Origin: Patescibacteria group bacterium | GTDB taxonomy: Bacteria; Patescibacteriota; Minisyncoccia; Phycocordibacterales; JBBTRF01 | DNA length: 64,000 nucleotides | Direction of reading: 5' to 3' | Assembly (NCBI GenBank): GCA_038065315.1 | Contig: JBBTRF010000001.1 | Location: 230,413-294,412, forward strand | Part shown: positions 1 through 64,000 of the stretch, piece by piece | How positions within the stretch are numbered: the first letter of the stretch is position 1 | Layout: each line of letters begins with the position of its first letter | Position numbers and translations under genes: made by a program | Notes under the pieces: generated by a model | Told to the model about the DNA's origin: nothing | Seen by the model: the letters and a program-made list of their open reading frames with translations, nothing else | Database searches by the model: none

Positions 1-943
1 TCTCCTCTTTCTTTCCGCCCTTCAAATATTTCCACTGCTTCAAATCAGAATCCTTGATATAGAACTCAGCCGGAATCTTAGCCTCATCGTGCTCAACAAC
101 ATCTTTTAATAAAATCCTCTTACCTTTGTAATCCGGTGCCGTCTTTACCGTATAAACCTCTCGATCAATCATTACGCCAGAATTTTCAAACGGGCTTGCT
201 GATGGTTTTTCGGCAGAAAAATTCTCTGAGACCTTCTTCAGGTCGCCCTCAATAGAAAATTGCTCAAGCTCAGAAACGGTCTTTTCCGTAATCGGAAAAG
301 CTCTAGCAATAGTTCCACTCTTTAGAATCCAGTTCTTGATGGACTTTTCCTTCTTTATCGCTGAGTAAGGCACGGTTCCCTTCTTATATCCCAAGATAAA
401 CACTCTTCTTCTCCTCTGAGGCATGCCGTAGTCAGCAGCATTGACGACTCTCCATTCGACGATGTATCCAAGGTCAGCAAGCGAAGCAAGCATGACAGCA
501 AAATCTCGACCTCGTTGAGAAGCTGGTGACTTCAGGAGTCGGTCCACATTTTCGAGCATCAAAAAGTTCGGGGCCTTCTTTCCCTTGTTCTTCAAGATGT
601 TAAAGATGGACCACCATAGGACACCCTTCTTTCCATACAGACCTTTCGACTGTTGCAACGTGGTAGCAACGGAATAATCCTGGCAAGGAAAACCACCAAC
701 AAGTAGGTCGTGGTCAGGAATCTGCTTGAAGTCGTTCGCAATGACTTGTTGTATATCTTCACAAGAGTGGCCCTCCTTGCCGAACTTATGGATGTAGATA
801 TCCGAGGCGTGCTGCGTGCTCGCTCCAGGCTCCCATTGGCTACTCCAGACCATTCCGTAGGCATTGCCACCCTTTACGGCTTCCAAGCCAAGCCGGAATC
901 CACCCACACCCGCAAACAGCTCGACGACCTTTAGTTTTTTCAT
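1..943 (-). CDS. DNA (cytosine-5)-methyltransferase, partial: start codon at 943, C-terminus cut by window start
   Basis: Manual minus-strand translation from ATG at 943 gives MKKLKVVELFAGVGGFR (motif I FxGxGG), then GGFPCQ (motif IV), ENV (motif VI), QRRRRVF (motif VIII). The track ORF 592..870 is in a different frame and is spurious. AT-rich relative to core. Confidence 0.8.
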   Translation of the reverse strand, partial: MKKLKVVELFAGVGGFRLGLEAVKGGNAYGMVWSSQWEPGASTQHASDIYIHKFGKEGHSCEDIQQVIANDFKQIPDHDLLVGGFPCQDYSVATTLQQSKGLYGKKGVLWWSIFNILKNKGKKAPNFLMLENVDRLLKSPASQRGRDFAVMLASLADLGYIVEWRVVNAADYGMPQRRRRVFILGYKKGTVPYSAIKKEKSIKNWILKSGTIARAFPITEKTVSELEQFSIEGDLKKVSENFSAEKPSASPFENSGVMIDREVYTVKTAPDYKGKRILLKDVVEHDEAKIPAEFYIKDSDLKQWKYLKGGKKEE

Positions 944-992
944 TCCGTGATTATAGCAAGAGCCAGTAAATCGATCAAGTCGTTTTTGTTTC

Positions 993-2396
993 CTAATTTT
1001 CTATCGCTTTTTCGATGTATTTTGCGTTGAGCCAGAAACATTTCTTCATCTCCTTGGTTCCCTGAGGAGTTTCGACAGTATCGGAAGAATCCTTGCCGTG
1101 CGGGCGGACGTGAACAATGGAGCTATCCTTCATTTTTGGCAGGTCCTCGTATCGCCCCTCATTTATTGCATCAATAGTCTTCTGCCACACCCTCTCTGCC
1201 TCTGACAAGTCTTTCATCGGGAAGTTCCAGAACATAGTCTTTCGCAAAATGATATCGTCAGAGTCTTTCACCTTCTGAAATACAACGAAGAGAAACTTTT
1301 GCGTTTCTAGAAGAGCGTGCAGGTCAGCCATCTCCTCTGTGTCATCATCCTGCCAAACCTGAGTGACCAGGTCCTTATAGTCGAATGCGGGGAATGAAAT
1401 AGACTCACGGAGAGTTCCTGTATGTTCAAGCGTTAGCACCTTGAGAGTCACGTTCGCCTTTTCGAGTTCCTCGATTTTATTTGACTCAACACCAAAAATC
1501 CGGTTCACCAAGATTCGCTTGTAATTCTTTGATTCGCCAACAGACTTCCAACCTAATACTGCTGCTATTTCTTTATCGGTCTTACCGATAAAGGGTGCGA
1601 ATTCCTCATGAACCACAGCTTCGATTGTCTTCGCTTTAACTTTTTTTGCTCGTGCCTTCTCCAACAGTGAGTCCGCCTCCGTTTTGTTCCCCAGGAGATC
1701 TCGTTGAATTAGGTAATTTAGATATTGTTGCTTGAAAGAAAAAGCTCTTGGCTTCGCTGGAATACGTGAAGTCGGCTGATCTCGAAGGATACGGCTATTC
1801 TGTGCCTTAGTACAAGCCCCGAGATAGTACGTATCCCCCTCTGAAAGTAAGTGGGCTTCACCGGCTTTTATCTTTGCGACAATGAACTCCCAATCCCTCT
1901 GGATTTGCAAGATATCGTCAGCGGAAATATCGTTCACATTCAACAAGTCGAGTTGTTTAATGAACTTGAACTCGTGATCAACGATACTCTGTCCTTGCAT
2001 ATGAAGATAGAACATCAGGAGTAAGAACTTGTTTTTCTCTAGAAAAGAACTGCTCCGCCAGACCTCTTTTATCACCTCGTCATAATCAATCATTGAAAAA
2101 ACGAGTCTCTCCTTCGAAGTGTATTTTCTGGTTGGGTGTTTCTTAAGAGGATTGGTCTTTAGCTCGACGCCGGCAAGGTAAAAATCAGCCTCGTTCTTAT
2201 TGTCCGGCTCTTTACCAAAGACATAACGTTGAATGTAAATACCGAGCAACCCCTTCATCTTTGAACCATACCTACTCACTTCCGCCTCGACAGAACCTAT
2301 CTCATTCTTAGGAATAATGGAACGTAGATTCTTCTTGAGTATCTTCTGTGCGGCCGCAAACACCTCTTCCTTGGTCTTGAATTCTGTATTATTCAT
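993..2396 (-). CDS. Type II restriction endonuclease, Sau3AI/MutH family (likely GATC-specific)
   Basis: N-terminal region ...ADFYLAGVELKTNPLKKHPTRKYTSKERLVFSMIDYDEV...SSSFLEKNKF resembles the MutH/Sau3AI catalytic core (D..ExK, GVELKT). It lies 50 nt upstream of the C5-MTase on the same strand, and its 467 aa is close to Sau3AI size. Confidence 0.7.
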   Translation of the reverse strand: MNNTEFKTKEEVFAAAQKILKKNLRSIIPKNEIGSVEAEVSRYGSKMKGLLGIYIQRYVFGKEPDNKNEADFYLAGVELKTNPLKKHPTRKYTSKERLVFSMIDYDEVIKEVWRSSSFLEKNKFLLLMFYLHMQGQSIVDHEFKFIKQLDLLNVNDISADDILQIQRDWEFIVAKIKAGEAHLLSEGDTYYLGACTKAQNSRILRDQPTSRIPAKPRAFSFKQQYLNYLIQRDLLGNKTEADSLLEKARAKKVKAKTIEAVVHEEFAPFIGKTDKEIAAVLGWKSVGESKNYKRILVNRIFGVESNKIEELEKANVTLKVLTLEHTGTLRESISFPAFDYKDLVTQVWQDDDTEEMADLHALLETQKFLFVVFQKVKDSDDIILRKTMFWNFPMKDLSEAERVWQKTIDAINEGRYEDLPKMKDSSIVHVRPHGKDSSDTVETPQGTKEMKKCFWLNAKYIEKAIEN

Positions 2397-3054
2397 CTTG
2401 GTTTATATGATACTTTATTATGCTCAAATATGCATTTTTGGTCACAATAACATGATCAGTGAGATGAATATCAAGTATTTTGCCAGCATGAACAAGCTTC
2501 TTGGTCATTTCAATGTCTTCTCCGGAAGGCTGCGTGACTCCGGAGGGATGGTTGTGAGCCACGATAACACTCGCGGCACGTAAAGTGATGGCTGGTTCAA
2601 ATAATTCACGGGGGTGAGCAAGGCTTGCGTTGAGCGTACCAATCGAGATGACCTGTCTCTCTATTAGACAGTCCTGTGTGTCGAGATAGAAAGCGACGAA
2701 ATGTTCCTTTTTCGAATCTTTTATGTCCGAACAGAGTTTCCAGACATCAGTAGGAGATAGTACTTCCGTTTTCTGAACGGTAAAACGGTCCGTTAGTTCA
2801 AGGATGGATAAAACCTGAGCCGCCTTCGCCTTACCCAATCCCCTAATCGATAAAAGATGCTCGAGGCCAATCTTTTGCTTACCGATCTCGGAGATAAGCT
2901 CCAGTATCTTTTTTGAAAGCTGCAAGACATTCGAACCTTGGATACCGGAACCGAGAACTACAGCAAGAAGCTCTTGATCGGTGAGTCTTTTGACGCCATA
3001 CTTCTGCAATTTCTCACGAGGAAGGTCGACCTTTGGTAGTGACATCATTTTCAT
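2389..3054 (-). CDS. radC: RadC-like JAB/MPN domain protein (UPF0758)
   Basis: N-terminal HhH region (LTDQELLAVVLGSG), JAMM motif HNHPSG and downstream D. The gene overlaps the REase start by 8 nt. Confidence 0.8.
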   Translation of the reverse strand: MKMMSLPKVDLPREKLQKYGVKRLTDQELLAVVLGSGIQGSNVLQLSKKILELISEIGKQKIGLEHLLSIRGLGKAKAAQVLSILELTDRFTVQKTEVLSPTDVWKLCSDIKDSKKEHFVAFYLDTQDCLIERQVISIGTLNASLAHPRELFEPAITLRAASVIVAHNHPSGVTQPSGEDIEMTKKLVHAGKILDIHLTDHVIVTKNAYLSIIKYHINQDE

Positions 3055-3359
3055 ACGTTCAGAAAGTATGTCACTTCCGATACGAAAAAAGAAGCGAAAT
3101 CTTTATTAAGATTTTATCGATTTTTAAACAAGCCTTATTTTCTCTAGCTTTCCCGACAATCTTTTACTCGAAAAATAGCACTCCCGCATTGCGAAAACCC
3201 TCCACCCGAGTCGTCTCAGTGCCTGGATATTTCGTTTATCTCTCTTTATGTTCCTCTCGAACTTTTTCCTCCAAAATGCTTGGTTATGTTTAGGCAGCGG
3301 TAATTTAAACCTCGAACACGCATACCAGAAACAGCCATGGACGAAGACGACAATAACAG

Positions 3360-3587
3360 CTAACCATTCTCTAATTCGAATAGCTGGTCATCACTTAAAT
3401 CAAGTACCCCTCGACAATCCAAAAGTTGCATACGTAGCTCTTCTCGTTTAAGCAATTCTTCCGGGTCAATATGCTGAGGGGTCATCTTTTTCCCAGACAC
3501 ATAATTCCCAACTATAATTCTGGTTTTCTGGTCAAGTTCCAGGTACTCTTTATACAATTCCTCACAACGTGTTTTTTTGTCAGACAT
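3360..3587 (-). CDS. small hypothetical protein (75 aa), co-transcribed with the upstream HEPN-like gene
   Basis: ORF sits 4 nt downstream of the 3592..4254 gene on the same strand in an AT-rich island; no recognisable motif. Confidence 0.3.
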   Translation of the reverse strand: MSDKKTRCEELYKEYLELDQKTRIIVGNYVSGKKMTPQHIDPEELLKREELRMQLLDCRGVLDLSDDQLFELENG

Positions 3588-3591
3588 GTTT

Positions 3592-4254
3592 TTATATTTT
3601 CTCGGAAATATGTTCTATGGCATAGACGACAGCTCTGAACGTTTCAAGATTATCTCGCACTTCCTTTCTTGTTATTGGTCTAACCTTGCCGTGATGCTTA
3701 TTGCCATAGTATACATCATTTCTGTGAACAATTGAGTCTCGGCGTTCTGCCATAGTGGCAACTATCCCTCTAACATCCGCCCTTCTACCCTTCTTTTTCC
3801 TACCCGGCTTTATTGAAAGAAACTTATTAACCTGTTTCCAACCATCATTAATTTCCATCATTGAAAAGGCCATTTGAATTGACTCAGGTTTTTGAAAGGT
3901 AACAGAACCAAGAGACTCTTCTAAAAAATTTATCAATCTTTTGGTCGGATCTTTCTGAATAATCAGATTGGTCAATTCCTTGTAACCATCCTTATCTTTA
4001 AATTTACCCCTTATTCTTTCCACGCACCTTTCCGGAACTCGTTTTTTATGATGAATTATCTTGGTAATAATCTCGATGGTACGTTTATGGATATACGCAT
4101 CCAAAGCGGCGACGGTAAAAACAATTACGGCTCGAAGCAAATCAGCAGTCACCCCCTTGGAGGCAGGTCTTCCAATTGGAAACTTTTCCTCATGAAGCTT
4201 TAGCAGCTCTTCGGAACGCTGTATATTGAGAATGAAAAATTCAATAGCTCTCAT
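3592..4254 (-). CDS. HEPN-like domain protein (Abi/defence-associated), hypothetical
   Basis: Contains an Rx4H-type motif (ERRDSIVHRN) in a predicted helical region; basic 220-aa protein in the AT-rich island next to the R-M genes. Confidence 0.4.
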   Translation of the reverse strand: MRAIEFFILNIQRSEELLKLHEEKFPIGRPASKGVTADLLRAVIVFTVAALDAYIHKRTIEIITKIIHHKKRVPERCVERIRGKFKDKDGYKELTNLIIQKDPTKRLINFLEESLGSVTFQKPESIQMAFSMMEINDGWKQVNKFLSIKPGRKKKGRRADVRGIVATMAERRDSIVHRNDVYYGNKHHGKVRPITRKEVRDNLETFRAVVYAIEHISEKI

Positions 4255-4258
4255 AGTT

Positions 4259-6514
4259 TTAAGCCCTCTTCTTCCTCCTCACCTCCGTCACCCGTTTCGC
4301 TGCGGCGGCGCGCTCCTTTCGGTCGCCCTTCACCACAGCCCCAATCCGCTCCTCCAGTGCCTTCACTTCGTCGCGCAAAATAGCGGCCGTTTCGAAATCC
4401 AACACCTTCACGGACTCCTCCATTTCGGCTTCTTTGCGCTTGATCACCTTGCGAATCAGCTTTTCGGCCTCCGCAGCATCGGTCACACCAGCAAACTCCG
4501 CCTCGTCCACCGCGAGCAAGCCCTTCACCGCCTTGGCATGGTCGGTCTGGATCTGGTCGGTGATGTCTTTGATCGCCTTGATAATCGTCTGCGGCGTGAT
4601 GCCGTGCCTGGTGTTGTATTCTATCTGCAGGGCACGACGACGCGCCGTCTCCTTCATCGCCCGCTCCATCGAACCGGTGACCTCGTCGGCATACAAAATC
4701 ACGCGGCCAGCCGTATTTCGCGCCGCACGACCAATCGTCTGAATGAGCGCCATCTCCGAGCGCAGGAAGCCCTCCTTGTCTGCATCGAGAATACCAATGA
4801 ACGTCACCTCCGGCAGGTCGAGGCCTTCGCGCAAGAGGTTCACGCCCACGAGACAGTCGAATTTGCCGCGACGAAACTCTGTGAGAATCTGAATACGATC
4901 GATGGTCTTGATTTCGCTATGCAAATATTCGGCCTTGATCCCCTTCTCCTTCAAATATTCCGACAGGTCCTCCGCCATTTTCTTGGTGAGGGTCGTCGCG
5001 ATAACTCGCCCACCCTTTTTCACTTCTTTTTGGGTTTCGGCAATGAAGTCGAAAACTTGACTGGAATAAGAACCCTTTTTCTCAATGATTGGGCGAATCT
5101 CCACTTCTGGATCAAGGAGGCCAGTCGGTCGAATCACCTGCTCCGCGATCTGCCCATCGCCATCAGGACCGCCCTTAACGCTACGCTCGAGCTCATACTT
5201 GCCCGGCGTGGCGGTAGTGTAGATGCGCTGGCCGAGGCGTTCTTCGATCTCGTCGAATTTGAGCGGCCGATTGTCGCGTGCGCTTGGTAATCGGAAACCA
5301 TACTCCACGAGCGACTGCTTACGTGATGCATCGCCAGCAAACATACCGCCCAACTGCGGAATCGTCACGTGTGACTCGTCGATGATGGTGAGGAAATCCG
5401 GCTCGCCGAGATTGCCAACCGCGCTTGGAGCACCCTTCTTCACCGCCTTATGCGGAAAATACGAAATGAGCGTATCCGGCGGTGCGCCCGCAGGCATCCC
5501 GCTGAAGTGGCGCGAGTAGTTCTCGATGCCGTTGCAGTAGCCGACTTCGCGGATCAGTGCCAAATCATAGTTGGTGCGGCGTTTCAAACGCTCCGCCTCG
5601 AGATTCTTTCCCGCCGCTGCGAGCTCTTTGAGCCGCACATCCAGCTCGGCCTTAATCGTCTGCAAAGCCCGCTTCTGCCCTTCGTCCGTCGTAATGAAAT
5701 GTTTAGCCGGGAACAAAAAGAACGCGTCAACGTCGCCGATGATGCGGCGAGTGGTCGCGTCGATCTTCATGATTTCGCCGACCACTTCCACCGGCACTTC
5801 GGCGCCTTTGCCCGCTTTTTCCATTTTCGTCTCGAACCCAATCCGAAACAGCGCGCGCTCGTTCACCGGCATGATCTCGATCGAGTTGCCCAGCGCGCGG
5901 AAGGTACCTGGCGTCAAATCAGCGTTGGTGCGCTCATAGTGTATGTCGATGAAACGGCGCATCATGTCGGCACGATTGCCCTTCATGCCGCGCGCGATCT
6001 TCATGTTGACCTTCTCGTATTCAACAGGCGAACCCAGACCATAGATACAAGAGACGGTAGCGACGATGATGACATCCTTGCGCGTGAGCAGGGCCTGGGT
6101 CGACGCGTGGCGCAAGCGTTCGATCTCTTCGTTGATCATCGCCTCTTTTTCGATATAGGTGTCGGTGACGGGCATGTACGCCTCGGGCTGGTAGTAGTCG
6201 TAGTAGGAGACGAAATAATGCACCGCGTTGTCCGGGAAAAACTCTCGATATTCCTGCGCGAGCTGCGCCGCGAGCGTTTTGTTGTGAGCAATGACGAGCG
6301 TCGGCTTGCCAATCTGTTCGATGACATTGGCCGCGGTGAATGTCTTGCCCGAACCGGTCACACCAAGCAGGGTCTGATGTTTCATCCCCTTGCGCACGCC
6401 CTCGACGAGCATCTTGATCGCCTTCGGCTGATCGCCCGCCGGCGTGTGGCCACCGGTTTTGAGTTTGAAGGGTGAATTTGCGGCCGAATTTTCGTTTTTT
6501 GACGCGGCTTTCAT
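4259..6514 (-). CDS. uvrB: Excinuclease ABC subunit B (UvrB)
   Basis: Walker A GVTGSGKT, the beta-hairpin region, helicase motifs and the C-terminal UvrB/UvrC interaction domain are present. Start refined to the internal Met (MKAASK..., ATG at 6514), because the upstream extension in the track ORF runs through a repeat element. Confidence 0.95.
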   Translation of the reverse strand: MKAASKNENSAANSPFKLKTGGHTPAGDQPKAIKMLVEGVRKGMKHQTLLGVTGSGKTFTAANVIEQIGKPTLVIAHNKTLAAQLAQEYREFFPDNAVHYFVSYYDYYQPEAYMPVTDTYIEKEAMINEEIERLRHASTQALLTRKDVIIVATVSCIYGLGSPVEYEKVNMKIARGMKGNRADMMRRFIDIHYERTNADLTPGTFRALGNSIEIMPVNERALFRIGFETKMEKAGKGAEVPVEVVGEIMKIDATTRRIIGDVDAFFLFPAKHFITTDEGQKRALQTIKAELDVRLKELAAAGKNLEAERLKRRTNYDLALIREVGYCNGIENYSRHFSGMPAGAPPDTLISYFPHKAVKKGAPSAVGNLGEPDFLTIIDESHVTIPQLGGMFAGDASRKQSLVEYGFRLPSARDNRPLKFDEIEERLGQRIYTTATPGKYELERSVKGGPDGDGQIAEQVIRPTGLLDPEVEIRPIIEKKGSYSSQVFDFIAETQKEVKKGGRVIATTLTKKMAEDLSEYLKEKGIKAEYLHSEIKTIDRIQILTEFRRGKFDCLVGVNLLREGLDLPEVTFIGILDADKEGFLRSEMALIQTIGRAARNTAGRVILYADEVTGSMERAMKETARRRALQIEYNTRHGITPQTIIKAIKDITDQIQTDHAKAVKGLLAVDEAEFAGVTDAAEAEKLIRKVIKRKEAEMEESVKVLDFETAAILRDEVKALEERIGAVVKGDRKERAAAAKRVTEVRRKKRA

Positions 6515-6592
6515 TGAAAATGGATTATAACGTATTTTTCGAGGTTCGTAAATAAACCTGGCGCGATCGGCTGAGGTGCCGCGATATTTTTG

Positions 6593-6683
6593 AGTACCTA
6601 CGGATTTTTCATACTTTTTCATACAAAATATGAGAAAGTATGAAAAATCCGCACCTACTATTTTTCGCTGCGCCACCCCACCC
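6593..6683. repeat. Palindromic intergenic repeat element, copy A (~22-bp inverted arms AGTAGGTGCGGATTTTTCATAC / GTATGAAAAATCCGCACCTACT plus flanking box TTTTYCGCYGCRCCACCCC)
   Basis: Near-identical copies at 16564-16650, 40761-40838 and 48161-48250 (the last inverted). Copy A lies between the end of the 6790..7227 gene and the uvrB start. Confidence 0.75.
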
Positions 6684-6789
6684 AGACGAGCACCTCTCTC
6701 CGCGACAAGAAAAAACCGCCTCGCCAACCCTCCACACGGGAGAATCGACAAGGCAGTGAGTAGCGGCCGCGCAATAGCGGCGACAGAGG

Positions 6790-7227
6790 TCACATCATCG
6801 GGACCAAATCATGGTGCCCAAGCGCGAGGTCCGTCATCGTCCTCCGGTAAATCGCCCGACCTTCGCCGAGCAACACCATGAACTGTTCGTAGCGGCTTTT
6901 CAGCGCCTGCTTCACCGCAACGAACCATTTCATCTTGAGTCCGCGACGGATGGGCCGACGTTTCTCCAGGATCTTCGCAGCCTCGTCGAGCGCAACCACG
7001 GCACGCTTCAAGAGGGTGCGAGTAAGATGGCCGTCGTAAACATTGACGATGAAGTCAAGGACGTCGCTCACCGCCCGGCTGGCACGATTGAGGCGCTCGA
7101 TCTTTGGCCGGATAGGGTGCCGACAATAGTAGTTGCGGGCATTTTTCAGGTTGATGATGGCCTGCCTTAGGGCAGTCAGGCAGGGATGCGGAGGCTGCGG
7201 CTTGGGATGCTGTTTGAGGAGCTTCAT
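6790..7227 (-). CDS. hypothetical protein
   Basis: 145-aa ORF with GC-rich codon usage consistent with the core; no motif recognised. Confidence 0.4.
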   Translation of the reverse strand: MKLLKQHPKPQPPHPCLTALRQAIINLKNARNYYCRHPIRPKIERLNRASRAVSDVLDFIVNVYDGHLTRTLLKRAVVALDEAAKILEKRRPIRRGLKMKWFVAVKQALKSRYEQFMVLLGEGRAIYRRTMTDLALGHHDLVPMM

Positions 7228-7233
7228 AAGATT

Positions 7234-7779
7234 TCAAGCTTGGGAGCCGACTAGCACGAGCGTGGTTTCGGAGGTGGCGCCAGTCTTGGAAAAAGCCTCG
7301 AACCATTTGGTGGTGACCCCCATCACTCGGCCGCCTTCGCGCAGCTCCTTTCCCGGAAAGAACACCAGGAGACGATTTGTCTGCCTGTCCGTCTCACCGT
7401 CTGCGAGGACCGCCTTCTTGAGCACGGCCAAGCTCGCAATATAGGTGCCGGCTCCGCGCTCGACAATGGCACTCTCCACGATGTAGAGCACTTCTGGCTC
7501 AAGCGCCGAAGCCATGATAGGTCGGCCGGCCGCCTGAAGGGCCTCGACCAATCTTGCGCCAAAGTAACCAACGCCGCAGATCGGCGCGAAGATGCACATG
7601 AGCGACCACAGAATGTGCAGTGTTCCCTCCCAATTCACACTGAAGCCGATAGGGATAAAGGTGTGGACAGCGAGTAAGGCTGCGCCAAACAGGAAGACAT
7701 TGAGGACCGCCGTGCTTTTTTTCATACGCAGTGGTAGTAGACCGTTTTTGATGGTTGATTGTGACTGGTTGACCGACAT
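7234..7779 (-). CDS. hypothetical membrane protein
   Basis: ORF with two or more hydrophobic helices near the N-terminus; start uncertain (internal MKKSTAVLNVFLFGAALLAV is possible). Confidence 0.4.
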   Translation of the reverse strand: MSVNQSQSTIKNGLLPLRMKKSTAVLNVFLFGAALLAVHTFIPIGFSVNWEGTLHILWSLMCIFAPICGVGYFGARLVEALQAAGRPIMASALEPEVLYIVESAIVERGAGTYIASLAVLKKAVLADGETDRQTNRLLVFFPGKELREGGRVMGVTTKWFEAFSKTGATSETTLVLVGSQA

Positions 7780-7858
7780 GAGTTTTCAATGACCGCAGTT
7801 GACACTAAAGTACCCGTTTTCAAGGGAGTTGTCAAACTTCGAAACGTATTTAAAAAAG

Positions 7859-7892
7859 GGCCCCGGAGCGCGACGCGTCGCGCTCCGGGGCT
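7859..7892 (-). terminator. Rho-independent terminator (perfect GC-rich palindrome followed by a T-tract on the minus strand)
   Basis: GCCCCGGAGCGCGACGCGTCGCGCTCCGGGGC is preceded by AAAAAAGGG on the plus strand, so the minus-strand transcript reads hairpin then UUUUUU. Confidence 0.6.
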
Positions 7893-8457
7893 TGTGCAAT
7901 CAACCAACATCAACCCAAATGGGCATTAGCTGCCAGTGTGGCTGCTCGTGTGAACCATGGCGACATCGCCGCGATCGGTTTTGACTTCCCCGAACTCAAG
8001 CTGTCCGCGCCCAGGAACCACCCCTGGCTGCGAACCGAGCTCAAGCTCCGGATGATGTGCCGGCGGCTGAGGTGCCGCTTCTGCAACAGTCACGGTATTC
8101 ATAGCTGCCAGGCATTATAGCCCTACTTTTGGCAGATTGGCAAGCGCGAGGCGTTGTTGCTCAAGCCATGAAGGCCGTTCAGACGGAAACTTCACGGGAG
8201 GGTGTGTCGGACCCTCCGACGAACCAAACACGTTGGAAACGAATTCGTCGTCACTCCGAGCAAGTCGGAGACGACCGTTGCTGTCAGACCCCCGCGAACC
8301 AGACATACTCGTGGGAATACCGAGAGGAGAAGTTTCGTGCATAGAAAACAGCTACACTGAAGGTTGACCAACCCAACAAAGAGCGAGCTCCACAGGCGAG
8401 CCGATACCCATTTATTATACCTCACCTCAGACGGCTCGCGGGTTTTGCTATCCCCAA

Positions 8458-9798
8458 CTACTTCGCTAGATACGTGGACAAGAATTCACGCTTCAATTCA
8501 AAGAAGGTGCCGTCCTCAATTCCCTTTCGCATGCGATCAACAAGATTCACGATGAAATGGAGGTTGTGGGTCGAGGCAAGGGTGCCGGCGAGCATTTCGT
8601 CAGCGCGAAACAGGTGCGCAATGTAGGCGCGGGTGTAGTGTGCGCAAGCATAGCAAGCGCAATCTTCTTCGATTGGGCGCATATCCTCGCGATACTGCGC
8701 ATTCTCGATATGCACGCGTCCATGCTTCGTATAAATAGTGCCATTGCGTCCAAGGCGAGTCGGCGCAACGCAGTCGAAGGTGTCGCAACCATTCTCCACT
8801 GCCTCAAAAATATCTACAGGGTCGCCGATGCCGAGCAGGTGGCGTGGTTTGTTTTCCGGCAAGAGCTCATTCACCCAACGCACCGCCTTGCCCATATCTT
8901 CTTTGTCAAATGACCCACCAATACCGAAGCCGTCGAAAGGCATCGCGCCGATGATACGCGCACTTTCCTTGCGCAAGTCCTCGTGACGCCCACCCTGCAC
9001 GATGCCGAACAGCGCCTGGGGTGTGCCGTTGGCCGTCACTTTTTTATGCGCCTTCAAACAACGCTCCGCCCAGCGATGCGTGCGTGCCATCGCCTCCTGC
9101 TGATATTCTTTTGGCGCGTGCGGCGAGGTGCATTCATCGAACGCAAAGATCATGTCCGCACCAATCTGCTCCTGGATCTCGATCGAACGTTCCGGCGTGA
9201 AGCGATGCGTACTGCCGTCGATGACGGACTTGAATGTGACGCCCTCTTCGTCGACACGCGCGAGACGCGCCGCCACATCCTCTGTCGCGTCGGTGCCGCT
9301 TTCGGCGAGGGAGGGCTTCGCCGAAGAAGACTTCGGCATAAGTGTCGCAGATGTAAGTGTCGCTGTCGCTCCCTTATCTGCTCCCTTAGAAAACTTATTA
9401 ATCCCCTTCCCAAACGCCACGCCGAGCGAAAACACCTGGAAGCCGCCAGAGTCGGTCATGGTCGGACCGTGCCAATTCATCATTTTGCCCAAGCCGCCAG
9501 CCTTCGCGATGATCTTCTCACCCGGCTGCAGATACAAATGATACGTATTCGCCAGGGCCACCTGAGCGCCGAGGTCTTTCACGTGGTCGGGCGTGAGCGA
9601 CTTCACTGTGGCTTTCGTCCCCACCGCCACAAACGCCGGGGTATGCACCACACCATGCGGAGTCGTCAAAAGTCCGACACGGCCGAGGGTCGGGGTGTCG
9701 TCAGGCTTCGTGAGGCGCTTCTCCACCACAAATGAAAGTGGATTTTGTGGGGTAAGATGCGACTTCGCACTGTTGATATCGGCCATATCATTCTTCAT
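8458..9798 (-). CDS. tgt: Queuine tRNA-ribosyltransferase (Tgt) with a ~45-aa low-complexity insertion
   Basis: DSGGFQ motif, FDEC, and the C-terminal zinc site CxCxxC..H (DCACYACAHY). A Ser/Thr/Ala/Lys-rich insertion lies between FSLG and VTFKS relative to canonical Tgt. Confidence 0.9.
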   Translation of the reverse strand: MKNDMADINSAKSHLTPQNPLSFVVEKRLTKPDDTPTLGRVGLLTTPHGVVHTPAFVAVGTKATVKSLTPDHVKDLGAQVALANTYHLYLQPGEKIIAKAGGLGKMMNWHGPTMTDSGGFQVFSLGVAFGKGINKFSKGADKGATATLTSATLMPKSSSAKPSLAESGTDATEDVAARLARVDEEGVTFKSVIDGSTHRFTPERSIEIQEQIGADMIFAFDECTSPHAPKEYQQEAMARTHRWAERCLKAHKKVTANGTPQALFGIVQGGRHEDLRKESARIIGAMPFDGFGIGGSFDKEDMGKAVRWVNELLPENKPRHLLGIGDPVDIFEAVENGCDTFDCVAPTRLGRNGTIYTKHGRVHIENAQYREDMRPIEEDCACYACAHYTRAYIAHLFRADEMLAGTLASTHNLHFIVNLVDRMRKGIEDGTFFELKREFLSTYLAK

Positions 9799-9873
9799 GT
9801 CTCACGAGCATACCAGATTTGACCAAATTGTGCATTTCTTGTGCATTTTGGAAAATAACGTATAGTAATAGCC

Positions 9874-10692
9874 ATGAAACCGGCACCAAAAAAGGTCATA
9901 CTCCTCGCAGCGGCATGGCCAATGCGCATCAACAAATATCTCGCCCACAAGGGATATTCGACGCGCCGCGGCGCCGACGAGCTGGTCACCGCTCAAAAAG
10001 TACTCCTCAATGGTCGTGTAGCCGTCCTCGGAGACAAGGTGAAGGAAACAGATGTCGTGGAGGTCTTGCAAGCCCAGAACAAAGCTGAGGGTAATTCGAC
10101 CGGTAAAAAAGCTCCCGGAACCGGCTCGGGAAACGTTCATGGCACCACCGCAGCGGATCGCGTGTACTTCATCTTCCACAAGCCGGTCGGCATGAGCGCG
10201 AGCGACAACGAGATCGAGGCTGTCATTGACCAACTCAAAAGCCAAAAAAAGTATGCGTACCTCGTCGGCAAGAAACTCTTCCCCATCGGCCGACTCGACA
10301 AAGAGTCGAGTGGCATCATGATCCTCACTAACGACGGTCGCATCACCGATCGCCTGCTCAATCCCGTATACGCGCATCCGAAAACTTTTTTCTGCACCCT
10401 CAACAAGGTGCATTCCGCGAGCTTCATTCGCATTTTGTCTGATCGACTCCTCAACTTGCAGGCCGGTCCGGAGAACGCTGCTGAAACCGTAGACCAACTC
10501 CATTTCAAAGTCACCCTCAACAACACCGGCAACGCCCACCTCGAACACATCTGTGCTGAACTTGGCTTCACCATTGTGGAGAGCCAGCGCATTGCCATCC
10601 TCAACATCGGCCTAGGCAACCTCAAGCCAGGTGCTGTCCGCGAGGTGACAGAGAAAGAACGCGAAGCATTTCTCCGTTCGCTCGGTCTCTAG
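9874..10692 (+). CDS. S4-domain pseudouridine synthase (RsuA/RluB family)
   Basis: N-terminal S4 domain (INKYLAHKGYSTRRGADELV...NGRV) and the catalytic region ...HKPVG..., GRLDKESSGIMILTNDG. A Gly/Ser-rich insertion follows the S4 domain. Confidence 0.8.
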   Translation: MKPAPKKVILLAAAWPMRINKYLAHKGYSTRRGADELVTAQKVLLNGRVAVLGDKVKETDVVEVLQAQNKAEGNSTGKKAPGTGSGNVHGTTAADRVYFIFHKPVGMSASDNEIEAVIDQLKSQKKYAYLVGKKLFPIGRLDKESSGIMILTNDGRITDRLLNPVYAHPKTFFCTLNKVHSASFIRILSDRLLNLQAGPENAAETVDQLHFKVTLNNTGNAHLEHICAELGFTIVESQRIAILNIGLGNLKPGAVREVTEKEREAFLRSLGL

Positions 10693-10743
10693 TTGGAATC
10701 TTGGCCAGTTGGGTTGTGGTGCAGAATGTAGTAAAATAGGCGA

Positions 10744-11466
10744 ATGATACACAAATGGTTCAAGCGCAACACGAAGCCTCACACCAATGACGGCTTTCTT
10801 TCGATTGGTGACATCCAAAAAGATGAGCGGTACGAATTGAAAGATATTCATGACGAATTCAAGCGTGGCTTCGACCTCATCAAAAAATATCCGAAGACGG
10901 TGAGCTTCTTTGGTTCAGCCCGCTTCACTTCGGAACATGAACATTACAAGCAAGCTCAAGAATTGGCAGGCAAGATCGTGAAGGAGCTCGGCTATGCTGT
11001 GGTGACTGGCGGCGGGCCGGGCATTATGGAAGCCGGCGCGCGCGGAGCGAAAGACGCCGGCGGCGTCTCGATCGGCATGACCATTCGCCTCCCCCACGAA
11101 CAGCGCGACAATCCGTACATCACTGAAAGCGCCGATTTCAAATACTTTTTCAGCCGCAAGACGCTCCTCACTTTTGAAGCCGAAGCTTTCATCTTCTTCC
11201 CTGGCGGCTTCGGCACCTTGGACGAATTTTTCGATGTGCTGACTCTCGTGCAGACTGGCAAGATCCCGAAAGTGCCAATCATTCTCGTCGGCCGTGACTA
11301 TTGGGAGCCGCTCGACGCCTTCATCAAAGCGCAGATGCTTGTCGCTCACAAAGCGATCAACCCAGACGACATGAAGCTGTACCATATCACCGAAGACAGT
11401 AAAGAAATCGTCGAGATCATCCGCAAGACCCCCGTTACCAATTGGTGGAAGCACTTTCAGGAGTAG
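10744..11466 (+). CDS. LOG family protein (cytokinin riboside 5'-monophosphate phosphoribohydrolase-like)
   Basis: GGGPGIMEA and PGGFGTLDE motifs typical of the LOG/TIGR00730 family. Confidence 0.8.
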   Translation: MIHKWFKRNTKPHTNDGFLSIGDIQKDERYELKDIHDEFKRGFDLIKKYPKTVSFFGSARFTSEHEHYKQAQELAGKIVKELGYAVVTGGGPGIMEAGARGAKDAGGVSIGMTIRLPHEQRDNPYITESADFKYFFSRKTLLTFEAEAFIFFPGGFGTLDEFFDVLTLVQTGKIPKVPIILVGRDYWEPLDAFIKAQMLVAHKAINPDDMKLYHITEDSKEIVEIIRKTPVTNWWKHFQE

Positions 11467-11506
11467 TACGATATGGGCCGCAGCAAGAGTGGCAAAAGCA
11501 ATCAAA

Positions 11507-11543
11507 AGAAAACGCGGCCGCCTGAAAAGGGGCCGCGTTTTTC
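11507..11543. terminator. Bidirectional intrinsic terminator between the LOG gene (+) and the adk-like gene (-)
   Basis: AAAACGCGGCCGCCTGAAAAGGGGCCGCGTTTTT: GC stem flanked by an A-tract and a T-tract. Confidence 0.6.
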
Positions 11544-11592
11544 GCTGTGTGAGAGAAATACATCCGAGGAACGATCGGCGTGGACACGATTT

Positions 11593-12444
11593 TCATGCCA
11601 CCTTCGGGAGGTGACGGAAATAATCGAGCCCATCAGAACGTGCCAAGCTGGCAACGTGTTCGAGCTGGTCGCGCGTAGGGGCTGGAGTGAGCTTTTCCAC
11701 AAAAGCCACGGTCGCCGCCGGATCGCTCTCGAACGGCAGACGCTGAAAGGATCGAAGGTGGATGAGTGAAGCCTTCAATCGCTCCATCTGCACACCCTGA
11801 TACCCGACGATCCGAGCGACTTCCAGGACCTTTTCTAGATCAGTCTGCTGCACCACCGCAAAGCGTTTCGGGTCCCAGTTGCGGATCGCTTTGATCATCG
11901 GGACGGTCTCGCCCAGAAACTGGTGATGCCAACGGTGCAGGAAGGTGGTAATGTTGTCATCCGCACGGCACAATTCCTTCCGGCGCTGCCCCAAAACTTG
12001 TGCGAGGCAGATGCCGAATGGCTGGCACAAAAGAATTGAACGCGCAATGACGTGAGTGCCCTTCAATTCTTCCAGGCGACGCAGGACGGCAAACTGAAGA
12101 TCGTTCCGCGGAAACCCATCGAGCAGGAAGGTTCTGACACCGGCCTGAAGCCGCTGCAGGATCCATTCCAACACGACGACAGTGGCGAGCTCGTCTTCGA
12201 CCATCTCGGCGCATTTCATCTTTTCTTCCGCCGCCGCGCACGCATCGCCGACTGGGCCAGATTCTTTGGCGCGGCGGCGGATGGCGGCACTGCAGCTCAG
12301 GTGATGAAATGACACTGAGCCATACTCCTGCAACAGTTTGCCGACAAAGTCCTTGCCCGCACCCATGCCGGCCAGGAGAAGAAAGAGGTGGAAATTGCTG
12401 TAGCGGGAAATTTGCAGTATCAATCCTTCGATGTGCTGTGTCAC
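11593..12444 (-). CDS. Adenylate kinase-family P-loop kinase with N- and C-terminal extensions
   Basis: P-loop AGMGAGKDF, LLDGFPRN (AMP-binding motif) and R.DDN (LID-like). At 283 aa it is longer than canonical Adk. Confidence 0.55.
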   Translation of the reverse strand: MTQHIEGLILQISRYSNFHLFLLLAGMGAGKDFVGKLLQEYGSVSFHHLSCSAAIRRRAKESGPVGDACAAAEEKMKCAEMVEDELATVVVLEWILQRLQAGVRTFLLDGFPRNDLQFAVLRRLEELKGTHVIARSILLCQPFGICLAQVLGQRRKELCRADDNITTFLHRWHHQFLGETVPMIKAIRNWDPKRFAVVQQTDLEKVLEVARIVGYQGVQMERLKASLIHLRSFQRLPFESDPAATVAFVEKLTPAPTRDQLEHVASLARSDGLDYFRHLPKVA

Positions 12445-12556
12445 GACGCCTCCTTAGGTAAGGGGTTTTTGTGGTAGCTCCGAGTGTTTCTTTCACAATG
12501 TGAAGAACAGAGCCAGAGGGCTTTATATCAGAAAAACAGCCGAGCGTCAACGAAAC

Positions 12557-13045
12557 CTAGACCAACACGAAGTAGAGGAAGAGTCCGAACATGAGCACGG
12601 CCAAACTACAATTCACCAACGCGCCCGTCGCTGAGCCGATGAGTCCGGCAGTAGCGGCTTTGAGGGCTGCTGCGTTACTTTTGCGTGCCACTACTTCTCC
12701 CGCAAAGATGCCGACGAACAAACCAACGATGCCCCCGAGTGGCGGAAAGGCGATGAGACCAACAATGAGTCCGAGGAATCCGAAAAGAATCGAGCGTCGA
12801 TCTGCCCCACCATATCGTGCGCCAAGTATGCCGGCGAAGTAATCGATGAAGAAAGATACGATGAGAATACCGCCAAGTACCGCAAGATTCTCCCAGGTGA
12901 TGTGTACGAAGCGATCGGAAATCGCAAAAAGCAATGCAATAAGAAACATGTACGAGATCGCCGGCAGAAACGGCACGAGCACTGCCGGAATACCCAGCGC
13001 CATGAATATCGCTGCAACCGCGAGAAGAATTGGGTGTTCAATCAT
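12557..13045 (-). CDS. DUF456-like integral membrane protein
   Basis: Four predicted TM helices and a Gly-rich C-terminal TM (GFLGLIVGLIAFPPLGGIVGLFVGIFAG). Confidence 0.5.
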   Translation of the reverse strand: MIEHPILLAVAAIFMALGIPAVLVPFLPAISYMFLIALLFAISDRFVHITWENLAVLGGILIVSFFIDYFAGILGARYGGADRRSILFGFLGLIVGLIAFPPLGGIVGLFVGIFAGEVVARKSNAAALKAATAGLIGSATGALVNCSLAVLMFGLFLYFVLV

Positions 13046-13932
13046 TTCTTCATTTTACCATAGCCGCTGCCGTATCCATATTCGTATTCATCCTCCTCGT
13101 CGATCTGGTCGTGCAATACGGCAACATCCTTCGCCAATGAGGCCGTCTCTGCATCTTCATCATCATACGGGTCAGAAGATGGCCCGGGAACAACAATAGA
13201 CACTTCGTCGAGCACGTCATACAGAATATTTGAGGGACAGGCTACGGGGATCCGATGAGACAAACACACGGGCTGGCTTCCCTGCACAAACACATCCAAC
13301 GCGCCCACGACGACACCAAGTATCTTGCAAGAATCGACGTCGATCAGCGGCGCGCCGCCATCGGCAAGCCAAGGTGCGCCGTCTATCTCGAGCAGTTCTG
13401 GCACGCCATTTTTGTCTTTCTGGACCGCACCGATCGAGCAAAGGTGTGTAAAGACTTTCGGCTGCCCTGCAGCGACTCGCTTCATATCAGCCTCATCCAC
13501 CCCATTCCGACACCTTGTTGCTGGGAAGCTGAGCGTAAACGCCTCCACCCCAGCGGTGAGACAGTCCTCGTTGGTTTCGAGATCATCCATCGAAAAGCCG
13601 ACTTCCTGGCGTTGCTCGAATCCAAATACAGCCAGCCCTCGTACGGTATCGGTGTCGATGAGCATGAGGTCGGCGGTCTGGTATACATCGACCCCGGCCT
13701 CGGTCTTTTGATACACTCCCGCAAAATACTGCCCGGCCGCCTTCTCCATCGCCTTGAAAACACTGAGTGACGTCACGGCAAACTGTCCGTCTACCGCAAA
13801 ACCAGTACCTTCGAAATGCACGGTTGATTGCTCAACCCCCATTTGTCTGGCACCGAGAAAGAGGAGGTTGCGACGAACTGAATCGATAATATGTTGTGTT
13901 GGCATGCGAATATGCTTATGAGTAATACCCAT
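13042..13932 (-). CDS. hypothetical protein with degenerate trypsin-like (S1) protease signature and an acidic C-terminal tail
   Basis: GTGFAV (His-region-like), TADLMLIDTD (Asp region) and ADGGAPL in place of GDSGGPL (Ser nucleophile replaced by Gly). The C-terminus is Asp/Glu/Tyr/Gly-rich. Confidence 0.35.
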   Translation of the reverse strand: MGITHKHIRMPTQHIIDSVRRNLLFLGARQMGVEQSTVHFEGTGFAVDGQFAVTSLSVFKAMEKAAGQYFAGVYQKTEAGVDVYQTADLMLIDTDTVRGLAVFGFEQRQEVGFSMDDLETNEDCLTAGVEAFTLSFPATRCRNGVDEADMKRVAAGQPKVFTHLCSIGAVQKDKNGVPELLEIDGAPWLADGGAPLIDVDSCKILGVVVGALDVFVQGSQPVCLSHRIPVACPSNILYDVLDEVSIVVPGPSSDPYDDEDAETASLAKDVAVLHDQIDEEDEYEYGYGSGYGKMKK

Positions 13933-13944
13933 AAGTAAAGCAAA

Positions 13945-14020
13945 CCAGTGATAGAGAAACTGCTAAAAAGTGTTCAAGAAAAGACTAATTTCCGATAAAG
14001 AAATCGTGAAAAAGTTCTAA
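13945..14020 (-). promoter_or_regulatory. Conserved upstream motif, copy 1 (shared with 36910-36979), immediately 5' of the 13042..13932 gene
   Basis: About 45 of ~50 nt are identical to the second copy: AAATTAGTMYTTTCTTGARYACTTTTTAGCARTTTCTCTATC (gene-sense strand), located about -25 to -70 from each ATG. It contains TTGAAC/TTGAGT-N18-TATC(A/G)-like promoter elements. Confidence 0.45.
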
Positions 14021-14072
14021 AGAAAAAATGAAGGAGAGGTAAAAACAAAATCAAGAATCGGGCGGACCATTT

Positions 14073-14999
14073 TTACAGAGACAAGTTTCGCAAGACAGTC
14101 GCATCCACAATGTTCGGCTGTGCTTCGCGAATCGCACCATAGAAGCGCACCTTGTCGCCCTTGATGAATCGAGCGATCGAAAACACCTGTCTTTTGTTGT
14201 TCAAAATACTCACTCCATCAGCGAGCGGCAGCGTGTAATCCACCCCGCCTACAGTGACAACCATGTTGAGCGGCAATGTATTGCCATCAATACTTTTGAT
14301 CACCCCTTCAAAATTACGTGGCTTGAAAATCGACATGTCCTGATAGATACGAATTGTCTGCGCCTCAAGCGTCTTTTTGAGATTGTTGTACACGCCGGTG
14401 GCAGAAGTGATCTTCGTGCCGACACCGAGTGTATTCGTGCTCAACACCAAAGTGCCCTTGTTCACCGGCGTCGATGAGGCTACGAGCAGCGTGATCTTGC
14501 CGCGGGTCTTTGAGTTGAGAATATACGCCAATGCGGTCGGCGTACTGGTACCGAGCTCGGAGATACTACCGGAAAAACCTTCCTCCAATGTTTGTAGAGA
14601 CCAATTCTTCACCTTCTTCGCCACCACATCGAGAGAGTTCGAGCCTTCAAACAAGTCACCGGTGACTGAAATAAAGTCGCCGACAGAAATTTCCTTCACG
14701 GTAATAGCCTGACCGAAGCGTTTTTCGAAAGCGGTCTTGTCGCTGGTACGGACAGTGACACGGATGAAGGAAACTCCCCAATACACCTTGCAGAAAAGGG
14801 TCGTACCCGAAACCTGCTCCACACGAGCACCCTGGATAGAGACGCTGCCATTATCATTCACATGCACCTCGAGGGTGGAGCCGAAGGGCCGCGGATCGTA
14901 GTTGGGTGCGAGCACTTGAGCCTGCGCCATTTGAGCAAAACCGCCCAAAATACCGGTCGAAAGGCCAAAGATGACCAAGGCATTGATCGCTTTTTTCAT
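14073..14999 (-). CDS. secreted hypothetical protein (signal peptide, internally repeated beta-rich domains)
   Basis: N-terminal signal peptide MKKAINALVIFGLSTGILGGFAQMAQA, then three similar ~80-aa segments. Confidence 0.5.
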   Translation of the reverse strand: MKKAINALVIFGLSTGILGGFAQMAQAQVLAPNYDPRPFGSTLEVHVNDNGSVSIQGARVEQVSGTTLFCKVYWGVSFIRVTVRTSDKTAFEKRFGQAITVKEISVGDFISVTGDLFEGSNSLDVVAKKVKNWSLQTLEEGFSGSISELGTSTPTALAYILNSKTRGKITLLVASSTPVNKGTLVLSTNTLGVGTKITSATGVYNNLKKTLEAQTIRIYQDMSIFKPRNFEGVIKSIDGNTLPLNMVVTVGGVDYTLPLADGVSILNNKRQVFSIARFIKGDKVRFYGAIREAQPNIVDATVLRNLSL

Positions 15000-15046
15000 C
15001 CCAGAACACTACCACAAAACAGCATATTTGGCCATCTTTGGCCAAA

Positions 15047-15790
15047 TTAAGCCATCCTAAGGTATTTGGCCCGCTGGGAGGCCGAAAATCGCTCAATGGC
15101 ATATCGGAGCATCGTCCTCGGCATGGACACAGCATGCGTATCCAGAAAGCTCCTGAGGGTTTTTAGACCTATTGGGGAGCGTTTCCCTATCTCGCGAAGC
15201 ATCCAACCGCAGGCTTTGTGGATAAGGTCGTGCTCGTCGGAAATGAGGATCTCGCAGATACGAATAGTGTCAGTGAATTCACCTTGTTGGATGAAAAAAT
15301 AGGTTGAAATGATAGCGATGCGCCGCTCCCACAGATTAGCCGAACGTGCGAGGCGGTCGAGGATGGCAGTGTTCCCTTTTTGGTAGAGGTATGCCCCGAG
15401 GATGTCGCGAGCGGAGTTGTCGACGAGGTCCCAATTGTTAAAACAGCGAGCATGCTCTAGATACCACTTGGCGAGGCGTTCTTGTTCGGCGAGGGAGTCT
15501 TGTGGGGTCGGCGATTTCTTTGCTAAGGCATATTTCAATTGCAAGATTTCCGTGCAGGTGAAGCGATGCTCGTGAATTGGACTTTTGGCGAGTGTGGCAA
15601 GGTCGGAGAAAGACAAGTGGGCATACGCGCGGGCGATCGTGCGCTGTTGTGGCACCGTCAGACCAAGGAAACGATCGCCCGCGCCATATTCACCCGTGCC
15701 CGTCTTGAAATACTTGGCGAGCGTGGCAGATTTCTTGGCGTTGGCGTTTGCTTTCAGCTCGCGCACGAGGTCTTTGAGATTTTTCTTCAT
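15047..15790 (-). CDS. DNA alkylation repair protein (AlkD/AlkC-like HEAT-repeat glycosylase family)
   Basis: NNWDLVD motif and HEAT-like repeats typical of the DNA_alkylation family. Start refined to MKKNLKDL (ATG at 15790). Confidence 0.7.
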   Translation of the reverse strand: MKKNLKDLVRELKANANAKKSATLAKYFKTGTGEYGAGDRFLGLTVPQQRTIARAYAHLSFSDLATLAKSPIHEHRFTCTEILQLKYALAKKSPTPQDSLAEQERLAKWYLEHARCFNNWDLVDNSARDILGAYLYQKGNTAILDRLARSANLWERRIAIISTYFFIQQGEFTDTIRICEILISDEHDLIHKACGWMLREIGKRSPIGLKTLRSFLDTHAVSMPRTMLRYAIERFSASQRAKYLRMA

Positions 15791-15900
15791 GATGGTCAGT
15801 GTCAGACAGTATAACAGAGAACGCTTAGGCAAGAAAAACCGACCCAGGCGATGAAGCGAGGGCCGGCGAAGTGATCGGGCGAAGTGATCGGCGAAACGGC

Positions 15901-16422
15901 CTACCACTTCCGTCTGTCGCGACGATAACGCGGCGGCACACCCGGTTGGCTATGACGCATGCTGTCGGATGGCGGCGTTTGGGACCGAGCGCGAGTCGAG
16001 GGTAGCAGGATGGCAAAATCCGAAGGCTTGAGCGGGACTTCACCCAGGTCGAAGGGGGACGGCAGCTGGATGGCCATACTATCGAGCGCCGCCCTCAGTG
16101 CTTCTTCAGGCTTTTGCCCATCCTCGAGGGACAGCGCAAAATGTGGCGGATCATCGCTGTTGATGTCTTTGACATACAGATCAAAGCCAAGAGACAAGCG
16201 GATGCGGTTGGCAAGCAATTCGTCCACCAGCCAATTGGGACAAGCCCACACATTGCGGCGACAGGGCTGACCGACAATGTCGCAACAAGTGAAATCGAGA
16301 CATTCTTGCGTGGTCACCGCCTGTGCGAGCTGTTCGGCGATGAAGGCATTGGTCCTTGCGTCGCCTTTTGGATCAACGTAGCAGACGAGGCTGCTATGGA
16401 TGGGACGAGTGAGACTTAGCAT
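15901..16422 (-). CDS. Cys-rich hypothetical protein
   Basis: Cys cluster CLDFTCCDIVGQPCRRNVWACPNW. Start chosen at the Met with a GGAG 8 nt upstream (ATG at 16422). Confidence 0.4.
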   Translation of the reverse strand: MLSLTRPIHSSLVCYVDPKGDARTNAFIAEQLAQAVTTQECLDFTCCDIVGQPCRRNVWACPNWLVDELLANRIRLSLGFDLYVKDINSDDPPHFALSLEDGQKPEEALRAALDSMAIQLPSPFDLGEVPLKPSDFAILLPSTRARSQTPPSDSMRHSQPGVPPRYRRDRRKW

Positions 16423-16563
16423 AAGTAACTCCAGGGATGTGATGTCGGTGTTCCGACTGGTTTTCAAACAACGCGAATGGAATAATTAAACCGCGACACG
16501 GTCACTTTGTCAAGAAAATATCCGGACGATGTGAACAAGTGGGTGGGTCCGCCGACTTTTTTG

Positions 16564-16650
16564 AGTAGGTGCGGATTTTTCATACAAATTCATACAAAGT
16601 ATGAAGAAGTATGAAAAATCCGCACCTACTGTTTTCCGCCGCACCACCCC
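16564..16650. repeat. Palindromic intergenic repeat element, copy B
   Basis: AGTAGGTGCGGATTTTTCATAC...GTATGAAAAATCCGCACCTACT plus the GTTTTCCGCCGCACCACCCC box; begins 13 nt after the stop of the 16664..17518 gene. Confidence 0.75.
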
Positions 16651-16663
16651 TGCTCCACCTGCT

Positions 16664-17518
16664 CTAGACGAGAAAAAGGTCCTGATTGTATTCCCCAACA
16701 CCGAGATATCTCGCTTCGCCACGCAAGATAGCTTCGTATGGCGCGCAGGCGAAGCATGGGGAGCCGCCCGCGATCACCCGTGGACATGCAAATTCACCTT
16801 TCTCGCGGGCGGCCTTCACTGCCCGAGCCACGGCGAGCACTTTTTCTCGCGCGACGTCCAACGAGGGCAGTTCCACCGACTTCGGCTCATCCTCCCGATC
16901 GAGATACCAATAGCTCGCACCCGACACTTTTCGCTTCTGCAATTCATTCAACAGCAGCAAATAAATCGGGAGCTGCAGCGACTCGCCATCCTCATCCCGC
17001 TTCCCCGTCTTGAAATCCAACACTCGCACGCTGTCGTCTGTCGGTACAAATTCGAGCCAATCAATCTTTCCGCACAAAATAATATTTTCCTCCTCAGACA
17101 AAAAGAAATTCGGCAACATGTCATCCTTCCCACCTTTCAGCTTCAACGCCTTCTTCACCAATGGCCCCGGATGCGCGATCACCCGCTCAATCATCACCTT
17201 GCCCCGCGCCTTCCATTCGGCTTCCTCATCGGCACTTTTGAAACCGCCTTTCTCGCCCGACACCTTCGCCCACTGCTTTTCGTATTCCGCCAATAAATCG
17301 CGTCCAGAAAATCGCTCTTCGGCCTTGAAATCCGCCAACCCCTCCACCACACCGTGCACCGCAGTTCCGAGAGACAAAGCCGGCCCAACGACACTCATCT
17401 TGCGGCGGGTCTTCGGATCCTTGTACATATTGTGCAGATAGTACGCGCGCGGACATTTCAAAAAATCCCCCATCGAGGAATGCGACACCCAAACTGCGCT
17501 GTATTTGTCTTTCGCCAT
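16664..17518 (-). CDS. Cas4-like / RecB-family PD-(D/E)xK nuclease with a C-terminal Cys cluster
   Basis: N-terminal Cys (FLKCPRAYYL), VLDFKTGK (D..K of the nuclease motif) and C-terminal CPRVIAGGSPCFACAPY (three Cys, Fe-S-like). Confidence 0.6.
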   Translation of the reverse strand: MAKDKYSAVWVSHSSMGDFLKCPRAYYLHNMYKDPKTRRKMSVVGPALSLGTAVHGVVEGLADFKAEERFSGRDLLAEYEKQWAKVSGEKGGFKSADEEAEWKARGKVMIERVIAHPGPLVKKALKLKGGKDDMLPNFFLSEEENIILCGKIDWLEFVPTDDSVRVLDFKTGKRDEDGESLQLPIYLLLLNELQKRKVSGASYWYLDREDEPKSVELPSLDVAREKVLAVARAVKAAREKGEFACPRVIAGGSPCFACAPYEAILRGEARYLGVGEYNQDLFLV

Positions 17519-17564
17519 TATCCGACTATTTTACCATATCGGACAACGCAGACTGCACGCCAAA

Positions 17565-17600
17565 CAAAAAAGCCGGCCATCGGGCCGACTTTTTTGTTGA
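17565..17600. terminator. Putative intrinsic terminator downstream of the SWIB gene
   Basis: AAAAAAGCCGGCCATCGGGCCGACTTTTTTG: GC stem flanked by A and T tracts. Confidence 0.45.
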
Positions 17601-17626
17601 TTTGTTTGCTGCTCCGAAACGGAAAA

Positions 17627-17905
17627 TTATGAGAGATGCTTCGAAACCAAGCTAGTCATTTCAAACATGTTGACCACGCCCTTGCCGCCAAACACCACCT
17701 TGAGAGAAACATCAGCATTGATATTTCGCTTGTTCTTTGGATCCTGGAGATTGTTCTTCTTGATATATGCCCAGAGAGCCTTCACGACCTCAGATCGAGG
17801 CATCGGTCCCTTTCCTACGACAGTAGCCAGCTCTGAGCTGATGGTCATTGGCTTCATGAATGCTGAATTGGCTTTCTTCGCTGCTGGTTTTGCTGCTTTT
17901 GGCAT
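17627..17905 (-). CDS. SWIB/MDM2 domain protein
   Basis: FMKPMTISSELATVVGKGPMPRSEVVKALWAYIKKNNLQDPKNKRNINADVSLKVVFG matches the SWIB domain consensus. The N-terminus is Lys/Ala-rich and basic. Confidence 0.8.
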   Translation of the reverse strand: MPKAAKPAAKKANSAFMKPMTISSELATVVGKGPMPRSEVVKALWAYIKKNNLQDPKNKRNINADVSLKVVFGGKGVVNMFEMTSLVSKHLS

Positions 17906-17950
17906 ATTGATTATATTAATTGCTTAATGGACACCATTATATCATATCCT

Positions 17951-20836
17951 CTAGTGGGCCGCCACCCTAGCCAATCGGTTGGCTACTTCCCTCGAACGAG
18001 CTGCAAAGATGCCGCTCCCTTTCGACAATCCGAACGGCTTCAACACCTCATCAGTATGCGCCTCCTGGAAACGGATCAGTGCACGCTGAGTCCTGGCGCC
18101 GAAATATTCCGACTCATTCCCCGACGAACCTGGGCCCTCGGTCGCCAAAAGAAAGCCTTGGCGATTCAACAAACGCTGCAGTTCGAGCACGTCAGGACCA
18201 GTCGCCCCCAGGCGAAGGGTACGACTGAAGCCGGAAAATACTGCTTGTGAGGTCAGCAAAGGTGTCTCCCGAACGGATTTTGAAACAGCGGCCGTGGCAA
18301 GAGGTGTCTGATCATGATATACCACCCTGCCGTCCGGATACACCGTCTGTGCCCGCGGTGCGACATATCCCAACAGCGCGGAAACCGAGCCGGTGAAGAT
18401 CGGACCATTCGCCGCACCGGAAGAGCTGGAAGCTGCCGCAGAAGCCGTCGAGCCAAAGATCGCAAAGTCGGAAAAAGCGGTCGTGCTGCAGGTCACCACT
18501 CGAGAAGTGGTATTGGTGGAACATCCAGACAGCGCATGCCAATCGGAGCCGTCATATCGATAAATGACCAGAGTGGAATCATCAAGACTCGATACATCGG
18601 AAGCAGAATACGAAAGCGAAACCGTGAGCGCCTCAGAGAAAGTCGAGAGCGTAGTGGTCGCATCGATCAAGGCTTTCAAATTAAAAACCTTGTCACCAAC
18701 ACGATTCTTGCCAGAGGGCACGGAGACGTTCAAAAAGAACGCCGTACTATCGAGCTCATGAGCCTGGAAGACGGCCGAGGTCGTCGTGCCACTAAAGGAA
18801 GTCGGCACAGTAAGAGACAGGACTCCTTCTGTCACGGTGCCGCCGGCGGCAGTGGTGATAGCCTGTGATTCACTGGCGGTGATAGAGGCACTAGAGGTAC
18901 AGCCAGTGGTGTAGAAGGTGTCATCTGTAGAAGTCCCGATATTCCCGACGGCATCAGTGCTGGATGCTTGAAAATGATACTGCGTGCAGGCTGTCAGGCT
19001 AGCAAGACTGACAGAATGGCTCGTCACTCGCGGCGACGTGTCCGTCTCGACCGTCGAAGTGCCGTAGCTCGAAGACGGACCAAAGTTCACCATCGAAGAA
19101 GCCGCCTCGTCGGTGGTCCAAGTGATGGTGGCGGTAGTTGTGGCGGTCGAAGTAGCGACTGAGGTCAATACTGGGGCAGCATTGTCGACCGTGAAAGAAA
19201 CGGTGCTCGAGGTGGCGTAATTGCTCGATGTATCACGCGCGACCGCAAAAGCGCTGTGCGCGCCGCTTGTAGTGGCGGTGGAATTCCAAGTAATCCCGTA
19301 GGTCGAAGTGGCATCCTCGCTCCCTTGCAGGGTACCGTCCACGTAGAAGGAGACGCCAGCGAGGGCAATGTTGTCGCTCGCCGTCGCAGTAAGAGATACT
19401 GCACTGCCGCCCACGGTAGCAGCAGCCGAAGGTGCCGTCAGAGACACGCTAGGAGCCGTAACATCAGCAATACCGCCAGCACCGTATTCATACGCACCAA
19501 TATCCGTACTGCCGCTCCTCGTGCCGCCACGCTGGTCGGTGCCGGGAATAGACACTGTGCCATTGGCCGAAGTGTTGCCGGCATCGATCGCCACCGAATC
19601 GCTCGACAAGGCCAAGGTCTGCACACCATTGGATGTGCTATTGTCGGCCAAAGAAGCGCTGAGGCTGAGAGTCGATTGATCGCCAGTGAGGTTACCAGTA
19701 CCGCTCCAGGTCTTGTTGGTACTGTACTCGACCACGTTGTAGCCGTTGTCGGTGATGCGTCCCGCCGAGCCGGACACGACATAGAAGTCGTTCGCTGTAC
19801 TGTTCCCGGTGTTGTTGGCAAGGATGGTGTTTTTCAAAATGAAATTGTAGCCGTCGGTAACCGACTCGAACATCACGCCGCCGGCGCCGGCTGTGGCCGT
19901 ATTGTTGGCGATAGTGCTGTTTGTGACCGTAAATGAGTTTGGATAATACACCTGCAAAGCGCCGGCGTAGGAATTGGTGCTGTTGCCGGAAAAGGTGGAG
20001 TTGGTGATCTTTGTTGTCACAAACCGAAAGACGCCAAGCGCTCCAGACGGCTCGGCATAGCTGTAAGCAAAAGTCGTTGGATTACTACTACTCGCAACAT
20101 TGGCTGAAAAAGTGGATGCGGTGATATTGATCGTGTTGCTCTGGCCTGAATAAATACCGCCGGAACCGTAATATTTTCCGTTGAAGGTGTTGTTTGCGAT
20201 CGTCGAAGTCGAAAGATTGAGAGTGCCGCTGGCGTCGTGTTTCAAAGTGATCGCGCCGGCACCGTAATAATTGGTGGTGGAGTTGTACCAATTGTACGAA
20301 ATGGTCGAATTTTGCACCGTAAGCGTACCGCTCGTAGTGATGCCACCAGCCGTCTCCGTGGCCGTACTCACGCCGTAGCGGATGGTGACGTCTTTAATAA
20401 CCACAGTCTTGCCAGAGCTCACTGTAAACACGCCTCGGTCAGCCGTATTCTCCGAACTCGCTGCCTGGATAAAAGTGACGCCCGCTCCCTGCCCTTGAAT
20501 TGTGAGGCTTTTCCCTAGCGTGTAGCCGGTGCCGGAAGCATCACCCGTCTCACCGGCACTGGTCCAATCGAAAGTACCCGAGAGATTGAGAGTGTCCCCA
20601 GAAGCTGCCGCCACGGTGTACCCTTTGTGGAAAGTCGCGTAGGGCGTACCGGAAGAGCCGTCACCCGTCGTATCGTTGCCGGTCGAGCTGTTGACGTAGT
20701 AGGTTGCCGCAGAGGCCGCCGCCGGGAAAAGAAACATGCAGAGTAAAAAAATACTGGCGAACAGAACGCTACGAGCGCGACTTTGCATACTCCAGGCCAT
20801 GTCGAGATATTGTATCATCTGATGAAACGGCGACAA
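17951..20836 (-). CDS. Large secreted/surface protein: signal peptide, right-handed beta-helix (PbH1-like) repeats, Ig/Fn3-like domains, C-terminal peptidoglycan-binding domain
   Basis: Signal peptide ...LLCMFLFPAAASA; repeated NxT/NNT beta-helix motifs (ISYNW, IANNTFNG, TNSTIANNTA, KNTILANNTG); C-terminus LRLGATGPDVLELQRLLNRQGF...RTQRALIRFQEAH resembles PG_binding_1. Confidence 0.7.
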   Translation of the reverse strand: MSPFHQMIQYLDMAWSMQSRARSVLFASIFLLCMFLFPAAASAATYYVNSSTGNDTTGDGSSGTPYATFHKGYTVAAASGDTLNLSGTFDWTSAGETGDASGTGYTLGKSLTIQGQGAGVTFIQAASSENTADRGVFTVSSGKTVVIKDVTIRYGVSTATETAGGITTSGTLTVQNSTISYNWYNSTTNYYGAGAITLKHDASGTLNLSTSTIANNTFNGKYYGSGGIYSGQSNTINITASTFSANVASSSNPTTFAYSYAEPSGALGVFRFVTTKITNSTFSGNSTNSYAGALQVYYPNSFTVTNSTIANNTATAGAGGVMFESVTDGYNFILKNTILANNTGNSTANDFYVVSGSAGRITDNGYNVVEYSTNKTWSGTGNLTGDQSTLSLSASLADNSTSNGVQTLALSSDSVAIDAGNTSANGTVSIPGTDQRGGTRSGSTDIGAYEYGAGGIADVTAPSVSLTAPSAAATVGGSAVSLTATASDNIALAGVSFYVDGTLQGSEDATSTYGITWNSTATTSGAHSAFAVARDTSSNYATSSTVSFTVDNAAPVLTSVATSTATTTATITWTTDEAASSMVNFGPSSSYGTSTVETDTSPRVTSHSVSLASLTACTQYHFQASSTDAVGNIGTSTDDTFYTTGCTSSASITASESQAITTAAGGTVTEGVLSLTVPTSFSGTTTSAVFQAHELDSTAFFLNVSVPSGKNRVGDKVFNLKALIDATTTLSTFSEALTVSLSYSASDVSSLDDSTLVIYRYDGSDWHALSGCSTNTTSRVVTCSTTAFSDFAIFGSTASAAASSSSGAANGPIFTGSVSALLGYVAPRAQTVYPDGRVVYHDQTPLATAAVSKSVRETPLLTSQAVFSGFSRTLRLGATGPDVLELQRLLNRQGFLLATEGPGSSGNESEYFGARTQRALIRFQEAHTDEVLKPFGLSKGSGIFAARSREVANRLARVAAH

Positions 20837-20917
20837 TGCACAAAAAGCTCGTGCGGGAAAAGAAAAAAGCGCCGTCCCTCGGGGCGGCGCTTCGCGAACA
20901 CTGGACCAACAGACCGC

Positions 20918-22855
20918 TTAGGCGGGGGCGGAGGCGGAGGCGGTCGGAGCCGCTTTCCTCGCCGCAGTGCCCAATCGGTAGAGGAGCCGCTTTTCTTCGT
21001 CGAGACTCTTGATGAGCTCGGTGAGGATAGCAATCTGCGCCTTGCACTGACCGTTCAGTGACTCCACAGCGATGCGGACTTCTTCCTGAGGCATCTGTCG
21101 CAGGTTGGTCGCTGCTAGACGCAACGCCATCATCCTCCGCTCAAGAGCAGCGGAGTAATCGCTCGGCTTGACCTTCCGTGTCCGCTTGTGGACGACGAAT
21201 TCTTTGCCGAGCATCTTGATCGTCGCTCTGATGAGGCCTCTGGTGGGCTGCTGTTTCGCCTTTTCCCAGATTTCCAACTGCCTTGCCGGGTCGATCCGAG
21301 AGAGCTCGACAGCTTCCGCTAGACGGATGCGGTCGGACTTCGGAGTCGGCGGGTCAAGGAGCGGTTTCAGCTCTGGGACGAGACGCTGCAACGAGTGCAG
21401 ATTGCAGACCGTCACCACGCTTTGGCCGATAGCCGCAGCGATGTTGGTGAGGGACACGCCAACTTCGACCTGGGACGCGATCGCGTTCGAGATCTCCACG
21501 TGCGTGTGGCCTTCGCGGCAGAAGTTCTGGATCAAGGAACCCATATGCTGGTCTGCCTTCGACTTTGGACGAGAAACCGTGATGGCAATATGCGTCGCGC
21601 CAATCATCTCAAGGGCGCGCCAGCGACGTTCGCCGTCGATGAGTTCGAAATCGAACCCATCTTCAGGCGGCGTGAGGCGCTTGACCATGCACGGTGTCCG
21701 CTGACCATGCTTCCGGATGCTCAATCCAAGCTTCTTCAGCTTATCGGGATCAAACCAGACCCGCGGCTGGCCCGGAAAACGAGGGTCGTTCGACGGGGCA
21801 AACGGCCGAACCTTCCCCACCGGCACCACCAATGCTTCAGTGACGTCTGGCGGTGGCGGCACAGAGGTATCAGCCTCTTCGACGGCAGCCCGCTTGATCC
21901 GCCTCTTTCGATACTTGCGTGGCGCCTTCTCCATCATCGCGTTTGGCGGTGCCTTTTCGACAACCGGTTTGGTTTCTGGAGGAGGTGTAGCGACAGGTGC
22001 CGGCATGGGAGCTGGCACTGCGGGTTTGCGCGGCGGCGGAACGGCGGCCGCTGTGGCAATCGGTGGAGCGAGACGCGGGGCGGGCCTGATCGGCACTACC
22101 ACTTCGTCAGGTTCACCCGAAGAACTGCGACCATCCGAGCCTACGCTTCTGTCTGTAACATCAACTTCTTCTGCCCCAGTGACAGTCAGCTCCGGCCTCC
22201 AAACACCACGTTCGGTCGGCTTCTTGACGGCATCGGGCGTGTAGGCACCGAGCCCAACTACCGCCGGATCCGGGACGGCCATCGCATGCGGCATCTGATT
22301 TGCCTGCAAGACGAATCGAGGAGAGAAAACGGGCGGCTCGCAGCCAATGCCTTTGAGCAACCCGAGCTTCGTCACTTCAACTCGCGGATGTCTGTCGCAG
22401 ACATAAAGCCACATGACATGTCCGGAAGACACCAGGAAATAGGTGAGCGATCTGTCGGCACGGAGTGTGTCCGTATCGACGATCTCTCCCTTCTGAACCT
22501 CACGTTCAGGACCGTTGCAAGAAATGACTTGAAATGGCCTCCGACGAAGTGACTCACCTGAGGAAACGACTTCGTGACGGAAGACAAACATGCCGTCTGT
22601 CGGGAAGCCGCTGGCTCCCACGAATCCTGCACTCTGAGACAGGACCTTCCCTCGCTCACCCGCATCATTGCTGATAGCGAGGACGCGGAGTTCAACCGTT
22701 TGCACCGCAGATGCAGAGGTGGCTTTCCCACCCTGCTGTTGGTTTTTCGACTTCATAACTACCTCACTTTCGTGTTGTTCTCGGTGAGAGAAGAGCTTGT
22801 TGGTTGTATTGTCAAGCCTGGCGAAATGATACACGAGCGAGCGACAACATACCAC
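20918..22855 (-). CDS. ParB/Sulfiredoxin-like nuclease-domain protein with a long Pro/Ala-rich N-terminal region (start uncertain)
   Basis: ParB N-domain motif FELIDGERRWRALEMIG with an HTH-like segment downstream; the N-terminal half is a Pro/Ala/Val-rich low-complexity linker; very GC-rich. Confidence 0.5.
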   Translation of the reverse strand: MVCCRSLVYHFARLDNTTNKLFSHREQHESEVVMKSKNQQQGGKATSASAVQTVELRVLAISNDAGERGKVLSQSAGFVGASGFPTDGMFVFRHEVVSSGESLRRRPFQVISCNGPEREVQKGEIVDTDTLRADRSLTYFLVSSGHVMWLYVCDRHPRVEVTKLGLLKGIGCEPPVFSPRFVLQANQMPHAMAVPDPAVVGLGAYTPDAVKKPTERGVWRPELTVTGAEEVDVTDRSVGSDGRSSSGEPDEVVVPIRPAPRLAPPIATAAAVPPPRKPAVPAPMPAPVATPPPETKPVVEKAPPNAMMEKAPRKYRKRRIKRAAVEEADTSVPPPPDVTEALVVPVGKVRPFAPSNDPRFPGQPRVWFDPDKLKKLGLSIRKHGQRTPCMVKRLTPPEDGFDFELIDGERRWRALEMIGATHIAITVSRPKSKADQHMGSLIQNFCREGHTHVEISNAIASQVEVGVSLTNIAAAIGQSVVTVCNLHSLQRLVPELKPLLDPPTPKSDRIRLAEAVELSRIDPARQLEIWEKAKQQPTRGLIRATIKMLGKEFVVHKRTRKVKPSDYSAALERRMMALRLAATNLRQMPQEEVRIAVESLNGQCKAQIAILTELIKSLDEEKRLLYRLGTAARKAAPTASASAPA

Positions 22856-22894
22856 TTGACCGACGAAGCGGTATGTTTCAGAAAAATTTCAAGA

Positions 22895-23320
22895 CTACTC
22901 CCAGATTCCAAATGGCAGCCCAGCATAATGCACCACGACGTAGAGAAAGATGCTGTAGCCAACAATCGCCACGATGAGTGCGATGAGCGTCGTGTTCACG
23001 ATCTCCTGTCGGCGCTTTTTTACTTCATCGAGTGTGCAGATCCCCTTCTGTTGACGAAAATACAGCACGAGGCTCCATGCGAGGAGGATTAAGCCAACAA
23101 TACGAAAGGCCCAGCGGTAGTCGCCATAAAAGGTATCTGCGAGGGAGGAGGCAAAAGCCGCCGTCGACAAGCCGAAGGCAACAAGGATGAGCGGACTCAA
23201 GCAGCACAAAGACGCTGCCAGCACCGGCAGACCCGTGAGCTTCAAGAGATCTTTCGCTTTCACTCGCCTATTATAACAGATGATAGAATAGACCCATGAA
23301 CAAACAGCGCATCTGGACAA
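22895..23320 (-). CDS. MerT-like small membrane protein (Cys pair in TM1)
   Basis: [19 protein letters not shown] resembles the MerT TM1 CC motif (ASACCLGPLVLIALGFSG); three TM helices and one Cys in the cytoplasmic loop. Divergent from, and overlapping the 5' end of, msrAB. Confidence 0.4.
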
Positions 23321-24489
23321 TTGTTGGTGCAGTCGCGACTATCGCTACCATCGGCGCAGCAGCCCAGTGGGGCTACGGGTGGTACCAAGGTCGTTTTGCA
23401 CCGAGTGTGCTCGATACATCGGCTAAATCGACTGGGCCAACCTTCAGCACTTCACCATTACCAGCGACGACGACCACTGCTCTCGTCTATTTCGCCGGCG
23501 GTTGTTTTTGGTGTGTCGAGAGTGATTTCGAAAAGCTGCCCGGGGTCGTGGAGGTGGTATCGGGCTACACGGGCGGCACCACAGGCATAGACGGTCCGAC
23601 CTACTCCGAGGTCTCGAGGGGTGCGACCGGCCATCGCGAAAGCGTGAAGGTGGAATATGATCCACAAAGACTGACCTATGCTCAGCTGGTATTTTGGCTC
23701 TTGCGTCACAGCGACCCGACCGATGCGACGGGTTCCTTCTACGATCGCGGCCACCAGTACACTTCGGCCGTGTACTACCAAACCGATGTTGAAAAACAGG
23801 CCGCCGAAGAGGTAATCGCAAAGGTGGCTCAACTAAAAATATTTTCGAAACCAGTTGTGACAGCCATCGAACCCGTCAGCGAATTCTGGATCGCCGAAGA
23901 CTATCATCAAGATTTCTACAAGAAAAACACCACTCGCTACGAACACTATCGCCAAGCCTCCGGCCGCGACGCCTTCTATGCATCAATTTGGGGCAGCGGG
24001 AAATACGATCATTTGTTTGACGCCGTGGCGACGTCGCCAGCAAATGGTTGGACCTCATTCACAAAACCCGACGACACAGATCTCCGCGCCAGACTGACCC
24101 CACTCCAATACGAAGTGACCCAGCAGGCTGGCACTGAAAAGCCATTTCAAAACGAATACGATAGCAACAAGCGCGACGGCATCTACGTCGACATTGTCTC
24201 CGGTGAGCCTCTCTACTCTTCGCTCGACAAATACGAATCTGGCACTGGCTGGCCGTCATTCTCCAAGCCGATTTCTCCCGAGGCTGTGACCTTGCACGAA
24301 GTCAACGGCTGGTTCACCAGGCGCACCGAGGTCCGCTCCCGCTATGCCGACTCGCATCTCGGCCACGTCTTCGAGGACGGACCCGCCCCAACCGGCCTCC
24401 GCTACTGCATGAACTCCGCCGCGCTGCGTTTTGTACCCAAGGAAGATTTGGCAAAAGAGGGCTTGGGGGAATACCTGAAGCTGTTCTAA
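23296..24489 (+). CDS. msrAB: Peptide methionine sulfoxide reductase MsrA-MsrB fusion with an N-terminal signal anchor
   Basis: MsrA GCFWC active site; MsrB GWPSF, HLGHVF, RYCMNS; N-terminal TM helix [20 protein letters not shown]. Confidence 0.9.
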
Positions 24490-24518
24490 AAATTGACATT
24501 ACCACCGTAAAAATGGTA

Positions 24519-24700
24519 AAAACTGTCCAGGAAGAAATTCCTGGACTACCCTCTTGAAAAAAGAGGTGGTTGGACCCATTTTGTCCAACCGTGTTTCAGG
24601 ATCGTCTCAGCGGTCTTTGAAACAGTGGTTGTCGGAAACAACACAACCGGGCATAAGGAGCGCCCAGTGAGAGAAATTTTCTCTCCGAAGCAACGACAGT
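24519..24700 (+). promoter_or_regulatory. Highly structured leader: seven consecutive short perfect hairpins upstream of the TIM-barrel isomerase gene
   Basis: CCAGGAAgaaaTTCCTGG; CCTCTTgaaaaaAGAGG; GGTTGGACccattttGTCCAACC; GTTTCA..TGAAAC; GGTTGTcggaaACAAC; GGGCataaggagGCCC; GAGAGAAattTTCTCTC. A TTGACA-like -35 sits at 24494. Confidence 0.35.
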
Positions 24701-24701
24701 A

Positions 24702-25730
24702 ATGCAAGACACCCTCAAGATCCACAACGCCGTATGGCCGGGCCTCGTCGGAAAAGGCAGCCCCGGTGCCGAGCCGTTCATTGACCTCGACACCATGCTC
24801 GACCTCACCGCCAACGCGGAAGTGAACGGCGTGAAATTCGATGGCGTTGACCTGTTCGCCTACAATCCGCACATCGACATCGACATCAGTGACGATGGCA
24901 TTAAGGCTCTCGCTGACAAGATCAGGGCGAAGAACCTCATGATCGGCTCCATCGTCGCACCTGTTTGGTTTGACGGCAACGCCATGGGCGGCTCCGATAA
25001 GCGCGCCGGCTGGGTCACCGCAGTCAGGAAAACCTGCCGCATCGCTCACAAGCTCCGCGAAATCGGCGCACGTCCCTGCGGCATCGTCCGCATCGACTCG
25101 GCCTGCAATCCGGAAGACTGGAGCAAGGATCCTGCCGGCAACACAAAGCTCATTGCCAAAACGTTCCAGGAAGGCGGGGCTGTTGCCGCCGAATACGGCG
25201 AACGTCTCGCTGCCGAGGGTGAGATTTGCTGGGGCGGCATGCATTCGTGGAGACACATGGTGGACCTGCTCGAGGAAACCGACCGGCCAGGACTCGTCGG
25301 TTTCCAAGCCGACATGGCCCACACCCTCCTCTATGCCCTGGGCCACAATGCCCCGGAACACCGGCTCCTCCCGCTTGGCTATAACTGGACTGATCCTGGG
25401 CAGCTCGACGAGGCGCTTCGTGTCATGACCCGGTCACTCCGTCCATGGACGATCGACTTCCACGTCGCTCAGAACGATGGCACTGTGAAAGGTGGCGGCA
25501 ATCACGATAATACGGGCAAGCACTGCCCTGTGGATGATCAGAACGGCAAACTGGACATCGTCCGCCACGCCGGCTACTGGATGCGCAACGGCGAAGGCTA
25601 CCCAGTCCAGTCCTTTGGCCACATCTGCTGGGACGGCTGTCTGTTCCCCAACGAGGTTCTCCTGAAGCAGGAAACCTACAACAAGATCCTTACCAAGATG
25701 ATTGCTGTGCGCGAAACCCACGGCTGGTAG
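24702..25730 (+). CDS. Sugar phosphate isomerase/epimerase (xylose isomerase-like TIM barrel) family protein
   Basis: 342 aa with a metal-binding E/D/H pattern typical of AP endonuclease 2 / xylose-isomerase-like TIM barrels (..GFQADMAHTL.., ..IDFHVAQNDG..). Confidence 0.55.
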   Translation: MQDTLKIHNAVWPGLVGKGSPGAEPFIDLDTMLDLTANAEVNGVKFDGVDLFAYNPHIDIDISDDGIKALADKIRAKNLMIGSIVAPVWFDGNAMGGSDKRAGWVTAVRKTCRIAHKLREIGARPCGIVRIDSACNPEDWSKDPAGNTKLIAKTFQEGGAVAAEYGERLAAEGEICWGGMHSWRHMVDLLEETDRPGLVGFQADMAHTLLYALGHNAPEHRLLPLGYNWTDPGQLDEALRVMTRSLRPWTIDFHVAQNDGTVKGGGNHDNTGKHCPVDDQNGKLDIVRHAGYWMRNGEGYPVQSFGHICWDGCLFPNEVLLKQETYNKILTKMIAVRETHGW

Positions 25731-25835
25731 CAGCTGATGACTACGCGAACTACGCAAAGCCATCGAAAATCACGAATCGCCGGATGAGTCAGTCTGGCGG
25801 TTTTTTTATTGCAAAAAGCATACCGCAAACAAAAA

Positions 25836-25870
25836 ATCGCCTTCCTTTCGGTTGGCGATTTTTTGTTGTC
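25836..25870. terminator. Bidirectional intrinsic terminator between the TIM-barrel gene (+) and csp (-)
   Basis: AAAAAATCGCCttcctttcggttGGCGATTTTTTG. Confidence 0.55.
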
Positions 25871-25886
25871 TTTCAGAGACTCAAGC

Positions 25887-26087
25887 TTACGCTCGAGATA
25901 CCTGTGTTGCAGAAGGACCCTTGTCTCCCTGTACCACCTCGAAAGTGAGAACATCTCCCACCTTCAACTGATCAAACATGACTCCTACCAACTCCTTTGA
26001 GTGGAAGAAGAGGTCCTTTGTCTCGCCTTCGCGAGCAATGAAACCAAATCCTCGGTCGGTGAGGGTCTTGATTGTTCCTTTCATCAT
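25887..26087 (-). CDS. Cold-shock protein (CspA family)
   Basis: GTIKTLTDRGFGFIAREGETKDLFFH (RNP1/RNP2 motifs of the cold-shock domain). Confidence 0.85.
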   Translation of the reverse strand: MMKGTIKTLTDRGFGFIAREGETKDLFFHSKELVGVMFDQLKVGDVLTFEVVQGDKGPSATQVSRA

Positions 26088-26180
26088 TTTGTGTTGTTTT
26101 TTGTTTTTCTATTAGCTGCAAAACTCGACTCGGTTTCCCAGATAGTATACACCAGATCGGGGAAAATAGCGAGCGGCAAA

Positions 26181-26212
26181 AAAAGCCGCCTTGTCTGGCG
26201 GCCTTTTTGCTA
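26181..26212. terminator. Strong bidirectional intrinsic terminator
   Basis: AAAAAGCCGCCTTGTCTGGCGGCCTTTTTGC: 7-bp GC stem flanked by an A-tract and a T-tract. Confidence 0.65.
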
Positions 26213-26317
26213 CTTGTTTCGTGCTGCTCGCTTTGCACTCTTCACCGCTCGACGCTTCGCAGTCTTGCGTGAGCGTGAGGTCTTGTTCTTGATATCCTGT
26301 GCTGCTCGTTTTGCCAT
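26210..26317 (-). CDS. Putative small highly basic protein (35 aa), ribosomal-protein-like composition
   Basis: MAKRAAQDIKNKTSRSRKTAKRRAVKSAKRAARNK; not in the ORF track (under 60 aa); immediately followed by the strong terminator. Confidence 0.3.
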   Translation of the reverse strand: MAKRAAQDIKNKTSRSRKTAKRRAVKSAKRAARNK

Positions 26318-26419
26318 GTGAATGTGTGTTGAAAATGAAATAAAGGCTTGTTTGCATATTATACAGAAAAAAATCTGAAAAAGATATGGCTTCTGTGAAA
26401 TCTGACTTAAAAATCACCT

Positions 26420-26800
26420 CTACTTTGATAAATCCACCCACTCGCCAGTCTCAGAATCACGTCTTGCAATATTCCCAGCAAACGACTCTTCACCTTCCGC
26501 ATCTAGGTCGACAAAATTCACGGCCGTCTCAGCTGAACTCATCCCCGGAAACGTGCCGGCTCGCTGATACGTATACACGCGAGTCTCGCCGTCTTTTCCA
26601 GGCACAAACACTTCTCGCAAATAGATACCTTGCTGGTCAGACAATTCTCTCAAAAAATCTGCGCCCTCCGCAAAACGCGCGAGGACTTCTGTCACCTGCT
26701 CTGGTGTGAGAATGTTTTCAGCCACTTGTTCAGGCGCAGTTGCGGTTTCCTCCGGCGGTACCAACGATTCAGGACTCTCGAAGTTTGGTTGCATGCACAA
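26420..26800 (-). CDS. hypothetical acidic protein
   Basis: 126-aa ORF, Glu/Asp-rich, no motif recognised. Confidence 0.4.
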   Translation of the reverse strand: MCMQPNFESPESLVPPEETATAPEQVAENILTPEQVTEVLARFAEGADFLRELSDQQGIYLREVFVPGKDGETRVYTYQRAGTFPGMSSAETAVNFVDLDAEGEESFAGNIARRDSETGEWVDLSK

Positions 26801-26817
26801 ATATTAGCACATCTCAA

Positions 26818-27603
26818 TCAAATAACCTGCACCTCCTTGCTACGTCCCAACTCCCTCTTGAAATGCTTCAGATACGCCACCAAGATGAAGCTGATAATGA
26901 CCATCAAAAACCAGGATGTTATTTTGCCGGTGGACACCATGTTCCACACATGGACTTGGTCGGGATATTGCCAGGCGCCGAGGTAGGTGGAGATATTCTC
27001 GGCTATCCAGATGAAAAAAGCGACGAGGAGGAAGCCGACATTCATGTGCATCCAGCGCACTTTTGTGGCGACGGTGAAATACACACGCGTCTTCCAGAAA
27101 AAAGCGAACACCACGGCGATCAGAAAGTAGCGGAAATCGTAGATGTAGTGATTGGTGAAAAAGTTGAGATAGATGAGGAGGCAAAGCACGGCGCTCGCAG
27201 CATAGTGCTCGTAGTTGGTCAGGTGCAATTTCATAATCTTCCACGATTGGCTGATGTAGCTGCCCACTGCCGCATACATGAAGCCGCTGTAGAGTGGCAC
27301 AGTCGCGATCTTGAAGAATGCCGCCTCGGGATAGCTCCAGGAGCCGATCCCCGGACTAGTTTTGTACAGCTCGAGAACGAGGCCGATGATGTGAAAGAGG
27401 AAGATAACCTTCACCTCGTCCTTGGTCTCGAGTTTGGTGAAATAGAGGATGGCTTGGATCAGCACCGCAGCAACAAAGAGAAAATCGTATCGCGCAATGC
27501 CGAAAAGCGGAATGTGGTTGGACAGAAAAAGCAACAGAAAGAACGAACCCGCAAAGACGCAGGCGCGGGCTTGTTTGAGGCCGAAGAGGAGGAATTCGTG
27601 CAT
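26818..27603 (-). CDS. Integral membrane protein (DUF817-like), hypothetical
   Basis: Eight predicted TM helices, aromatic-rich. Confidence 0.45.
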   Translation of the reverse strand: MHEFLLFGLKQARACVFAGSFFLLLFLSNHIPLFGIARYDFLFVAAVLIQAILYFTKLETKDEVKVIFLFHIIGLVLELYKTSPGIGSWSYPEAAFFKIATVPLYSGFMYAAVGSYISQSWKIMKLHLTNYEHYAASAVLCLLIYLNFFTNHYIYDFRYFLIAVVFAFFWKTRVYFTVATKVRWMHMNVGFLLVAFFIWIAENISTYLGAWQYPDQVHVWNMVSTGKITSWFLMVIISFILVAYLKHFKRELGRSKEVQVI

Positions 27604-27624
27604 ATGCCTAGCTTCTATAAAAAT

Positions 27625-28533
27625 CTATTTAAGTAACCACTTAACAACTCTTTCCGCCATTAACTGCTCTCTTCCAAAATAACTATGGGATGCGCCCTCG
27701 ATAATATCAATTTCAAAATTTGGAGCATTTATTGCTTTATTTTTTATGAGTTCCAGAGCCTCTTGTTGAGGAAGGATGGCCGCATCGTCTTTTTCGCCCA
27801 AAAAAGCTAGAGTTGGAACTTTTATTTCCGCGATTAAGGAGGGCTTAGTTTTGTCATATGTATTAAAAATATCAACCGGCTTGTCTCGGGTATTCAAATC
27901 TACATATGTATATGCAGATAAATAATAGTAATCCCAAATTTTGACAGGCAATAATTCTCCACCCTTCCCACCCAAAATCATCTTCTCAGCCTGAGAAAGT
28001 AGGTCCTTGTGATTACTTTCCTTTTCTGCCAAACCAACCATGTCTGGTGGGGACATTAAAATTAATTTTTTAATTCTTTGATCCTGCGTTTTGGCTGCGT
28101 AATACACAACCTTCACGGCCCCTAAACTATGTCCACACAGGGTTATTTCTTCATATCCACTTTTCTGGAGATAATCAACTGCAGATTTAATATCAAATAT
28201 GCATTCCTCAAATTTTTCGTATGCATTTCCAATTCTTCGATATTTTTCTTCTGAACCCGGAATTGGGAAATCGGCAACGATGTCATGACCTCGGGTATTT
28301 ATACTTAAAAAAGTCTGCTGTGCCTGTGTAATGTGCTCGGCCATGACATCAATGAATCTATTCTCATAGAAGTTACCGCCCATGCCATGTATATGCAAGA
28401 AAGCTTTTCGGCTCAATACATCTGGACTATAAACCAAACCTTGCAGAATCAACTGATCTTCAGTTGTAAATCTTATAAATTCTGTTTTCATGACTTTATT
28501 ATAGCAAACCAAATCATCCATTCCGTATTCCAA
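27625..28533 (-). CDS. Alpha/beta hydrolase family protein
   Basis: Nucleophile elbow GHSLGA and an HGMGGN oxyanion region. The gene is strongly AT-rich (~30-35% GC) against ~58% flanks, suggesting single-gene horizontal acquisition. Confidence 0.7.
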   Translation of the reverse strand: MEYGMDDLVCYNKVMKTEFIRFTTEDQLILQGLVYSPDVLSRKAFLHIHGMGGNFYENRFIDVMAEHITQAQQTFLSINTRGHDIVADFPIPGSEEKYRRIGNAYEKFEECIFDIKSAVDYLQKSGYEEITLCGHSLGAVKVVYYAAKTQDQRIKKLILMSPPDMVGLAEKESNHKDLLSQAEKMILGGKGGELLPVKIWDYYYLSAYTYVDLNTRDKPVDIFNTYDKTKPSLIAEIKVPTLAFLGEKDDAAILPQQEALELIKNKAINAPNFEIDIIEGASHSYFGREQLMAERVVKWLLK

Positions 28534-28612
28534 TCACAATCCCCCCCATCAGTAATCCTGACTAAACAATGACTAACCTCATTAGATGAGGAATTCGTCC
28601 GTAGGCAAAAAC

Positions 28613-29062
28613 CTACGCGAACAAGCTCGCCAACAGCGCGATCAGCATCACGGTCAGCAGGTTGGAACCAATGTCCGAGAAGAAGCGTGGCCAAGCGATC
28701 GCCCGATCGCCATTGCTCCAGAGGATGCCGGAACCGATGGTCGGCACAATAAAGCACAGCCAGTTCAGTGCCACGAAGCCGAGGGCCATCCAGAGAGTGA
28801 GGCCGTTCTTTAGGCTCGTAGTCACGATAAAGACGGTTGCGAAAGCAGTGAGAAAAGACAAGGCAAGCTGCCCAGCGTACATCTTTGGCATCATGGCCTT
28901 CCCTTCTTCCATTTTGCGTTTCATCTCTTCTTCCGACAGGTCGCCACAGCCGAGTGCGCGCATGTGGAGCTTCCCCATTGGTGTGCTGCCTGAATACCAA
29001 AAGGTGCCGACAACAGCTGCGATCACGGCTCCGGCGAGGGAGAGTAAGATGATGGTGGTCAT
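28613..29062 (-). CDS. DUF1761-like small membrane protein
   Basis: Four TM helices; conserved Trp/Tyr pattern (GTFWYSG..., ILWSNGDRAIAW). Confidence 0.4.
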   Translation of the reverse strand: MTTIILLSLAGAVIAAVVGTFWYSGSTPMGKLHMRALGCGDLSEEEMKRKMEEGKAMMPKMYAGQLALSFLTAFATVFIVTTSLKNGLTLWMALGFVALNWLCFIVPTIGSGILWSNGDRAIAWPRFFSDIGSNLLTVMLIALLASLFA

Positions 29063-29127
29063 GGGGTGATGGTTATGTGTATGGGTGAATTATGCTTAGG
29101 GGAGATTATAGCACGGGCCAACATTCT

Positions 29128-30681
29128 CTACTCCACCTTAAATTCAAACATCATTCCTGCTTCTAAATGCTCCGAGATGTGGCAGTGGGCCATCCACGCG
29201 CCAGGATTCGATGGGTCAAGCACAATATCTACCGTCTCGCCCGACTTCACTAAAACAGTGTCTTTCCAGACAAGATTGCTCTGCTTCACGCCGTCACGAG
29301 ACACCACCAAGAATCGCTGACCATGGAAATGGATCGGATGCTGCATCGGATGCATAGAGTTCGAGTCGTTGAAAATCCGAATCTTCACAGGCTGGCCATT
29401 TTTGAATGACCAGTCAATATCCATATTTTCCCTGCCGGTATCCTGATCGACAATCTTCCACTTTATCGAATCCTTGTTCGACATCTCGTTCATCATTGAA
29501 TTCGTGTCATTCCACTCAATACCATCCGAACTTCCGGACATCATCGATCCGCCCATCATAGTGCCGTCCGGCATCATGTGCGCACCATGGCCCATTCCTT
29601 GCATATTCATCATGCCGCCGCCCATATCGAGTGTCAGTGCGATTCGCTTTTGCGGCACGGTATCGAAAAATGCACGGAACGGCTCGATGCTTTCAGTTAC
29701 CGTGCGATTCACCTGAAGACGGTCAAACTCTTTTTGATATGACTGACTGACTTTTTCTGAGCCAACAACGAACGCGCCCATTGAATACCGCCTCTCGGGA
29801 GTGTCATTTTGGATGCTATATGCGCCCGCACTCGGAAATAGTACGTCCACGATCGCGCGTTCCGATGGTCCAAGCACTACGCTATCAACGAGCGTCGTTT
29901 TTTCATACGCGCCGCTGTCGCCACCGACAAGCTTGAGCTTCAAGCCACTGATCGCAAAGCGAAACGGTCGCGCATTCGCCGCATTTATCACATACAGGCG
30001 CACGACTTCCCCCGTCTTTGCCTGAAGATTCACCTTCTCCTGCCCATTCACCAGCAATATGTTCCCATAATGTCCCATGAGCGAGTGAGTGTTGTCGCCT
30101 TTCTCGATTTGGATCCTGCCATTTTCAAGCGGCAAATCGGAAAGGAAAAGCGGCAGTTCCCTGTTCACAGGTGGAAAATACGAGGTATCTGTCGGAGTCA
30201 CGATGAACGCGCCATAGAGTCCCAGTGCCTGGCCATAGACTTCCTGCACATGCGGATGATACCAAAATACTCCAGCATCCGGGAATTTCAGTTTGTATGA
30301 AAACGTCTCTCCCGATTTCATTTCCCGCTGCTGTGTTTGCGAACCATCAAAGGCATTTTCCATGCGCACACCGTGAGAATGGAGCAGAGCTGGCAGGTCA
30401 GTGCCGTTTTTAAAATTGATGGTCACTTCTGCACCTTGTGCGACCCTGATCGTCGGACCAGGGATCGAACCGTTGTACGCCAACATCTTTTGCTCCTTGC
30501 CAGCGAGCACTTTGGTGACATAGCTTGCGATGAGGTCGTATGTATCGCCATTTTTGAGCTCAACGACAGTGCTCGCCGCTACCGCTTGTGTTGGAACACT
30601 GTATTTATTCGCCAACAGCGCATATCCTCCGGCAAGGACGGCGACCGCCACAACAACAGCAAGAATTGTTTTGTGTTTCAT
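29128..30681 (-). CDS. Multicopper oxidase (CueO/PcoA-like) with a Met-rich copper-binding insert
   Basis: Signal peptide; copper ligand motifs HSHG, HPHVQE, HPIHFHG and HCHISEHLEAGMM (type 1 Cu); Met/Gly/His-rich segment MGGGMMNMQGMGHGAHMMPDGTMMGGSMMSGS. Confidence 0.85.
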   Translation of the reverse strand: MKHKTILAVVVAVAVLAGGYALLANKYSVPTQAVAASTVVELKNGDTYDLIASYVTKVLAGKEQKMLAYNGSIPGPTIRVAQGAEVTINFKNGTDLPALLHSHGVRMENAFDGSQTQQREMKSGETFSYKLKFPDAGVFWYHPHVQEVYGQALGLYGAFIVTPTDTSYFPPVNRELPLFLSDLPLENGRIQIEKGDNTHSLMGHYGNILLVNGQEKVNLQAKTGEVVRLYVINAANARPFRFAISGLKLKLVGGDSGAYEKTTLVDSVVLGPSERAIVDVLFPSAGAYSIQNDTPERRYSMGAFVVGSEKVSQSYQKEFDRLQVNRTVTESIEPFRAFFDTVPQKRIALTLDMGGGMMNMQGMGHGAHMMPDGTMMGGSMMSGSSDGIEWNDTNSMMNEMSNKDSIKWKIVDQDTGRENMDIDWSFKNGQPVKIRIFNDSNSMHPMQHPIHFHGQRFLVVSRDGVKQSNLVWKDTVLVKSGETVDIVLDPSNPGAWMAHCHISEHLEAGMMFEFKVE

Positions 30682-30683
30682 GT

Positions 30684-32660
30684 TTATATATGTTTATTTT
30701 TAAGCAACACGGCATTGATGGCGACGATCACCGTACTTGCAGACATGAACACCGCAGCGAGCCACGGCTGAAGGATAATCCCTTTCGACGCAAGCACACC
30801 TGCAGCCAGGGGTATTGCGACCACGTTGTACCCAGTCGCCCAGAAAAGATTCTGGATCATTTTGTTGTAGGTAAGTCTCGAGAGATTGAAGATCTTCAAA
30901 ATATCTCTTGGATCATTTTTCACCAAAATGATCCCGGCAGATTCGATCGCTACATTCGTGCCTGCGCCGATCGCGATCCCGAGGTTGGCCTGAGCCAGAG
31001 CCGGAGCGTCATTCACCCCATCACCCACCATCGCCACGATCCGACCCTTGCTTTGGAGCAGTTTCACCTTCTCGGACTTTTCTGCCGGACGGACGCGGGC
31101 AAAATATTCTTCGATACCAAGCTCTTTCGCGACCTCTTTCGCCACTTCTTCTGAATCTCCCGTGATCATCGCGACGGCGATGCCTGCTTGCTTGAGCTTT
31201 GCCACGGCCTCCTTCGCCTCAGGACGAACGATATCGGCAATGACGATCGTGCCGATCTGCACTCCGCTTTTTTCGACCACAATATCTTTGCCACCACGAT
31301 GACCGACAAATACACTCACGCCGTCAACCTTGGCCTCTGCGCCCGTACCGGCAATTGTGTTGAAATCTCGCACTTCGCCGATCTTGAGACGTCTCTTCTG
31401 AGCCTCCTTCAGAATTGCCTTGCCGATAGGATGTTCAGAATGCGTTTCGACGGCAGCAGCAAGCGCAAGCACCTCATCGGAAGTTACCGACACGACGCCG
31501 AATTCGCCTTTAGTGAGCGTTCCTGTTTTGTCGAATAGTACAGTGTCGATTTTTCTCGCACCCTCGAGAGCGACGCGCTCACGGATCAACAAGCCATTTC
31601 GTGCTGCCATGGTCGTGGAGATGGCCGCCACCAGTGGCACTGCGAGACCGAGTGCGTGAGGACAGGTGATCACCAATACAGCCACCATTCGCTCCATGGC
31701 GGTGAGTGTTCCCGCGCCAGCGAGGAGCCAAGCGACAAAAGTGATGCCACCTCCAACGATGGCGACGATGGTCAGGTAGAATGCGGCTCGATCAGAAAGC
31801 ATTTGTAGTCGAGATTTCGAAGACTGCGCATCGGCGACCAATCGCATCACACCTGCCAAAAATGTTTTCTCTCCAATAGTGCTGACCTCCACCTTGAGAC
31901 TACCCTCGCCATTGATAGAGCCGGCAATTACTTCATTTCCCGCATGTTTCTGTACCGGCTTTGACTCGCCCGTGAGGATTGACTCGTTCACATTTGATTG
32001 GCCTTCAATAACTCTGCCGTCGGCGGGGATCTTTGACCCTGGCTTGATCAATACGATGTCGCCAACTCTCAAATCTGTAAGCGGCAAGGTCTCCGTGAGA
32101 TTTCCGCGGACCACTTCTGCTGTATCTGGCAAGAGTTTCGAGAGCTCTTTCAACGCTCCTTGTGCACCCATGACCGACTTCATTTCGATCCAATGCCCGA
32201 GCAACATGATCGCTATCAGCGAGGCCAACTCAAACATCAGATCGTGCATCCCGCCCGAAAGGATCGAGAAGACACTGTAGCCGTAGGCGGCGGTGACGGC
32301 GATGGCAATGAGCGTCATCATACCCGGCAGCCGCGCCTTGAGCTCGGCATAGGCGCTCTGGAGAAATACCCAGCCGCAATAGAAATACATGACTGAACCG
32401 AGAAGCAAGAGGACATACTGCCAGCCAAAAAACTCTGGACCCCTGACGTTGAATACCTCTTTTGCCATCTCAGAATAGAAAAAGATTGGAAGCGTGATGA
32501 TCAAAGAAATCCAAAACTTCTTCAAGAAATCAGCCGTATGGTGGCCAGCATGCTTATCGTGCGATTCCGCGTGCTCGTGATGGTGCTCGTGCGCGCTCGG
32601 GTGTTCGTGCGTGCACTGATGTTTGTGTTGGTGTTCCATATTATTTTTTCTTCTGAGCAA
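30684..32660 (-). CDS. copB: Copper-translocating P1B-type ATPase (CopB-like, His-rich N-terminus)
   Basis: CPH motif (ITCPHALGLAVP), DKTGTLT, GDGVNDAPAL; His-rich N-terminus HQHKHQCTHEHPSAHEHHHEH. The gene ends 3 nt before the MCO start. Confidence 0.9.
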   Translation of the reverse strand: MLRRKNNMEHQHKHQCTHEHPSAHEHHHEHAESHDKHAGHHTADFLKKFWISLIITLPIFFYSEMAKEVFNVRGPEFFGWQYVLLLLGSVMYFYCGWVFLQSAYAELKARLPGMMTLIAIAVTAAYGYSVFSILSGGMHDLMFELASLIAIMLLGHWIEMKSVMGAQGALKELSKLLPDTAEVVRGNLTETLPLTDLRVGDIVLIKPGSKIPADGRVIEGQSNVNESILTGESKPVQKHAGNEVIAGSINGEGSLKVEVSTIGEKTFLAGVMRLVADAQSSKSRLQMLSDRAAFYLTIVAIVGGGITFVAWLLAGAGTLTAMERMVAVLVITCPHALGLAVPLVAAISTTMAARNGLLIRERVALEGARKIDTVLFDKTGTLTKGEFGVVSVTSDEVLALAAAVETHSEHPIGKAILKEAQKRRLKIGEVRDFNTIAGTGAEAKVDGVSVFVGHRGGKDIVVEKSGVQIGTIVIADIVRPEAKEAVAKLKQAGIAVAMITGDSEEVAKEVAKELGIEEYFARVRPAEKSEKVKLLQSKGRIVAMVGDGVNDAPALAQANLGIAIGAGTNVAIESAGIILVKNDPRDILKIFNLSRLTYNKMIQNLFWATGYNVVAIPLAAGVLASKGIILQPWLAAVFMSASTVIVAINAVLLKNKHI

Positions 32661-32913
32661 GCTTGTAAATTTTCAGGATCTCTGCCGTCGCCCGTCTCTC
32701 TCGGCCTGTTTTCATCTGATGCAACACGTGAGTCTCCAGGTGATTCTGCAAGATCAGGTCTTCGACGCCGGCCAAAGCCTCCTTGATCGCGCTCGCTTGG
32801 GTGATGATATCAACGCAATACTTCTCTTTCGCCACCATGTTCACCAGTCCTCTCAATTGCCCCTGCACGATATTCAGACGCCGCGCCACTTTCTTTTTGA
32901 TTTCAGCTTTCAT
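32641..32913 (-). CDS. csoR: CsoR/RcnR-family metal-sensing transcriptional repressor
   Basis: RRLNIVQGQLRGLVNMVAKEKYCVDIITQASAIKEALAGVEDLILQNHLETHV: the conserved C-H-C ligand pattern of CsoR. It overlaps the copB start by 20 nt (operon). Confidence 0.8.
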   Translation of the reverse strand: MKAEIKKKVARRLNIVQGQLRGLVNMVAKEKYCVDIITQASAIKEALAGVEDLILQNHLETHVLHQMKTGRERRATAEILKIYKLAQKKK

Positions 32914-32920
32914 CTCTACA

Positions 32921-32941
32921 GTATACCCCCCATGGGTATAC
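32921..32941. promoter_or_regulatory. Candidate CsoR operator: GTATACCC-N5-GGGTATAC palindrome 8 nt upstream of csoR
   Basis: Perfect 8-bp inverted arms with a C-rich centre, matching the ATACCC..GGGTAT architecture of known CsoR operators; a second partial GTATAC lies 25 nt further upstream. Confidence 0.6.
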
Positions 32942-33178
32942 GTGGCAAATGAATAGGTGTATACTATGAGCAGTCGGTGGCAGTATTACTCATTTTAATA
33001 CAACACTTTTATGATGACATATGGATACAGCGGCATGATGGGCGGAGCGGGATTGCTCGGTGGACTCATTTGGCTTGTGGTTGTCGTCGACCTCGTCCTC
33101 CTCGGCGTCTGGCTTTGGCAGCAGGTTGCGAAGAAGTAGCGAAGGTACCGTCCACTCAATTCAGCTCAGCAACCGAAC

Positions 33179-34429
33179 CTACAAAAACAGCAAATCCCTA
33201 TCCAAATCCTCCGCGTCAGTACCCTTTTCTTCCTGTTGGAGGGCATGATGAGTTGAGGCCAGGTACACTGTCCGTTTGCCGAATTTGCCTTCGAGGAGAT
33301 CGATTCGGTCGTGCACAGCTTCAAGCTTGCCGGCCGCCTCCCCGCCGCCAAACAAGTCCGCCTGATGTGTGCCCGACGGTACCAAGTCGTGCAGCGTCAC
33401 CCCCGTAGTGCGATACAGGGTGCGCTTGGCGTAGATTTTCGGAAACTCCTTCAGCGCCAGAGACATGATGATCTCTGGTGCATTCGTCGGTGAAGCGAGC
33501 GTCACGGTGGTGTTGGCATACACAAAATCTTTTGTCTTGAGGAAAAACGACACTTTTTTCGGAGCGAGCTTGAAGTATCGCGCCTTCGCACAGACATCCT
33601 CGATATGCTTGGAGAGCTGTGACATGAGAAAAGTCGCGTCGTTGGTACTCGGATGAAATGACCGCGTTCTTTGCATCGATGAATACGTGGTCTTTTTCTC
33701 CGGGTCAATGGGCACGACGGAAGTGCCGTTCAGCTCCTGCCAGATCGTGAGGTACGGCTTCGACAAATGCGCCTGGAGCCACGAGAGGTCCTTGCGAGCG
33801 AAATCTCCGGCCGTAGCGATCCCCTTGCGCCGCAAAAGCTCGGATGTCCGCGGCCCGATTCCCCAGATCTTTTCGATCGACGTGTTTTCGAGAAAGTCGA
33901 AGATGGCGGCAAGGTCGATGACAGTGAGACCGTTGGGCTTCATCCATTTCGAGGCAACTTTCGCGAGTACTTTGGTGGGTGCGAGGCCGATAGAGACGGA
34001 CAAACCAAGCTCTTCGGTGATTTCTTTTTTGATTCGCTTCGCGATCTGCAAGTAGGTCATTTTCAGCGGCCGATCCAGGCCGGTGAGGTCGGCGAAGCAC
34101 TCGTCGATACTGTACTCCTCCACATCGTCGGCGTAGCGGCGAACAATATCAAACATCAGCTGCGAATACCTCACATACGACGCGTAGTCGCCGGGCAGGA
34201 TGATGACCTGCGGGAATTCTTTTTTGAGCCTGAAAATCGGCATACCGCGGATGACCCCAAGTGCCTTCGCCTCGTACGACAGCGCCGACACAATCCCGCG
34301 CTCCTCGCCCGTCACCACCGGCAGGCCCTTGAGCTTCGGATTCTTCGCCACCTCAACGCCCACGAAAAAAGCATCACCATCGATGTGGAGGAGGGTTTTT
34401 TCCGCGGCGTTTTTGCTCGGCTGGTTCAC
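33179..34429 (-). CDS. dinB: DNA polymerase IV (Y-family, DinB)
   Basis: LHIDGDAFFVGVE (catalytic DxD region), SIDE; overall UmuC/DinB architecture with a little-finger domain. Confidence 0.85.
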   Translation of the reverse strand: MNQPSKNAAEKTLLHIDGDAFFVGVEVAKNPKLKGLPVVTGEERGIVSALSYEAKALGVIRGMPIFRLKKEFPQVIILPGDYASYVRYSQLMFDIVRRYADDVEEYSIDECFADLTGLDRPLKMTYLQIAKRIKKEITEELGLSVSIGLAPTKVLAKVASKWMKPNGLTVIDLAAIFDFLENTSIEKIWGIGPRTSELLRRKGIATAGDFARKDLSWLQAHLSKPYLTIWQELNGTSVVPIDPEKKTTYSSMQRTRSFHPSTNDATFLMSQLSKHIEDVCAKARYFKLAPKKVSFFLKTKDFVYANTTVTLASPTNAPEIIMSLALKEFPKIYAKRTLYRTTGVTLHDLVPSGTHQADLFGGGEAAGKLEAVHDRIDLLEGKFGKRTVYLASTHHALQQEEKGTDAEDLDRDLLFL

Positions 34430-34489
34430 TCATCTATTATAGGTGAACGATAGTTCACTTAACAAGGAGTATCTAGCCAAACTTCCAAT

Positions 34490-35131
34490 CTAAAACGTCT
34501 TCTCGTCGCCTTCATTCATCACGACAAAATCAATACCAACCTTGGTCAATTCTTGCTGAGGCAAGCGGTGTGCCGGACCAAGACGATCCGCGATCAACAT
34601 GCCGTCGTGCACCGGGAAAGCGGCTCGCGGTTTCATCGCCAAAGCATAATCGATGCATTCGGAGAGCGTCGCCCAAGGGCCGGCGACTGGTAGCGCGAGC
34701 ACGTCGACGCTTTGGTCCGGAGTCGAGAACGAATCGCCTGGATAAAAGAGCTTCTTGCCGATGAAGTACGCGGTGTTCTCGACAGGATTCACGGTCTTGT
34801 ACATTTTCCAATGATCCTTGCCGAAGCCTGAGATCTCGACACCTTTTCTTTCCACTCTTTGACCTTCGGCCACGATGGTGTGTGCGATGCCCTCTTTGGC
34901 CAATATCACGCCGACGCCGGAATTCGTGATCACTTCAGCTTGGGGATTATTCACCAAAACCGCCTTGAGCGAGCCGATATGGAGATGGTCGGCATGCTCG
35001 TGAGTGATCAAAATAACATCAATGCCCGTGAGCTGATTTTGAGACGTAGAATACGCGCCCGGGTCGGTAAGGACGGTCAATCCGCCCTCTTTGATCAACA
35101 AGCAGCAGTGGCCGAGTTTTTTGATATTCAT
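34490..35131 (-). CDS. MBL-fold metallo-hydrolase
   Basis: HEHADH zinc-binding motif; 213 aa. Confidence 0.7.
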   Translation of the reverse strand: MNIKKLGHCCLLIKEGGLTVLTDPGAYSTSQNQLTGIDVILITHEHADHLHIGSLKAVLVNNPQAEVITNSGVGVILAKEGIAHTIVAEGQRVERKGVEISGFGKDHWKMYKTVNPVENTAYFIGKKLFYPGDSFSTPDQSVDVLALPVAGPWATLSECIDYALAMKPRAAFPVHDGMLIADRLGPAHRLPQQELTKVGIDFVVMNEGDEKTF

Positions 35132-35179
35132 AGTATTGAGTAGTATAGCGCACCTTCTACTTCCGCAAAATCTGTTCCT

Positions 35180-35689
35180 CTAAATAACGTTTACATCTCT
35201 CGCCGCCTCAAGAATCGCAATGTCTCTTGGTACCATATAGCCCATCGCTTCGATCAGCTCAGTCTTGCTTCCCTTGAGCCTGCGCAACGCCTCACCATAG
35301 GGGAACCAAACCTCCTTAAAATCTTCTTCAGCCTCTTTATCAGTGAATGCCGGCACGCCTTTCTCCCCGACTACTTTCGCCACATAGCAATACGAGATCT
35401 GATGAAGAGTGCAGAACTTGCGCCACTCCTCTGTCTGTCCAAGCTCTGCCAATACCTCAACATCACAACCGATCTCTTCGCGACACTCGCGTTTCAACGC
35501 CACAATCTTGTCGGTATCGTCATCGAGACCACCGCCGGGGAGCTTGTAATAATCGTACTTCCTCGCATGAAGGAGTGCGACGTTTCCATCTTTATCGAAC
35601 ACGACTGCCCGTGCCGCTTTACGTACGCGATACGTTTTCACTTCTTCCGAGGAAACATTTTCATGATTGATAAAGGCGAGCTGTTTCAT
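35180..35689 (-). CDS. NUDIX hydrolase
   Basis: Nudix box GGGLDDDTDKIVALKRECREEIG. Confidence 0.75.
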   Translation of the reverse strand: MKQLAFINHENVSSEEVKTYRVRKAARAVVFDKDGNVALLHARKYDYYKLPGGGLDDDTDKIVALKRECREEIGCDVEVLAELGQTEEWRKFCTLHQISYCYVAKVVGEKGVPAFTDKEAEEDFKEVWFPYGEALRRLKGSKTELIEAMGYMVPRDIAILEAARDVNVI

Positions 35690-35741
35690 TGGGGTAAGTA
35701 TATCTTATTTCATAGCGTCTTAACGAACCTCGGAACACTAA

Positions 35742-36122
35742 CTATTTCTCCCAGTAAGCCTTAAAATTATCTATCTGATCAACCAATTCTTCTGCCTTCT
35801 GGCCCTTAAAGCAGACAGATCGATCGTCTACATACACATATGCCACAGGCTTTCCGGGATTATCTCCTTCCTTGTCTGGCCTTCGATTAATGTAGTCAAA
35901 TGGAATGTCGTATTGCGAGCAATAACTGCGAAGAAACTCATTCCCACATGTTGAATGAAGAAGAATTTTGAATCCCTTTTCTTTAAGCATCTTGATTGCT
36001 TTGATGGTTTCTAAAATTGGTTCTTCGACGTGATCTTTACCCTTAAAGCCCGAGTAAGTTGCAATAACTCCATCAAAATCGAAAGCGACCGTTCTTCCTG
36101 CTGGTTTTTGTGAATCATTCAT
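35742..36122 (-). CDS. HAD-superfamily hydrolase (nucleotidase-like), AT-rich
   Basis: DxDGV motif FDFDGVI and a downstream D. Start refined to MNDSQK (ATG at 36122) so it no longer overlaps tRNA-Gln; ~33% GC. Confidence 0.5.
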   Translation of the reverse strand: MNDSQKPAGRTVAFDFDGVIATYSGFKGKDHVEEPILETIKAIKMLKEKGFKILLHSTCGNEFLRSYCSQYDIPFDYINRRPDKEGDNPGKPVAYVYVDDRSVCFKGQKAEELVDQIDNFKAYWEK

Positions 36123-36168
36123 ATTTGTGGGATTATTGTACGCCTCGAAGTCAGAACCTATCTCAAGT

Positions 36169-36242
36169 TGGCTGCGGGACTTGGGCTCGAACCAAGATAC
36201 CATGCGCCAAAGGCATGTGTCCTACCATTAGACGATCCCGCA
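36169..36242 (-). tRNA. tRNA-Gln (anticodon UUG), CCA encoded
   Basis: Manual fold: acceptor TGCGGGA/TCCCGCA, D-arm GTCT/GGAC, anticodon stem CATGC/GCATG with loop CTTTGGC, T-arm CTTGG-TTCGAGC-CCAAG, discriminator G then CCA. Confidence 0.8.
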
Positions 36243-36527
36243 ATGCTTTCTACGCCATTACTGTAACCCGAAGAACGCTTCGACACAAGTTGCAGATTTT
36301 TATATCTTTAGTATTATTTACTCGTGCCTGTGGGCGAAAGCCCCTACTCAGCTACGGGATTCCCTAAGCCGATAGCAGGCATAACAAAACTACCGCCTTT
36401 GGGCGGTGTTTTTGTTTTTGGCGTTATTCGTCTTCTATGCCTTCGGTAAAGATTTTCTGTTTTCCATTTTTCATCTTTGAATAAAGCATTACGCTCCAAA
36501 AGGTAATATTTCCGTCACCGACCCTCC

Positions 36528-36893
36528 TCAGAATCGTCTTAACGCGTGTCTTTTTTCACCGATAATAGCGACCATTCCCCAATACTCAATTTCCTTCATC
36601 GGAATAGCGCCGTCAGTGGCGGATTTTTTCCCAATTGGTGACAGAACTTTTCGATACTCTTGAATAGTGCCAGACTTTTCGATAATTTCCAGACCAAGAG
36701 GAAGGAGGCTGAATTTAAACAACTGTTCTTTTTGCTCCCTAGGCATTCGGCCGGAAAACTGCAAATGAGAAAAGCCATCGGAGTTTAGTATGACCTTTGT
36801 TTTAAAATACGGACTATATATTTCCCTTCTCGCAAGATATATTTCTCTTGCCCTATGTCTTCTTTCATTAAAATAGATTGGATTGATCTCCAT
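36528..36893 (-). CDS. hypothetical protein (AT-rich)
   Basis: 121-aa ORF at ~33% GC, preceded by conserved upstream motif copy 2. Confidence 0.4.
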   Translation of the reverse strand: MEINPIYFNERRHRAREIYLARREIYSPYFKTKVILNSDGFSHLQFSGRMPREQKEQLFKFSLLPLGLEIIEKSGTIQEYRKVLSPIGKKSATDGAIPMKEIEYWGMVAIIGEKRHALRRF

Positions 36894-36909
36894 ACCGTAC
36901 AGTATAGAA

Positions 36910-36979
36910 GATGACCGATAGAGAAATTGCTAAAAAGTACTCAAGAAAGTACTAATTTTTGTTAAAGAAAATCTAAAAT
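36910..36979 (-). promoter_or_regulatory. Conserved upstream motif, copy 2 (see 13945-14020)
   Basis: GATAGAGAAATTGCTAAAAAGTACTCAAGAAAGTACTAATTT, near-identical to copy 1, immediately 5' of the 36528..36893 gene. Confidence 0.45.
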
Positions 36980-38143
36980 CTACTTCTTCTCACCACCTTC
37001 CCCCACCAACCGCAAAACCGCAAGCTCCAACGGCAACTGAGGAATCGGCGAGCTGCCCGTCTGCTCAAGTGCAGTGAGCAATTCGAGCACAACCTTTGAA
37101 TTAATTTTTGCACCCGCCGCATCCCCCGCGCACTTCTTCAAAAACGCGAACTCTGCTTCGGAAAATTGCTCCTTTGCAATCTTCTCCATCTCTGCAGACA
37201 TACGCATGAGCAAAATGAAGCGGACCTTCTGCAGCACGAGCGTCACAAACACGCGCATGTCTACGCCATGTTCCTGCATCTGTCGAATCACCGCCAGCGC
37301 TTTTTCAGCACCACCCGCCGACCCCTCGCCGAGACCGAGAATGAAATCTTGCACCAGCTTCGCACGCGGCGCGGAAGTAACACGCTCCACGTCTTCGAGC
37401 GTTACGGATTTTTCTCCCACCGCCCCCAACACTTTCTGCAGCACACCAAGCGTGTCGCGATACGAACTGTCGCCAAGCAGGGCAATGAGCTCCGCCGCTT
37501 CCGCAGCCACCTTGAACCCTTCAGCCTTCGACACGCGCAGCACACTCTCCTTGAGCAACTCCGTCCCCGGCTTCTTGAACACAAAGGTCTGACAACGCGA
37601 CACCACCGTCTGCGGGAGCTTTTCCGAATCCGTCGTCGCCAAAATAAACACAACATGCGCCGGCGGCTCCTCGAGCGTCTTCAGGAGCGCATTGAAGGCC
37701 TCCTTGGTGAGCATGTGCACCTCGTCGATAATGTACACCTTGTATGGCGACTCAAAAGGCAACGTGTTCACCGCCTCACGAAGCTCACGCACGTCGTCGA
37801 TGCCACGATTCGATGCCGCGTCGATCTCGTAGAGGTCGTTGGCCGAGGTGCCGATGGTTTGTGCGAAAATGCGCGCCACCGAGGTCTTGCCCGTGCCACG
37901 TGAGCCGGAGAAGAGGTAGGCGTGGGAGATGTTCGGGCGGGCGCCGGACGAAGCGCCGGCCTTCCCAGCCGCGCCAATCGCCCCCTCCAGCGCCTTTACC
38001 ACCTGCTCCTGCCCGAGCACGTCGGCAAAGCTCGCCGGGCGGTATTTGCGGTACAAAGCGCTGTGGGAAGCGATGCGCGTGGTCGCGATCGCAGCATTGG
38101 CCGCTTTCTGGCCATCTTTCTTCGTCTTTTCCTCGGCTTTCAT
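36980..38143 (-). CDS. dnaX: DNA polymerase III subunit gamma/tau (DnaX), short form
   Basis: Walker A GSRGTGKTS, DEVHML (Walker B) and SRC (sensor) motifs; 387 aa. Confidence 0.85.
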   Translation of the reverse strand: MKAEEKTKKDGQKAANAAIATTRIASHSALYRKYRPASFADVLGQEQVVKALEGAIGAAGKAGASSGARPNISHAYLFSGSRGTGKTSVARIFAQTIGTSANDLYEIDAASNRGIDDVRELREAVNTLPFESPYKVYIIDEVHMLTKEAFNALLKTLEEPPAHVVFILATTDSEKLPQTVVSRCQTFVFKKPGTELLKESVLRVSKAEGFKVAAEAAELIALLGDSSYRDTLGVLQKVLGAVGEKSVTLEDVERVTSAPRAKLVQDFILGLGEGSAGGAEKALAVIRQMQEHGVDMRVFVTLVLQKVRFILLMRMSAEMEKIAKEQFSEAEFAFLKKCAGDAAGAKINSKVVLELLTALEQTGSSPIPQLPLELAVLRLVGEGGEKK

Positions 38144-38317
38144 GCGGAAAGTATAGCAGAAAAAGAGGCTTGTACAGAGCCGCGGCCTGGCTATTGATTT
38201 TTAATACAATTTATGATATAATACACTCCAGCACAACTTGGCTTTTTGACAACTCAGCAATGACTATGTGCGACCGTTTCGCATGTACAAAAAGCCACAC
38301 ACCTCGGAACCAACAAA

Positions 38318-40153
38318 ATGAGAACGTTTCTCTTGTTCACAGCGGCATTCCTCGCCTGCTTCGCCCACACGCCGCTGACACAGTCCGTCTGCGGTGCAAC
38401 GCTCTCCGTGAGCACGACTGGCCCGGCGTATCAGACCTTCGTCCCGGGTTCTCCGCAAGGAACCTACCTGGCAGTGACCCTCAGCGCATCAGCGGAAGAA
38501 GACGTTCGCATGTCTGCTCTACCGCTCATGTTGACCGTCGCCAACAGTGCGATGCCGACACAGCTCAGCAACATGAGACTGTGGGATGGCACGGTGGCAC
38601 TGAACACTGGCGCAAATACGTTGAACCCTGCATCCACTGGGACCAACACCACAACCTTTGATCAGTCTCTCGTCATCCCGAAAGGAACGACGAAGACGCT
38701 GCTCCTCAAAGGTTCAGTCTCCTCCTCCGCGGCCGGCACCTTTCGCTGGAGCCTCGGTTCGGGGCTAATCGCGACAGGTATCACAAGTTCTCAGCTCGCC
38801 AGCATTTCCATCGATACGGCCGCAAACCTGTCGACGACAATGTATGGCAGTCTGGGGACTCATCCGGCGATCACCTCGTTCACCCCACAGCTTGGCGGAA
38901 TCGCCGTCATCTATCAGGTGAATGGTGTCGCCGGATTGCCCTTCGCAATCTATGCATCGAGTGATTTGGTCAACTGGACAAGGCGCGCCTCGCTCACATT
39001 CGGAGCTAGCGGACAATTTGTTCTCTGGGATTTTCCGGACGCACAGCGGCAGTTCTACAAAGCTGTCACCGAGTGGCCGAGCCGGCTCGCCATCTCCACA
39101 AGTTCCACCAGTCCCCGCTACAAAATAGCGTCGGGTGGTGCGACCAATGTGACGATGGCGGCCTATACCGTTCGCACCGAATACGAGGCGGTCAATCTGG
39201 ACAGGATCGGCCTCCGACTCACACAAGGCAGCGCAAGCGACCTTGGACAAGTGACGGTGTGGGATGGCACAAACCAGATCGGTTCGACCGTCTTTGTCGG
39301 TGGCAATGTCTACGCGGTCTGCACGTTCGCGAGCCCGCTCCTCATCCCCAAGGATGGAGAGCGGACTCTGACGATCAAGGCAGATGTCGAAAACATCCTG
39401 TTTATCGGCGGCTATGGAGTCGTCGGTCCTTCAGGACACCTCATCGCCATCGATTACGACGACTCGAATCTGCAGCGGACTGTGGGGACGGGTGTGGAAT
39501 CCGGACAAACCATCACTGCGTCTGGCACAACCGCCGTGGCCGGAGTGAGGATCTTCAAATCCCACCCGAGCTTCGCCATCGACCAGCTTCCGGGAACGGG
39601 AGTGGCTGACGAACGGCTCTTGCGCTTCAAAGTCACCGCGGACACAGCGGGTAGCGCGAGTCTCCACAAGCTCTCGTTCTTCGTCGAAGCGATTGGTGCA
39701 TCGATGTGGAACATGAACTTGTATGCCTACGAGGACTCGAGCTACTCGATCCCCGTGAGCGGAGTGGGTGCTGGCGGCAAGGTCTCCAACACCAACTTCT
39801 TCGCCGGCCTCGTGGAGGTTCGGGCACAGACGTCAACAGGTGCCGCCTCAGCCATCGTGATCCCGGCAGGCCAGACCCGCTACTTCGAGCTTCGGAGTTC
39901 GGTGCTTAACCAGTCGTCCACAACAGTGGTCTACGCCAGACTCCTCTCGGACGACTACTGGCCACAAGGTCCGACGATCGACGCCAGTTTGGACAGTGCG
40001 CTGTTCTTGGACCAATACAGCTTCCACAAGAACATCCTCTGGTCTCCAGACACGCTCGGTCCCGTTCAACCGGGCACGAGCTTCGACTGGACGAATGGAT
40101 ATGGATTGCCTGGCCTCATGCCGGCGACCATCGTCCAAGTGCGCACGCCGTAA
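38318..40153 (+). CDS. Secreted hypothetical protein with internally duplicated beta-rich domains
   Basis: Signal peptide MRTFLLFTAAFLACFAHTP; two similar segments (LWDGTVALNTGANT / VWDGTNQIGSTVFV). Ser/Thr/Gly-rich. Confidence 0.55.
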   Translation: MRTFLLFTAAFLACFAHTPLTQSVCGATLSVSTTGPAYQTFVPGSPQGTYLAVTLSASAEEDVRMSALPLMLTVANSAMPTQLSNMRLWDGTVALNTGANTLNPASTGTNTTTFDQSLVIPKGTTKTLLLKGSVSSSAAGTFRWSLGSGLIATGITSSQLASISIDTAANLSTTMYGSLGTHPAITSFTPQLGGIAVIYQVNGVAGLPFAIYASSDLVNWTRRASLTFGASGQFVLWDFPDAQRQFYKAVTEWPSRLAISTSSTSPRYKIASGGATNVTMAAYTVRTEYEAVNLDRIGLRLTQGSASDLGQVTVWDGTNQIGSTVFVGGNVYAVCTFASPLLIPKDGERTLTIKADVENILFIGGYGVVGPSGHLIAIDYDDSNLQRTVGTGVESGQTITASGTTAVAGVRIFKSHPSFAIDQLPGTGVADERLLRFKVTADTAGSASLHKLSFFVEAIGASMWNMNLYAYEDSSYSIPVSGVGAGGKVSNTNFFAGLVEVRAQTSTGAASAIVIPAGQTRYFELRSSVLNQSSTTVVYARLLSDDYWPQGPTIDASLDSALFLDQYSFHKNILWSPDTLGPVQPGTSFDWTNGYGLPGLMPATIVQVRTP

Positions 40154-40176
40154 AGAAGTATCGCACACGCAGATCA

Positions 40177-40222
40177 CCGCCGCAGACAGCAGGGCCCCGA
40201 GCTCTCTGTCTGCGGTTTTTTC
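40177..40222 (+). terminator. Intrinsic terminator of the 38318..40153 gene
   Basis: CCGCAGACAG-(loop)-CTGTCTGCGG followed by TTTTTTC. Confidence 0.65.
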
Positions 40223-40760
40223 TTGCTTACAAAATAAAAAATATGAAAAGAAAGAGACCCAGCCAGCGAATGCACTCGCCAACTGGGTCCACCAACCAAA
40301 CCGCGCGGAAACAACAATCGCGCGAACCATCACCGACAACCGACCCCATACGACCCCACCGTCCCGAGAAGACGGCCTGGCGTAGAGCGACAAGGACACA
40401 TCACCTGATGTCGGCATTACACCGAACCGGTACGGAACCGGCAGCCCTTGAGATAATTGATCACCCCTTTCTCACTGCCCCTCGAAGGCAGTTTCGTGTT
40501 CAAGGTTGAGGAAACCTGAACCGTGACCGCTCCGGCCATCTGGTGGCGTAGCGCTCCGGTCCCCGTTGCGTTTACTGGTGTGGCGATTCCACATGTGTCG
40601 CTTGGTTTTCCTTCCGTCTTGTATCTATCGATCTTTTTTGAGCCGGTCGAGCTCGATCGACTGAGTTGTTGTGACCTCTGGCCGCTTATTATTGTATACC
40701 TCCTCTCAGAAAAAGTGAAGCCGCGAATCGGCAAGGGCGGCTACCTGTCAACACTTTTTA

Positions 40761-40838
40761 GGTGGTGCGGATTTTTCATACAAAAGTATGAGAAAAGTAT
40801 GACGAATCCGCACCTACTCTTTTTCTCGTCGCCACCCC
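40761..40838. repeat. Palindromic intergenic repeat element, copy C
   Basis: GGTGGTGCGGATTTTTCATAC...GTATGACGAATCCGCACCTACT plus CTTTTTCTCGTCGCCACCCC. It starts at the nucleotide after the dus stop and is followed (minus strand) by a separate GC hairpin with a T-tract at 40700-40745. Confidence 0.75.
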
Positions 40839-42017
40839 TCACTGTCCGATACCACCCACAACATCTCTCACCTCAGCGGCAGAATTGGTCTGCATCAGCA
40901 AGGCACGCAACTCTTTCGCTCCCTCCCAACCGTGCACATACGCTTTGTAATGCTTCTTCATGATCGAGAAATTCTTCAAATCGCCAAGTAGTTTTTCGAA
41001 GAGCTCCGTATGTTCCACCATCACTCGCAAGCGCTCAGCGATCTGCTCTTTGTTATAAAAATGATCGACGCCGAGCACGCCACCGCCAAAGCCGACCGCG
41101 CCGCCAGTCGCTTGATCGACGCCCTTGCCGCCAGCGTTTGTGTCGACATGCATGGATGAGCTTTCGTCAAACAACCACGGGTTGCCAAAAATAGCACGGC
41201 CGAGCATTACGCCGTCCGCACCGCTCACTCGCGCCTTTTCGCGTGCATCAGCCAGATTACGCGCGTCGCCGTTGCCAAAAATGAGTGTGCGTGTTTCGGC
41301 TGGCAAATGCGCCTGAAGGCGATCGCGGATCTCCACGGCCTCTCGTACATGTTCCCAACGCGCCGGTACCAATGACAGCTCTTTGCGGTTGCGGGCATGG
41401 ACCGTGATCATCGCGGGTCGCTCAGCAAGAAGAGCGGGGAGCCAAGTAGCCAGCTCGTTCTTGCCATAGCCAATGCGCGTCTTCACCGACACAGCCGGCA
41501 CCGGCTTCCCGTACTTCTTTGCACCATTGGCGGCGCCACGAATCGCGGCTCGCAGCACTCGGCGCGCAACTCGCGGACTTTTGATCATCCCCGCTCCAGC
41601 TCCCTGCTTCTCGATACTCTTGTCTGGACAACCCATATTGATATCAATGCCATCAAACCCCATCTCCACCGCGAGTTCGGCTGCCTGCTCCATGTGTGCC
41701 GGATTCGAAGTGAAAAACTGCGCAATAATCGGCCGCTCACCCTCGCTATACAACAGGTCTCGCAGCAATTTGTCTCGCCCAATTTTTGGTGCACGCGCAA
41801 GTCCATCCGCTGACACAAACTCCGTCCACATCGCATCCGGCCGACTGTACTTCGCGATGATCCGTCGAAATGCCGCGTCTGTGACATCCGCCATCGGCGC
41901 CAACACAAACAATGGGCCGGATTTGGCCTGTTTCAATCGGTACCACAAATCGCCACTCTCTACTTGCGGTGAAAAAGCGCGCGTCACTACATCGGAAATA
42001 TTCAGAAAAAAATTCAT
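40839..42017 (-). CDS. dus: tRNA-dihydrouridine synthase (Dus) with a C-terminal extension
   Basis: GIDINMGCP motif with catalytic Cys, FMN-binding TIM-barrel signature; 392 aa. Confidence 0.8.
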   Translation of the reverse strand: MNFFLNISDVVTRAFSPQVESGDLWYRLKQAKSGPLFVLAPMADVTDAAFRRIIAKYSRPDAMWTEFVSADGLARAPKIGRDKLLRDLLYSEGERPIIAQFFTSNPAHMEQAAELAVEMGFDGIDINMGCPDKSIEKQGAGAGMIKSPRVARRVLRAAIRGAANGAKKYGKPVPAVSVKTRIGYGKNELATWLPALLAERPAMITVHARNRKELSLVPARWEHVREAVEIRDRLQAHLPAETRTLIFGNGDARNLADAREKARVSGADGVMLGRAIFGNPWLFDESSSMHVDTNAGGKGVDQATGGAVGFGGGVLGVDHFYNKEQIAERLRVMVEHTELFEKLLGDLKNFSIMKKHYKAYVHGWEGAKELRALLMQTNSAAEVRDVVGGIGQ

Positions 42018-42032
42018 GTAAATCTGCCCTAC

Positions 42033-44468
42033 TTACAGCTCCTCCGGGCGGATGTGCAGCACTGTACCAGGTTTTGCCTCACCTTTCAAAAGCGCCTTCG
42101 CCACGGCCTGCTCCACCTTCTCCTGGATCACGCGATTCATCGCTCGGGCGCCAAACTTCTGATCGCTGCCCTCCTTCACCAGATATGCCACCAATTCGTC
42201 CGTCACCTCGACACTCACGCCTTTTTCATCCAAACGCTTGTTCAATTTTGCCAACATCAATCGCCCCACCTTCTCCATATCAGCAACGGCCAAAGGCTGA
42301 AACAGTACCACATCATCAAAACGATTGAGCAATTCCGGCTTGAAGATCGCCCGCTCGACGATAGAGTCGATGATCTCAGGTTTTTTGGCCGCTATTGCCG
42401 CACTCACCCCGGCACGAACACCGACAGCACCGCCCGCTTCACCAATCAACTTCCAAATCACATCGCTGCCGGCATTCGAGGTGGCAATGATGATCGTGTT
42501 GCGTGCATTCACCCGCTCGCCGCTCGCATCGGTGAAAAACCCTTCGTCCAAAATCTGCAAAAATAGATCGTGTACCGCCGGATTCGTCTTCTCAAATTCA
42601 TCCAAAAGCAGCACGCCGTATTGCTGGTCGCGCAAACGTGAAGCGAGCAAACCTGTCGTACCCTCACCTGCCGAACCGATGAGGCGGCTCAGTGCATCCA
42701 CCGTTCGATACTCCGACATATCAAAACGCATGATGCGATCTTCGCTCCCGAAAAACACATCGGCCAGAGCCTTGGTCGTCTCCGTCTTCCCCACACCGGT
42801 CGGTCCAAGAAAAAGGAAGGAGCCCATCGGTCGCTTCGGATTGTTCACGCCCGACCTCGCTCGCCGCATCGCATTGCCAATCGCCTGGACACCTGCTTCC
42901 TGGCCGATAATCCGCTGATGCAAAATCGTTTCCAACTTCAAAAGCACGTCTTTTTCACCGGCACTCGCCTCACCGAGAGGAATACCGGTCTTTGCACTCA
43001 CGGTCGCCAACACATCGGCACGCTCGACAACCGTCCGCTTTTGCAGACGGACATATGGCGCAATCTCGGCAATGAGGTCATGAGCCTTGTCGATAGTTGA
43101 ACCTTGTGAAAAGTACCGTTCAGCGCTCTCCACCACCTCCTTGAGTGCTGGGAAGGTGAAGAAGACTCCGTTGCGGCGCTCGACACGCTCAATCTCCGAT
43201 TCCAAAAGCTCGACCAAAGTCCGAGCATCAATCGGAGCCAAAATGATCTTTTCAAAAAATCGCATTAGTTCACCCTTCGGCTCGAGCGTTTGGTGGAAGG
43301 AATGCACATCGCTCACCGCCACAAGCTGGACGCCGCCCGAGGACAGATACGGCGCGAGGAAAGATTGCATCTCAATGCCGAGGGCGGCAGCGTCACGCAC
43401 AAACAAGGCGAACTCATCGATCACCACGATCACATTCCCCGCCTTCACCACTTCATTGAAAATCGAGATGAGCAACGCCTCACAAGAACCCCGATCTTTC
43501 GCCGAAGCCATGATCGCGGCAGTGTCGAGCCGGATCAAACGCTTGTGTTCAAGCTCCGGATACGCCGTACCGAGATCGATCATGCGAGCCAGACCATGCA
43601 ACACATCCATGACACCATTCGCCTTGTCACCGACCAACAAAACATTTCCGGAAGATTCACGGACCAACACTTTCTCCACAGCCACCATTTCGGTGCGACG
43701 AAACGAAGAATCCGGATTCAAGCTTAGGGCCGAAGCAGCGGGAGAAGAAAGTGCGGAATGCCGGCGTGCCTCCACGATCACATCACGGCCAAAACGATCG
43801 AGATGGTACGTCTTGCCGTATGCCCAATCCTTTGCGAGACCGGGAATCCGGGCAAGATTTTCATGACTCCACCAGCGCGCCTCAGCGATACGGGCCTTCT
43901 CGCGAATCTCACACCACTCTGCGGCACCAATACAAGCACTCTTTTCTACGCCAGACTCACGCAAAAATTGTGCAAAAGCGCTATCGACATGCAGCAACTC
44001 TTCGACAAATTGTGCAAATGTTCGTACTTCTGAAAGATCTAGCTCCAACGGCTGGGCCGAATGCGTCATCTGCGTCAAAAATGCTTGTGCCGACAAGCGA
44101 CTGATGCCGCAGCGGTTCAGTGTCCAGCGGCCAAATGGCGACAAAATAAACACAGCCGTCGGGTGTAGCGTGGTACAACGATACAGCACCGACGCGAGCA
44201 TGTATGAACAATCGGCATTGCGGCTGTGCGCATATGAATTGAAGAAAAATTCAACAGCATACACTTTCAACACGATAGCGAAAGCAATGCAGAACAACCC
44301 GAGCGCAATATTGCCGCCCTTGCCGGCCAGTACCACGACGAGCAGCGAAACAAACACCGTCGCACACACCTGGCGAATTGTCCGGCGTCTGGCTGAGCCG
44401 ATCAGCGTATCCAGAGCAAGCGCTGGCTGAAATGGTTGAATCTTTTTTTGGATGAGTGAAGTGTCCAT
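42033..44468 (-). CDS. Membrane-anchored ClpA/ClpB-family AAA+ ATPase with a degenerate first nucleotide-binding domain
   Basis: D2: LGPTGVGKTETTKALA, LLLDEFEK, sensor-2 region. The D1 position reads VLLVGDKANGVM (Walker A lacks GKT). The N-terminal ~150 aa contain 2-3 TM helices. Start refined to MDTSLIQKK (ATG at 44468). Confidence 0.7.
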   Translation of the reverse strand: MDTSLIQKKIQPFQPALALDTLIGSARRRTIRQVCATVFVSLLVVVLAGKGGNIALGLFCIAFAIVLKVYAVEFFFNSYAHSRNADCSYMLASVLYRCTTLHPTAVFILSPFGRWTLNRCGISRLSAQAFLTQMTHSAQPLELDLSEVRTFAQFVEELLHVDSAFAQFLRESGVEKSACIGAAEWCEIREKARIAEARWWSHENLARIPGLAKDWAYGKTYHLDRFGRDVIVEARRHSALSSPAASALSLNPDSSFRRTEMVAVEKVLVRESSGNVLLVGDKANGVMDVLHGLARMIDLGTAYPELEHKRLIRLDTAAIMASAKDRGSCEALLISIFNEVVKAGNVIVVIDEFALFVRDAAALGIEMQSFLAPYLSSGGVQLVAVSDVHSFHQTLEPKGELMRFFEKIILAPIDARTLVELLESEIERVERRNGVFFTFPALKEVVESAERYFSQGSTIDKAHDLIAEIAPYVRLQKRTVVERADVLATVSAKTGIPLGEASAGEKDVLLKLETILHQRIIGQEAGVQAIGNAMRRARSGVNNPKRPMGSFLFLGPTGVGKTETTKALADVFFGSEDRIMRFDMSEYRTVDALSRLIGSAGEGTTGLLASRLRDQQYGVLLLDEFEKTNPAVHDLFLQILDEGFFTDASGERVNARNTIIIATSNAGSDVIWKLIGEAGGAVGVRAGVSAAIAAKKPEIIDSIVERAIFKPELLNRFDDVVLFQPLAVADMEKVGRLMLAKLNKRLDEKGVSVEVTDELVAYLVKEGSDQKFGARAMNRVIQEKVEQAVAKALLKGEAKPGTVLHIRPEEL

Positions 44469-44484
44469 GTTGGTTGTCTCCCGG

Positions 44485-44877
44485 TTATTGTATTGCCAAT
44501 TGAACACCTCGCACGAAGAGCGCGAGAATAATGAACGGCAGCAAACACCACATCGCCACAAACAGAGCCACGACCAACGTGGTGAGGACACAGACCGCCA
44601 AGGCAAACATGAGGATCATGGCGCGCAATGTCACACCAATCAACCGCATCAACGTATTGATCACCGTCGCCTGCAGCCATTGCTCGAGCTTGAATTTCTC
44701 TCCCTTCTCCTCGCCGAGGCGCTTCCACGGCTCAAAAAACGACCTCAGCAAGATCCCGACCGAGAAGAAATGATATTCGAACCAATATGCCCGCCCAATA
44801 ATGCGGAACATTTCGGCAAAAGCCCGCGAGTAATGCCACTGCAAATACTGCCACGAGAGAATCAATGCTTTCACCAT
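44485..44877 (-). CDS. hypothetical membrane protein
   Basis: 130 aa with a C-terminal pair of TM helices; 17 nt upstream of the Clp-like gene. Confidence 0.35.
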   Translation of the reverse strand: MVKALILSWQYLQWHYSRAFAEMFRIIGRAYWFEYHFFSVGILLRSFFEPWKRLGEEKGEKFKLEQWLQATVINTLMRLIGVTLRAMILMFALAVCVLTTLVVALFVAMWCLLPFIILALFVRGVQLAIQ

Positions 44878-44892
44878 ACTAGTATACCGCAG

Positions 44893-45768
44893 CTACTGTT
44901 TTTTGTAATACACCTTATTCCCATAGCGGAGATCCAGATATTCCACTCGTGCAGAAGTCAGGTTTTCCGAATCCACCACCCGCCGAAAAGCCTCAATAGA
45001 CCGCTGGATATCCTGATCCAAAGTGAAGAAAATTCGCGTACCACCAGCCGTCACCACTTCGAATTCGTTGTTCTCTTTCGCAATCAAGGCCATCGGCTTG
45101 AATGAGGCTCCAAAAAAGTCTACGCCACCGATCGCAGAGACGAAAGATAAAGCGCTACCAAAAGCATCCGGTGTCGATGAAGCCAAAAAATGCGCTCCCA
45201 GTGGCGATGTGCCGGGAGCGAGACCACCATAGAGCTTCACATACGGTGTGCCGGAAAATGAAGCTGCTTCAGCGTATAGATACCCCTTCTCGTCGGAGTA
45301 CTGACACTGCTCATTGCCAGAGCCGGCTTGGACCACAGCAGGGGCGAGCACACCGCACCAGACATACACCGGAGTACGTTCGCCAATACGCATGGTCAGT
45401 GTCGCTTCCCCACGCCACTGACCATCCAACCCCGCACTCACGACCTCAACACGGAACCATTGTTGTTTGATCGCCGACAAGATCGCACGCTTTGGGTACA
45501 GCAGTACGTTACTCTTCGGAAATACCCAAAGATAATTGCCGTCGGTAAGTTCTGCGATCTTCGCTTGAACATCACTTGTGGCTGTCACCGAATTCCCTTC
45601 CACCTGCACTGATTGGATCTGAAAAATACTCAACCGAGCAATGAGAATGACGCTCGCCAAAATGATGAGAAGCGAAACGCTGGCGACAATGCTCTGGCGA
45701 ATAAGCTGCTCGCGCCGTCGACGCGCATACTGTGGAGACGTGAGGTTAGATGAACGCCCGATCGCCAT
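44893..45768 (-). CDS. ftsQ: Cell division protein FtsQ/DivIB-like (TM + POTRA)
   Basis: Short basic N-terminus, single TM (IVASVSLLIILASVILIARL), POTRA-like IQSVQVEGNSVTATSDVQAKIAEL... and WFRVEVV...MRIGERTPVYVW. Confidence 0.55.
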   Translation of the reverse strand: MAIGRSSNLTSPQYARRRREQLIRQSIVASVSLLIILASVILIARLSIFQIQSVQVEGNSVTATSDVQAKIAELTDGNYLWVFPKSNVLLYPKRAILSAIKQQWFRVEVVSAGLDGQWRGEATLTMRIGERTPVYVWCGVLAPAVVQAGSGNEQCQYSDEKGYLYAEAASFSGTPYVKLYGGLAPGTSPLGAHFLASSTPDAFGSALSFVSAIGGVDFFGASFKPMALIAKENNEFEVVTAGGTRIFFTLDQDIQRSIEAFRRVVDSENLTSARVEYLDLRYGNKVYYKKQ

Positions 45769-47105
45769 TAGTTGTTCCCTTTAGCTGGCGTAGCGGGAAT
45801 TGTTTTTGAGCCGGCGACGGGCGCAACAACCGGCACAATGACCGTGCGACCGCCCATGTATTTCTGAAGCACTTGCGGAATTTTTATCGATCCATCAGCC
45901 TGCTGGTTGTTTTCGAGAATCGGGATAAGAATGCGCGGACTGGCGAGCGCGGTATTGTTGAGCGAGTGCACAAAGCGCATCTTGCCCTCAGCGTCTTTGT
46001 ATCGAATGTTGAGTCGGCGGGTCTGGAAGTCGTGGAAATACGAACATGAATGTGTCTCGCACCACGCTTTTTGCGATGGCACCCACGCTTCGACATCGTA
46101 CTTCTTCACCTGGCCGAGACCGAGGTCTCCAGCGCAGTTGAGTACAACATGGTATGGAATATTGAGCGCCTGCATCATCTCTTCGACATTCGCGAGGAGT
46201 TCTTCGTGGAGGGCGACACTGGTCTCGTGGCTCGCTTCGCAGAGGATCACTTGCTCAAATTTGAAAAATTCATGGACACGCTTCACGCCCTTGGTGTCTT
46301 TGCTGTGTGCACCTGCTTCGCGTCGGAAACACGGAGAAAAAGCGAGCGTCTTTTCCGGTAGCTGCAACTTGTCGAGCACTTCGTCCATGTGATACCCCAT
46401 CGCGGCCACCTCACCGGTACCCGCGAGATATGAAGCGTCCTGAGTCTTGTACAAATCTTCCTCGCCCTGCGGGAGGTAGCCGGTACCCATGAGCAAATTT
46501 TTGTTCACAAGTGAAGGCACCATGGCAGGAGAGAACCCTTTCTTCGTGAACATTTCCAGCACAAATTGCCAAAGGGCAAAATTAAGGAGCACTGCGTCGT
46601 TCTTTAGAACATAGCCGCGGAAGCCCGCCACTTTCGTGCCACGATCGAAGTCGCAGAGGTTGAGCGCCTCCATCAGCTCGATGTGGGACTTTGGCTGAAA
46701 ATCGAATTTCGGAATCTCGCCCCACGCCTTCACCTCTTTGTTTTCTGCATCACTGGTACCGTCTGGCACCGACATGTCAGGGATATTTGGCACCTGCACC
46801 ATCAGCGCCTGCCACTCTTTCATCACCGTCTTGAGAGCCTCTTCCTCAGCCTGCATGCCGTCTTTGAGCGTCTTCATCTGTGCAATGAGGGTGGCGCGTT
46901 CGTTTGGGTCAGCCGAAGTCGCCGCCTTCACAATGCGCTCGCTGTATGCATTTTGCTCGGCACGCTTCTTTTCGAGGCCCGTCATGAGCTCGCGGCGCTT
47001 GTCATCAACATTGATCAATGCAGTGACATCGAACGGTACTGATTTCCGCTTTGCAGCAAGCTGTATAAGCTCGGTATTCTCTCTGATGAATTTAATATCA
47101 AGCAT
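45768..47105 (-). CDS. serS: Seryl-tRNA synthetase
   Basis: N-terminal coiled-coil arm (MLDIKFIREN...) and class II aaRS motifs 1-3 (FRRE, GAGLGQ-like region). Confidence 0.9.
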   Translation of the reverse strand: MLDIKFIRENTELIQLAAKRKSVPFDVTALINVDDKRRELMTGLEKKRAEQNAYSERIVKAATSADPNERATLIAQMKTLKDGMQAEEEALKTVMKEWQALMVQVPNIPDMSVPDGTSDAENKEVKAWGEIPKFDFQPKSHIELMEALNLCDFDRGTKVAGFRGYVLKNDAVLLNFALWQFVLEMFTKKGFSPAMVPSLVNKNLLMGTGYLPQGEEDLYKTQDASYLAGTGEVAAMGYHMDEVLDKLQLPEKTLAFSPCFRREAGAHSKDTKGVKRVHEFFKFEQVILCEASHETSVALHEELLANVEEMMQALNIPYHVVLNCAGDLGLGQVKKYDVEAWVPSQKAWCETHSCSYFHDFQTRRLNIRYKDAEGKMRFVHSLNNTALASPRILIPILENNQQADGSIKIPQVLQKYMGGRTVIVPVVAPVAGSKTIPATPAKGNN

Positions 47106-47167
47106 TGTTCAAGAAAAAATGAAGTTTTTACTTGTTTTTATCATATCAGAAATCGTAGAATTGCGGA

Positions 47168-48133
47168 ATGGAACACAAAAATCCGGAAAAATACCCGATT
47201 CGCCAACTTTCAGTCGACCAACTGCCCCGCCAGCTCGCAGAGATTACCGGCCGACCAAAGCGACTCTATAGTAGAGGGGACGAGAGCCTACTGCATAGGT
47301 ACGTCGAAGGCGCCGCGAACACCGCGGGAGGAAATCGGGGTCGCGGCCACAAGCTACTCTGCGTCATTGGCTCCCGGCAATACACGCCATACGGCCGCGA
47401 AGCCTGCGAAGCGATCATCGCAGGACTTCGCGACTACCCCATCACTATAGTATCCGGCCTGGCGCTCGGTATCGACGGCATCGCTCACGAAGCCGCCCTC
47501 AGAGCTGGATTAAAAACCGTCGCAGTGCTTGGTTCAGGACTGGACGACAACTCCATCTATCCCCCTTCCAACCAGCACATCGCCCGCCGTATTCTGGCCG
47601 AAGGCGGCTGTCTCGTCTCGGAAAATCCGCCCGGTACTCGCCCAGCACCGTATCACTTCCCGGCTCGCAACCGCATCATGTCTGGCCTGTCGCACGCGAC
47701 ACTGGTGATTGAAGCAAGGCGCCCCAGCGGCACCCTCATCACCAGCCAGCTTGCCACCGACCAAAACCGCGACATCCTCGCCGTCCCAGGCTCGATTTTT
47801 TCCGAGCACGCGGCCGGCCCGCACTATCTCATTGGCAAGGGCGCCACACCAGTGACCTGTGCACACGATGTGCTGGTGGCGCTGGGGTTTGCGGTCGAGA
47901 AGATACGCGGCAGAGGCAAAGCGAATGGCACAAAAAATCATACTCTCACAGCAAAACTCGCTGACCTCACCATCGCGGAAAAAATGTTGCTCGGAATCCT
48001 CGACCGACCAAGGACACGCGACGAGATCATTCGCGAGCTTGGCTGGAGCGCTTCGGAGACCAACGTCACGCTGTCGCTGCTCGAAATAAAGGAACTGATC
48101 GTCGCCGGTTTCAACGAAATTCGCAAAAAATGA
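47168..48133 (+). CDS. dprA: DNA processing protein DprA (Smf)
   Basis: Rossmann-like DprA core IGSRQYTPYGREA...IVSGLALGIDGIAHEAAL; C-terminal winged-helix-like region. Confidence 0.85.
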   Translation: MEHKNPEKYPIRQLSVDQLPRQLAEITGRPKRLYSRGDESLLHRYVEGAANTAGGNRGRGHKLLCVIGSRQYTPYGREACEAIIAGLRDYPITIVSGLALGIDGIAHEAALRAGLKTVAVLGSGLDDNSIYPPSNQHIARRILAEGGCLVSENPPGTRPAPYHFPARNRIMSGLSHATLVIEARRPSGTLITSQLATDQNRDILAVPGSIFSEHAAGPHYLIGKGATPVTCAHDVLVALGFAVEKIRGRGKANGTKNHTLTAKLADLTIAEKMLLGILDRPRTRDEIIRELGWSASETNVTLSLLEIKELIVAGFNEIRKK

Positions 48134-48160
48134 TCGGCAATGCTCAAAAAGTTTCAATGG

Positions 48161-48250
48161 GGGGCGGTGGCGGAGCAAAAAAGTGCCTACGGATTTGTCA
48201 TACGAAAGTATGAGGAAAGTATGAAAAATCCGAGGGTACTCGAAAACGCT
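48161..48250. repeat. Palindromic intergenic repeat element, copy D (inverted orientation)
   Basis: GGGGCGGTGGCGG box then AGTGCCTACGGATTTGTCATAC...GTATGAAAAATCCGAGGGTACT; starts 28 nt after the dprA stop. The box orientation matches the other copies relative to the upstream gene. Confidence 0.7.
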
Positions 48251-48257
48251 GGCGGGG

Positions 48258-48539
48258 CTAGTCGCGATATTCCCAACGATTATTCAACTTGTTGATAGTC
48301 TTACCAGAGAATACCTTTGTCATACCGAGCGGAGTAATCTTCTTTTTATACGGACTCTTAGATAGCACCCTGGATACAGTTGCCTTATGTACGTAGGGCA
48401 TTGATTTATGATTTCTGAGTAACTTGAAGAAATGAATCTGATCAATCGTCAGCTCAGCATTATCGCCGCATTGTGAGGTTCTTACTGCTTTGTTGAGAGC
48501 GGCGGCAACTAGGTCTGCTGTTTTGTTGATTGTTGTCAT
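48258..48539 (-). CDS. small hypothetical protein, weak HU/IHF-like resemblance (AT-rich)
   Basis: 93 aa; the N-terminus MTTINKTADLVAAAL resembles the HU N-terminus. Sits between repeat copy D and tRNA-Arg. Confidence 0.3.
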   Translation of the reverse strand: MTTINKTADLVAAALNKAVRTSQCGDNAELTIDQIHFFKLLRNHKSMPYVHKATVSRVLSKSPYKKKITPLGMTKVFSGKTINKLNNRWEYRD

Positions 48540-48555
48540 GTTTTATAGAATTAAG

Positions 48556-48627
48556 TACCCTCGGGAGGATTTGAACCTCCGCGTTCTCGCTAGAATCGAG
48601 ACAGTCTATCCATTAGCTTACGAGGGC
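48556..48627 (-). tRNA. tRNA-Arg (anticodon UCU)
   Basis: Manual fold: acceptor GCCCTCG/CGAGGGT (G1:U71), anticodon stem TCTCG/CGAGA with loop ATTCTAG, T-arm GGAGG-TTCAAAT-CCTCC, discriminator A, no encoded CCA. Confidence 0.8.
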
Positions 48628-48719
48628 AGAAAAAATAAAGCGCTGAGCCATAGCGCCAGTAGGTCCTTTATCTTCTGCGTCTCGTAAACACAGCCGGTAT
48701 CATTGCCTTCAATATAGCA

Positions 48720-50225
48720 TTATTTCACCCTATTCTCCAGCACCTTCCAGATCTCCACCATTGCCAACGTATCGAGGTGGCAGTAGTCTTCGAGCGCCTG
48801 AATTTTTATTTCCCTCTCTTTTTCAGAATATTCACCGCTCACGATACGATTCCACGTATCGGAAGCCGCGCCACCATCCTGTATGTGCATATCCTTGTAT
48901 GACAAGTGCGGCACCAATGCGGGCAACACATACTTGATCGAAGCACTTCCCTTGAATGCAGGGTGATCATACACCGCAGTCTTACCGGAAAATGGGATCA
49001 TGAGGTCGACCACGCGACTATTCACACTTTCCATGAACGCTTTGTATTCCGGCAGGCGTTCACCAAGCTGTGTATTGATTCCTTTTTCGAATTTCTGATT
49101 CCACACAACAACGCTACCCGTCTTCGGAAGATGCTTCTGCAGCGCTTCAGCAAAATATCTATCAGGACACTCTTGCTCCGTGTAGATAAAATCATAGTGC
49201 GCCATATCATCGCCGTGAGCATTCACGACATGCAGCGAAAACTGAAATGGGACCTGCTGATATGGCCTGTGCTGGTTGTATTTCGGTATCGCCGAAGGAT
49301 ACGTTTCGTAATCCAGAAACGCGAACGGGTATTTCATGGTGTCCAAAAAAGCCACAACACCCTCGCTGTCGATATACTCCCGACCAGACTGTGCGGTGTC
49401 CACCTGCCGTCGCTGAGGATCCGACAATTCAAAGTCCTCGGGCACGTCGTAAATGCTGAGAATGTTGTTGTCCACGAGCTCCGCAAGCTTGTTCTCTCGT
49501 ATTCGCGCGATCGCGTGGACAGGATACTCCGGCAGATCAGCATTGGAATATGCCGAGGTGGTGCAGTGCGCGTTCCAACCCTTGAGAATACAGTCGCAAT
49601 GCCCCGCCGGCTCTTTTTCACTCGCGAGCCGCTCGTATGCGCCATCCATCTTGTGTCTCACCTCCCCAAGCTTTTCATTCACCTGCTCTGTCATATCCTC
49701 AACAATGAACAGCTGCTTGAGATCCAGATCTCCGGCCCGCACGTACTCCTTGTTGAGCCGGATGAGACTGAGCGTACCCATCCTAATACCCAGATCATCC
49801 AAGATATTTTTTTGAAAAGCAATGTCGATTAGATACTCTTCAGTTTTTCGACCCTCACCTCCTCCTTCTGAAGATGTCGAGGATTTCACCTCATATAGGT
49901 CGTATGCGCTCGTGGAGTCATTCCATACCAACATGTCGGAAGCAGTGATGAATTTTTCCGTGGCAAACACCGGCTGATAGATGACGGCGGTTTTGGCGGC
50001 CATGAGCTTTTTGGTCAGCTCGGTATCGTCGCGAAACTCGACCAGCACTCCGCCGGGAAACAACCCTCGCGCCAGCTCGTCGATCTGGTTGCCAGTATCA
50101 ATAATGTTCAACTCAAAAGCCGAGAGCGGGTATTTTTTATATATATCCGGTCGGTGGATTTTCAGCCAGGCGTTCTTAGCGCAATCAAGGCAGGTGAGGA
50201 AGTTGGTTTTTGAGAGTAGGAACAT
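48720..50225 (-). CDS. DUF2779-like protein (PD-(D/E)xK nuclease-like, N-terminal Cys motif)
   Basis: N-terminus LSKTNFLTCLDCAKNAWLKIHRPDIY resembles the DUF2779 / Cas4-N-terminal-like signature (SK..F..G.QC.K..WL). Start is 1 nt after the preceding gene's stop. Confidence 0.5.
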   Translation of the reverse strand: MFLLSKTNFLTCLDCAKNAWLKIHRPDIYKKYPLSAFELNIIDTGNQIDELARGLFPGGVLVEFRDDTELTKKLMAAKTAVIYQPVFATEKFITASDMLVWNDSTSAYDLYEVKSSTSSEGGGEGRKTEEYLIDIAFQKNILDDLGIRMGTLSLIRLNKEYVRAGDLDLKQLFIVEDMTEQVNEKLGEVRHKMDGAYERLASEKEPAGHCDCILKGWNAHCTTSAYSNADLPEYPVHAIARIRENKLAELVDNNILSIYDVPEDFELSDPQRRQVDTAQSGREYIDSEGVVAFLDTMKYPFAFLDYETYPSAIPKYNQHRPYQQVPFQFSLHVVNAHGDDMAHYDFIYTEQECPDRYFAEALQKHLPKTGSVVVWNQKFEKGINTQLGERLPEYKAFMESVNSRVVDLMIPFSGKTAVYDHPAFKGSASIKYVLPALVPHLSYKDMHIQDGGAASDTWNRIVSGEYSEKEREIKIQALEDYCHLDTLAMVEIWKVLENRVK

Positions 50226-50226
50226 A

Positions 50227-50619
50227 TTAAAATAGATGCTTATATTCTCGATAATTCTCCCTCACGATTCTCTGCCACTCAGCCGTTTCGTTGTGACTGG
50301 CGATGTCGGTTTTGCCATAGACGAGTAGCACGCTGACACATTGTTTTTCTTCATGCCACGCCACAATACACCGATTACCCGATGTCCTTGCAGATTCCTT
50401 GGTCCGATCGACTCGAAATTCAGTCTTCACGATCTTAATACCCTCGACATCACAGATCGTCTCAGCCCTGCTGGTAGTGATGAGGAGATCAATACGCTCA
50501 AGCCCAGCAATAATAGCTCTCAGAGTCACTTCCCAATGACCTTTGTACTTCTTCTCAAAACCTTTGATAAAGTGCCTTTCCGCAAAAGGTTCAATTCGTA
50601 CAGAATAGTTTCCCTGCAT
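50227..50619 (-). CDS. Putative toxin, RelE/ParE-superfamily-like (partner of the Panacea antitoxin)
   Basis: C-terminal GNRCIVAWHEEKQCVSVLLVYGKTD resembles the RelE/ParE core G.yRiiY...v.vl.i.hR. Starts 8 nt after the HTH-Panacea gene stop. Confidence 0.35.
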   Translation of the reverse strand: MQGNYSVRIEPFAERHFIKGFEKKYKGHWEVTLRAIIAGLERIDLLITTSRAETICDVEGIKIVKTEFRVDRTKESARTSGNRCIVAWHEEKQCVSVLLVYGKTDIASHNETAEWQRIVRENYREYKHLF

Positions 50620-50626
50620 ACATGTA

Positions 50627-51328
50627 CTAGAAAACCATTTCCGGGTCCTCCTGGGTGATCAGCTCATAGGGAATAATCTCGTCCGGCCGGCAGATAGCAT
50701 ATGGAAGTTGGTTGTGAGTGAAATTCACAATTTCGCCCGTTTTTTTATCTTTCCATTTCTTACCGATCTCTTTCATGAGCTTCACCTCATCGATAGAGAG
50801 GTCGTTGATCTTTTCATTGGTATTGCTCTCCGATTCGCTGATCAAAAACATTTCTTTGCCGTTGTCGGTCTTTCTTTCCACGACGATCTTCCCTGCCTCT
50901 TCGAGCTCATCGATAGCACGGAAAAAAGTGTCTGGTACCGGACCGTATTCAATCCTTCGATACTGCATGCCGCTCATACTTTGCGAATGATCGTAGTACC
51001 AAGCGAAATCAGCGAGATAGAGCAGCTTGGCGAGCTTTGTCTTAGGAATTTTATTGTCGGCCTTGCTGGTAAGATTCATTCTCAAGTAGGTCAAGATCAT
51101 GTGCTTGTACTTGGCAATGTTCGCGATGTTGCCCGACAGAAGCTCGTCGACAGTGATCCCGAGCATCGAGGCTAGCTTTTGTGCTTCTTCTGCGCTCAAT
51201 GTTTGCTTGCCAGACTCAATAGCCGTATAGGTAGGCCGCGACACGCCAATAGCCTTCGCCATCTGCTCTTGCGAAAGATTATTCTTGAGGCGAAACTCCT
51301 TCACCTTTTGCATATACTTGTTGCTCAT
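50627..51328 (-). CDS. HTH(XRE)-Panacea (DUF4065/SocA-like) antitoxin-type protein
   Basis: N-terminal XRE HTH (LSQEQMAKAIGVSRPTYTAIESGKQ); C-terminal KLAKLLYLADFAWYYDHSQSMSGMQYRRIEYGPVPD matches the Panacea/DUF4065 hallmark. Confidence 0.6.
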   Translation of the reverse strand: MSNKYMQKVKEFRLKNNLSQEQMAKAIGVSRPTYTAIESGKQTLSAEEAQKLASMLGITVDELLSGNIANIAKYKHMILTYLRMNLTSKADNKIPKTKLAKLLYLADFAWYYDHSQSMSGMQYRRIEYGPVPDTFFRAIDELEEAGKIVVERKTDNGKEMFLISESESNTNEKINDLSIDEVKLMKEIGKKWKDKKTGEIVNFTHNQLPYAICRPDEIIPYELITQEDPEMVF

Positions 51329-51432
51329 GCATCAAGTATATGCAATGGATGTAAAGAAGTCAAGCAGGTTTGGTGGGTTATTTTACAAGTCTGATACGAA
51401 GAATGCAGTAACGTGATAAAACCGCTCTATAA

Positions 51433-53439
51433 TTATTCTTTTATGACACAAACAACCACACCTTGCACCCCAACCTCTTCATTACTCGTAAACTTCAATG
51501 GTTTGTGTTTTGAATTACTCGATCGAGGTTTTAAGACCACAACACCGCCCTCACGACGATATTCTTTTATAGTTGCATCATCTCCAATAAGTGCCACCAC
51601 ATTGTTCCCCTCTTCTGGATGATAATTTTTTCGACACAGAACTAAATCTCCATCATTAATTCCGACTTGATTCATTGAGTCACCAGAAGTTCTCAAAACG
51701 AAATACTTTGAACCTTTAGACATTAGCTCACTTTTAACAGGAATCATTTCTTGTACGGTAGAATCAGCAAACATAAGCTCTCCGCATCCAACAGAATCAA
51801 ACAAAGGAACGTTTATAAAGCCACTAACATATGGAGATTCTATTGATGTATTATTATCTTTTAGTACTCCTTCACCTGCACTCAAGCTAACATGCTCTTT
51901 AAAGTAATCTCTTAAATTATCGTCAGTAATATAAACGTACGTACCGAGGATTCCTCTTGTTAGCAACGTTTTATAAATATTAATAACATATCTTTTTAAC
52001 TCCTCTGGATCATCTACTCCTCTATGTCCATTTGAATCTAGGTACTTAGTTTTATCGACTACGATCTTTTTACTGATCGGATCATAAGACATTTCAGGGC
52101 CAATTATAACTCCAGCGTAGTTTAGATCGTATCCTTGAATTGTATGGATGCAACCCACTTCATTGATGGCATTAGGAGAATTCACCCAGTCGTGAATTTT
52201 ACTATTCCAAAATAACTTAATATCTCCTATAACAATATCTGGCACTTTTACATCATTTCTTGATACCCACTTCCATGCGTACCCTGCCACTAAGCGAGAC
52301 AGGGTGTGAATTTTTTCTTGTTTTTTGATATCAATTACCATTTGCCCCAGATCACTGTAAACTTTAAAATCATATTCCGAAAAATCAGCTCTCGTGCTCA
52401 CCTTACTTTCCATTAAGTGATCGATGAAATCAAGGTATTCTCGTCCTCCTCTTACACGCATCTGTGTCTTAAGTTCAAAACTTATTGGATTGGATTCTAA
52501 AACCTTCCGCATCGAAATATCAGAAGGCCTCACAGATTGTCTTTCGTCATAAAAGAGTACGACGTGGCTCGCTGATTTTAGTATCCAATCGAGTTCTGTC
52601 CCCTCATTCCCCAAGCCAAAACTTTTATTGGTTGTATCAAATGTCCCGTAGTTTGGAATATTCCTTCTTTGATGTAGACGATGTGTTTCATCGACGATCA
52701 AAATGTCGTATTTCTGATTCGCGACCTCGTTTGGACCAATTACCATGTTTGGACTTAGGCCTGGAATACTTCTAAATACTTTCTTTAGCGTCTTTCTTAA
52801 AGAAACCATAGCAATTACCAGCGCAATGTCTTTTCTACCTTCCTGAACCAACTGCTTAACTAAGTAAGTAGCTAAAATAGTCTTGCCAGTACCTGGCCCG
52901 CCATGAATAATATAGGACTGTCTCTTATCCCCTCTAAAATATTCTAGTAGCTTTGAAGCAATCAAGTATTGATCGTCTGTGAGAGTTTTATATGGAGAAT
53001 ACTTAAAAAGATCGCTATTGCGAATTTGCAGCAGGTCATTCCTTGCAATCTTTAATTCTTGTAGTTTTTTCCACAATAACTCAAACTTCCCTCGATATCG
53101 TTCACGGTCAAAATAATCATGATTTTGCAAACCTCCGTTTCCGTTCTGAAGAATATACTTACCGTCGGCCACCAAATACTCAATCAATGAAGATTCCGTG
53201 TCGAGAGTCGCTGATTTATTAAATTCGTCGTCAGAAATAACGTGAATGGTCTTTAATTGCTTCCGGGCCCCATTCTCTAAATGCTGCTTCGTTCTAGCAT
53301 AAGCTCTAATTGTTTCTCCAACATAGAGTTCTTTTCCGTTTTCTATTAGATAAACAACTGGCCAATCACTACCGTACTTATAGTTACGTATTTTCTCTAC
53401 GCCAGATGAACTGAATGGAAATTTTACTATTTCTGACAT
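51433..53439 (-). CDS. Three-domain fusion: N-terminal GIY-YIG nuclease + P-loop ATPase (DUF2075-like) + C-terminal LexA/UmuD-like S24 peptidase domain
   Basis: GIY-YIG: VVYLIENGKELYVGETIRAYARTKQH with downstream conserved E (DTESSLIEY) and N (QNGNGG). ATPase: Walker A HGGPGTGKT, Walker B ILIVDETHRL, VLFYDERQ. S24: GDSMNQVGINDGDLVLC...VVALIGDDATIKEYRREGGVVVLKPRSSN (Ser nucleophile in GDSM, Lys in TIKEY; compare LexA GDSM...TVKRL). Confidence 0.7.
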   Translation of the reverse strand: MSEIVKFPFSSSGVEKIRNYKYGSDWPVVYLIENGKELYVGETIRAYARTKQHLENGARKQLKTIHVISDDEFNKSATLDTESSLIEYLVADGKYILQNGNGGLQNHDYFDRERYRGKFELLWKKLQELKIARNDLLQIRNSDLFKYSPYKTLTDDQYLIASKLLEYFRGDKRQSYIIHGGPGTGKTILATYLVKQLVQEGRKDIALVIAMVSLRKTLKKVFRSIPGLSPNMVIGPNEVANQKYDILIVDETHRLHQRRNIPNYGTFDTTNKSFGLGNEGTELDWILKSASHVVLFYDERQSVRPSDISMRKVLESNPISFELKTQMRVRGGREYLDFIDHLMESKVSTRADFSEYDFKVYSDLGQMVIDIKKQEKIHTLSRLVAGYAWKWVSRNDVKVPDIVIGDIKLFWNSKIHDWVNSPNAINEVGCIHTIQGYDLNYAGVIIGPEMSYDPISKKIVVDKTKYLDSNGHRGVDDPEELKRYVINIYKTLLTRGILGTYVYITDDNLRDYFKEHVSLSAGEGVLKDNNTSIESPYVSGFINVPLFDSVGCGELMFADSTVQEMIPVKSELMSKGSKYFVLRTSGDSMNQVGINDGDLVLCRKNYHPEEGNNVVALIGDDATIKEYRREGGVVVLKPRSSNSKHKPLKFTSNEEVGVQGVVVCVIKE

Positions 53440-53442
53440 ATT

Positions 53443-53790
53443 CTAAAGTTTATTATACTTAGTATGTTTTCCTTTAGCTTTCTCAACCGGATATTTTTCT
53501 TCATTAACTCTAATTTTCTTTTCAAGTGCATTTAGTACATCGATATTTAAATCGTGACTCATGAGTAGAACCCAGTACAAAACGTCTGCCAATTCTTCTC
53601 CTATAGCGACTTTGTTTTCTTTTACATATTTTTCCATCTCTTCCTTATTTTTCCACTGAAAATGTTCCATTACTTCACCAGCCTCCAAAACAAGAGAAAG
53701 GGCGACATCTTTAGGATTGTGGAATTGCTTCCAATCTCTTGCGTCACGAAAAGCAATTATTCTCTTTGTTAGATCGATAATGTTTTTCAT
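53443..53790 (-). CDS. MazG-like nucleotide pyrophosphohydrolase (all-alpha NTP-PPase)
   Basis: LVLEAGEVMEHFQW...IGEELADVLYWVLLMSHDLNIDV: EExxE/D metal-binding helices of the MazG/HisE fold. Start refined to MKNIIDL (ATG at 53790); 3-nt gap to the downstream gene. Confidence 0.55.
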   Translation of the reverse strand: MKNIIDLTKRIIAFRDARDWKQFHNPKDVALSLVLEAGEVMEHFQWKNKEEMEKYVKENKVAIGEELADVLYWVLLMSHDLNIDVLNALEKKIRVNEEKYPVEKAKGKHTKYNKL

Positions 53791-53794
53791 ATAT

Positions 53795-54847
53795 TTATTT
53801 CTCATTATTCCCCTCCCCCACCCTCTTCTCAACCCTTTTCTGCACGCCAACCATAGCATCCAAGTACGCTTTTTCGACATCGCTCAGTGTCTTTTGTTGA
53901 TATTTCCGGTACTCGACAGTGGCTTTATCCACCGCCTGCTCATGACTCACCGCTCCTGCGCCGGACAACAACTGTTCGCCAGTGGAAGCGAGTATCCCAT
54001 CGAGGTGCTTCGCCCAGTCTACCATTTTCATCGGAATCTCCCGCTCAGCTTGACGCTCGGCGAAGTCGAGATATCCGGAAACAATCTGCCCGAGTGCGCG
54101 CAGCTCTTTCTCATTCAAATAATTCTTAGCGATCGCCACATCCTTGAGTTGCGGTTTCGAGCCAGCAAAGGTCGTCAGGCCCATAAAATCCTTTTCGGCA
54201 TCAGCTCGGCTATAAATAACTTCCGCTGCCGTCTGCCCATGCACGGCGCAGTGGACTTTATTTTGGATCTTTTTGAAAAATTCTATAGAGGTCTCGGCTC
54301 GGGCATCATAGTCGATGCTCGTAGCGTAGATATCCAAAATTTGGCGATAAAATACTTTCTCGCTGCTGCGAATGTCGCGGATGCGAGCCAGGAGCTCTTT
54401 CCAATATCCACCGCCACCGAGATCCTTCAGACGTTCGTCGTCCATTGCAAAACCTTTGACGATATACTCCCTAAGCCGTGCTGTGGCCCACTGGCGAAAA
54501 TGTGTGCCCTGTACGGAATTTACGCGGTACCCAACCGATATAACGACATCCAAATTGTAGTGCCTCACTGATACTTCTTGCGTTTTTCCCTTTATAGCGC
54601 CGTGTTCTGTGGTTCGTCGGAATTCCCGACATACCACCCTCTCATCCAATTCACCCTCTCTAAAGATATTAAGTATGTGCTCTGCGATAGTTGAACGGCC
54701 TTTATTGAATAGTTCGGCAAGCTGATCCTGATTAAGCCACACCGTCTCGCCCTGCATGCGCACCTCAAGACGAGGCTTGCCCTCGGTGCCTTCGTAAATA
54801 ATTATTCCATTGTTTGGTGGATTGTCTTGCATATCAGCGCCTCCCAT
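53795..54847 (-). CDS. RhuM-family protein (Virulence_RhuM domain)
   Basis: HYNLDVVISVGYRVNSVQGTHFRQWATARLREYIVKGF and IQNKVHCAVHGQTAAEVIYSRADAEKDFMGLTTF are characteristic RhuM-family blocks; 4-nt gap to the MazG-like gene. Confidence 0.55.
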   Translation of the reverse strand: MGGADMQDNPPNNGIIIYEGTEGKPRLEVRMQGETVWLNQDQLAELFNKGRSTIAEHILNIFREGELDERVVCREFRRTTEHGAIKGKTQEVSVRHYNLDVVISVGYRVNSVQGTHFRQWATARLREYIVKGFAMDDERLKDLGGGGYWKELLARIRDIRSSEKVFYRQILDIYATSIDYDARAETSIEFFKKIQNKVHCAVHGQTAAEVIYSRADAEKDFMGLTTFAGSKPQLKDVAIAKNYLNEKELRALGQIVSGYLDFAERQAEREIPMKMVDWAKHLDGILASTGEQLLSGAGAVSHEQAVDKATVEYRKYQQKTLSDVEKAYLDAMVGVQKRVEKRVGEGNNEK

Positions 54848-54930
54848 TACCCTACGTCGACTTCAATACGAGTATCGTATCACTTTTCACCTTCGCCAGC
54901 ACGACATCCTGCGCTCTCCACCACCGCCGC

Positions 54931-55401
54931 CTAATTCAACATCCAAATACTGAAATTTAGGTACCCCGCAAAGCTCACCCAGAGGATGTAGGGGGCGAGA
55001 AGCCAAGCAGCTGGCCGCGAGACCTTCGCGAAGGCGACGATTGAAGCGACGATAGCGACCCACAAAAAGACGAGCTCAACAAAAGCGGCGCCTGGGCTCT
55101 GCATGCCGAAAAAGATGATCGACCACAGGGTATTGAGCACGAGCTGACCGAGAAAGAGACCGAGAGCGATCTTCACTTCCCTACGCTCCAGCCCTTTCCG
55201 CCACACTATATACGCGGCGATACCCATGAGTACAAAGAGTGTCGTCCAGACCGGCCCAAACACCCACGCCGACGGATTGATCATCGGCTTCACGATGCCC
55301 GCATACCAACCGTCGATGTTCGGCGTAGTGAATAGAGCGCCGATGAGGCCAGCGAGCTGTGGAACGATGAGCGTGATGATGAGTTTGATTGAATTATTCA
55401 T
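54931..55401 (-). CDS. TspO/MBR family tryptophan-rich sensory protein
   Basis: PSAWVFGPVWTTLFVLMGIAAY..., LFLGQLVLNTLWSIIFFG, YILWVSFAGYLN; five TM helices. Start refined to MNNSIKL (ATG at 55401). Confidence 0.65.
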   Translation of the reverse strand: MNNSIKLIITLIVPQLAGLIGALFTTPNIDGWYAGIVKPMINPSAWVFGPVWTTLFVLMGIAAYIVWRKGLERREVKIALGLFLGQLVLNTLWSIIFFGMQSPGAAFVELVFLWVAIVASIVAFAKVSRPAAWLLAPYILWVSFAGYLNFSIWMLN

Positions 55402-55481
55402 AACACTTTCTATTATACTACGCTCCACGAACACACCTCGTACTTGCCACGCTCCACTCCTTAATGTAATACTTAGCTTCA

Positions 55482-57830
55482 ATGCCACAAAAAAGTTCAA
55501 CAAAAAAATCTTCCGGAAAAATAAAGGCGATGGCGGAAGATGCGCCTGCGACACACGGCTTTGCTCGAAAAACCGGCAAAAAGTTGCTCATCGTCGAGTC
55601 TCCGGCGAAAGCGAAGACTATTTCTAAATATCTCGACGGCGAGTACACCGTGCGTGCGTCGGTTGGACACGTGCGTGACCTCCCAAAAAACAACAAGAAG
55701 GCCATCGACATCCCTGGCGGCTTTATCCCCCACTACGAAATTTCCAAAGGCAAAGAAAAAGTCGTCGCCGAATTGGCCGAGCTCGCCAAGACCGCTGAAG
55801 AAGTCCTCCTCGCCACCGACCCCGATCGAGAAGGCGAGGCTATTGCTTGGCACATTAAGGAGGCGTTGAAATTAAAAAACCCAAAACGTATCGTCTTCCA
55901 CGAAATCACCAAGGATGCGGTGAAAGAAGCGATGGAACATCCGCGCGACATCGACGAAAATCTGCGTCGTGCCCAAGAAGCCCGCCGCGTACTCGACCGA
56001 CTCGTGGGATATGACCTTTCCGGCCTCATCTGGAAGAAGGTGAGATACGGCCTTTCTGCTGGTCGCGTACAATCCCCCGCCTTGCGCATCATCATGGAGC
56101 GCGAGCGCGAGATTCGCGCCTTCATCCCCGAAGCGTTTTGGGTGATCAGTGCTGAAGTACAGCCAGCGACCACCTCAAAAGGCACCACCGCTCCGGCCTT
56201 CACCGTGACCTGCGTCGAAGAGCCGCGCGATCAGAAAGAAATGGAGCGTATCGTGGACGTCGGCACCAAAGCGGGCGAAGAAAACGGCTGGTACATCTCC
56301 GGCATTTCCGAAACCGACACCAAGCGTTCGCCAAAAGCGCCATTCATCACTTCCACTCTCCAACAAGCCGCGAGCTCACGACTCGGCTACGCTCCTTCCC
56401 GCACCATGGGTATCGCCCAGAAGCTGTACGAAGCAGGCCACATCAGCTACATGCGTACTGACAGCACTAACCTCAGCCAGCAAGCTTTGACGCAGATTTA
56501 CTCGACCATCGAGAGCACTTGGGGCAAGGAGTATCTTAATCCGCGTGTCTTCACGACCAAAAGCAAGAACGCTCAAGAGGCGCACGAAGCGATCCGTCCG
56601 ACCAACATCGGCCAACGCACTGCTGGCTCCGCACCCGAGCAGGAGGCACTCTATGAATTGATCTGGCAGCGCACTGTCGCCTCACAAATGTCGGACGCAC
56701 GCATTATGCGCACCAAGGTCACCGCCAATATTACGGCGGAAGTGCTTGCGAAGCTCGGGGCAAAGGAGATTCCCGACTTCACCATCAATGGCTCACGTGT
56801 TCTTTTCCCAGGTTGGATTGCTGCCGACCCAGAAGCTCGCGGCGAGGATGTTGAAGTACCGAAAGTGTCAAAAGACGAAGCGCTGTCGCTCATCGCCATG
56901 AAGACCGACGCCAAAACCACCGAACCACCGGGCCGATACTCCGAAGCCGGCCTCGTGAAAGAGCTCGAAAAGCGTGGCATCGGCCGACCATCGACCTACG
57001 CGTCCATCATCAAGACTATTGAGGAACGCGAGTATGTTGTGAAGGAGCAAAAAGCCCTCAAGCCCACCGACACAGGTGACGTGGTGAGCTCGTTCCTGGA
57101 AAACAATTTTGCCGAATACATCAGCGACACCTTCACCGCCGACATGGAAGACAAGCTCGACGATATCGCGCTTGGAAAGGCGGAGTATGAAAAAACGCTA
57201 AAGAATTTCTATACGCCGTTTCAAAAAGATATCAAGGCCAAAGAAAAGACCGCGAAGGCCACCGACCTCGGTGCCGCGCCCGATGAATTCAAGTGCCCTG
57301 TCTGCGGCGGTGACATGATCATTAAACTCGGACGTACCGGCAAGTTTTTGAGTTGCGCGAAGTTCCCGGACTGTACTGGAGCGCGCACATTTGAAGGCAA
57401 GGAGCTGGCAGGACCGAAAGAAACCGGCGAAGCTTGCCCAGAATGCGGCAAGGGCAAACTCATCGAGCGCGAAGGCCGGTTTGGCAAATTCATTTGCTGC
57501 AACCTGTATCCGAAGTGCAAGTTCATCAAGAAAGACGCAGAGCTAGAGCGCCAAAACTCCACCGGCGTCGCCTGCCCAATGTGCGGCACTGGAATGATGA
57601 CCGAACGCCGCGGTCGCTTTGGACTTTTCTACAGTTGCTCCAACTATCCGAAGTGCAAGAACGCGATCAAGGCCAAGCCGACCGGCAATATCTGCTCACA
57701 TGGTCGCGACAAAGGCGATGGCAAAGGTTTAACCCCCTGCGGCGCCCTCATGATGGCCGGTACCAAGACCATCCCAGAACGCTGCTCCGACAAAACCTGT
57801 CCGAATCACAATCCGCACAAGTTGGTGTAG
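55482..57830 (+). CDS. topA: DNA topoisomerase I with C-terminal zinc-ribbon repeats
   Basis: TOPRIM (LLIVESPAKAKTI), catalytic Tyr region (GHISYMRTDST) and three or more C4 zinc ribbons (CPVCGG..C..C; CPECG; CPMCG). Confidence 0.9.
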   Translation: MPQKSSTKKSSGKIKAMAEDAPATHGFARKTGKKLLIVESPAKAKTISKYLDGEYTVRASVGHVRDLPKNNKKAIDIPGGFIPHYEISKGKEKVVAELAELAKTAEEVLLATDPDREGEAIAWHIKEALKLKNPKRIVFHEITKDAVKEAMEHPRDIDENLRRAQEARRVLDRLVGYDLSGLIWKKVRYGLSAGRVQSPALRIIMEREREIRAFIPEAFWVISAEVQPATTSKGTTAPAFTVTCVEEPRDQKEMERIVDVGTKAGEENGWYISGISETDTKRSPKAPFITSTLQQAASSRLGYAPSRTMGIAQKLYEAGHISYMRTDSTNLSQQALTQIYSTIESTWGKEYLNPRVFTTKSKNAQEAHEAIRPTNIGQRTAGSAPEQEALYELIWQRTVASQMSDARIMRTKVTANITAEVLAKLGAKEIPDFTINGSRVLFPGWIAADPEARGEDVEVPKVSKDEALSLIAMKTDAKTTEPPGRYSEAGLVKELEKRGIGRPSTYASIIKTIEEREYVVKEQKALKPTDTGDVVSSFLENNFAEYISDTFTADMEDKLDDIALGKAEYEKTLKNFYTPFQKDIKAKEKTAKATDLGAAPDEFKCPVCGGDMIIKLGRTGKFLSCAKFPDCTGARTFEGKELAGPKETGEACPECGKGKLIEREGRFGKFICCNLYPKCKFIKKDAELERQNSTGVACPMCGTGMMTERRGRFGLFYSCSNYPKCKNAIKAKPTGNICSHGRDKGDGKGLTPCGALMMAGTKTIPERCSDKTCPNHNPHKLV

Positions 57831-57890
57831 AGACGCACCACTAGCCGCAAAAGTTATCAACACCTCGGATTTCACCACATTTGACGAAAT

Positions 57891-58640
57891 GTGGCAATTT
57901 ATGCTATTATACTTGGCAGTCAACCGCAACCCTTAGCACGCAGAACATCCTCTATGACCGCTCTTTTACCACCAGCCCGCGGAGACGCGGACCTTGAGCT
58001 CGTCGTCCCAACTCGGCTGCAAACGCCCGGGCCGACGACCGCACCGAAGTTCAAGTGGGAGAACGTCCCCATCTTCTTGAGTGCCTATACGCCCGAGGAA
58101 GCCTACCAAGCCCACGAGGCTGTCAGACAAGTCTTCAATGCCACCGTTGCCCAATGCGCGGTCGACGGCCTCAAGGTTATCGGCAGCCACGAAGCCTGGA
58201 GAAACACCTTCGGCATGACCTCCAGCCTCCCCACCCTCTACGACCTCATGGTCGAGACTGGGTGGCGGAAGCAAGGTTCCGAAAGCTACCGCGCCGAAGT
58301 GCGCAGGAACTTGGCGATGATGCTGCGCGAAACTGCGATGGTCCAGGCGGACTTGTCCAGAGTCCGCTTCGGCATCCGCAACAGCTCGCATTTGATCGTT
58401 GATTCCGGCCCAAACTACGAAAAGGCCGACGCAATGATCCGGATCACGGAAAACGTCTTCGCTGGCGTCGCCCGTTTCTTCCATAGCTCGTCCACGAACA
58501 CGTTTCTCGTGAGCGACCCGCACGGCTTCATCTTCCTCCACGCCCTCAAGGCAAATGTGAAGGCACTCGGCTTCTGGGAAGTCCTGGCAGAAGAAGCAGA
58601 CCTCGCAGGAGACGAGGAAAGTTCCCTCGTAAGGCTGTGA
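57891..58640 (+). CDS. hypothetical protein
   Basis: 249-aa ORF with core-like composition; no motif recognised. Confidence 0.4.
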   Translation: MAIYAIILGSQPQPLARRTSSMTALLPPARGDADLELVVPTRLQTPGPTTAPKFKWENVPIFLSAYTPEEAYQAHEAVRQVFNATVAQCAVDGLKVIGSHEAWRNTFGMTSSLPTLYDLMVETGWRKQGSESYRAEVRRNLAMMLRETAMVQADLSRVRFGIRNSSHLIVDSGPNYEKADAMIRITENVFAGVARFFHSSSTNTFLVSDPHGFIFLHALKANVKALGFWEVLAEEADLAGDEESSLVRL

Positions 58641-58695
58641 ACAACCACACAACGACCTCCAGCACGACAGCGGACCGCAAGGCCCGCTGTTTTTC

Positions 58696-59712
58696 TTAGA
58701 CCACAAAATTATTCACTGAGTACAAATTGTCGTCATTTTCATCCGCCTTCTTCTCATCAACACTGCGGTCGTCGACAGGTGCTTCTGTTCCGACTTCTGG
58801 CTCTGCTATCACCGCAGAAATTTCTGAGACGACAGGCACCTGGATCGGTGCAACGGAAACCACCCCAGCCGCCGTCTTCTTGTGGATCAGCTCCATGAGT
58901 GTACGCAGATCGTCCGGGCCGAAATAATCAATAGTGATCTTGCCGCCTTTGTCGCGCTGTTCGATATGCACACGGGTGCCGAGGGTTTCGGTGAGCTTCT
59001 CCTCCATTTCGATAATGTCCGGCGCGATCATGCGCTCCTTCTTGCGAATCTTGTCAAAGGCAACACGTCGGGCGATCGCCTCAGCCTCACGCACGGTGAG
59101 CTTTTTCAAAATGATCTCCTTGAACAATACCAATTGCTCCTCCGGACGATCATTGAGCATCATCAGCGGACGCGCGTGACCTTCAGAAATGCGACCCATG
59201 GAAAGCGCTTCGAGCAATTCTGGTGGCATCGAAAGCAGGCGGAGTGTGTTGCTGACATATTCTCGGCTCTTGCCCATCTTCTCGGCGATCTGGCCGTGTT
59301 TGAACTTGAACTCTTCGACAAGGCGCTGGAAAGCGCGGGCACGGTCCACAGCATTGAGGTCCTCGCGCTGGAGGTTTTCAATGATGGCTAGCTCAAGCTT
59401 CACGCGGTCGCTCTCTTCAGAAGCGCGGATGAGGGTCGGCACCTGGCTGAGGCCGGCGATTTTCGAAGCGCGGAGACGGCGCTCGCCGGAAATGAGCTCG
59501 TATTCGGTGGAGAGACCGCCGTCAGCTTTCACTACTTCCTTGCGCGTCACCACAAGCGGCTGAAGGATGCCGTACATGCGGATGGATTCAGCGAGGTCTT
59601 TGAGGCGCAGTTCGTCGAATTCCTTGCGCGGCTGGAAAGGATTCGGGCGTACCTTGTCGATATCGATCCAAAAAATGGAGTCGCTGAAGAATTGTGATGC
59701 GGGAGGGGTCAT
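58696..59712 (-). CDS. parB: Chromosome partitioning protein ParB (Spo0J-like) with an acidic C-terminal tail
   Basis: ParB box GERRLRASKIAG, HTH, C-terminal dimerisation region. Start refined to MTPPASQ (ATG at 59712). No parA is seen in the window. Confidence 0.8.
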   Translation of the reverse strand: MTPPASQFFSDSIFWIDIDKVRPNPFQPRKEFDELRLKDLAESIRMYGILQPLVVTRKEVVKADGGLSTEYELISGERRLRASKIAGLSQVPTLIRASEESDRVKLELAIIENLQREDLNAVDRARAFQRLVEEFKFKHGQIAEKMGKSREYVSNTLRLLSMPPELLEALSMGRISEGHARPLMMLNDRPEEQLVLFKEIILKKLTVREAEAIARRVAFDKIRKKERMIAPDIIEMEEKLTETLGTRVHIEQRDKGGKITIDYFGPDDLRTLMELIHKKTAAGVVSVAPIQVPVVSEISAVIAEPEVGTEAPVDDRSVDEKKADENDDNLYSVNNFVV

Positions 59713-59865
59713 ACGAGATATTCTAGCATGCGTTGGCAAGAGGAGTGGCACAGGCGTGTGCATATCGCGAGGCGCCGCCCGTTGTCGCTTACGACCTGGC
59801 CTTGTCTCGCGAAAATTGATTTTTTGCCCAAAATTGCTACACTGGGCTAGGTTTTTCGAAGATAT

Positions 59866-59949
59866 GCCGGAGTGATGGAATGGCAGTCATGCACGACTCA
59901 AAATCGTGTGTCGCAAGACGTGTGGGTTCAAGTCCCACCTCCGGCACCA
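59866..59949 (+). tRNA. tRNA-Leu (anticodon CAA), long variable arm, CCA encoded
   Basis: Acceptor GCCGGAG/CTCCGGC, anticodon stem CACGA/TCGTG with loop CTCAAAA, extra arm, T-arm TGGG-TTCAAGT-CCCA, ACCA 3' end. Confidence 0.85.
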
Positions 59950-60063
59950 ACTTATTGTGTAGTGAATAGTCATTTGACTTCCCCACAGAAGTCACCTATA
60001 CTATAGGTACAAATGGCCGTAAGGCTCGGTCCCGCAAGGGATCAGAAAAGTTCGGAAACGCAG

Positions 60064-60462
60064 TCAGAGCATCGCTTTGATTGCGTTTTTGATTTGCATA
60101 AAAGAATCGTCAGTTGCAACACCCAACTTGTCGATAAAACGCTTCGTATCCACGGGACGAACTTGGGAAATAATCGCCATGCGCGCGAGGTCGTCATTAG
60201 ATATCGAACAAGCGACGTAGTATTTATTGTCCTTTTTAATTTTAGTAGTGAGTGGCACGATTAGTACGAGGTATTTATTGAACTTTTTTAATATTAAAAC
60301 AGGTCGTCGGAATTCGTCACCCTTTCCATCCTGCTCAAAGCCGATGTTTGCACCAAGTGCGATCCACCACACCTCTTTCTCACGAAAAAACAGGGTATCG
60401 ATATCCTTTCTATCATTGAGAATGGTCTTTTTCTGATGCCACTGCGGATAGTCTTTTTTCAC
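60064..60462 (-). CDS. Orphan MazF/PemK-like toxin-fold protein (AT-rich)
   Basis: EVWWIALGANIGFEQDGKGDEFRRPVLILKKF resembles the PemK/MazF core (GdI..vdl.p..G.Eq.g.RPalVl). No cognate antitoxin ORF is evident; sits between tRNA-Leu and miaA. Confidence 0.45.
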   Translation of the reverse strand: MKKDYPQWHQKKTILNDRKDIDTLFFREKEVWWIALGANIGFEQDGKGDEFRRPVLILKKFNKYLVLIVPLTTKIKKDNKYYVACSISNDDLARMAIISQVRPVDTKRFIDKLGVATDDSFMQIKNAIKAML

Positions 60463-60545
60463 ACATATATTTTCTCAAAAAGAAGAGCGGTCCGCACCTA
60501 TCCTCGCTTAAAATTATGTGGTGTGTATAATCAACAGTACTAAAA

Positions 60546-61499
60546 ATGTCTGAGTTAGAAAAAATAAAGATTCTTGTGATCGTCGGTCCGACCGCTTCTG
60601 GCAAGAGCGATTTAGCGGTGCACCTAGCGAAGCAGCTTGACGGCGAGGTGATTTCGGCGGATTCGCGTCAGGTATACAAAGGTCTCGATGTTGGCACTGG
60701 CAAGATCACGGCTGTCGAAATGCAGGGCGTGCGGCACCACCTCCTCGATGTCGCTTCCCCGTTGCGAAAATTCACCGTCGAGCGATACAAGAAGCTCGCC
60801 GCAAAGGCGATCGCGGACATCGCGAAGCGCGGCAAGCTGCCGATCATCTGCGGCGGCACCGGCTTCTATATCGACGCGCTCGTGGATGGTATCGTATTTC
60901 CTGATGTACCACCCAATCCAAAGCTTCGCGCAGAGCTCGCTAAAATCGGCAAAAAAGATCCGGCAGCGCTATTTGCACAACTAAAAGAGCTCGACCCAGA
61001 GCGCGCAGAAGCAATTGACCAACACAACCTGCGACGCGTGATTCGAGCGATCGAGATTGCAACAGCACTCGGAAAAGTGCCTAAAATTTCAAGTATGGAA
61101 AATACAGAGAACAGCTCGCCATACGACCCCATCTTCATCGGCGTCAATCCCGACACAGAGACACTGCGTGCGAAAATACAGACACGCCTCATCGAACGTA
61201 TCGACAAACAAGGCATGGTCGACGAAGCGCGTGCCCTGTATGACGGCGGCCTGTCGTGGAAACGCATGGAGGAGCTCGGACTCGAATATCGATATCTTGC
61301 GCTATTTCTTCAGCAGAAAATCACTCGCGAAAAAATGATCGATCGTCTCGGCTTCGAGATCTGGCACTACGCCAAACGCCAGCTTGCGTGGTTCAAAAGG
61401 AACAAACATATTCAGTGGTTTGAGAGCGGGACGGATGCGGCCATCTTAAAAAAGGTCAGAGGGTTTTTGGAGAAGATTGGTGGAAAAAAGACTACTTAA
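60546..61499 (+). CDS. miaA: tRNA dimethylallyltransferase (MiaA)
   Basis: P-loop GPTASGKS, DSRQVY and the rest of the MiaA fold. Confidence 0.9.
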   Translation: MSELEKIKILVIVGPTASGKSDLAVHLAKQLDGEVISADSRQVYKGLDVGTGKITAVEMQGVRHHLLDVASPLRKFTVERYKKLAAKAIADIAKRGKLPIICGGTGFYIDALVDGIVFPDVPPNPKLRAELAKIGKKDPAALFAQLKELDPERAEAIDQHNLRRVIRAIEIATALGKVPKISSMENTENSSPYDPIFIGVNPDTETLRAKIQTRLIERIDKQGMVDEARALYDGGLSWKRMEELGLEYRYLALFLQQKITREKMIDRLGFEIWHYAKRQLAWFKRNKHIQWFESGTDAAILKKVRGFLEKIGGKKTT

Positions 61500-61558
61500 C
61501 CAATAGAAAAGCCGCAAGGAGTAACCCCTGCGGCCATTGACTCACGACTAGACAACAA

Positions 61559-62365
61559 TCAGCCTTTGCGAGCTGCCTCCATCGCGGCGGCAAGCTTCTG
61601 CCATTCTTCGCGCTTTTTCGGCTTCCAGACGACATTCCTCGCAGCCACATCAGCGGCCACGAACACGTCGTCCTGCTGGTATTGCATGATGCGCTGACGA
61701 ACCAGCGGAATGACCGGCAAGGTCAACCCGACCCGAGGGCTAAACTCCTTCTCCACATCGAGCGAGCGATTGAGGAAGCAGAGGATGCCAGCAACGTGGG
61801 CACCATGACTTTCGATGAGGGCAACGAGCTCCGCCGTCGTGCTGAAGTTGTTGCACACGTCCTCAGTGATCCACCAGAATTCGCCCGCTTCGGGTTCGTG
61901 ACGATCGAAGACGAGCTTGGAGACTTCGCGAGAATTCGGAGTGGCGACAGCAGTGATCACCTTCTCGGGAAAGATGTATTGTCTCATATACTCGTCGTCA
62001 ATCCTCCCTGCAGCTTGAGCGAGAGCGCAGGCCAATGCCTTGCCACCCTCCGGTGCACCGATAAAACCAGCCGACACCTTTAAGGTGGGTCCGAGGTCTC
62101 GGTCCCAAATGTCGCTGATAAGCTGCCCGGCCAAATGCTTCAGGATCGGCGCATGCCGCTCCGCCTTTGCGAAGTTGACATACTCGTCACCGACATACTG
62201 CAATTTCTCAGCCTCGTATCGTCCAGCATAGCCGACGAGTGGTCCGAGGCGTTTCCCGCCAGGATCTTTTGGGCACTTGTAGTAGCCGCCACAACGCCTG
62301 AGCAGGTCGAGTGGATTTTGAATCCTGTCTGTGACACCCGGTTCGAACAATTGAATAGTTTGCAT
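61559..62365 (-). CDS. Phosphoribosyltransferase-family protein, putative divergent orotate PRTase
   Basis: PRPP-binding-like segment FWWITEDVCNNFSTTAE (acidic pair then T-T); adjacent to pyrF. At 268 aa it is longer than typical PyrE. Confidence 0.45.
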   Translation of the reverse strand: MQTIQLFEPGVTDRIQNPLDLLRRCGGYYKCPKDPGGKRLGPLVGYAGRYEAEKLQYVGDEYVNFAKAERHAPILKHLAGQLISDIWDRDLGPTLKVSAGFIGAPEGGKALACALAQAAGRIDDEYMRQYIFPEKVITAVATPNSREVSKLVFDRHEPEAGEFWWITEDVCNNFSTTAELVALIESHGAHVAGILCFLNRSLDVEKEFSPRVGLTLPVIPLVRQRIMQYQQDDVFVAADVAARNVVWKPKKREEWQKLAAAMEAARKG

Positions 62366-62394
62366 GTTCTCTCTTTCGTTTTGCGATCCGGCGT

Positions 62395-63270
62395 TTATTG
62401 CCGGAACTGGTTGATGGTTTCGTGCAGTTTGAGCGTCTCACGACGAGCAGCTTCGGCAAAATCCGTCCCGCTCGAAGCAAAGATGATGCCGCGAGAGGAG
62501 TTGATGATCATGCCGCCGCCATCGACGCGCTTGCCAGCTTTCACCGTCTTCTCGATATCGCCGCCCTGGGCTCCGATACCGGGAATGAGGATAGGCATGT
62601 CACCGACGATCCGACGGACATCTTTGAGCTCGTGTGGATACGTTGCCCCAACAACGACGGCACAGTTGCCGTTGTTGTTCCACTTACCAGCAACTTGTTC
62701 GGCGACCACCTGATAAAGTGGTTTTGTAATGGGACGAATCCCCATGACAGGGTCGGTATCCATCTCGCCAGTGAAGACTTGTAGGTCTTGAAACTCCCCG
62801 GCCCCTGGATTGGAGGTGCGACAGAGAATAATGATGCCTTTGTCTGTCCTGGCAAGGAAAGGAGCAAGCGCCTCTTTGCCCAAATAGGGGTGCACGGTGA
62901 GGGCATCGGCCTTCAGATAGTCGAAGGCAGCTTGCTCGTAACCGGCATTGGTATTGCCGATGTCGGCACGTTTGGCATCAAGGATGACAGGGACATTTGG
63001 AGCGACTTCATTGATGTGCTGGATCGTCGCACGAAGCGCCGCCAAACCCCTGTCTCCATGTGCTTCGTAGAAAGCGCTGTTCGGCTTGTAGGCGCAGACC
63101 ACATCCTTGGTAGCGTCAACGATCGCCGCATTGAAGCGATAGAGGGATGAGAAGACGCTTTCTTGGCGGATGTGTTCCGGAATCTTTTCGAGTTCGCTGT
63201 CGAGTCCGACGCACACCGACTTGCCTTGAGCCCACAGGGTTTCAAGCTTTTCACGGAAGGTTGAGTTCAT
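62395..63270 (-). CDS. pyrF: Orotidine 5'-phosphate decarboxylase, type 2
   Basis: VCVGLD, ILDAKRADIGNT (DxKxxDIGNT) and the C-terminal phosphate-binding region. Confidence 0.8.
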   Translation of the reverse strand: MNSTFREKLETLWAQGKSVCVGLDSELEKIPEHIRQESVFSSLYRFNAAIVDATKDVVCAYKPNSAFYEAHGDRGLAALRATIQHINEVAPNVPVILDAKRADIGNTNAGYEQAAFDYLKADALTVHPYLGKEALAPFLARTDKGIIILCRTSNPGAGEFQDLQVFTGEMDTDPVMGIRPITKPLYQVVAEQVAGKWNNNGNCAVVVGATYPHELKDVRRIVGDMPILIPGIGAQGGDIEKTVKAGKRVDGGGMIINSSRGIIFASSGTDFAEAARRETLKLHETINQFRQ

Positions 63271-63352
63271 AACAAGGAGACTGTCTCTGGGTTTCGGGTT
63301 GTGAATGTCCTATGATCAGCTAGTACGGCTAGCCACGGCATCCGTCCCAACA

Positions 63353-63970
63353 CTAGCACTTTGAGGATTTGGTAGCAAATGAATCAGTCTTTGTGGCCAC
63401 TCCCCTGTACATATATGCCAGCGGCATTGACCATGTTGAAAATGTGTCTAGTTTTTGGATATCGAACCCAGACCCGCGGATCAGCTTCTCTATTTCCCGA
63501 TCCAAATGGCAGCCACCGGCAAAACACTTCGAAAACGGTGTGCAGCATTTCTGAACAGCTGCGACAAAACGGTTCGGCGACTTTCCATGTTCGATGAAAG
63601 AAAAAGTTCCGCCCGGCTTCAGCACTCGCAACACCTCTTTCAATGCGAGCTGCGGATGCGGGATGGTGCACAGACTCCAAGTGGACACGACAGCATCGAC
63701 TGATGTGTCGGCGAGCGGGATCTGCTCTGCTGAGGCTTGGAGAAAGTCGACTGGGAATGCCGCTTTTTCGACTCTTCCTTTAGCGAGAACAAACAAATCG
63801 CGCGATGGATCGAGCGCGAACAATTTCGAAACGTTTCGATAATACGGCAAATTGAGTCCAGAACCGAAGCCGATCTCCAGCACGATACCGCTCGCCGCCT
63901 GAGCAACAGCAAGACGATGCTTCTCGAAGCTTTTTCGCTTCATCGCGCAGTCGAGAAAGAATGGGGTCAT
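63353..63970 (-). CDS. Class I SAM-dependent methyltransferase
   Basis: Motif I VLEIGFGSGLN and motif post-II LKPGGTFSF. Confidence 0.7.
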   Translation of the reverse strand: MTPFFLDCAMKRKSFEKHRLAVAQAASGIVLEIGFGSGLNLPYYRNVSKLFALDPSRDLFVLAKGRVEKAAFPVDFLQASAEQIPLADTSVDAVVSTWSLCTIPHPQLALKEVLRVLKPGGTFSFIEHGKSPNRFVAAVQKCCTPFSKCFAGGCHLDREIEKLIRGSGFDIQKLDTFSTWSMPLAYMYRGVATKTDSFATKSSKC

Positions 63971-64000
63971 TTTAGAAAATATCGTTACATCACCAGTTGC

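Follow-up and report, generated by a model that had tools for sequence, protein, structure and literature searches.

We found that the 64 kb stretch of DNA analysed here (the window), which comes from an uncultured groundwater Patescibacteria (CPR), carries a standard CsoR-type copper operon, csoR-copB-mco, and, divergent from csoR, a 42-aa ORF that its pattern of conservation marks as almost certainly a genuine gene. As far as the literature was searched, the encoded membrane peptide belongs to a large, unnamed and undescribed family. The repressor, pump and oxidase part is already textbook; taken as a whole, the locus is reasonably likely to represent a CsoR-controlled copper operon together with a copper-related accessory peptide.

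Every described feature of the Cu-resistance operon of csoR, copB and a multicopper oxidase in the original prediction was found, and the domains and motifs of the products were identified. The third gene of the operon (29128-30681, minus strand) encodes an oxidase with an N-terminal signal or anchor and with Pfam matches to Cu-oxidase_3, Cu-oxidase, and Cu-oxidase_2, which correspond to three cupredoxin domains. Its translation also shows the other features of CueO-like enzymes, namely four His-rich copper-ligand motifs (HSH, HPH, HPIHFH, and HCHISEHLEAGM) and a Met-rich insert (GGGMMNMQGMGHGAHMMPDGTMMGGSMMSG). The best NCBIfam match is the CueO equivalog, with a score of 155 below the cut-off of 525; the oxidase is therefore a CueO relative, not an orthologue. 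The copB gene (30684-32639, minus strand) encodes a copper ATPase with E1-E2_ATPase and Hydrolase domains (Pfam), which matches the copper-translocating P-type ATPase model TIGR01511 at 595 bits (cut-off 397). In the general P1B classification, the P1B-3 subgroup is recognized by CPH in TM4, MSxST in TM6, a His-rich N-terminal domain, and the DKTGT phosphorylation site. All of them are present in the translation (VITCPHALG, FMSAST, FDKTGTLT, and the His-rich N-terminus MEHQHKHQCTHEHPSAHEHHHEHAESHDKHAGHH), together with GDGVNDAP. The 20-nt overlap between csoR and copB that had been proposed exists only if copB starts at the alternative TTG at 32660; identical public contigs call a 651-aa protein from the ATG at 32639, 1 nt past the csoR stop codon, and the overlap was dropped in favor of this start. 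The alignments of CopB homologues begin within the His-rich stretch.

The csoR gene (32641-32913, minus strand) encodes a metal-sensing repressor of the CsoR/RcnR family (PF02583, a Trns_repr_metal domain of ~80-100 aa; E 3.8e-21, with a score of 75.7 bits where the cut-off is 22.8), and the CsoR chains in the PDB match it at E 2e-10 to 6e-9. Alignments with CsoR of M. tuberculosis (Mtb; 2HH7) and of T. thermophilus (3AAI) give the ligand set x-C-H-H (Cys33, His58, and His62) instead of the canonical x-C-H-C Cu(I) fingerprint of the Mtb protein (Cys36, His61, and Cys65), with His62 aligned to Mtb Cys65 and to a His in Thermus; 10 CPR orthologues of CsoR share the C-H-H variant. CsoR of T. thermophilus (TTHA1719, PDB 3AAI; alignment E 1.9e-9) likewise has a His for the second Cys and still represses a copper operon, so the strict triad is absent from the window protein but a validated variant is matched. 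The Thermus operator differs, being another GC-rich site, CCCCACCCCACCTGGGGTGGGG. Among the DNA-contact residues whose roles were described for S. lividans CsoR (PMC3902906), the Gln equivalent to Q81 is kept (DIITQASA vs DILTQVSA), and the RLXR motif retains its first Arg and Leu while the last Arg is replaced by Ile, a position occupied by Thr in Mtb CsoR.

Because the C-H-H set departs from the usual Cu(I) triad, the specificity of the window CsoR for copper over other metals is assumed from its context. RcnR-type sensors use His-rich ligand sets, and a response to another metal or signal, such as Ni or Co, might be read from the replacement of the second Cys by His and from the weak matches to the NCBIfam RcnR and FrmR models. 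We consider such a response very unlikely, however: the protein lacks the N-terminal His of RcnR-type sensors, its best NCBIfam match is the copper sensor RicR, the Thermus C-H-H protein has been described as a bona fide CsoR repressing copZ-csoR-copA, and the regulated genes, a CPH-type CopB and a Met-rich multicopper oxidase, are preceded by a type-2 site of the copper-CsoR kind.

This site is a perfect palindrome, GTATACCC-CCCAT-GGGTATAC, found at 32921-32941 as originally described, and its agreement with the consensus and its conservation make it very probably the CsoR operator. The distance to the csoR ATG is 7 nt and not the 8 nt given before. The core ATACCC-N5-GGGTAT occupies 32923-32939 and the TAC-X9-GTA dyad 32924-32938, an exact match to the published type-2 CsoR operator consensus ATATACCCCTNAGGGGTATAT, which has ATACCC and GGGTAT around N5 and the same dyad (PMC3902906). 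The window site, a GC-tract type-2 pseudopalindrome within the promoter of copper genes, thus fits the type-2 operators of Streptomyces lividans, B. subtilis, S. aureus, and L. monocytogenes, and it shares the outer GTA/TAC pair with S. lividans copZA1; a difference is that in relatives the arm spacer ranges from 3 to 6 nt. It is the sole match in the 64 kb window, where no second copy was found with up to three mismatches allowed (0.04 expected).

The palindrome sits within the csoR promoter, for which the promoter scan returned a sigma-70-like TTGCCA-17-TATACT with 10 of 12 consensus matches (−35 hexamer at 32943-32948 and −10 hexamer TATACT at 32920-32925, both on the minus strand). A comparison with orthologous csoR genes, proposed earlier as a check, showed the palindrome to be conserved at the same promoter position in other CPR loci, at least 11 in number: the layout −35, ATACCC-N3-6-GGGTAT, −10, 6-12 nt, ATG is found in L022, L031, L042, L054, L059, L060, L077, L081, L087, L091, and L099. 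The geometry of the −10 box recurs in L022, L060, L081, L054, L077, and others, and TTGACA, TTGCAT, TTTACA, or TGTACA stands at the −35 position in related loci. Since the −10 box ends 6 nt before the ATG, a leaderless mRNA is predicted, and the csoR transcript is probably of this kind. The genome of the window has few Shine-Dalgarno sites and is enriched in −10 boxes directly before start codons.

The gene of the 42-aa single-pass membrane peptide, MMTYGYSGMMGGAGLLGGLIWLVVVVDLVLLGVWLWQQVAKK, is located at 33011-33139 on the plus strand; the original prediction gave the peptide sequence exactly but placed the ORF at 33001-33129, and it described as unlisted an ORF that NCBI holds as hypothetical protein AAB391_01355 of Patescibacteria group bacterium. 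Profile searches matched 209 clusters at 50% identity and at least 1,370 at 90%, and the family was seen only in CPR assemblies. The gene was intact in all 102 copies examined (30-66 aa), with start signals present, as asked of it earlier. The codon-position entropies are 0.90, 0.27, and 1.48, with the third position being the most variable, and among single-base codon changes the synonymous ones outnumber the nonsynonymous ones 2.5-fold. The same MM start is preceded by a strong GGAGGTGA Shine-Dalgarno site or by a TATAAT box depending on the lineage, the −10 box in leaderless lineages and the Shine-Dalgarno site in lineages that use them. An intact ORF in relatives, a coding substitution pattern, and start signals are the properties of a protein-coding small gene. 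A chance, untranslated ORF of 42 codons, to which the missing Shine-Dalgarno site in the window and the missing Pfam family might point, is effectively refuted by this conservation, by the homologous clusters and by start signals at one codon across lineages; moreover, the window genome overall barely uses Shine-Dalgarno sites.

Several other identities of the peptide gene were rejected. The predominance of short forms, which carry start signals of their own, speaks against a piece of some longer gene. A hydrophobic peptide of the type I toxin kind is at odds with the phylum-wide conservation, the place inside copper operons, and the coupling of translation with copB; a leader peptide or regulatory uORF for copB is at odds with the usual position of the gene, which is 3' of copB or of the oxidase gene or on the opposite strand. 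The precursor of a modified copper-binding peptide was also rejected, since the conserved part is the transmembrane helix and no maturation genes recur nearby.

Database searches did not connect the peptide to a known family. The window peptide had no Pfam match at E up to 0.01 and no NCBIfam match at E up to 0.1; nine other members (two short and seven long or tandem) had no credible Pfam match at E up to 1, and a Pfam domain was found in none of the best 120 of the 1,370 database relatives. Pfam and NCBIfam profiles did not match it to the KdpF, FixS/CcoS, DUF2933, DUF5676, SHOCT-containing, or CopL/DUF1541 families. The N-terminal Gly/Met stretch and helix of SHOCT-type proteins might offer a link. 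With a long-form member, a PDB sequence search gave no match, and Foldseek against the PDB with the AF2 model of a long form gave only generic helical bundles at E above 1. An Rfam search of 32500-33400 returned only noise, and the RNA 3' of the ORF did not fold better than shuffled versions, giving no sign of a terminator there. Literature searches on DUF5676, CPR copper small proteins, and leaderless CPR genes yielded no description of the family.

The Gly/Met-rich N-terminus and single TM helix noted earlier were borne out: in the peptide, a tail rich in Met and Gly is followed by a helix spanning residues 13-40 (AF2, pLDDT up to 98) with an invariant Asp27 and then by a Lys-rich C-end. The tail consensus is MMxYGYxGMMGG and the helix consensus xxVDLVLLGxWLWKQ. 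The most conserved part is the helix and not the Met tail, in which G8, M10, and G12 of the GMMGG-type motif are invariant in A1. In long forms, the shared module is preceded by a signal peptide and a four-helix Met/His/2-Cys domain, an outer domain that AF2 modelled confidently for a long form; because of this arrangement, we infer that the N-side of the module faces outward. The predicted topology thus has the Met/Gly tail outside, one helix with the invariant Asp in the membrane, and the Lys-rich end inside. Some members have His- or Cys-rich C-terminal tails. The oxidase of the window shares an MMGG-type Met-rich stretch with the tail of the peptide. In CueO, Met-rich domains recruit Cu(I) (PMC11494321), and the likeness lies in Met clusters with Gly/His that bind Cu(I) outside, comparable to the segment of the window oxidase and the MMGG-like tail. 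The motif of the peptide differs in that it has only ~12 residues and is tethered to a helix, and its copper binding is putative.

In the set of 86 non-redundant loci, 45 have a gene for CopB, CsoR, or the oxidase within ~6 kb of the peptide gene; the corresponding numbers are 17 among the 25 well-flanked loci and 9 among the 14 genome loci. Shared ancestry of gene order inflates these counts, because the 80 metagenome loci are the ones that resemble the window peptide most. CopB is the commonest co-located family (36 of 86 loci), followed by CsoR (23 of 86), and the partner ATPases are mostly of the CPH CopB type (23 of 32). In L001, L004, L006, L021, L044, and L089, the peptide gene follows copB in the same orientation after 19-49 nt; in L015, its stop codon overlaps the copB ATG (TAATG), and it has its own Shine-Dalgarno site. 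It closes csoR-led operons in L038, L042, L059, L060, and L066 and is divergent from csoR, as in the window, in L031, L077, L081, L087, and L099; some copies follow the oxidase gene (22-25 nt) or stand alone. About one third of the well-flanked loci (8 of 25) have no nearby copper gene, the neighbors being RecG, a release factor, an amidase, and unknowns, and one copy directly follows a Na_H_Exchanger/TrkA_N gene (Na+/H+ exchanger). The peptide therefore need not adjoin CopB, and its role may be broader. A copper-related role of the peptide is likely.

Whether the peptide gene of the window is co-regulated through the CsoR operator is, on the sequence evidence, an evenly balanced matter. A candidate −10 box, TATACT, lies at 32960-32965 (plus strand) with conserved spacing, and its −35 region would abut or overlap an operator arm; a third GTATAC hexamer (32959-32964) falls within this candidate −10 region. 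A TAnnnT box (TATACT, TACAAT, or TACGAT) on the peptide strand keeps a constant spacing of 20-24 nt to the edge of the operator in five of the six divergent loci compared (the window, L031, L099, L077, and L054), and the sixth, L087, has TATACC at this position. In many other loci, the peptide gene is simply inside a csoR-led operon, an arrangement that suggests selection for joint expression with the copper genes. The competing reading, quite possible though short of even, is that the gene has its own promoter near the start and is expressed independently of copper. An alternative candidate −10, TTTAAT, was read from the sequence at 32994-32999 (plus strand), 11 nt before the peptide ATG; a transcript from it would be almost leaderless and would not depend on the operator. 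A TATAAT-like or TTAAT-like box stands 6-12 nt ahead of the start in many family members, including those at loci without copper genes. The ATG is separated from the operator edge by 70 nt, and the operator-proximal candidate has a poor −35 and was missed by the consensus promoter scan.

The closest known systems include the copB-mco and copX(B)-copL loci of S. aureus and Listeria plasmids, in which a P1B-3 CopB (His-rich, CPH) is likewise followed by a multicopper oxidase, a GC-rich palindrome (site ATACCctggGTGGGTAT) located 5' of copB mediates repression by CsoR, and an extra membrane-associated protein of the outer face, CopL, has been suggested to bind extracellular copper (PMC6191537; PMC10233261). 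The window differs in that csoR opens the operon and would be autoregulated, the transcript is probably leaderless, and the host is a CPR bacterium; its extra component is a 42-aa single-helix peptide without similarity to the CopL lipoprotein, encoded divergently or elsewhere in many cases. In Rhodobacter capsulatus (cutFOG), CutF is a small extracytoplasmic protein, hard to detect, which is encoded beside a multicopper oxidase and required for its activity, and its family was found via gene neighborhood (PMC8456105). The peptide resembles it in being small and encoded near an oxidase gene, whereas CutF has 118 aa, is Sec-exported, soluble, and proteobacterial, carries a CXXXC motif and a Pro-rich end, and is unrelated in sequence.

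In the mechanism that we propose, the operon would be autoregulated by a type-2 operator that fills the −35/−10 spacer and overlaps the −10 box. We infer DNA binding and copper response as follows: metal-free CsoR tetramers on the operator would keep RNA polymerase out, the binding of Cu(I) to Cys33, His58, and His62 would release CsoR, and the mRNA would start at or next to the csoR ATG, leaderless. CopB would export Cu(I), which the membrane-anchored Met-rich oxidase would turn into Cu(II). The peptide is likely an accessory component of copper export, and its expression is probably raised with that of the operon, which would occur through the shared intergenic operator in the window and five similar loci and, in many other loci, through its place in the operon. 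Its helix, with the mid-membrane Asp, would dock to CopB or to another membrane protein of the island as presumed physical partner, and its Met/Gly tail on the outer membrane face would capture exported Cu(I) and hand it over to the oxidase, a role resembling those proposed elsewhere for the lipoprotein CopL and for the CueO Met-rich domain. This docking and relay remains tentative, with a rather low likelihood. The bolder form, similarly doubtful, is that the peptide founds a family, seen in CPR assemblies only, of dedicated micro-subunits of the CopB pump, in which the Asp helix binds the pump and the Met tail serves as an exit-side Cu(I) relay to the oxidase.

Two other roles were weighed against docking and relay. 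Very short single-pass partners of P-type ATPases include KdpF, CcoS/FixS beside the copper ATPase CcoI/FixI, MgtR/MgtS, and sarcolipin/phospholamban; to our knowledge, no small single-helix partner has been described for CopB-type pumps. The analogy with them, drawn from general knowledge, lies in the size, in a gene beside or coupled to that of a P-type ATPase, and in the conserved helix. By this analogy, the peptide could be a purely regulatory or stabilizing micro-subunit on the TM domain of CopB, without metal binding of its own, as the highly conserved, sequence-specific TM helix with its invariant Asp, Gly, and Trp and the adjacency or translational coupling to copB in several lineages would suggest. 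This is a rather improbable reading: the GMMGG-type tail motif is conserved too, some copies follow the oxidase gene instead of copB or stand alone, and the members tested show no sequence relationship to the known small partners (no Pfam match, E up to 1), which lack the Met-rich outer tail of the window peptide.

It is also unlikely, though conceivable, that the peptide serves CPR bacteria as a general protein of the envelope or membrane, acting in membrane stress or as a small subunit of several cation transporters or of thiol-redox machinery, and that it lies near copper genes only via a larger metal/redox island. The island also contains DsbD_TM-like, DUF1573, Redoxin, DoxX, DsbB/DsbA, and two unknown families, which, like the exchanger context, the copper-free loci, and the stronger conservation of the helix than of the tail, would agree with such a function. 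On the other hand, CopB and CsoR are the most frequent neighbors, the tightest layouts involve copB or the oxidase gene, and the His- or Cys-rich tails and the Met/His-rich outer domain of the long forms point to metal chemistry.

Proteins this small are routinely missed or left "hypothetical". What the operon itself adds, for a phylum that has received little study, is a clear CsoR operator backed by comparison between loci, along with a promoter layout of the leaderless kind; the peptide is a useful lead, as a very large, unnamed family of ~42-residue membrane proteins recurrently found with copper-export genes. If the peptide acts with CopB or the oxidase, it would be a new component of bacterial copper export, and a synthetic peptide with a recombinant pump would provide a simple test system for the exit of Cu(I) from a P1B-3 ATPase, which is still debated. 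If the micro-subunit and relay proposal is true, the peptide would give the copper-exporting P1B ATPases their first described small-protein partner and, if CPR bacteria have no outer membrane, it may represent an adaptation to an envelope without a closed periplasm for a soluble chaperone.

Three co-directional genes, csoR, copB and a multicopper oxidase gene (mco), were found on the minus strand by reading the sequence of 32400-33400 and listing its open reading frames (ORFs), and a small membrane peptide gene of 42 aa diverges from them on the plus strand (33011-33139). The csoR gene (32641-32913, minus strand) encodes a 90-aa protein matching PF02583 (E 4e-21); copB, from an ATG at 32639 to its end at 30684 (minus strand), encodes a 651-aa heavy-metal P-type ATPase whose TIGR01511 copper-translocating score is above the cut-off; and the oxidase gene (29128-30681, minus strand) encodes three cupredoxin domains with all four copper-ligand motifs and an insert rich in Met, GGGMMNMQGMGHGAHMMPDGTMMGGSMMSG. 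The translated ATPase has a His-rich N-terminus, within which its homologue alignments begin, and CPH, DKTGT, MSAST and GDGVNDAP motifs, a set that is the sequence signature of CopB (P1B-3). The original prediction had csoR and copB overlapping by 20 nt, which needs a TTG at 32660; the identical public contigs, which come from Hainich groundwater samples, instead call the ATG at 32639, 1 nt past the csoR stop. A DUF1761 membrane protein gene (28613-29062, minus strand), which may be a fourth operon gene, begins 65 nt beyond the oxidase gene; the gap between the two gave no promoter or terminator match, and the 3' end of the DUF1761 gene has a weak hairpin resembling a terminator (28630-28617). 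Many CopB proteins of Patescibacteria (CPR) carry an N-terminal YTCPMHPE...PGxCPxCGM zinc-ribbon-like metal-binding domain plus His-rich stretches (L001, L014, L015, L019, L020, L038 and others, where L-numbers denote loci from relatives carrying the peptide gene); this domain is PF19335 HMBD in L001, whereas the window CopB has only the His-rich stretch.

A perfect palindrome, GTATACCC-CCCAT-GGGTATAC, is located at 32921-32941, at a distance of 7 nt, rather than the predicted 8 nt, from the csoR ATG. With up to 3 mismatches allowed, nothing else in the 64-kb window matches it (0.04 expected), and no second operator copy was found there. In the type-2 CsoR operator consensus, ATACCC and GGGTAT are conserved on either side of a 5-nt spacer, and there is a TAC-X9-GTA dyad, mutation of which abolished binding by S. 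lividans CsoR (PMC3902906), and the window palindrome fits this consensus; a similar site, ATACCctggGTGGGTAT, lies upstream of the CsoR-controlled copX/copB of S. aureus (PMC10233261). The promoter scan placed a csoR promoter, TTGCCA-17-TATACT, on the minus strand from 32948 to 32920, so that the operator would fill the -35/-10 spacer and overlap the -10, and since this -10 ends 6 nt before the ATG, a leaderless csoR mRNA is predicted. The same layout, with a -35-like hexamer, ATACCC-N3-6-GGGTAT, a TATACT-, TATATT- or TATCAT-type -10, 6-12 nt and the ATG, recurs in differing flanking sequence upstream of csoR in 11 other CPR loci (L022, L031, L042, L054, L059, L060, L077, L081, L087, L091 and L099), which were a by-product of the peptide homologue searches. 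The prediction of a CsoR-type operator is upheld by the consensus fit and this retained layout; the comparative evidence is strong, and the palindrome is a candidate CsoR operator within the csoR promoter. In a second CPR CsoR clade, with C-H-C ligands and the N-terminus RLKIAxGHL, the csoR promoter contains a different, likewise conserved palindrome, ATATCCCC-N-GGGGATAT (L013 3440-3473, L058, L062, L076, L088 and L092), and operator type tracks repressor clade among the CPR loci. Rfam revealed no RNA family around the intergenic region, the search of 32500-33400 giving noise only.

When the window CsoR is aligned with CsoR proteins of solved structure, its Cys33 and His58 fall on Cys36 and His61 of the M. 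tuberculosis protein, and its His62 falls on the position of Cys65. The same His-for-Cys substitution is present in T. thermophilus CsoR (3AAI), described as a bona fide repressor of copZ-csoR-copA. The C-H-H set is common to ten CPR CsoR orthologues, and C-H-C occurs in three proteins with the same operator type as the window; judging from context, the window CsoR likely senses copper. By its gene content and conserved candidate operator, the locus is a CsoR-type autoregulated copB-mco operon, likewise CsoR-controlled in S. aureus, in which apo-CsoR would repress and Cu(I) would relieve the repression.

The sequence of the divergent 42-aa peptide had been predicted exactly, although its coordinates were wrong, and the gene is not unlisted, as NCBI annotates a hypothetical protein. 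A first homologue search found nine relatives, and the peptide profile matched 209 clusters among 1.84 billion cluster representatives (26 of them at E ≤ 1e-10; lengths mostly 38-48 aa) and 1,370 clusters in a 5.8-billion-protein set, the best 120 of which have no Pfam domain or informative name. Scanning one genome per species gave 14 loci, 13 of them titled CPR (Saccharibacteria, Levyibacteriota, Taylorbacteria, Nomurabacteria and Patescibacteria). The remaining one, L016, carries a Gammaproteobacteria label and is probably misbinned, because it closely resembles the Levyibacteriota locus L013, with nearly identical peptides that both lie beside a CPD-type ATPase. In metagenomes, a further scan confirmed 317 relatives, and 80 loci from it were retained. 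Every one of the 102 copies located is an intact ORF, 30-66 aa in length (median 43), and together they encode 86 distinct peptides, confirming conservation in relatives. In the 24-codon core, the entropies of codon positions 1/2/3 are 0.90/0.27/1.48 (88 distinct DNA versions), and among codons that differ at a single base, synonymous changes outnumber non-synonymous ones 2.5-fold. Start signals across the loci agree on an MM start, which in other genomes is preceded, in keeping with the original prediction, either by a Shine-Dalgarno (SD) motif (25 of 87 distinct loci, at 4-20 nt, with a strong GGAGGTGA at 6-9 nt in many of these) or, in many others, by a TATAAT-like box 6-8 nt upstream. Among the 48 long ORFs of the window, 4 have an SD motif (background 22%), and in 11 a hexamer resembling a -10 box ends 4-11 nt ahead of the start codon (background 1.6%); given this genome-wide scarcity of SD sites, the missing SD at the window peptide is uninformative, and leaderless mRNAs seem common in this CPR genome. 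No convincing terminator was found after the peptide gene when RNA folds were compared with shuffles. These coding signatures show that the small ORF is a genuine gene.

Members of the family share the consensus MMGYGYxGMMGG-x(5-8)-WLVVxxDLVLLGxWLWKQIxKK, in which Asp27 and Leu35 are invariant and Leu28, Leu30, Gly32 and Trp34 nearly so (82 sequences). In the AF2 prediction, residues 13-40 form a helix (pLDDT up to 98) behind a flexible tail of residues 1-12. The N-terminal tail has the sequence MMTYGYSGMMGGAG. Because the C-end is Lys-rich and the tail uncharged, the positive-inside rule favours a predicted N-out, C-in orientation with the Met-rich end outward. Independent support for N-out comes from the domain order of long forms of 158-238 aa, in which the same Gly/Met linker and helix come after a signal peptide and a domain of ~90 residues that is rich in Met and His, contains two invariant Cys and is predicted to be a four-helix bundle (L032 526-1047; L076 576-1118; L078 5659-6135; L091 5554-6138; and family members P0024, P0047, P0081, P0099, P0110, P0117 and P0153). 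No structural relative of this outer domain was found by PDB sequence search or by Foldseek against the PDB. In the long forms, a conserved Gly-Gly-Val that immediately precedes the internal MMG has the SD-like coding sequence GGAGGTG, and the short form might therefore also arise from an internal start. Several members have His- or Cys-rich C-terminal tails, such as HHHHHDNH, CHHHNHDHNH and CKCEHKHNHGHEHHH; these extensions, predicted to be cytoplasmic (P0089, P0104, P0115, P0142, P0154; L100 5989-6189), are reminiscent of CopB's His-rich N-terminus.

CopB, CsoR or the oxidase was present in the fetched DNA of 45 of 86 non-redundant loci, and in 17 of the 25 with at least 3 kb on both sides. 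A CopB-like ATPase lies within 6 kb in 9 of the 14 species-representative genome loci; the first set and three context loci (L001, L004 and L006) together give 12 such non-redundant loci. With one or two such pumps per ~1 Mb genome, we estimate chance co-location at a few per cent. Simple inherited synteny is argued against by arrangements that vary between lineages: the peptide gene directly follows copB on the same strand at gaps of 19-49 nt (L001, L004, L006, L021, L044 and L089), directly precedes it, having an AAGGAGG site of its own and a stop that overlaps the copB start in TAATG (L015), follows the oxidase gene at 22-25 nt (L047 and L058), ends csoR-led clusters (L038, L042, L059, L060 and L066) or, as in the window, diverges from csoR (L031, L077, L081, L087 and L099). 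The link is not absolute, since no copper gene is nearby in 8 of the 25 well-flanked loci; a Pfam scan of five of these found RecG, a release factor, a cell-wall amidase or Pfam-less proteins as neighbours, and one peptide gene directly follows a Na+/H+ exchanger. On the evidence of conservation and neighbourhood together, this is a family of genuine small membrane proteins that is linked to copper-export loci and was found in CPR assemblies only.

The neighbouring pumps are of the CPH type in 23 of 32 cases. Seven ATPase ORFs at six distinct loci beside the peptide gene (L013, L016, L042, L046, L078 and L087/L090) have CPD in TM4, not CPH or CPC, with MSxSS in TM6; we know of no characterisation of this P1B motif combination. 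The most frequent immediate upstream neighbour is a 2-TM DUF5676 protein, within 200 nt at 8 loci (L015 5686-5958, L020 5050-5304, L026, L028, L033, L054, L066 and L092), which may form a module with the peptide; the window has no DUF5676 gene. Other recurrent neighbours are DsbD_TM-like, DUF1573, Redoxin and DoxX proteins and two families without Pfam matches. A recurrent CPR cluster of copB, DsbD_TM-like, DUF1573 Ig-like and two Pfam-less families of ~134 and ~305 aa (L014 2810-5943, L019 2667-5991, L042, L046, L059 and L060) looks like an envelope thiol-redox and metal island. The copB cluster of Saccharibacteria contains another tiny membrane ORF (L015 5498-5668), listed at 56 aa when an upstream start is used; read from its first ATG, it ends in LCPIMMIVMMVRMDDNHKH. 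Its helix is rich in Cys and Met, its end contains His, and it may be one more small protein connected with metals.

Whether the peptide gene shares the operator depends on which of two candidate -10 boxes serves it. All six divergent loci compared have, on the strand of the peptide gene and 20-24 nt away from the edge of the operator, a hexamer resembling a -10 box (TATACT at 32960-32965 in the window; TATACT in L031 and L054, TACAAT in L099, TACGAT in L077 and TATACC in L087), five of the six fitting TAnnnT. Its -35 would abut or overlap an operator arm and the csoR -35, so that bound CsoR could block both directions, and the many loci with the peptide gene inside a csoR-led operon are consistent with co-regulation; this promoter has a poor -35 and was uncalled by the promoter scan. 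The other candidate, TTTAAT (32994-32999), lies near the peptide start codon, resembles boxes in many stand-alone family members and would be operator-independent. Co-regulation through the operator is plausible from this arrangement.

No Pfam/NCBIfam profile matched the peptide, those of KdpF, CcoS/FixS, DUF2933 and DUF5676 included, and literature searches found no description of its family. The nearest functional ideas include the small single-helix partners of other P-type ATPases, together with CopL and the CutF found beside the Rhodobacter oxidase. The peptide probably has a copper-homeostasis role of some kind. Its conserved helix might dock to CopB or another island membrane protein while the Met/Gly tail would bind exported Cu(I) near the oxidase, an idea for which the proposed role of S. 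aureus CopL and the CueO Met-rich domain (PMC11494321) are analogues; this docking-and-relay model is the leading specific mechanism, but we hold it with low confidence. The operon is a known system, and what is new is a previously undescribed, recurrent accessory gene.

Follow-up and report, generated by a model that had tools for sequence, protein, structure and literature searches.

A 7.2-kb island between dprA and topA in a groundwater Patescibacteria genome, probably stacked in stages at a recurrent hotspot

Between the housekeeping genes dprA and topA of an ultra-small groundwater bacterium (a Patescibacteria, Paceibacteria-like MAG; genome ~1 Mb) lies a run of accessory genes, which raises the question of how they came to be there and what they do together. 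An earlier note on the window (the whole stretch of 64,000 nucleotides analysed here) had read positions 48140-55410 as an AT-rich, horizontally acquired defence island that holds a tRNA-Arg gene and no integrase, and genomic islands and defence-gene transfer are indeed documented among groundwater Patescibacteria (PMC12455944). Evaluating synteny, composition and gene content across relatives, we arrive at a related reading that we consider likely: a chromosomal hotspot island, stacked in at least two stages, which has no mobility genes of its own, would have entered by recombination and would function as a cluster of conflict modules.

Synteny with close relatives resolved both boundaries and revealed that the block was inserted. 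The segment runs, as proposed, from just after dprA to just before topA (both flanks confirmed by Pfam), and alignments of both sister species (JBAXTI01 and CAZRTH01; loci L007 and L008) show an empty site that keeps the hairpin behind dprA and the promoter ahead of topA, with the topA protein of L007 being 95% identical to that of the window. By blastn, homology to this empty site stops at window 48247 (L007 9922), placing the left breakpoint between 48247 and 48248, and picks up again at window 55442 (L007 9961), placing the right breakpoint between 55441 and 55442. Within the conserved flanks, a terminator-like match lies at 48244-48229 and a promoter-like TTGCCA-18-AATACT at 55444-55473. 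All 71 relatives possessing both genes hold them 7-1929 bp apart (median 383), with the genes of the block absent at the locus, which bears out the accessory block of the earlier note; the block is thus present in one lineage while the same site is empty in close relatives. An ancestral region lost in relatives, or an assembly or binning chimera, could in principle give the same picture, as MAG assemblies can be chimeric and the L008 contig stops 140 bp upstream of topA. However, both junctions recur in independent assemblies (L001-L003, L005 and L174-L176) drawn from several samples and assemblers, and loss would need many independent, precise deletions because 71 genomes across the class share the dprA-topA adjacency and the sister species keep hairpin, spacer and promoter intact, such that we regard either scenario as extremely improbable.

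Other species fill the same gap with other cargo, including a Phd/YefM-like antitoxin gene with an adjoining small ORF (L017), a RelB+YafQ/ParE pair (L019), a PemK/MazF toxin gene (L085) and, in further species, ORFans. Because other toxin-antitoxin pairs occupy this gap in relatives, we interpret it as a recurrent hotspot.

Table 1. Features of the dprA-topA locus (window coordinates).
Feature	Position	Strand	Remarks
dprA	47168-48133	+	left flanking housekeeping gene; Pfam
dprA 3' flank, conserved, long terminator-like hairpin	48183-48247	+	arms 48183-48196 / 48226-48239
Insert	48248-55441		7,194 bp in place of 38 bp of sister-species intergenic spacer
orf93, 93 aa	48258-48539	-	no family match; GC3 0.47
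tRNA-Arg(UCU), reads AGA	48555-48627	-	ARAGORN; Rfam tRNA 50.5 bits; inside insert
DUF2779 protein, 501 aa	48720-50225	-	PF11074, E 2e-38; GC3 near host value
tox130, toxin candidate, 130 aa	50227-50619	-	predicted RelE/HigB/YoeB-type fold
Antitoxin candidate, N-terminal Xre-type HTH + SocA/Panacea	50627-51328	-	HTH_3 7.6e-18; SocA_Panacea 1.1e-13
Putative toxin-antitoxin promoter/operator	51308-51363	-	17-nt inverted repeat overlapping sigma-70-like site
Three-domain protein, 668 aa	51433-53439	-	Pfam; 37.5% GC, GC3 0.32
MazG-like all-alpha NTP pyrophosphohydrolase, 120 aa	53443-53805	-	PF12643 2.2e-16; GC3 0.35
RhuM-family protein, PADLOC candidate PDC-S05	53795-54847	-	PF13310 2.6e-106; PDC-S05 1.2e-160
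TspO/MBR tryptophan-rich membrane protein, 156 aa from ATG at 55401	54931-55401	-	PF03073 3e-50
topA upstream region, conserved, promoter-like site	55442-55481	+	blastn, alignments
topA	55482-57830	+	right flanking housekeeping gene; Pfam

The gene content (Table 1) agrees with the list in the earlier note for DUF2779, HTH with SocA/Panacea, GIY-YIG/helicase/S24, MazG-like, RhuM and TspO, and departs from it for the 93-aa ORF called HU-like, which has no Bac_DNA_binding (PF00216) or equivalent match in Pfam at E up to 10; we accordingly rejected an HU/IHF identity for it. This ORF gave no match in Pfam (E up to 10), NCBIfam, PHROGs or PADLOC either, and its tblastn matches are confined to the same population and absent from all other loci fetched. 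None of the 8 insert ORFs carries an integrase, recombinase, transposase or relaxase domain, in line with the integrase-free reading, and there is no space for an unseen integrase because the intergenic gaps measure only 83-104 bp.

Composition revealed a mosaic rather than the single AT-rich block (~35-40% GC against a ~58% core) described before. Positions 48140-55410 are 44.7% GC vs 52.7% in the remainder of the window, a core of ~58% is generous given a median of 53% (sd 5%) for 1-kb windows across the stretch, and just 51400-53900 falls to 37.2%, with 47.3% at 48140-51400 and 51.6% at 53900-55410. GC3 is lowest in the helicase-S24 and MazG genes (0.32 and 0.35), 0.47 in both tox130 and orf93, and 0.54 in RhuM, 0.60 in DUF2779, 0.63 in HTH-SocA and 0.64 in TspO, with core genes at 0.63-0.65; tox130 and its HTH-SocA antitoxin therefore differ in composition despite a common operon, which a two-layer model leaves unexplained. 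Tetranucleotide distances deviate most strongly in the window for 2-kb windows starting at 50501-52501 (z 1.95-4.3), while z is negative for windows over 47-50 kb and 53.5-56 kb; taken as a whole, 50.5-54.5 kb deviates (37% GC, z up to 4.3), and 48.2-50.5 and 54-55.4 kb do not. Sliding-GC and tetranucleotide analyses thus recover a real shift, but one limited to ~2.5 kb of the insert, so that insertion of the remaining island DNA is shown by synteny, not GC, and a GC-based call would recover just one third of the inserted DNA. Other low-GC patches occur in the window at 1-4.5 kb, 25.5-28.5 kb, 35-37.5 kb and 59.5-61 kb. At 52-53% GC the host lineage is an outlier (relatives' median 42%); the AT-rich cassette is 35-40% GC elsewhere, and DUF2779 blocks are 36-37% GC elsewhere vs 45-50% here, a picture suggesting a host lineage that has shifted towards high GC and a gene pool that has remained AT-rich. 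About two thirds of the insert is close to the host in composition, which fits internally moved, long-term resident genes too.

ARAGORN and Rfam both recover the tRNA-Arg gene that had been placed inside the region, and no tRNA was found between dprA and topA in 60 relatives. Could the whole 7.2 kb be what is left of a single prophage, ICE or IME, integrated at tRNA-Arg and later stripped of its integrase? The tRNA gene does sit near one end, all nine insert genes lie on the minus strand, the cargo is typical of integrative islands, and 14 nt resembling the tRNA 3' end (AAATCC/GAGGGTAC) are found at the left junction (48226-48239). That look-alike is inverted, however, and is mostly an ancestral hairpin arm shared with the empty sites, whereas the att-site search suggested by the earlier note did not find the tRNA 3' end a second time (≤3 mismatches), nor a direct repeat of it at the far boundary, nor any boundary repeats. 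The site has no tRNA target in relatives, the tRNA has most of the island on its 5' side and not downstream of its 3' end, the insert holds no integrase or phage structural protein, and composition is strongly uneven. Single-event acquisition is moreover improbable because the island modules occur separately elsewhere, and altogether we judge a single tRNA-targeting element very unlikely. The tRNA-Arg(UCU) is cargo within the insert, not its integration target, and it could simply be the host's sole copy; host genes seldom use the codon that it would serve, AGA, which prevails in the AT-rich cargo (3% of Arg codons in core genes vs 53% in the cassette).

Beside the tRNA lies a toxin-antitoxin and nuclease module that recurs as a unit, with the trio of HTH-Panacea, tox130 and DUF2779 genes found in the same order, without the cassette, in two unrelated contexts (L124 and L160). 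The DUF2779 protein is a predicted fusion in which a Cas4-like PD-(D/E)XK nuclease is joined to an RNase-H-like 3'-5' exonuclease, following published readings of the domain (PMC13621843, PMC3985635). It has hundreds of homologues among Patescibacteria, at 66-80% identity and in many differing contexts, one of them adjoining an R-M-like cluster that includes RhuM; nowhere did a homologue exceed 80% identity. For tox130, which has no sequence-family match, the AF2 model (pLDDT 89.2, pTM 0.84) retrieved by Foldseek against PDB a top ~30 that are almost all RelE-superfamily toxins (best 1wmi_A, E 5.6e-4, TMt 0.78), and from this modelled fold we predict an mRNA interferase; of its 555 homologues, all those with a source name come from Patescibacteria-type lineages. 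A 17-nt inverted repeat (51308-51324 / 51329-51345, 94% complementary) and an overlapping promoter-like TTGACT-17-TATACT (51363-51335) probably form an autoregulated promoter/operator of the toxin-antitoxin operon.

At the other end of the insert, RhuM belongs to a family proposed as toxins in R-M neighbourhoods (PMC3710099), and 11 nt are shared between its stop and the start of MazG, with a sharp GC step at the junction. TspO is the rightmost gene and host-like in composition; an identical protein lies beside topA in three other assemblies, and relatives have none within 10 kb of topA. These genes could be read as lineage residents (DUF2779, the toxin-antitoxin pair, RhuM, TspO and the tRNA) relocated within the genome, leaving only the 2.5-kb cassette foreign. 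Relocation would account for their host-like GC3 (0.54-0.64) and unremarkable tetranucleotide content, for a DUF2779 that is near-ubiquitous in the clade at an identity comparable to core-protein divergence, and for TspO lying near DUF2779 in other Patescibacteria (adjacent in L152, ≤5 kb away in L094 and L108/L110), and the tRNA-Arg(UCU) is expected to be essential and single-copy. Yet in the sister species all of these genes are missing from within 10 kb of topA, rearrangement scars were not found, and DUF2779 stays below that 80% ceiling whereas sister serS and topA are 94-95% identical (dprA just 79%). Because DUF2779 contexts differ in nearly every genome, often resembling defence islands, we interpret the gene as mobile, and we consider relocation unlikely.

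The AT-rich cassette consists of the MazG-like gene and the gene for the 668-aa protein, which joins a GIY-YIG-type nuclease (residues ~25-110; PF01541, E 7.6e-4), a Schlafen-group-3/DUF2075 SF1 helicase (174-506; PF09848, E 7e-64) and a LexA/UmuD-type S24 domain (545-663). The GIY-YIG catalytic residues do not vary among 30 homologues. Against E. coli LexA, Cys552-Gly553 aligns with Ala84-Gly85, Ser588 with Ser119 and Lys625 with Lys156, so that the Ser-Lys dyad and the Ala/Cys-Gly scissile bond are in register, and the homologue consensus retains GCG, GDSM and IKEY. The S24 peptidase is an add-on module, since helicase homologues without it exist at 69-83% identity. The MazG-like protein is homologous to dCTP pyrophosphatase 1 (DCTPP1/RS21-C6; PDB 6sqw/2a3q, E 2.3e-18), and all close contexts examined have its gene beside the helicase homologue; the pair recurs in three other Patescibacteria contexts, on IMG/VR contigs (in either gene order) and on Bacillus megaplasmids, with no close relative of the 668-aa protein among the viral contigs. 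PADLOC matched its Nhi model to residues 142-352 (E 1.3e-15) and AbiO likewise in part, in the N-terminal half of the helicase, with no full-length match to a family model; because coverage is partial, the protein is not an Nhi family member by sequence, while it does combine an N-terminal nuclease with a DUF2075 helicase. We propose that the S24 domain keeps the nuclease-helicase inactive until RecA-ssDNA or an equivalent signal triggers LexA-type self-cleavage at Cys552-Gly553 and releases it, and that dCTP or modified dCTP is the substrate of the MazG partner. More tentatively, the cassette may be an undescribed anti-phage system, Nhi-related in design, with the S24 domain as a built-in damage or infection switch and the pyrophosphatase depleting or sanitising dCTP or its modified form. 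We found no paper tying DUF2075, MazG and defence together.

Bringing these lines together, the island would have grown in the short stretch that separates the terminator hairpin of dprA from the topA promoter, where Paceibacteria appear repeatedly to gain small accessory modules, amounting here to 7.2 kb. We infer an older layer of tRNA-Arg(UCU), DUF2779 with the upstream Panacea-antitoxin/RelE-fold toxin pair, RhuM and TspO, lying near the unusually high GC of the host either through amelioration or through derivation from a GC-rich relative. The MazG and GIY-YIG/DUF2075/S24 cassette would be the younger layer, placed between RhuM and the toxin-antitoxin operon and still retaining the 35-40% GC typical of it in other genomes. 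Incoming DNA most likely recombined into place, whether by homologous exchange via the conserved flanks after uptake or through a trans-acting recombinase. The modules would act independently in conflict, as an addiction or abortive toxin-antitoxin pair, nucleases, a RhuM toxin candidate and an Nhi-like nuclease-helicase. This defence role is suggested by domain content and by gene neighbourhoods, those of insert-gene homologues including AIPR and R-M genes; PADLOC found no complete validated defence system in the insert, its matches being candidate PDC-S05 (RhuM), a generic HTH control-protein and the partial Nhi/AbiO, and TspO, the tRNA and orf93 are non-defence genes. From the earlier reading, an acquired, integrase-free block of accessory and largely defence-type genes survives, and the single AT-rich block does not.

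As an island the dprA-topA block is of an ordinary, already known kind, and it is the MazG/helicase cassette that is more novel. The locus nonetheless offers a clean, boundary-resolved case of accessory-gene accretion at a core-gene hotspot in a streamlined Patescibacteria genome where no mobility machinery is visible, which bears on how such organisms, thought to depend on DNA uptake, acquire and accumulate conflict genes. The MazG/GIY-YIG-DUF2075(-S24) pair is a cross-phylum, uncharacterised two-gene module of wider potential, whose architecture suggests a nuclease-helicase under SOS-type self-cleavage control.

Compared with known systems, the locus resembles the integration hotspots flanked by core genes, a concept reportedly due to Oliveira, Touchon and Rocha, many of which have no integrases. 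Like hotspot and defence islands, it shows presence/absence polymorphism between persistent core genes, cargo that varies by species at the spot and is rich in toxin-antitoxin pairs, nucleases and defence candidates, and a partial compositional anomaly; unlike typical ones, it is very small (7.2 kb, in a ~1 Mb genome), carries its tRNA as cargo, is two thirds host-like in composition and holds no recognised complete defence system. Mobile elements carry tRNAs matching their own codon usage, and argU-type tRNA-Arg(UCU) genes are associated with prophages and islands; ours likewise lies within acquired DNA, in which the AT-rich genes make heavy use of AGA, but it is not at an att site. PanAT toxin-antitoxin systems, said to have been described with Panacea-domain antitoxins by Kurata et al. 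in 2022, are matched by an antitoxin candidate with SocA/Panacea (PF13274, E 1.1e-13) and HTH domains, a small putative toxin gene directly after it, and a putative palindromic operator overlapping the promoter, whereas the tox130 family has no Pfam model, its source-named members are Patescibacteria-type, and its RelE-type fold is a prediction. With Nhi and Nhi-like nuclease-helicases, an established anti-phage design (Bari et al. 2022; Millman et al. 2022), the 668-aa protein shares a single-polypeptide layout in which an N-terminal nuclease precedes a DUF2075 SF1 helicase. It differs in that its nuclease is GIY-YIG-type, not PD-(D/E)XK, in the LexA-type S24 autopeptidase fused at its C-terminus, and in the obligate-looking MazG/DCTPP1-like partner gene beside it. 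As in LexA, UmuD (which cleaves at Cys-Gly) and phage CI, that C-terminal domain aligns over its full length and keeps the dyad, but the putative cleavable domain is joined here to a nuclease-helicase instead of a DNA-binding repressor or a polymerase subunit.

Comparing the topA neighbourhood across relatives, we fetched 80 topA loci (one genome per species, all Paceibacteria/Parcubacteria-type MAGs) and located the window's proteins in each, revealing that the gene order orf291-serS-dprA-topA is kept throughout. Across the loci possessing both dprA and topA, the gap between the two matches, measured from the dprA end to the topA start, was 7–1929 bp (median 383), with island genes in between in none (0 of 71), and likewise no tRNA lay there in any of the 60 relatives' loci scanned. 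In the closest species (L007; TopA 95%, SerS 94% and DprA 79% identical in amino acids), the alignment to the window stops at 48247 and resumes at 55442, such that 7,194 bp in the window stand against 38 bp in L007, with the left edge directly past a long hairpin 3' of dprA and the right edge directly ahead of a conserved topA promoter-like region. The second sister species, L008, has the same hairpin-spacer-promoter arrangement; the genomes of the two sisters are JBAXTI01 (isolate ELA631) and CAZRTH01. The window's exact DprA protein was also found on contigs of the Patescibacteria MAG GCA_964355935.1 and several Hainich groundwater assemblies, and, because both junctions recur in further assemblies (the whole island in L001, the left junction in L002, L003 and L005, and the right junction in L174–L176), misassembly is excluded. 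By parsimony, the block is an insertion in the window's lineage, and with the dprA-topA synteny comparison now run, the earlier note's account of an accessory conflict-gene island inserted between these genes without an integrase stands in substance. Within the population, a 42-nt indel upstream of dprA (within 37210–47168) separates the window from the NCBI MAG contig L001, and the MazG-like protein of variant L002 is 92% identical and called as 132 aa vs 120 aa in L001, with neighbouring genes 98–100% identical.

Larger dprA-topA gaps in relatives contain different small genes, including a Phd/YefM-like antitoxin gene next to a small ORF (L017), RelB with a YafQ/ParE toxin (L019), a PemK/MazF toxin (L085) and, in others, ORFs without a family. 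This spacer is therefore a site of repeated, independent gain, and a composite hotspot island is a better description than a single AT-rich acquisition beside a tRNA. Structures of this type are well known, groundwater Patescibacteria included (PMC12455944), so the island is nothing new in kind.

Direct counts gave 51.8% GC over the whole window. The 35–40% GC previously ascribed to the segment at 48140–55410 was recovered for 51.4–53.9 kb (37.2%) but not for the segment as a whole (44.7% vs 52.7% in the rest of the window), with 47.3% in its left third (48.1–51.4 kb) and 51.6% in its right fifth (53.9–55.4 kb). Tetranucleotide composition in 2-kb windows similarly deviated at 50.5–54.5 kb, where the peak (z = 4.3) is the strongest anomaly of the window, but not in the flanking parts of the segment (z < 0). 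By GC3, the genes formed a lowest group (helicase-S24 protein 0.32, MazG-like 0.35), a middle group (the 130-aa toxin candidate, tox130, and the 93-aa ORF, orf93, both 0.47) and a highest group (DUF2779 0.60, HTH-SocA 0.63, RhuM 0.54, TspO 0.64) that resembles serS, dprA and topA (0.63–0.65). Where RhuM and MazG overlap by 11 nt, the sliding profile drops from ~52% to ~32% GC within 300 bp. The host lineage (window, L007 and L008; 52–53% GC) is a high-GC outlier among its relatives (median 42%, range 30–53%), only 2 of the 80 topA loci lying above 50%, and GC-based island detection here mainly picks up DNA of the clade's normal AT-rich gene pool. The island is a mosaic of separable modules. 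On the simplest reading it has a two-layer history, in which an older layer would have come into line with the high GC of the host, or originated in a GC-rich relative, and a younger one, the MazG/helicase cassette, would keep the composition of its donor pool.

Evaluating signatures of mobility, a domain search found no integrase-type domain in the segment's genes, bearing out what had been noted earlier, and an RNA family search found no RNA elements in the region besides tRNA-Arg(TCT). Our repeat search (47.9–55.8 kb) gave no repeat, direct or inverted, shared by the two boundaries, and the short two-copy families it did return were no more than chance would give, while the att duplication raised in the earlier note failed to appear, the last 19–25 nt of tRNA-Arg having no second copy in 64 kb at up to 3 mismatches. 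The tRNA 3' end faces orf93 and dprA, and because the bulk of the island lies on its 5' side, the geometry is wrong for tRNA-targeted integration; with no relative having a tRNA there either, we rejected tRNA-Arg as the integration target. One inverted match brackets orf93, in which AAATCC-GAGGGTAC (arm sequence AAATCCGAGGGTAC) matches the tRNA-Arg 3' end, AAATCC-TCCC-GAGGGTAC. The former is part of the ancestral dprA terminator hairpin (its 3' arm) and differs little in the empty sites, where the arm reads AAATCCGCAGGTAC or AAATCCGCGGGTAC, so the match is mostly ancestral; the resemblance may be chance or a pseudo-att likeness, and we give it little weight. Prophage origin was also rejected, as the helicase protein has no close relative on IMG/VR contigs (only 5 distant loci by profile search) and the PHROG matches are generic repressor, helicase or pyrophosphatase families. 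AGA makes up 3% of Arg codons in six core genes vs 53% in the AT-rich cassette, so that the island tRNA-Arg(UCU) suits the foreign cargo's demand; equally, because core genes use AGA occasionally, it may be the genome's only copy, as seen from 64 kb alone.

Among the genes previously listed for the island, DUF2779, HTH+SocA/Panacea, GIY-YIG/SLFN-DUF2075/S24, MazG-like, RhuM and TspO were confirmed, as were the flanking DprA and TopA, but none of four profile libraries backed the "HU-like" label for orf93; taken together, the earlier observation holds in part. Proteins of the DUF2779 family are predicted to join a Cas4-like PD-(D/E)XK nuclease to an RNase-H-like 3'-5' exonuclease (PMC13621843, PMC3985635). 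Hundreds of homologues exist in Patescibacteria (66–80% identity) in many different contexts, one close homologue within a SNF2/RhuM/methylase/ResIII cluster and another beside an LlaMI-type R-M system. A near-identical orthologue, sought for its site in sister species, was not found, and the best non-self match (80% identical) sits in an unrelated low-GC defence context. In two loci (L124, L160), HTH-Panacea (87–90%) and tox130 (78–83%) genes precede DUF2779 in a neighbourhood different from the window's; the three travel as a block, at 36–37% GC elsewhere vs 45–50% in the window. For tox130, profile searches gave no sequence-family match, while an AF2 model from 39 homologues (pLDDT 89, beta-alpha-alpha-beta4-alpha topology) retrieved almost exclusively RelE/HigB/YoeB toxins in a structure search. 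Given this RelE-type model, the upstream HTH-Panacea gene and a palindrome overlapping a promoter-like site at the operon, the pair is a predicted type II toxin-antitoxin operon of the PanAT kind. The L124 DUF2779 homologue matches over residues 4–357 only, followed by unrelated sequence, and overlaps an acetyltransferase-like ORF of opposite orientation, and is probably a truncated or recombined copy; a tRNA-Arg(UCU) of different sequence, 1.3 kb away on the opposite strand, is uninformative.

Known defence systems were rejected for the island, as PADLOC recognises no complete one. RhuM, for which a toxin role in R-M neighbourhoods has been proposed (PMC3710099), matches PADLOC candidate PDC-S05 (E 1e-160), and TspO is a membrane protein without an evident defence role. 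TspO proteins 28–31% identical to the window's adjoin DUF2779 in L152 and lie within about 5 kb of it in L094 and L108/L110; the window also has the order TspO ... DUF2779, both genes on the same strand and separated by five others. The Paceibacteria locus L108 (L110 alike) possesses an Upf1-like helicase-REase (1172 aa), DUF2779, a MazG-like gene with 66% identity to that of the window, an LlaMI-type restriction endonuclease, a 566-aa protein joining a LexA DNA-binding domain to an S24 peptidase and a C5 cytosine methylase, and TspO. Such linkage of a predicted self-cleaving LexA to a methylase is unusual, and the DCTPP1-like MazG beside a 5mC system hints at sanitising of 5-methyl-dCTP.

Elsewhere in the window, a second AT-rich accessory patch (39–44% GC, tetranucleotide z up to 2.9) with MutH-like, RadC/JAB and HEPN genes has the look of a further defence-type cluster. 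Compared with both sister species, the window has a ~615-bp insertion that starts within a few bases of the tRNA-Leu(CAA) 3' end and has a PemK/MazF toxin gene inside it (~47% GC patch); it makes a stronger candidate for tRNA-associated insertion than does the dprA-topA segment. Directly 3' of topA, a 249-aa ORF without Pfam match fills ~840 bp for which no blastn match was reported in L007 or L008, and nothing in L008 aligns with the segment comprising a 268-aa ORF without Pfam match and an OMP decarboxylase. More low-GC patches against the ~53% background are an alpha/beta hydrolase gene (37.5% GC, GC3 0.34) and two small ORFs without Pfam match (~40% GC) around tRNA-Gln.

Coordinates of features in the window and in related loci
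Feature	Sequence	Position	Strand
MutH-like patch, whole	window	993-4254	-
MutH-like endonuclease	window	993-2396	-
RadC/JAB protein	window	2389-3054	-
RiboL-PSP HEPN protein	window	3592-4254	-
alpha/beta hydrolase	window	27625-28521	-
Two small ORFs	window	35742-36893	-
tRNA-Gln	window	36169-36242	
dprA terminator hairpin, 3' arm	window	48226-48239	+
Island	window	48248-55441	
orf93	window	48258-48539	-
tRNA-Arg(TCT)	window	48555-48627	-
tRNA-Arg 3' end, matching part	window	48555-48572	-
DUF2779 (501 aa)	window	48720-50225	-
tox130	window	50227-50619	-
HTH-Panacea	window	50627-51328	-
GIY-YIG/DUF2075/S24 (668 aa)	window	51433-53439	-
MazG-like	window	53443-53805	-
RhuM	window	53795-54847	-
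TspO	window	54931-55401	-
Segment 3' of topA	window	57858-58696	
249-aa ORF	window	57891-58640	+
tRNA-Leu(CAA)	window	59866-59949	
~615-bp insertion	window	59951-60565	
PemK/MazF toxin	window	60064-60462	-
268-aa ORF and OMP decarboxylase	window	61438-63395	
MazG-like	L002	12799-13197	
Defence-type locus	L108	4480-13632	
DUF2779 homologue	L124	2365-3723	
TspO and DUF2779	L152	643-2565	

The island element most worth following up is the MazG/GIY-YIG-DUF2075(-S24) pair. In three Patescibacteria contexts unrelated to one another (one beside RhuM-Fic, one beside AIPR and a C5-methylase), its MazG-like and helicase genes are adjacent with 1–3 nt between them. They are adjacent too in distant IMG/VR loci (37–43% identity, either gene order), and matched on Bacillus thuringiensis and B. 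bombysepticus megaplasmids by a 'nucleotide pyrophosphohydrolase' (51% identity to the window's MazG) followed by a 'DUF2075 protein', the B. thuringiensis pBMB431 pair being WP_033679414/WP_016090268; more distant DUF2075 genes occur without a MazG partner. The cassette is 35–40% GC wherever found. The MazG-like protein is homologous to dCTP pyrophosphatase 1 (E 2e-18), while its 668-aa partner combines a GIY-YIG-type nuclease (active-site residues invariant in 30 homologues), a Schlafen-group-3/DUF2075 helicase (E 7e-64) and a full S24 domain, in which alignment to E. coli LexA places Cys552-Gly553 on the Ala84-Gly85 scissile bond and Ser588 and Lys625 on the catalytic dyad. Because S24-less versions are 69–83% identical over the rest, the peptidase is an optional regulatory module. 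Our literature search found no paper combining DUF2075, MazG and defence, and the pair is uncharacterised, with no publication describing it found. Compared with known systems, the 668-aa protein differs from Nhi in its nuclease type (GIY-YIG) and in that the PADLOC Nhi model matches only part of its helicase, but it shares with Nhi and Nhi-like proteins the architecture of nuclease plus DUF2075, which in those proteins is validated in defence.

Follow-up and report, generated by a model that had tools for sequence, protein, structure and literature searches.

Toxin-antitoxin pairs of the PanAT kind, in which a Panacea-domain antitoxin (PanA) is encoded beside its toxin (PanT), are the closest described relatives of the locus reported here. 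In the survey of Kurata et al. 2022 (PMC8832971), 343 PanA proteins carry an HTH domain, and its Dataset S1 includes PanT groups, T14 and T28 among them, that HHpred matched to HigB-2, RelE, YoeB or ParE, all of them predicted only. For PanAT pairs, neutralisation by an element appended to the Panacea domain has been described, with Panacea itself in a sensory or accessory role (Ernits et al. 2023, PMC10440598). Patescibacteria/CPR are absent from the portion of the Kurata dataset considered, and no literature combining Patescibacteria, toxin-antitoxin and Panacea was found. HTH-Panacea antitoxins and predicted HigB2/RelE-like partners are already present in published surveys, including the HTH-PanA and RelE-like PanT groups in Kurata et al. 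2022, so the pairing described below is less unusual than a preliminary description of this DNA had held; the toxin-candidate family is an unannotated addition to them.

The window, that is, the whole 64,000-nucleotide stretch of Patescibacteria DNA that was analysed, contains three tightly packed open reading frames, all on the minus strand, which are referred to here as A, B and C:

50627..51328, minus strand: gene A, 233 aa, likely HTH-Panacea antitoxin (PanA)
50227..50619, minus strand: gene B, 130 aa, toxin candidate (PanT) with a predicted RelE/ParE-superfamily fold, closest to HigB2
48720..50225, minus strand: gene C, 501 aa, DUF2779 protein (Pfam PF11074)

Genes A and B are separated by 7 nt, one less than had been given before, and B and C by the single nucleotide already noted (read as TAA-T-ATG). 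Homologues are numerous (555 for B, 2,555 for A and more than 4,828 for C), so that all three were accepted as real genes and not chance ORFs. We consider it likely, as one explanation graded as a whole, that A-B is a genuine and self-contained type II toxin-antitoxin module of the PanAT kind, that this pair was horizontally acquired and sits in a low-GC, defence-type island of the genome, and that C is a widely conserved, unrelated nuclease gene, a neighbour and not a functional component of the module.

Three regions were distinguished in the A protein:

51140..51304, minus strand: Xre/Cro-type HTH domain, residues 9-63 (Pfam, AlphaFold2, Foldseek)
50702..51034, minus strand: Panacea (DUF4065) domain, residues 99-209 (Pfam PF13274, AlphaFold2)
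50630..50701, minus strand: C-terminal tail, residues 210-233, ...IPYELITQEDPEMVF, near-invariant in sequence, candidate toxin-binding/neutralising segment

The earlier assignment of A as an HTH-Panacea protein is borne out by Pfam, in which both thresholds were exceeded, by HTH_3 with 64.7 bits (cutoff 23) over residues 9-63 and by SocA_Panacea (PF13274) with 52.6 bits (cutoff 25.7, E = 1.1e-13) over residues 99-209. The AlphaFold2 model places helices across residues 4-65, and its Foldseek matches were C-proteins, the 434 repressor and the HTH domains of HigA and SinR. The model is also confident at residues 96-191; the fold search with it returned HTH proteins only and no match to the Panacea domain, for which a sequence search of the PDB gave no match either. 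Residues 204-233 have pLDDT values below 50, although the tail sequence is near-invariant. Public gene calls place the start of A at ATG 51313, and we place it at ATG 51328. The upstream ATG is taken as the true start because it is conserved, whereas the second is ATA in many orthologues.

The association of A with B is conserved well beyond this genome. Of 63 species-level Patescibacteria loci, 62 have A immediately before B; the two genes are either 1-14 nt apart or overlap by 11-43 nt (-43 to +14 nt). In the sole exception (L065) the A gene is decayed, and the B copy carries W29R, A52S and W115R at positions at least 95% conserved elsewhere, the most such changes of any full-length copy. 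This locus is the one indirect indication that B may be toxic and held in check by A. Four distant B relatives (29-40% identity) are likewise preceded by a Panacea gene, and two of these four partners are without HTH. A and B are thus two genes, no more than 100 nt apart and conserved in at least two species, as PanAT pairs are defined by Kurata et al. 2022, and the earlier suggestion that B may be an uncharacterised PanT was a fair one, given the Panacea partner in 62 of 63 loci and in the four distant relatives. A second HTH-Panacea paralogue is accompanied by a putatively RelE-like protein of 111-112 aa, which was considered as a further member of the B family and rejected (hhalign against the B family, probability 1.8%) and which had no Pfam or PDB match.

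The tail of A is kept even in the distant, HTH-less Panacea partners of the distant B relatives, and for this reason the tail together with the Panacea domain is the likely binding surface. Most likely, A would neutralise B through the Panacea domain and the invariant, intrinsically disordered tail at residues 210-233.

The B family is small, with 217 clusters at 50% identity among 1.84 billion representatives, and wherever taxonomy is given it is confined to Patescibacteria/CPR MAGs. Searches with B gave no match in Pfam, PADLOC or NCBIfam and nothing usable in PHROGs. No curated RelE, ParE, HigB, YoeB or YafQ model (Pfam and NCBIfam equivalents) reached its threshold with B, no RelE/ParE-type match was found when 36 close family members were scanned singly against Pfam, and 60 diverse members yielded one match, to PF06296, which was below threshold (E = 0.014). 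In the RelE/ParE superfamily fold, an N-terminal strand and helices pack on an antiparallel sheet of three to four strands, and a C-terminal helix is optional. The AlphaFold2 model of B (pLDDT 90.1, pTM 0.85) has this fold. A PDB search with the single sequence gave spurious top matches (AP-2 adaptor), and HigB-2 emerged only with family profiles; when these were run against 177,635 PDB sequences, V. cholerae HigB-2 was the sole match, with E-values of 0.13 (alignment A1) and 0.007 (the broader alignment A2). Homology of B to RelE/ParE is therefore indicated by the predicted fold and a weak profile match. Of the RelE/ParE-like core proposed in the preliminary description, the part that holds is the fold together with the weak HigB2 profile match; membership in the RelE/ParE, HigB or YoeB family models does not.

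Across 60 B members of 28-61% identity, no variation occurs at K65, R83 or E111, and conservation of Y101 and K103 is 90% or higher. In the HMMER alignment R83 corresponds to HigB2 Arg64, Y101 to Tyr82 and K103 to Lys84, and mutation of these three HigB2 residues lowers toxin activity 350- to 3000-fold (PMC5416850). The beta2 counterpart is ambiguous: HigB2 Arg51 aligns to B position 69, which is variable in the wider family, and the invariant K65 lies on the same strand, from which we infer that K65 may be the counterpart of Arg51. The fold and the residue alignment make B most likely a RelE/HigB2-type endonuclease that cuts mRNA in a ribosome-dependent manner, acting via K65, R83, Y101 and K103 on the face of the beta-sheet. 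That B is instead a ParE-type toxin, poisoning DNA gyrase in place of cutting mRNA, we regard as unlikely.

The regulatory features of the operon are as follows:

51358..51363, minus strand: -35 hexamer TTGACT of the A-B promoter (consensus scan 10/12, 17-nt spacer)
51335..51340, minus strand: -10 hexamer TATACT, 6 nt before the ATG of A
51308..51345, minus strand: palindrome TTGCATATACTTGATGC-atga-GCAACAAGTATATGCAA, centred on the A start codon, candidate operator
48630..48657, minus strand: terminator-like hairpin with T-run, the earliest one downstream of the promoter at 51363

Across 59 related loci, GCTTGACTTTTTTACA at the -35 is near-invariant, and the geometry from the -10 to the ATG is alike in most of these aligned loci (judged by eye, uncounted). 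The distance of 6 nt between the -10 and the ATG implies a leaderless A mRNA, and the A-B transcript is probably leaderless. The left arm of the palindrome includes the -10 hexamer and the right arm coincides with codons 2-7 of A. Arms of 13-21 bp were found in 37 of the 59 loci, with the dyad axis at most about 2 nt from the A of the ATG, and the arms of any one locus co-vary (score of 11.8 for its own pair versus 7.0 for chimeras, Wilcoxon p = 2e-8). There was no excess of G.T wobble, sense-strand G.T accounting for 2 of 28 mismatches. Because of this low count, and because transcription is predicted to start downstream of the left arm, a DNA operator is favoured and the reading of the palindrome as an RNA hairpin was rejected. 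Promoter, leaderless start and co-varying palindrome together suggest autorepression. The co-variation over the full 13-21 bp of the arms exceeds the need of a simple HTH operator, and is not fully explained.

The following course of events is proposed. A would bind and neutralise B, and its Xre-type HTH would repress the operon at the palindrome overlapping the -10, where the geometry is observed and the binding is conjectured. Upon loss or inactivation of A, B would be freed and translation arrested. Judging by analogy from other PanA systems, either proteolysis or a phage cue that Panacea detects could be the trigger. In this genome, the pair would have landed directly upstream of C. A more far-reaching form of this model makes the PanAT pair a phage-sensing abortive-infection switch of CPR bacteria, in which Panacea would sense the phage cue, the tail would release the HigB2-like mRNase, and the leaderless, palindrome-controlled transcript would also drive C, with the nuclease induced only on derepression of the toxin-antitoxin operon. 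We hold this to be quite unlikely; were it true, the start-codon-centred, fully co-varying palindrome would be the regulatory device itself, beyond a plain operator.

Genes A and B have GC contents of 0.467 and 0.45, and the flanking core genes have 0.53-0.585; C stands at 0.499, unlike A-B. No flanking direct repeats were found around the island and no B relatives were found in viral contigs. A tRNA-Arg gene adjoins C, and no integrase was seen. In other genomes, the neighbours of A-B are often restriction or defence genes, such as HsdR (6 loci), type ISP, RhuM and a UvrD-PD-(D/E)xK fusion.

A-B is directly preceded, both in this genome and in 7 of 65 other loci (L007, L009, L028, L037, L038, L047 and L055), by a MazG-like gene and a SLFN/DUF2075-type helicase gene, the latter encoding, in the window, a 668-aa nuclease-helicase-S24 peptidase protein that matches the PADLOC models Nhi and AbiO. 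Since mazG is known as the third gene of mazEF, A-B could be read as part of a larger defence system with these two genes. The MazG/helicase pair is, however, missing from about 88% of the loci, the helicase and A are separated by anything from 96 to 1220 nt, A-B is served by a conserved promoter of its own, and the GC content of the upstream genes is 0.36-0.375 against 0.45-0.47 for A-B. Co-localisation in an island would explain the linkage equally well, and a larger system of this composition is, in our assessment, decidedly unlikely.

Gene C matched DUF2779 (PF11074) with 132 bits (cutoff 23.3, 2e-38) over residues 303-429. Residues C15, C210, C212, C221, D97, D109, E112 and K114 are invariant; the N-terminal half carries a D...ExK motif and the four cysteines, and the C-terminal half carries DxE and H...D motifs. 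DUF2779 proteins have been described as fusions of a Cas4-like nuclease with a 3'-5' exonuclease (family F.17 of Majorek et al. 2014, PMC3985635; MMSYN1_0389, PMC13621843), and a DUF2779 protein was reported as quasi-essential in a minimal Mycoplasma. Accordingly to that literature, and with fitting invariant residues, C is predicted to combine a Cas4-like PD-(D/E)xK N-terminal part with a DEDD-type 3'-5' exonuclease C-terminal part. The PD-(D/E)xK-like character and Cys motifs ascribed to C before agree with C15, C210, C212, C221, D97, E112 and K114 and with both publications. C has the same motifs as its family, whose function is predicted, and is locus-specific only in its position 1 nt after the toxin gene.

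Known tripartite toxin-antitoxin systems include mazEFG, paaR-paaA-parE and TAC. The scan for terminator-like sites gave none between A and B or between B and C, the first one following C; given this and the 1-nt gap, C is probably co-transcribed with and translationally coupled to B here, and its expression probably depends on the toxin-antitoxin promoter. The same arrangement would fit a tripartite system in which the DUF2779 nuclease is an effector or accessory of the PanAT pair on one transcript. A second, independent B-DUF2779 pairing occurs in L011, where 7 nt separate the two genes and the DUF2779 protein shares just 39% identity with C. This brings the pairing to 2 of about 66 loci, which by a rough estimate is above expectation for one given gene, and accessory third genes including nucleases are reported for some PanAT clusters by Kurata et al. 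2022 (PMC8832971). Against it, L011 is the only one of 65 other loci in which DUF2779 adjoins B; it is missing downstream of B in the other 64, including the closest relatives (B 82-85% identical). Close C homologues (73-77% identical) occur elsewhere without A-B, behind rpoD, a methylase and GmrSD pair, or an AAA_13 gene. With more than 4,828 matches, DUF2779 is a large family, and it has the quasi-essential Mycoplasma member; in addition, the GC content of C (0.499) differs from that of A-B (0.45-0.47). Co-occurrence thus ruled out DUF2779 as a conserved third gene, the three-gene arrangement earlier put forward as a system does not hold, and a tripartite system appears very unlikely.

A type VI, SocAB-like mode, in which the Panacea protein would deliver B to a protease instead of sequestering it, is suggested by SocA being the founding Panacea-domain protein and by the Pfam name SocA_Panacea, but is extremely unlikely, as A scored 13.8 bits against the NCBIfam SocA equivalog NF047745 (cutoff 190), B has a RelE fold and is unrelated to SocB, so that neither a SocA equivalog nor a SocB-type toxin is present, PanAT pairs that have been tested experimentally form direct complexes (Kurata et al. 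2022, PMC8832971), and type II systems classically combine an HTH with a palindrome that overlaps the promoter.

With A-B read as a self-contained PanAT module, the Panacea network gains in B a RelE-fold toxin family that is compact, well delimited and so far unannotated. To our knowledge, Patescibacteria, which are ultra-small bacteria, cannot be grown alone and their toxin-antitoxin and defence repertoire is barely described. The B family offers a clean test of how Panacea would neutralise a RelE-type toxin; the role proposed for the invariant but disordered tail, which HTH-less partners retain, lends itself to mutational analysis. B-family proteins could be annotated as RelE/HigB2-like PanT and the start of A moved to the upstream ATG; a false lead is also removed by placing DUF2779 outside the system.

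Compared with known systems, A-B resembles PanAT in its Panacea domain with an N-terminal HTH, in the antitoxin-then-toxin order, in a gap of no more than 100 nt and in conservation across species. It differs in that the B family is without a Pfam or NCBIfam model, is found only in Patescibacteria/CPR MAGs and is known from sequence, and in that the candidate neutralising element of A is a C-terminal tail, whereas those described are the N-terminal Phd-C, PAD1 and ZBD. Overall identity between B and V. cholerae HigB2, which is a ribosome-dependent mRNase of RelE type (Hadzi et al. 2017, PMC5416850), is about 15-18%. B has some 20 additional residues and a long N-terminal helix, and it falls short of the PF06296 cutoff. 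In higBA2 the toxin gene comes first, and HigA2 has an N-terminal disordered neutralising segment and a C-terminal HTH, whereas here the order is antitoxin-first and the antitoxin runs HTH-Panacea-tail. From RelBE, YefM-YoeB and ParDE, the module differs in that B is without sequence-level family membership, in that its antitoxin is a Panacea protein and not RHH, Phd or ParD, and in its probably leaderless mRNA with a palindrome centred on the start codon.

The HTH-Panacea (DUF4065) protein A, the toxin candidate B and the DUF2779 protein C are encoded head-to-tail on the minus strand of a Patescibacteria (CPR) metagenome-assembled genome, with gaps of 7 nt (A-B) and 1 nt (B-C, TAA-T-ATG). They are housed in the dprA-topA interval within a low-GC, compositionally mixed stretch (~48.2-54.9 kb), whose genes are listed below; the GC of the flanking core genes is higher, at 0.53-0.585.

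53795-54847, minus strand: RhuM-family protein (Pfam, 2.6e-106; PADLOC candidate defence family PDC-S05, 1e-160), GC 0.499
53443-53880, minus strand: MazG-like gene preceding the helicase gene, GC 0.358
51433-53439, minus strand: nuclease-helicase gene upstream of A-B, 668 aa, GC 0.375
51328..50627, minus strand: A, 233 aa, GC 0.467
50619..50227, minus strand: B, 130 aa, GC 0.45
50225..48720, minus strand: C, 501 aa, GC 0.499
48555-48627, minus strand: tRNA-Arg(TCT), directly beyond a terminator-like hairpin past C
48258-48539, minus strand: 93-aa ORF next after the tRNA, without matches but kept in the same species, GC 0.415

A and B form a dedicated pair. A comparison set of 65 species-level loci with B relatives was drawn from GTDB genomes, and these loci were searched with the window proteins. 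Where upstream sequence was available (63 loci), A immediately precedes B in all but one, in a two-gene architecture with junctions of 1-14 nt or overlaps of 11-43 nt. Each of four much more distant relatives of B (29-40% identity) likewise has an overlapping Panacea gene in front of it, so the partnership with a Panacea protein proposed in the preliminary description is upheld. The Panacea partner lacks the HTH in two of these four (165-174 aa), and the C-terminal motif ...(I/V)PYxLITQE(D/E)P..V(F/Y) is kept by all four. One such partner (L081, 2337-3020) has TGA in frame at two sites, and the first of them at least aligns with a glycine of A; the module therefore also occurs in a CPR lineage with genetic code 25 (UGA = glycine). 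In the sole exception to the pairing (L065, 5820-6393), A has decayed to its last dozen or so codons, and B carries W29R, A52S and W115R at positions at least 95% conserved elsewhere, the most among full-length copies. This pattern provides modest evidence that B is a toxin which, in the absence of its antitoxin, persists only in damaged form. L013 (2372-3441) and L035 (9252-10308) also encode a second paralogue of the HTH-Panacea type (25-27% identity to A), followed by a 111-112-aa protein without Pfam or PDB match; the latter looks RelE-like by eye (...RLIYAYH...YFKGDKENED...), and hhalign against the B family gave a probability of only 1.8%.

The HTH-Panacea identity of A was confirmed with Pfam: HTH_3 covers residues 9-63 at 64.7 bits and SocA_Panacea PF13274 covers residues 99-209 at 52.6 bits (cutoff 25.7), each above its gathering threshold. 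The AlphaFold2 model of A (pLDDT 74.9) contains a five-helix Xre-type HTH at residues 4-65, a linker helix, a confident Panacea domain at residues 96-191 and a segment below 50 pLDDT at residues 204-233. Despite this low score, the C-terminal tail FTHNQLPYAICRPDEIIPYELITQEDPEMVF hardly varies across 37 homologues. Fold and sequence searches of the PDB returned relatives of the HTH only (C-proteins, 434 repressor, HigA and SinR), and no solved structure matched the Panacea part. Public gene calls place the start of A at the downstream ATG 51313 (minus strand), which gives a 228-aa product. This codon is ATA in many orthologues, so the 233-aa start is the conserved one; the upstream ATG 51328, 6 nt past the -10 hexamer, is conserved.

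Sequence conservation upstream of A is striking over 59 loci, and two features were located on the minus strand around the start of A:

promoter of A, minus strand: GCTTGACTTTTTTACA (-35 TTGACT), then TATACT after 17 nt and, a short distance further on, ATG
51345-51308, minus strand: near-perfect palindrome TTGCATATACTTGATGC-atga-GCAACAAGTATATGCAA, centred on the start codon of A

The spacer between -10 and ATG is 6 nt in the window, and a like geometry was seen by eye, uncounted, in most aligned loci; from this geometry a leaderless mRNA beginning at the A of ATG 51328 is therefore predicted. Palindrome arms of 13-21 bp were found in 37 of the 59 loci, with the dyad axis within ~2 nt of the A of ATG, the -10 hexamer in the left arm and codons 2-7 of A in the right arm. 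The arms co-vary between loci (e.g. TTGGTC/GACCAA, TTAATC/GATTAA and CTGGCTC/GAGCCAG), and the mean score of a locus's own arms was 11.8 versus 7.0 for arms mixed between loci (Wilcoxon p = 2e-8). RNA wobble pairing left no sign, since G.T pairs were not in excess among the sense-strand mismatches of the palindrome (2/28). We read the palindrome as the predicted operator of the dimeric HTH, in classic type II autorepression, and the whole-arm co-variation exceeds the needs of a simple HTH operator. An inverted repeat conserved in sequence, ATGTC(A/G)A-N4-5-T(T/C)GACAT, lies upstream of the -35 in many loci, outside the window's clade.

B is 100% identical to a database entry named 'MAG: hypothetical protein [Patescibacteria group bacterium]' and was not recognized by the family libraries Pfam, PADLOC, NCBIfam and PHROGs. 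It has 555 close homologues, the named ones all from CPR MAGs, and a search of 1.84 billion representatives gave 217 clusters at 50% identity (E <=1e-3) for its family, with lengths of 125-145 aa in almost every case. The AlphaFold2 model built from a 36-sequence alignment (pLDDT 90.1, pTM 0.85) shows B adopting the RelE fold. When a profile of close members was compared with 177,635 PDB sequences, the sole match was Vibrio cholerae HigB-2 (E = 0.13), and one built from 60 diverse members (28-61% identity) matched HigB-2 entries only, with E improved to 0.007. The aligned block, SGNR-(C/L)-I...LLVY-(G/S)-K-(T/N)-(D/E) in B and GGSRIIYY...LLTIYGKNE in HigB2, places R83, Y101 and K103 of B opposite HigB2 Arg64, Tyr82 and Lys84, at which alanine lowers toxin activity 350-, 1200- and 3000-fold, respectively (PMC5416850). 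Three residues never vary among the 60 diverse members (K65, R83 and E111), and conservation is at least 90% at Y101, K103, S76, S80 and G81. The fourth HigB2 residue, Arg51 on beta2, aligns with the variable position 69 of B; the invariant K65 lies four residues before it on the same strand and is its putative, likely functional counterpart. An mRNase active site in B is thus probable. As to the RelE/ParE-like core described for B, the fold and the weak profile match to HigB-2 sustain it, but no curated model does so at threshold: none of the 36 close and 60 diverse members reached a Pfam threshold, and the best result of the profile comparison with RelE/ParE, HigB and YoeB models was a single sub-threshold match of one of the 60 to the HigB2-like family PF06296 ('RelE', E = 0.014). 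Formally, B belongs to no curated family.

C is not part of the A-B pair, and the three-gene arrangement initially described does not amount to a system. A DUF2779 gene directly follows B in only one of the 65 other loci (L011, 7-nt gap, only 39% identical to C); another lies 5.5 kb away in L025. The closest relatives of B (82-85% identical) have other downstream genes, and across the set these vary widely: six loci have HsdR (type I), and a type ISP enzyme, a UvrD-PD-(D/E)xK fusion, a PIF1 helicase, an alpha/beta hydrolase, CysRS, a histidine kinase and a cation-efflux protein also occur. The C family itself is very large and strongly conserved, giving more than 4,828 matches at 66-80% identity across Patescibacteria; close homologues follow rpoD (housekeeping genes), an EcoRI-type methylase with GmrSD/HNH, or an AAA_13 ATPase, and A-B was absent from every context examined. 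The latter two placements are direct in L070 (3822-9758) and L074 (1563-7494), with a 12-nt gap after the methylase and GmrSD/HNH pair and, in L070, a 753-aa uncharacterised protein overlapping the 3' end by 4 nt; DUF2779 genes may therefore often border defence islands. PF11074 has been assigned to the 3'-5' exonucleases within the RNase H-like superfamily, with a note of its fusion to a Cas4/DUF83-like PD-(D/E)xK domain (Majorek et al. 2014, PMC3985635), and its Mycoplasma member MMSYN1_0389 has been described as a fusion of Cas4-like and exonuclease parts that is quasi-essential (2026 study, PMC13621843). The invariant residues of C in our alignment (C15, C210, C212, C221; D97, D109, E112, K114; D305-x-E307; D485) agree with these descriptions. 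Since no terminator-like signal was seen among A, B and C, the first being after C, C is probably co-transcribed with A-B here, and we read the B-C adjacency as a local accident of insertion.

The tRNA-Arg(TCT)/93-aa ORF region may be the edge of an acquired region; no integrase, flanking direct repeats or att-like repeats were found around the island in the window. The MazG and helicase genes also lie just upstream of A-B in 7 of the 65 other loci (L007, L009, L028, L037, L038, L047 and L055), and RhuM relatives lie near A-B in L009, L044, L047, L059 and L080. In the 668-aa protein, a weak GIY-YIG/PDC-S14-like region at the N-terminus is followed by a helicase of the SLFN-group-3/DUF2075 type (7e-64; ~1e-15 for PADLOC Nhi and AbiO) and, at the C-terminus, by a LexA-type S24 peptidase domain (2.8e-24); a self-cleaving LexA-like domain on a nuclease-helicase is an unusual architecture. 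Restriction and defence genes often neighbour the A-B module, a setting that would fit a function in defence against phages or in stabilising the island.

We propose that B would cut mRNA on the ribosome and that A would neutralise it by direct binding through the Panacea domain and the disordered, invariant C-terminal tail, in parallel with RelB, YefM and HigA2, in which a disordered segment folds upon binding to the toxin, and with the appended elements by which other PanA proteins neutralise. The HTH of A would repress the operon, and B might be freed by loss of A or by a Panacea-sensed signal.

No paper combining Patescibacteria, toxin-antitoxin and Panacea was found in the literature searched. 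PanAT systems were defined with HTH domains in 343 PanA proteins, partner toxins including MqsR-like, Fic/Doc, toxSAS, PemK and ParE, and third accessory genes allowed, nucleases and helicases among them (Kurata et al. 2022, PMC8832971); entries of Dataset S1 of that study include untested PanT groups with HHpred probabilities of up to 99.7% for HigB-2/RelE/YoeB/ParE in antitoxin-then-toxin order. Across the TA network, RelE/ParE was found to rank with the most frequent folds, and neutralisation was shown to be possible through appended domains (Ernits et al. 2023, PMC10440598). The kind of system is therefore already known; new are the B toxin family, which is without model or annotation and apparently restricted to CPR bacteria, the palindrome centred on the start codon of A, and the C-terminal tail of A as a candidate neutralising element.
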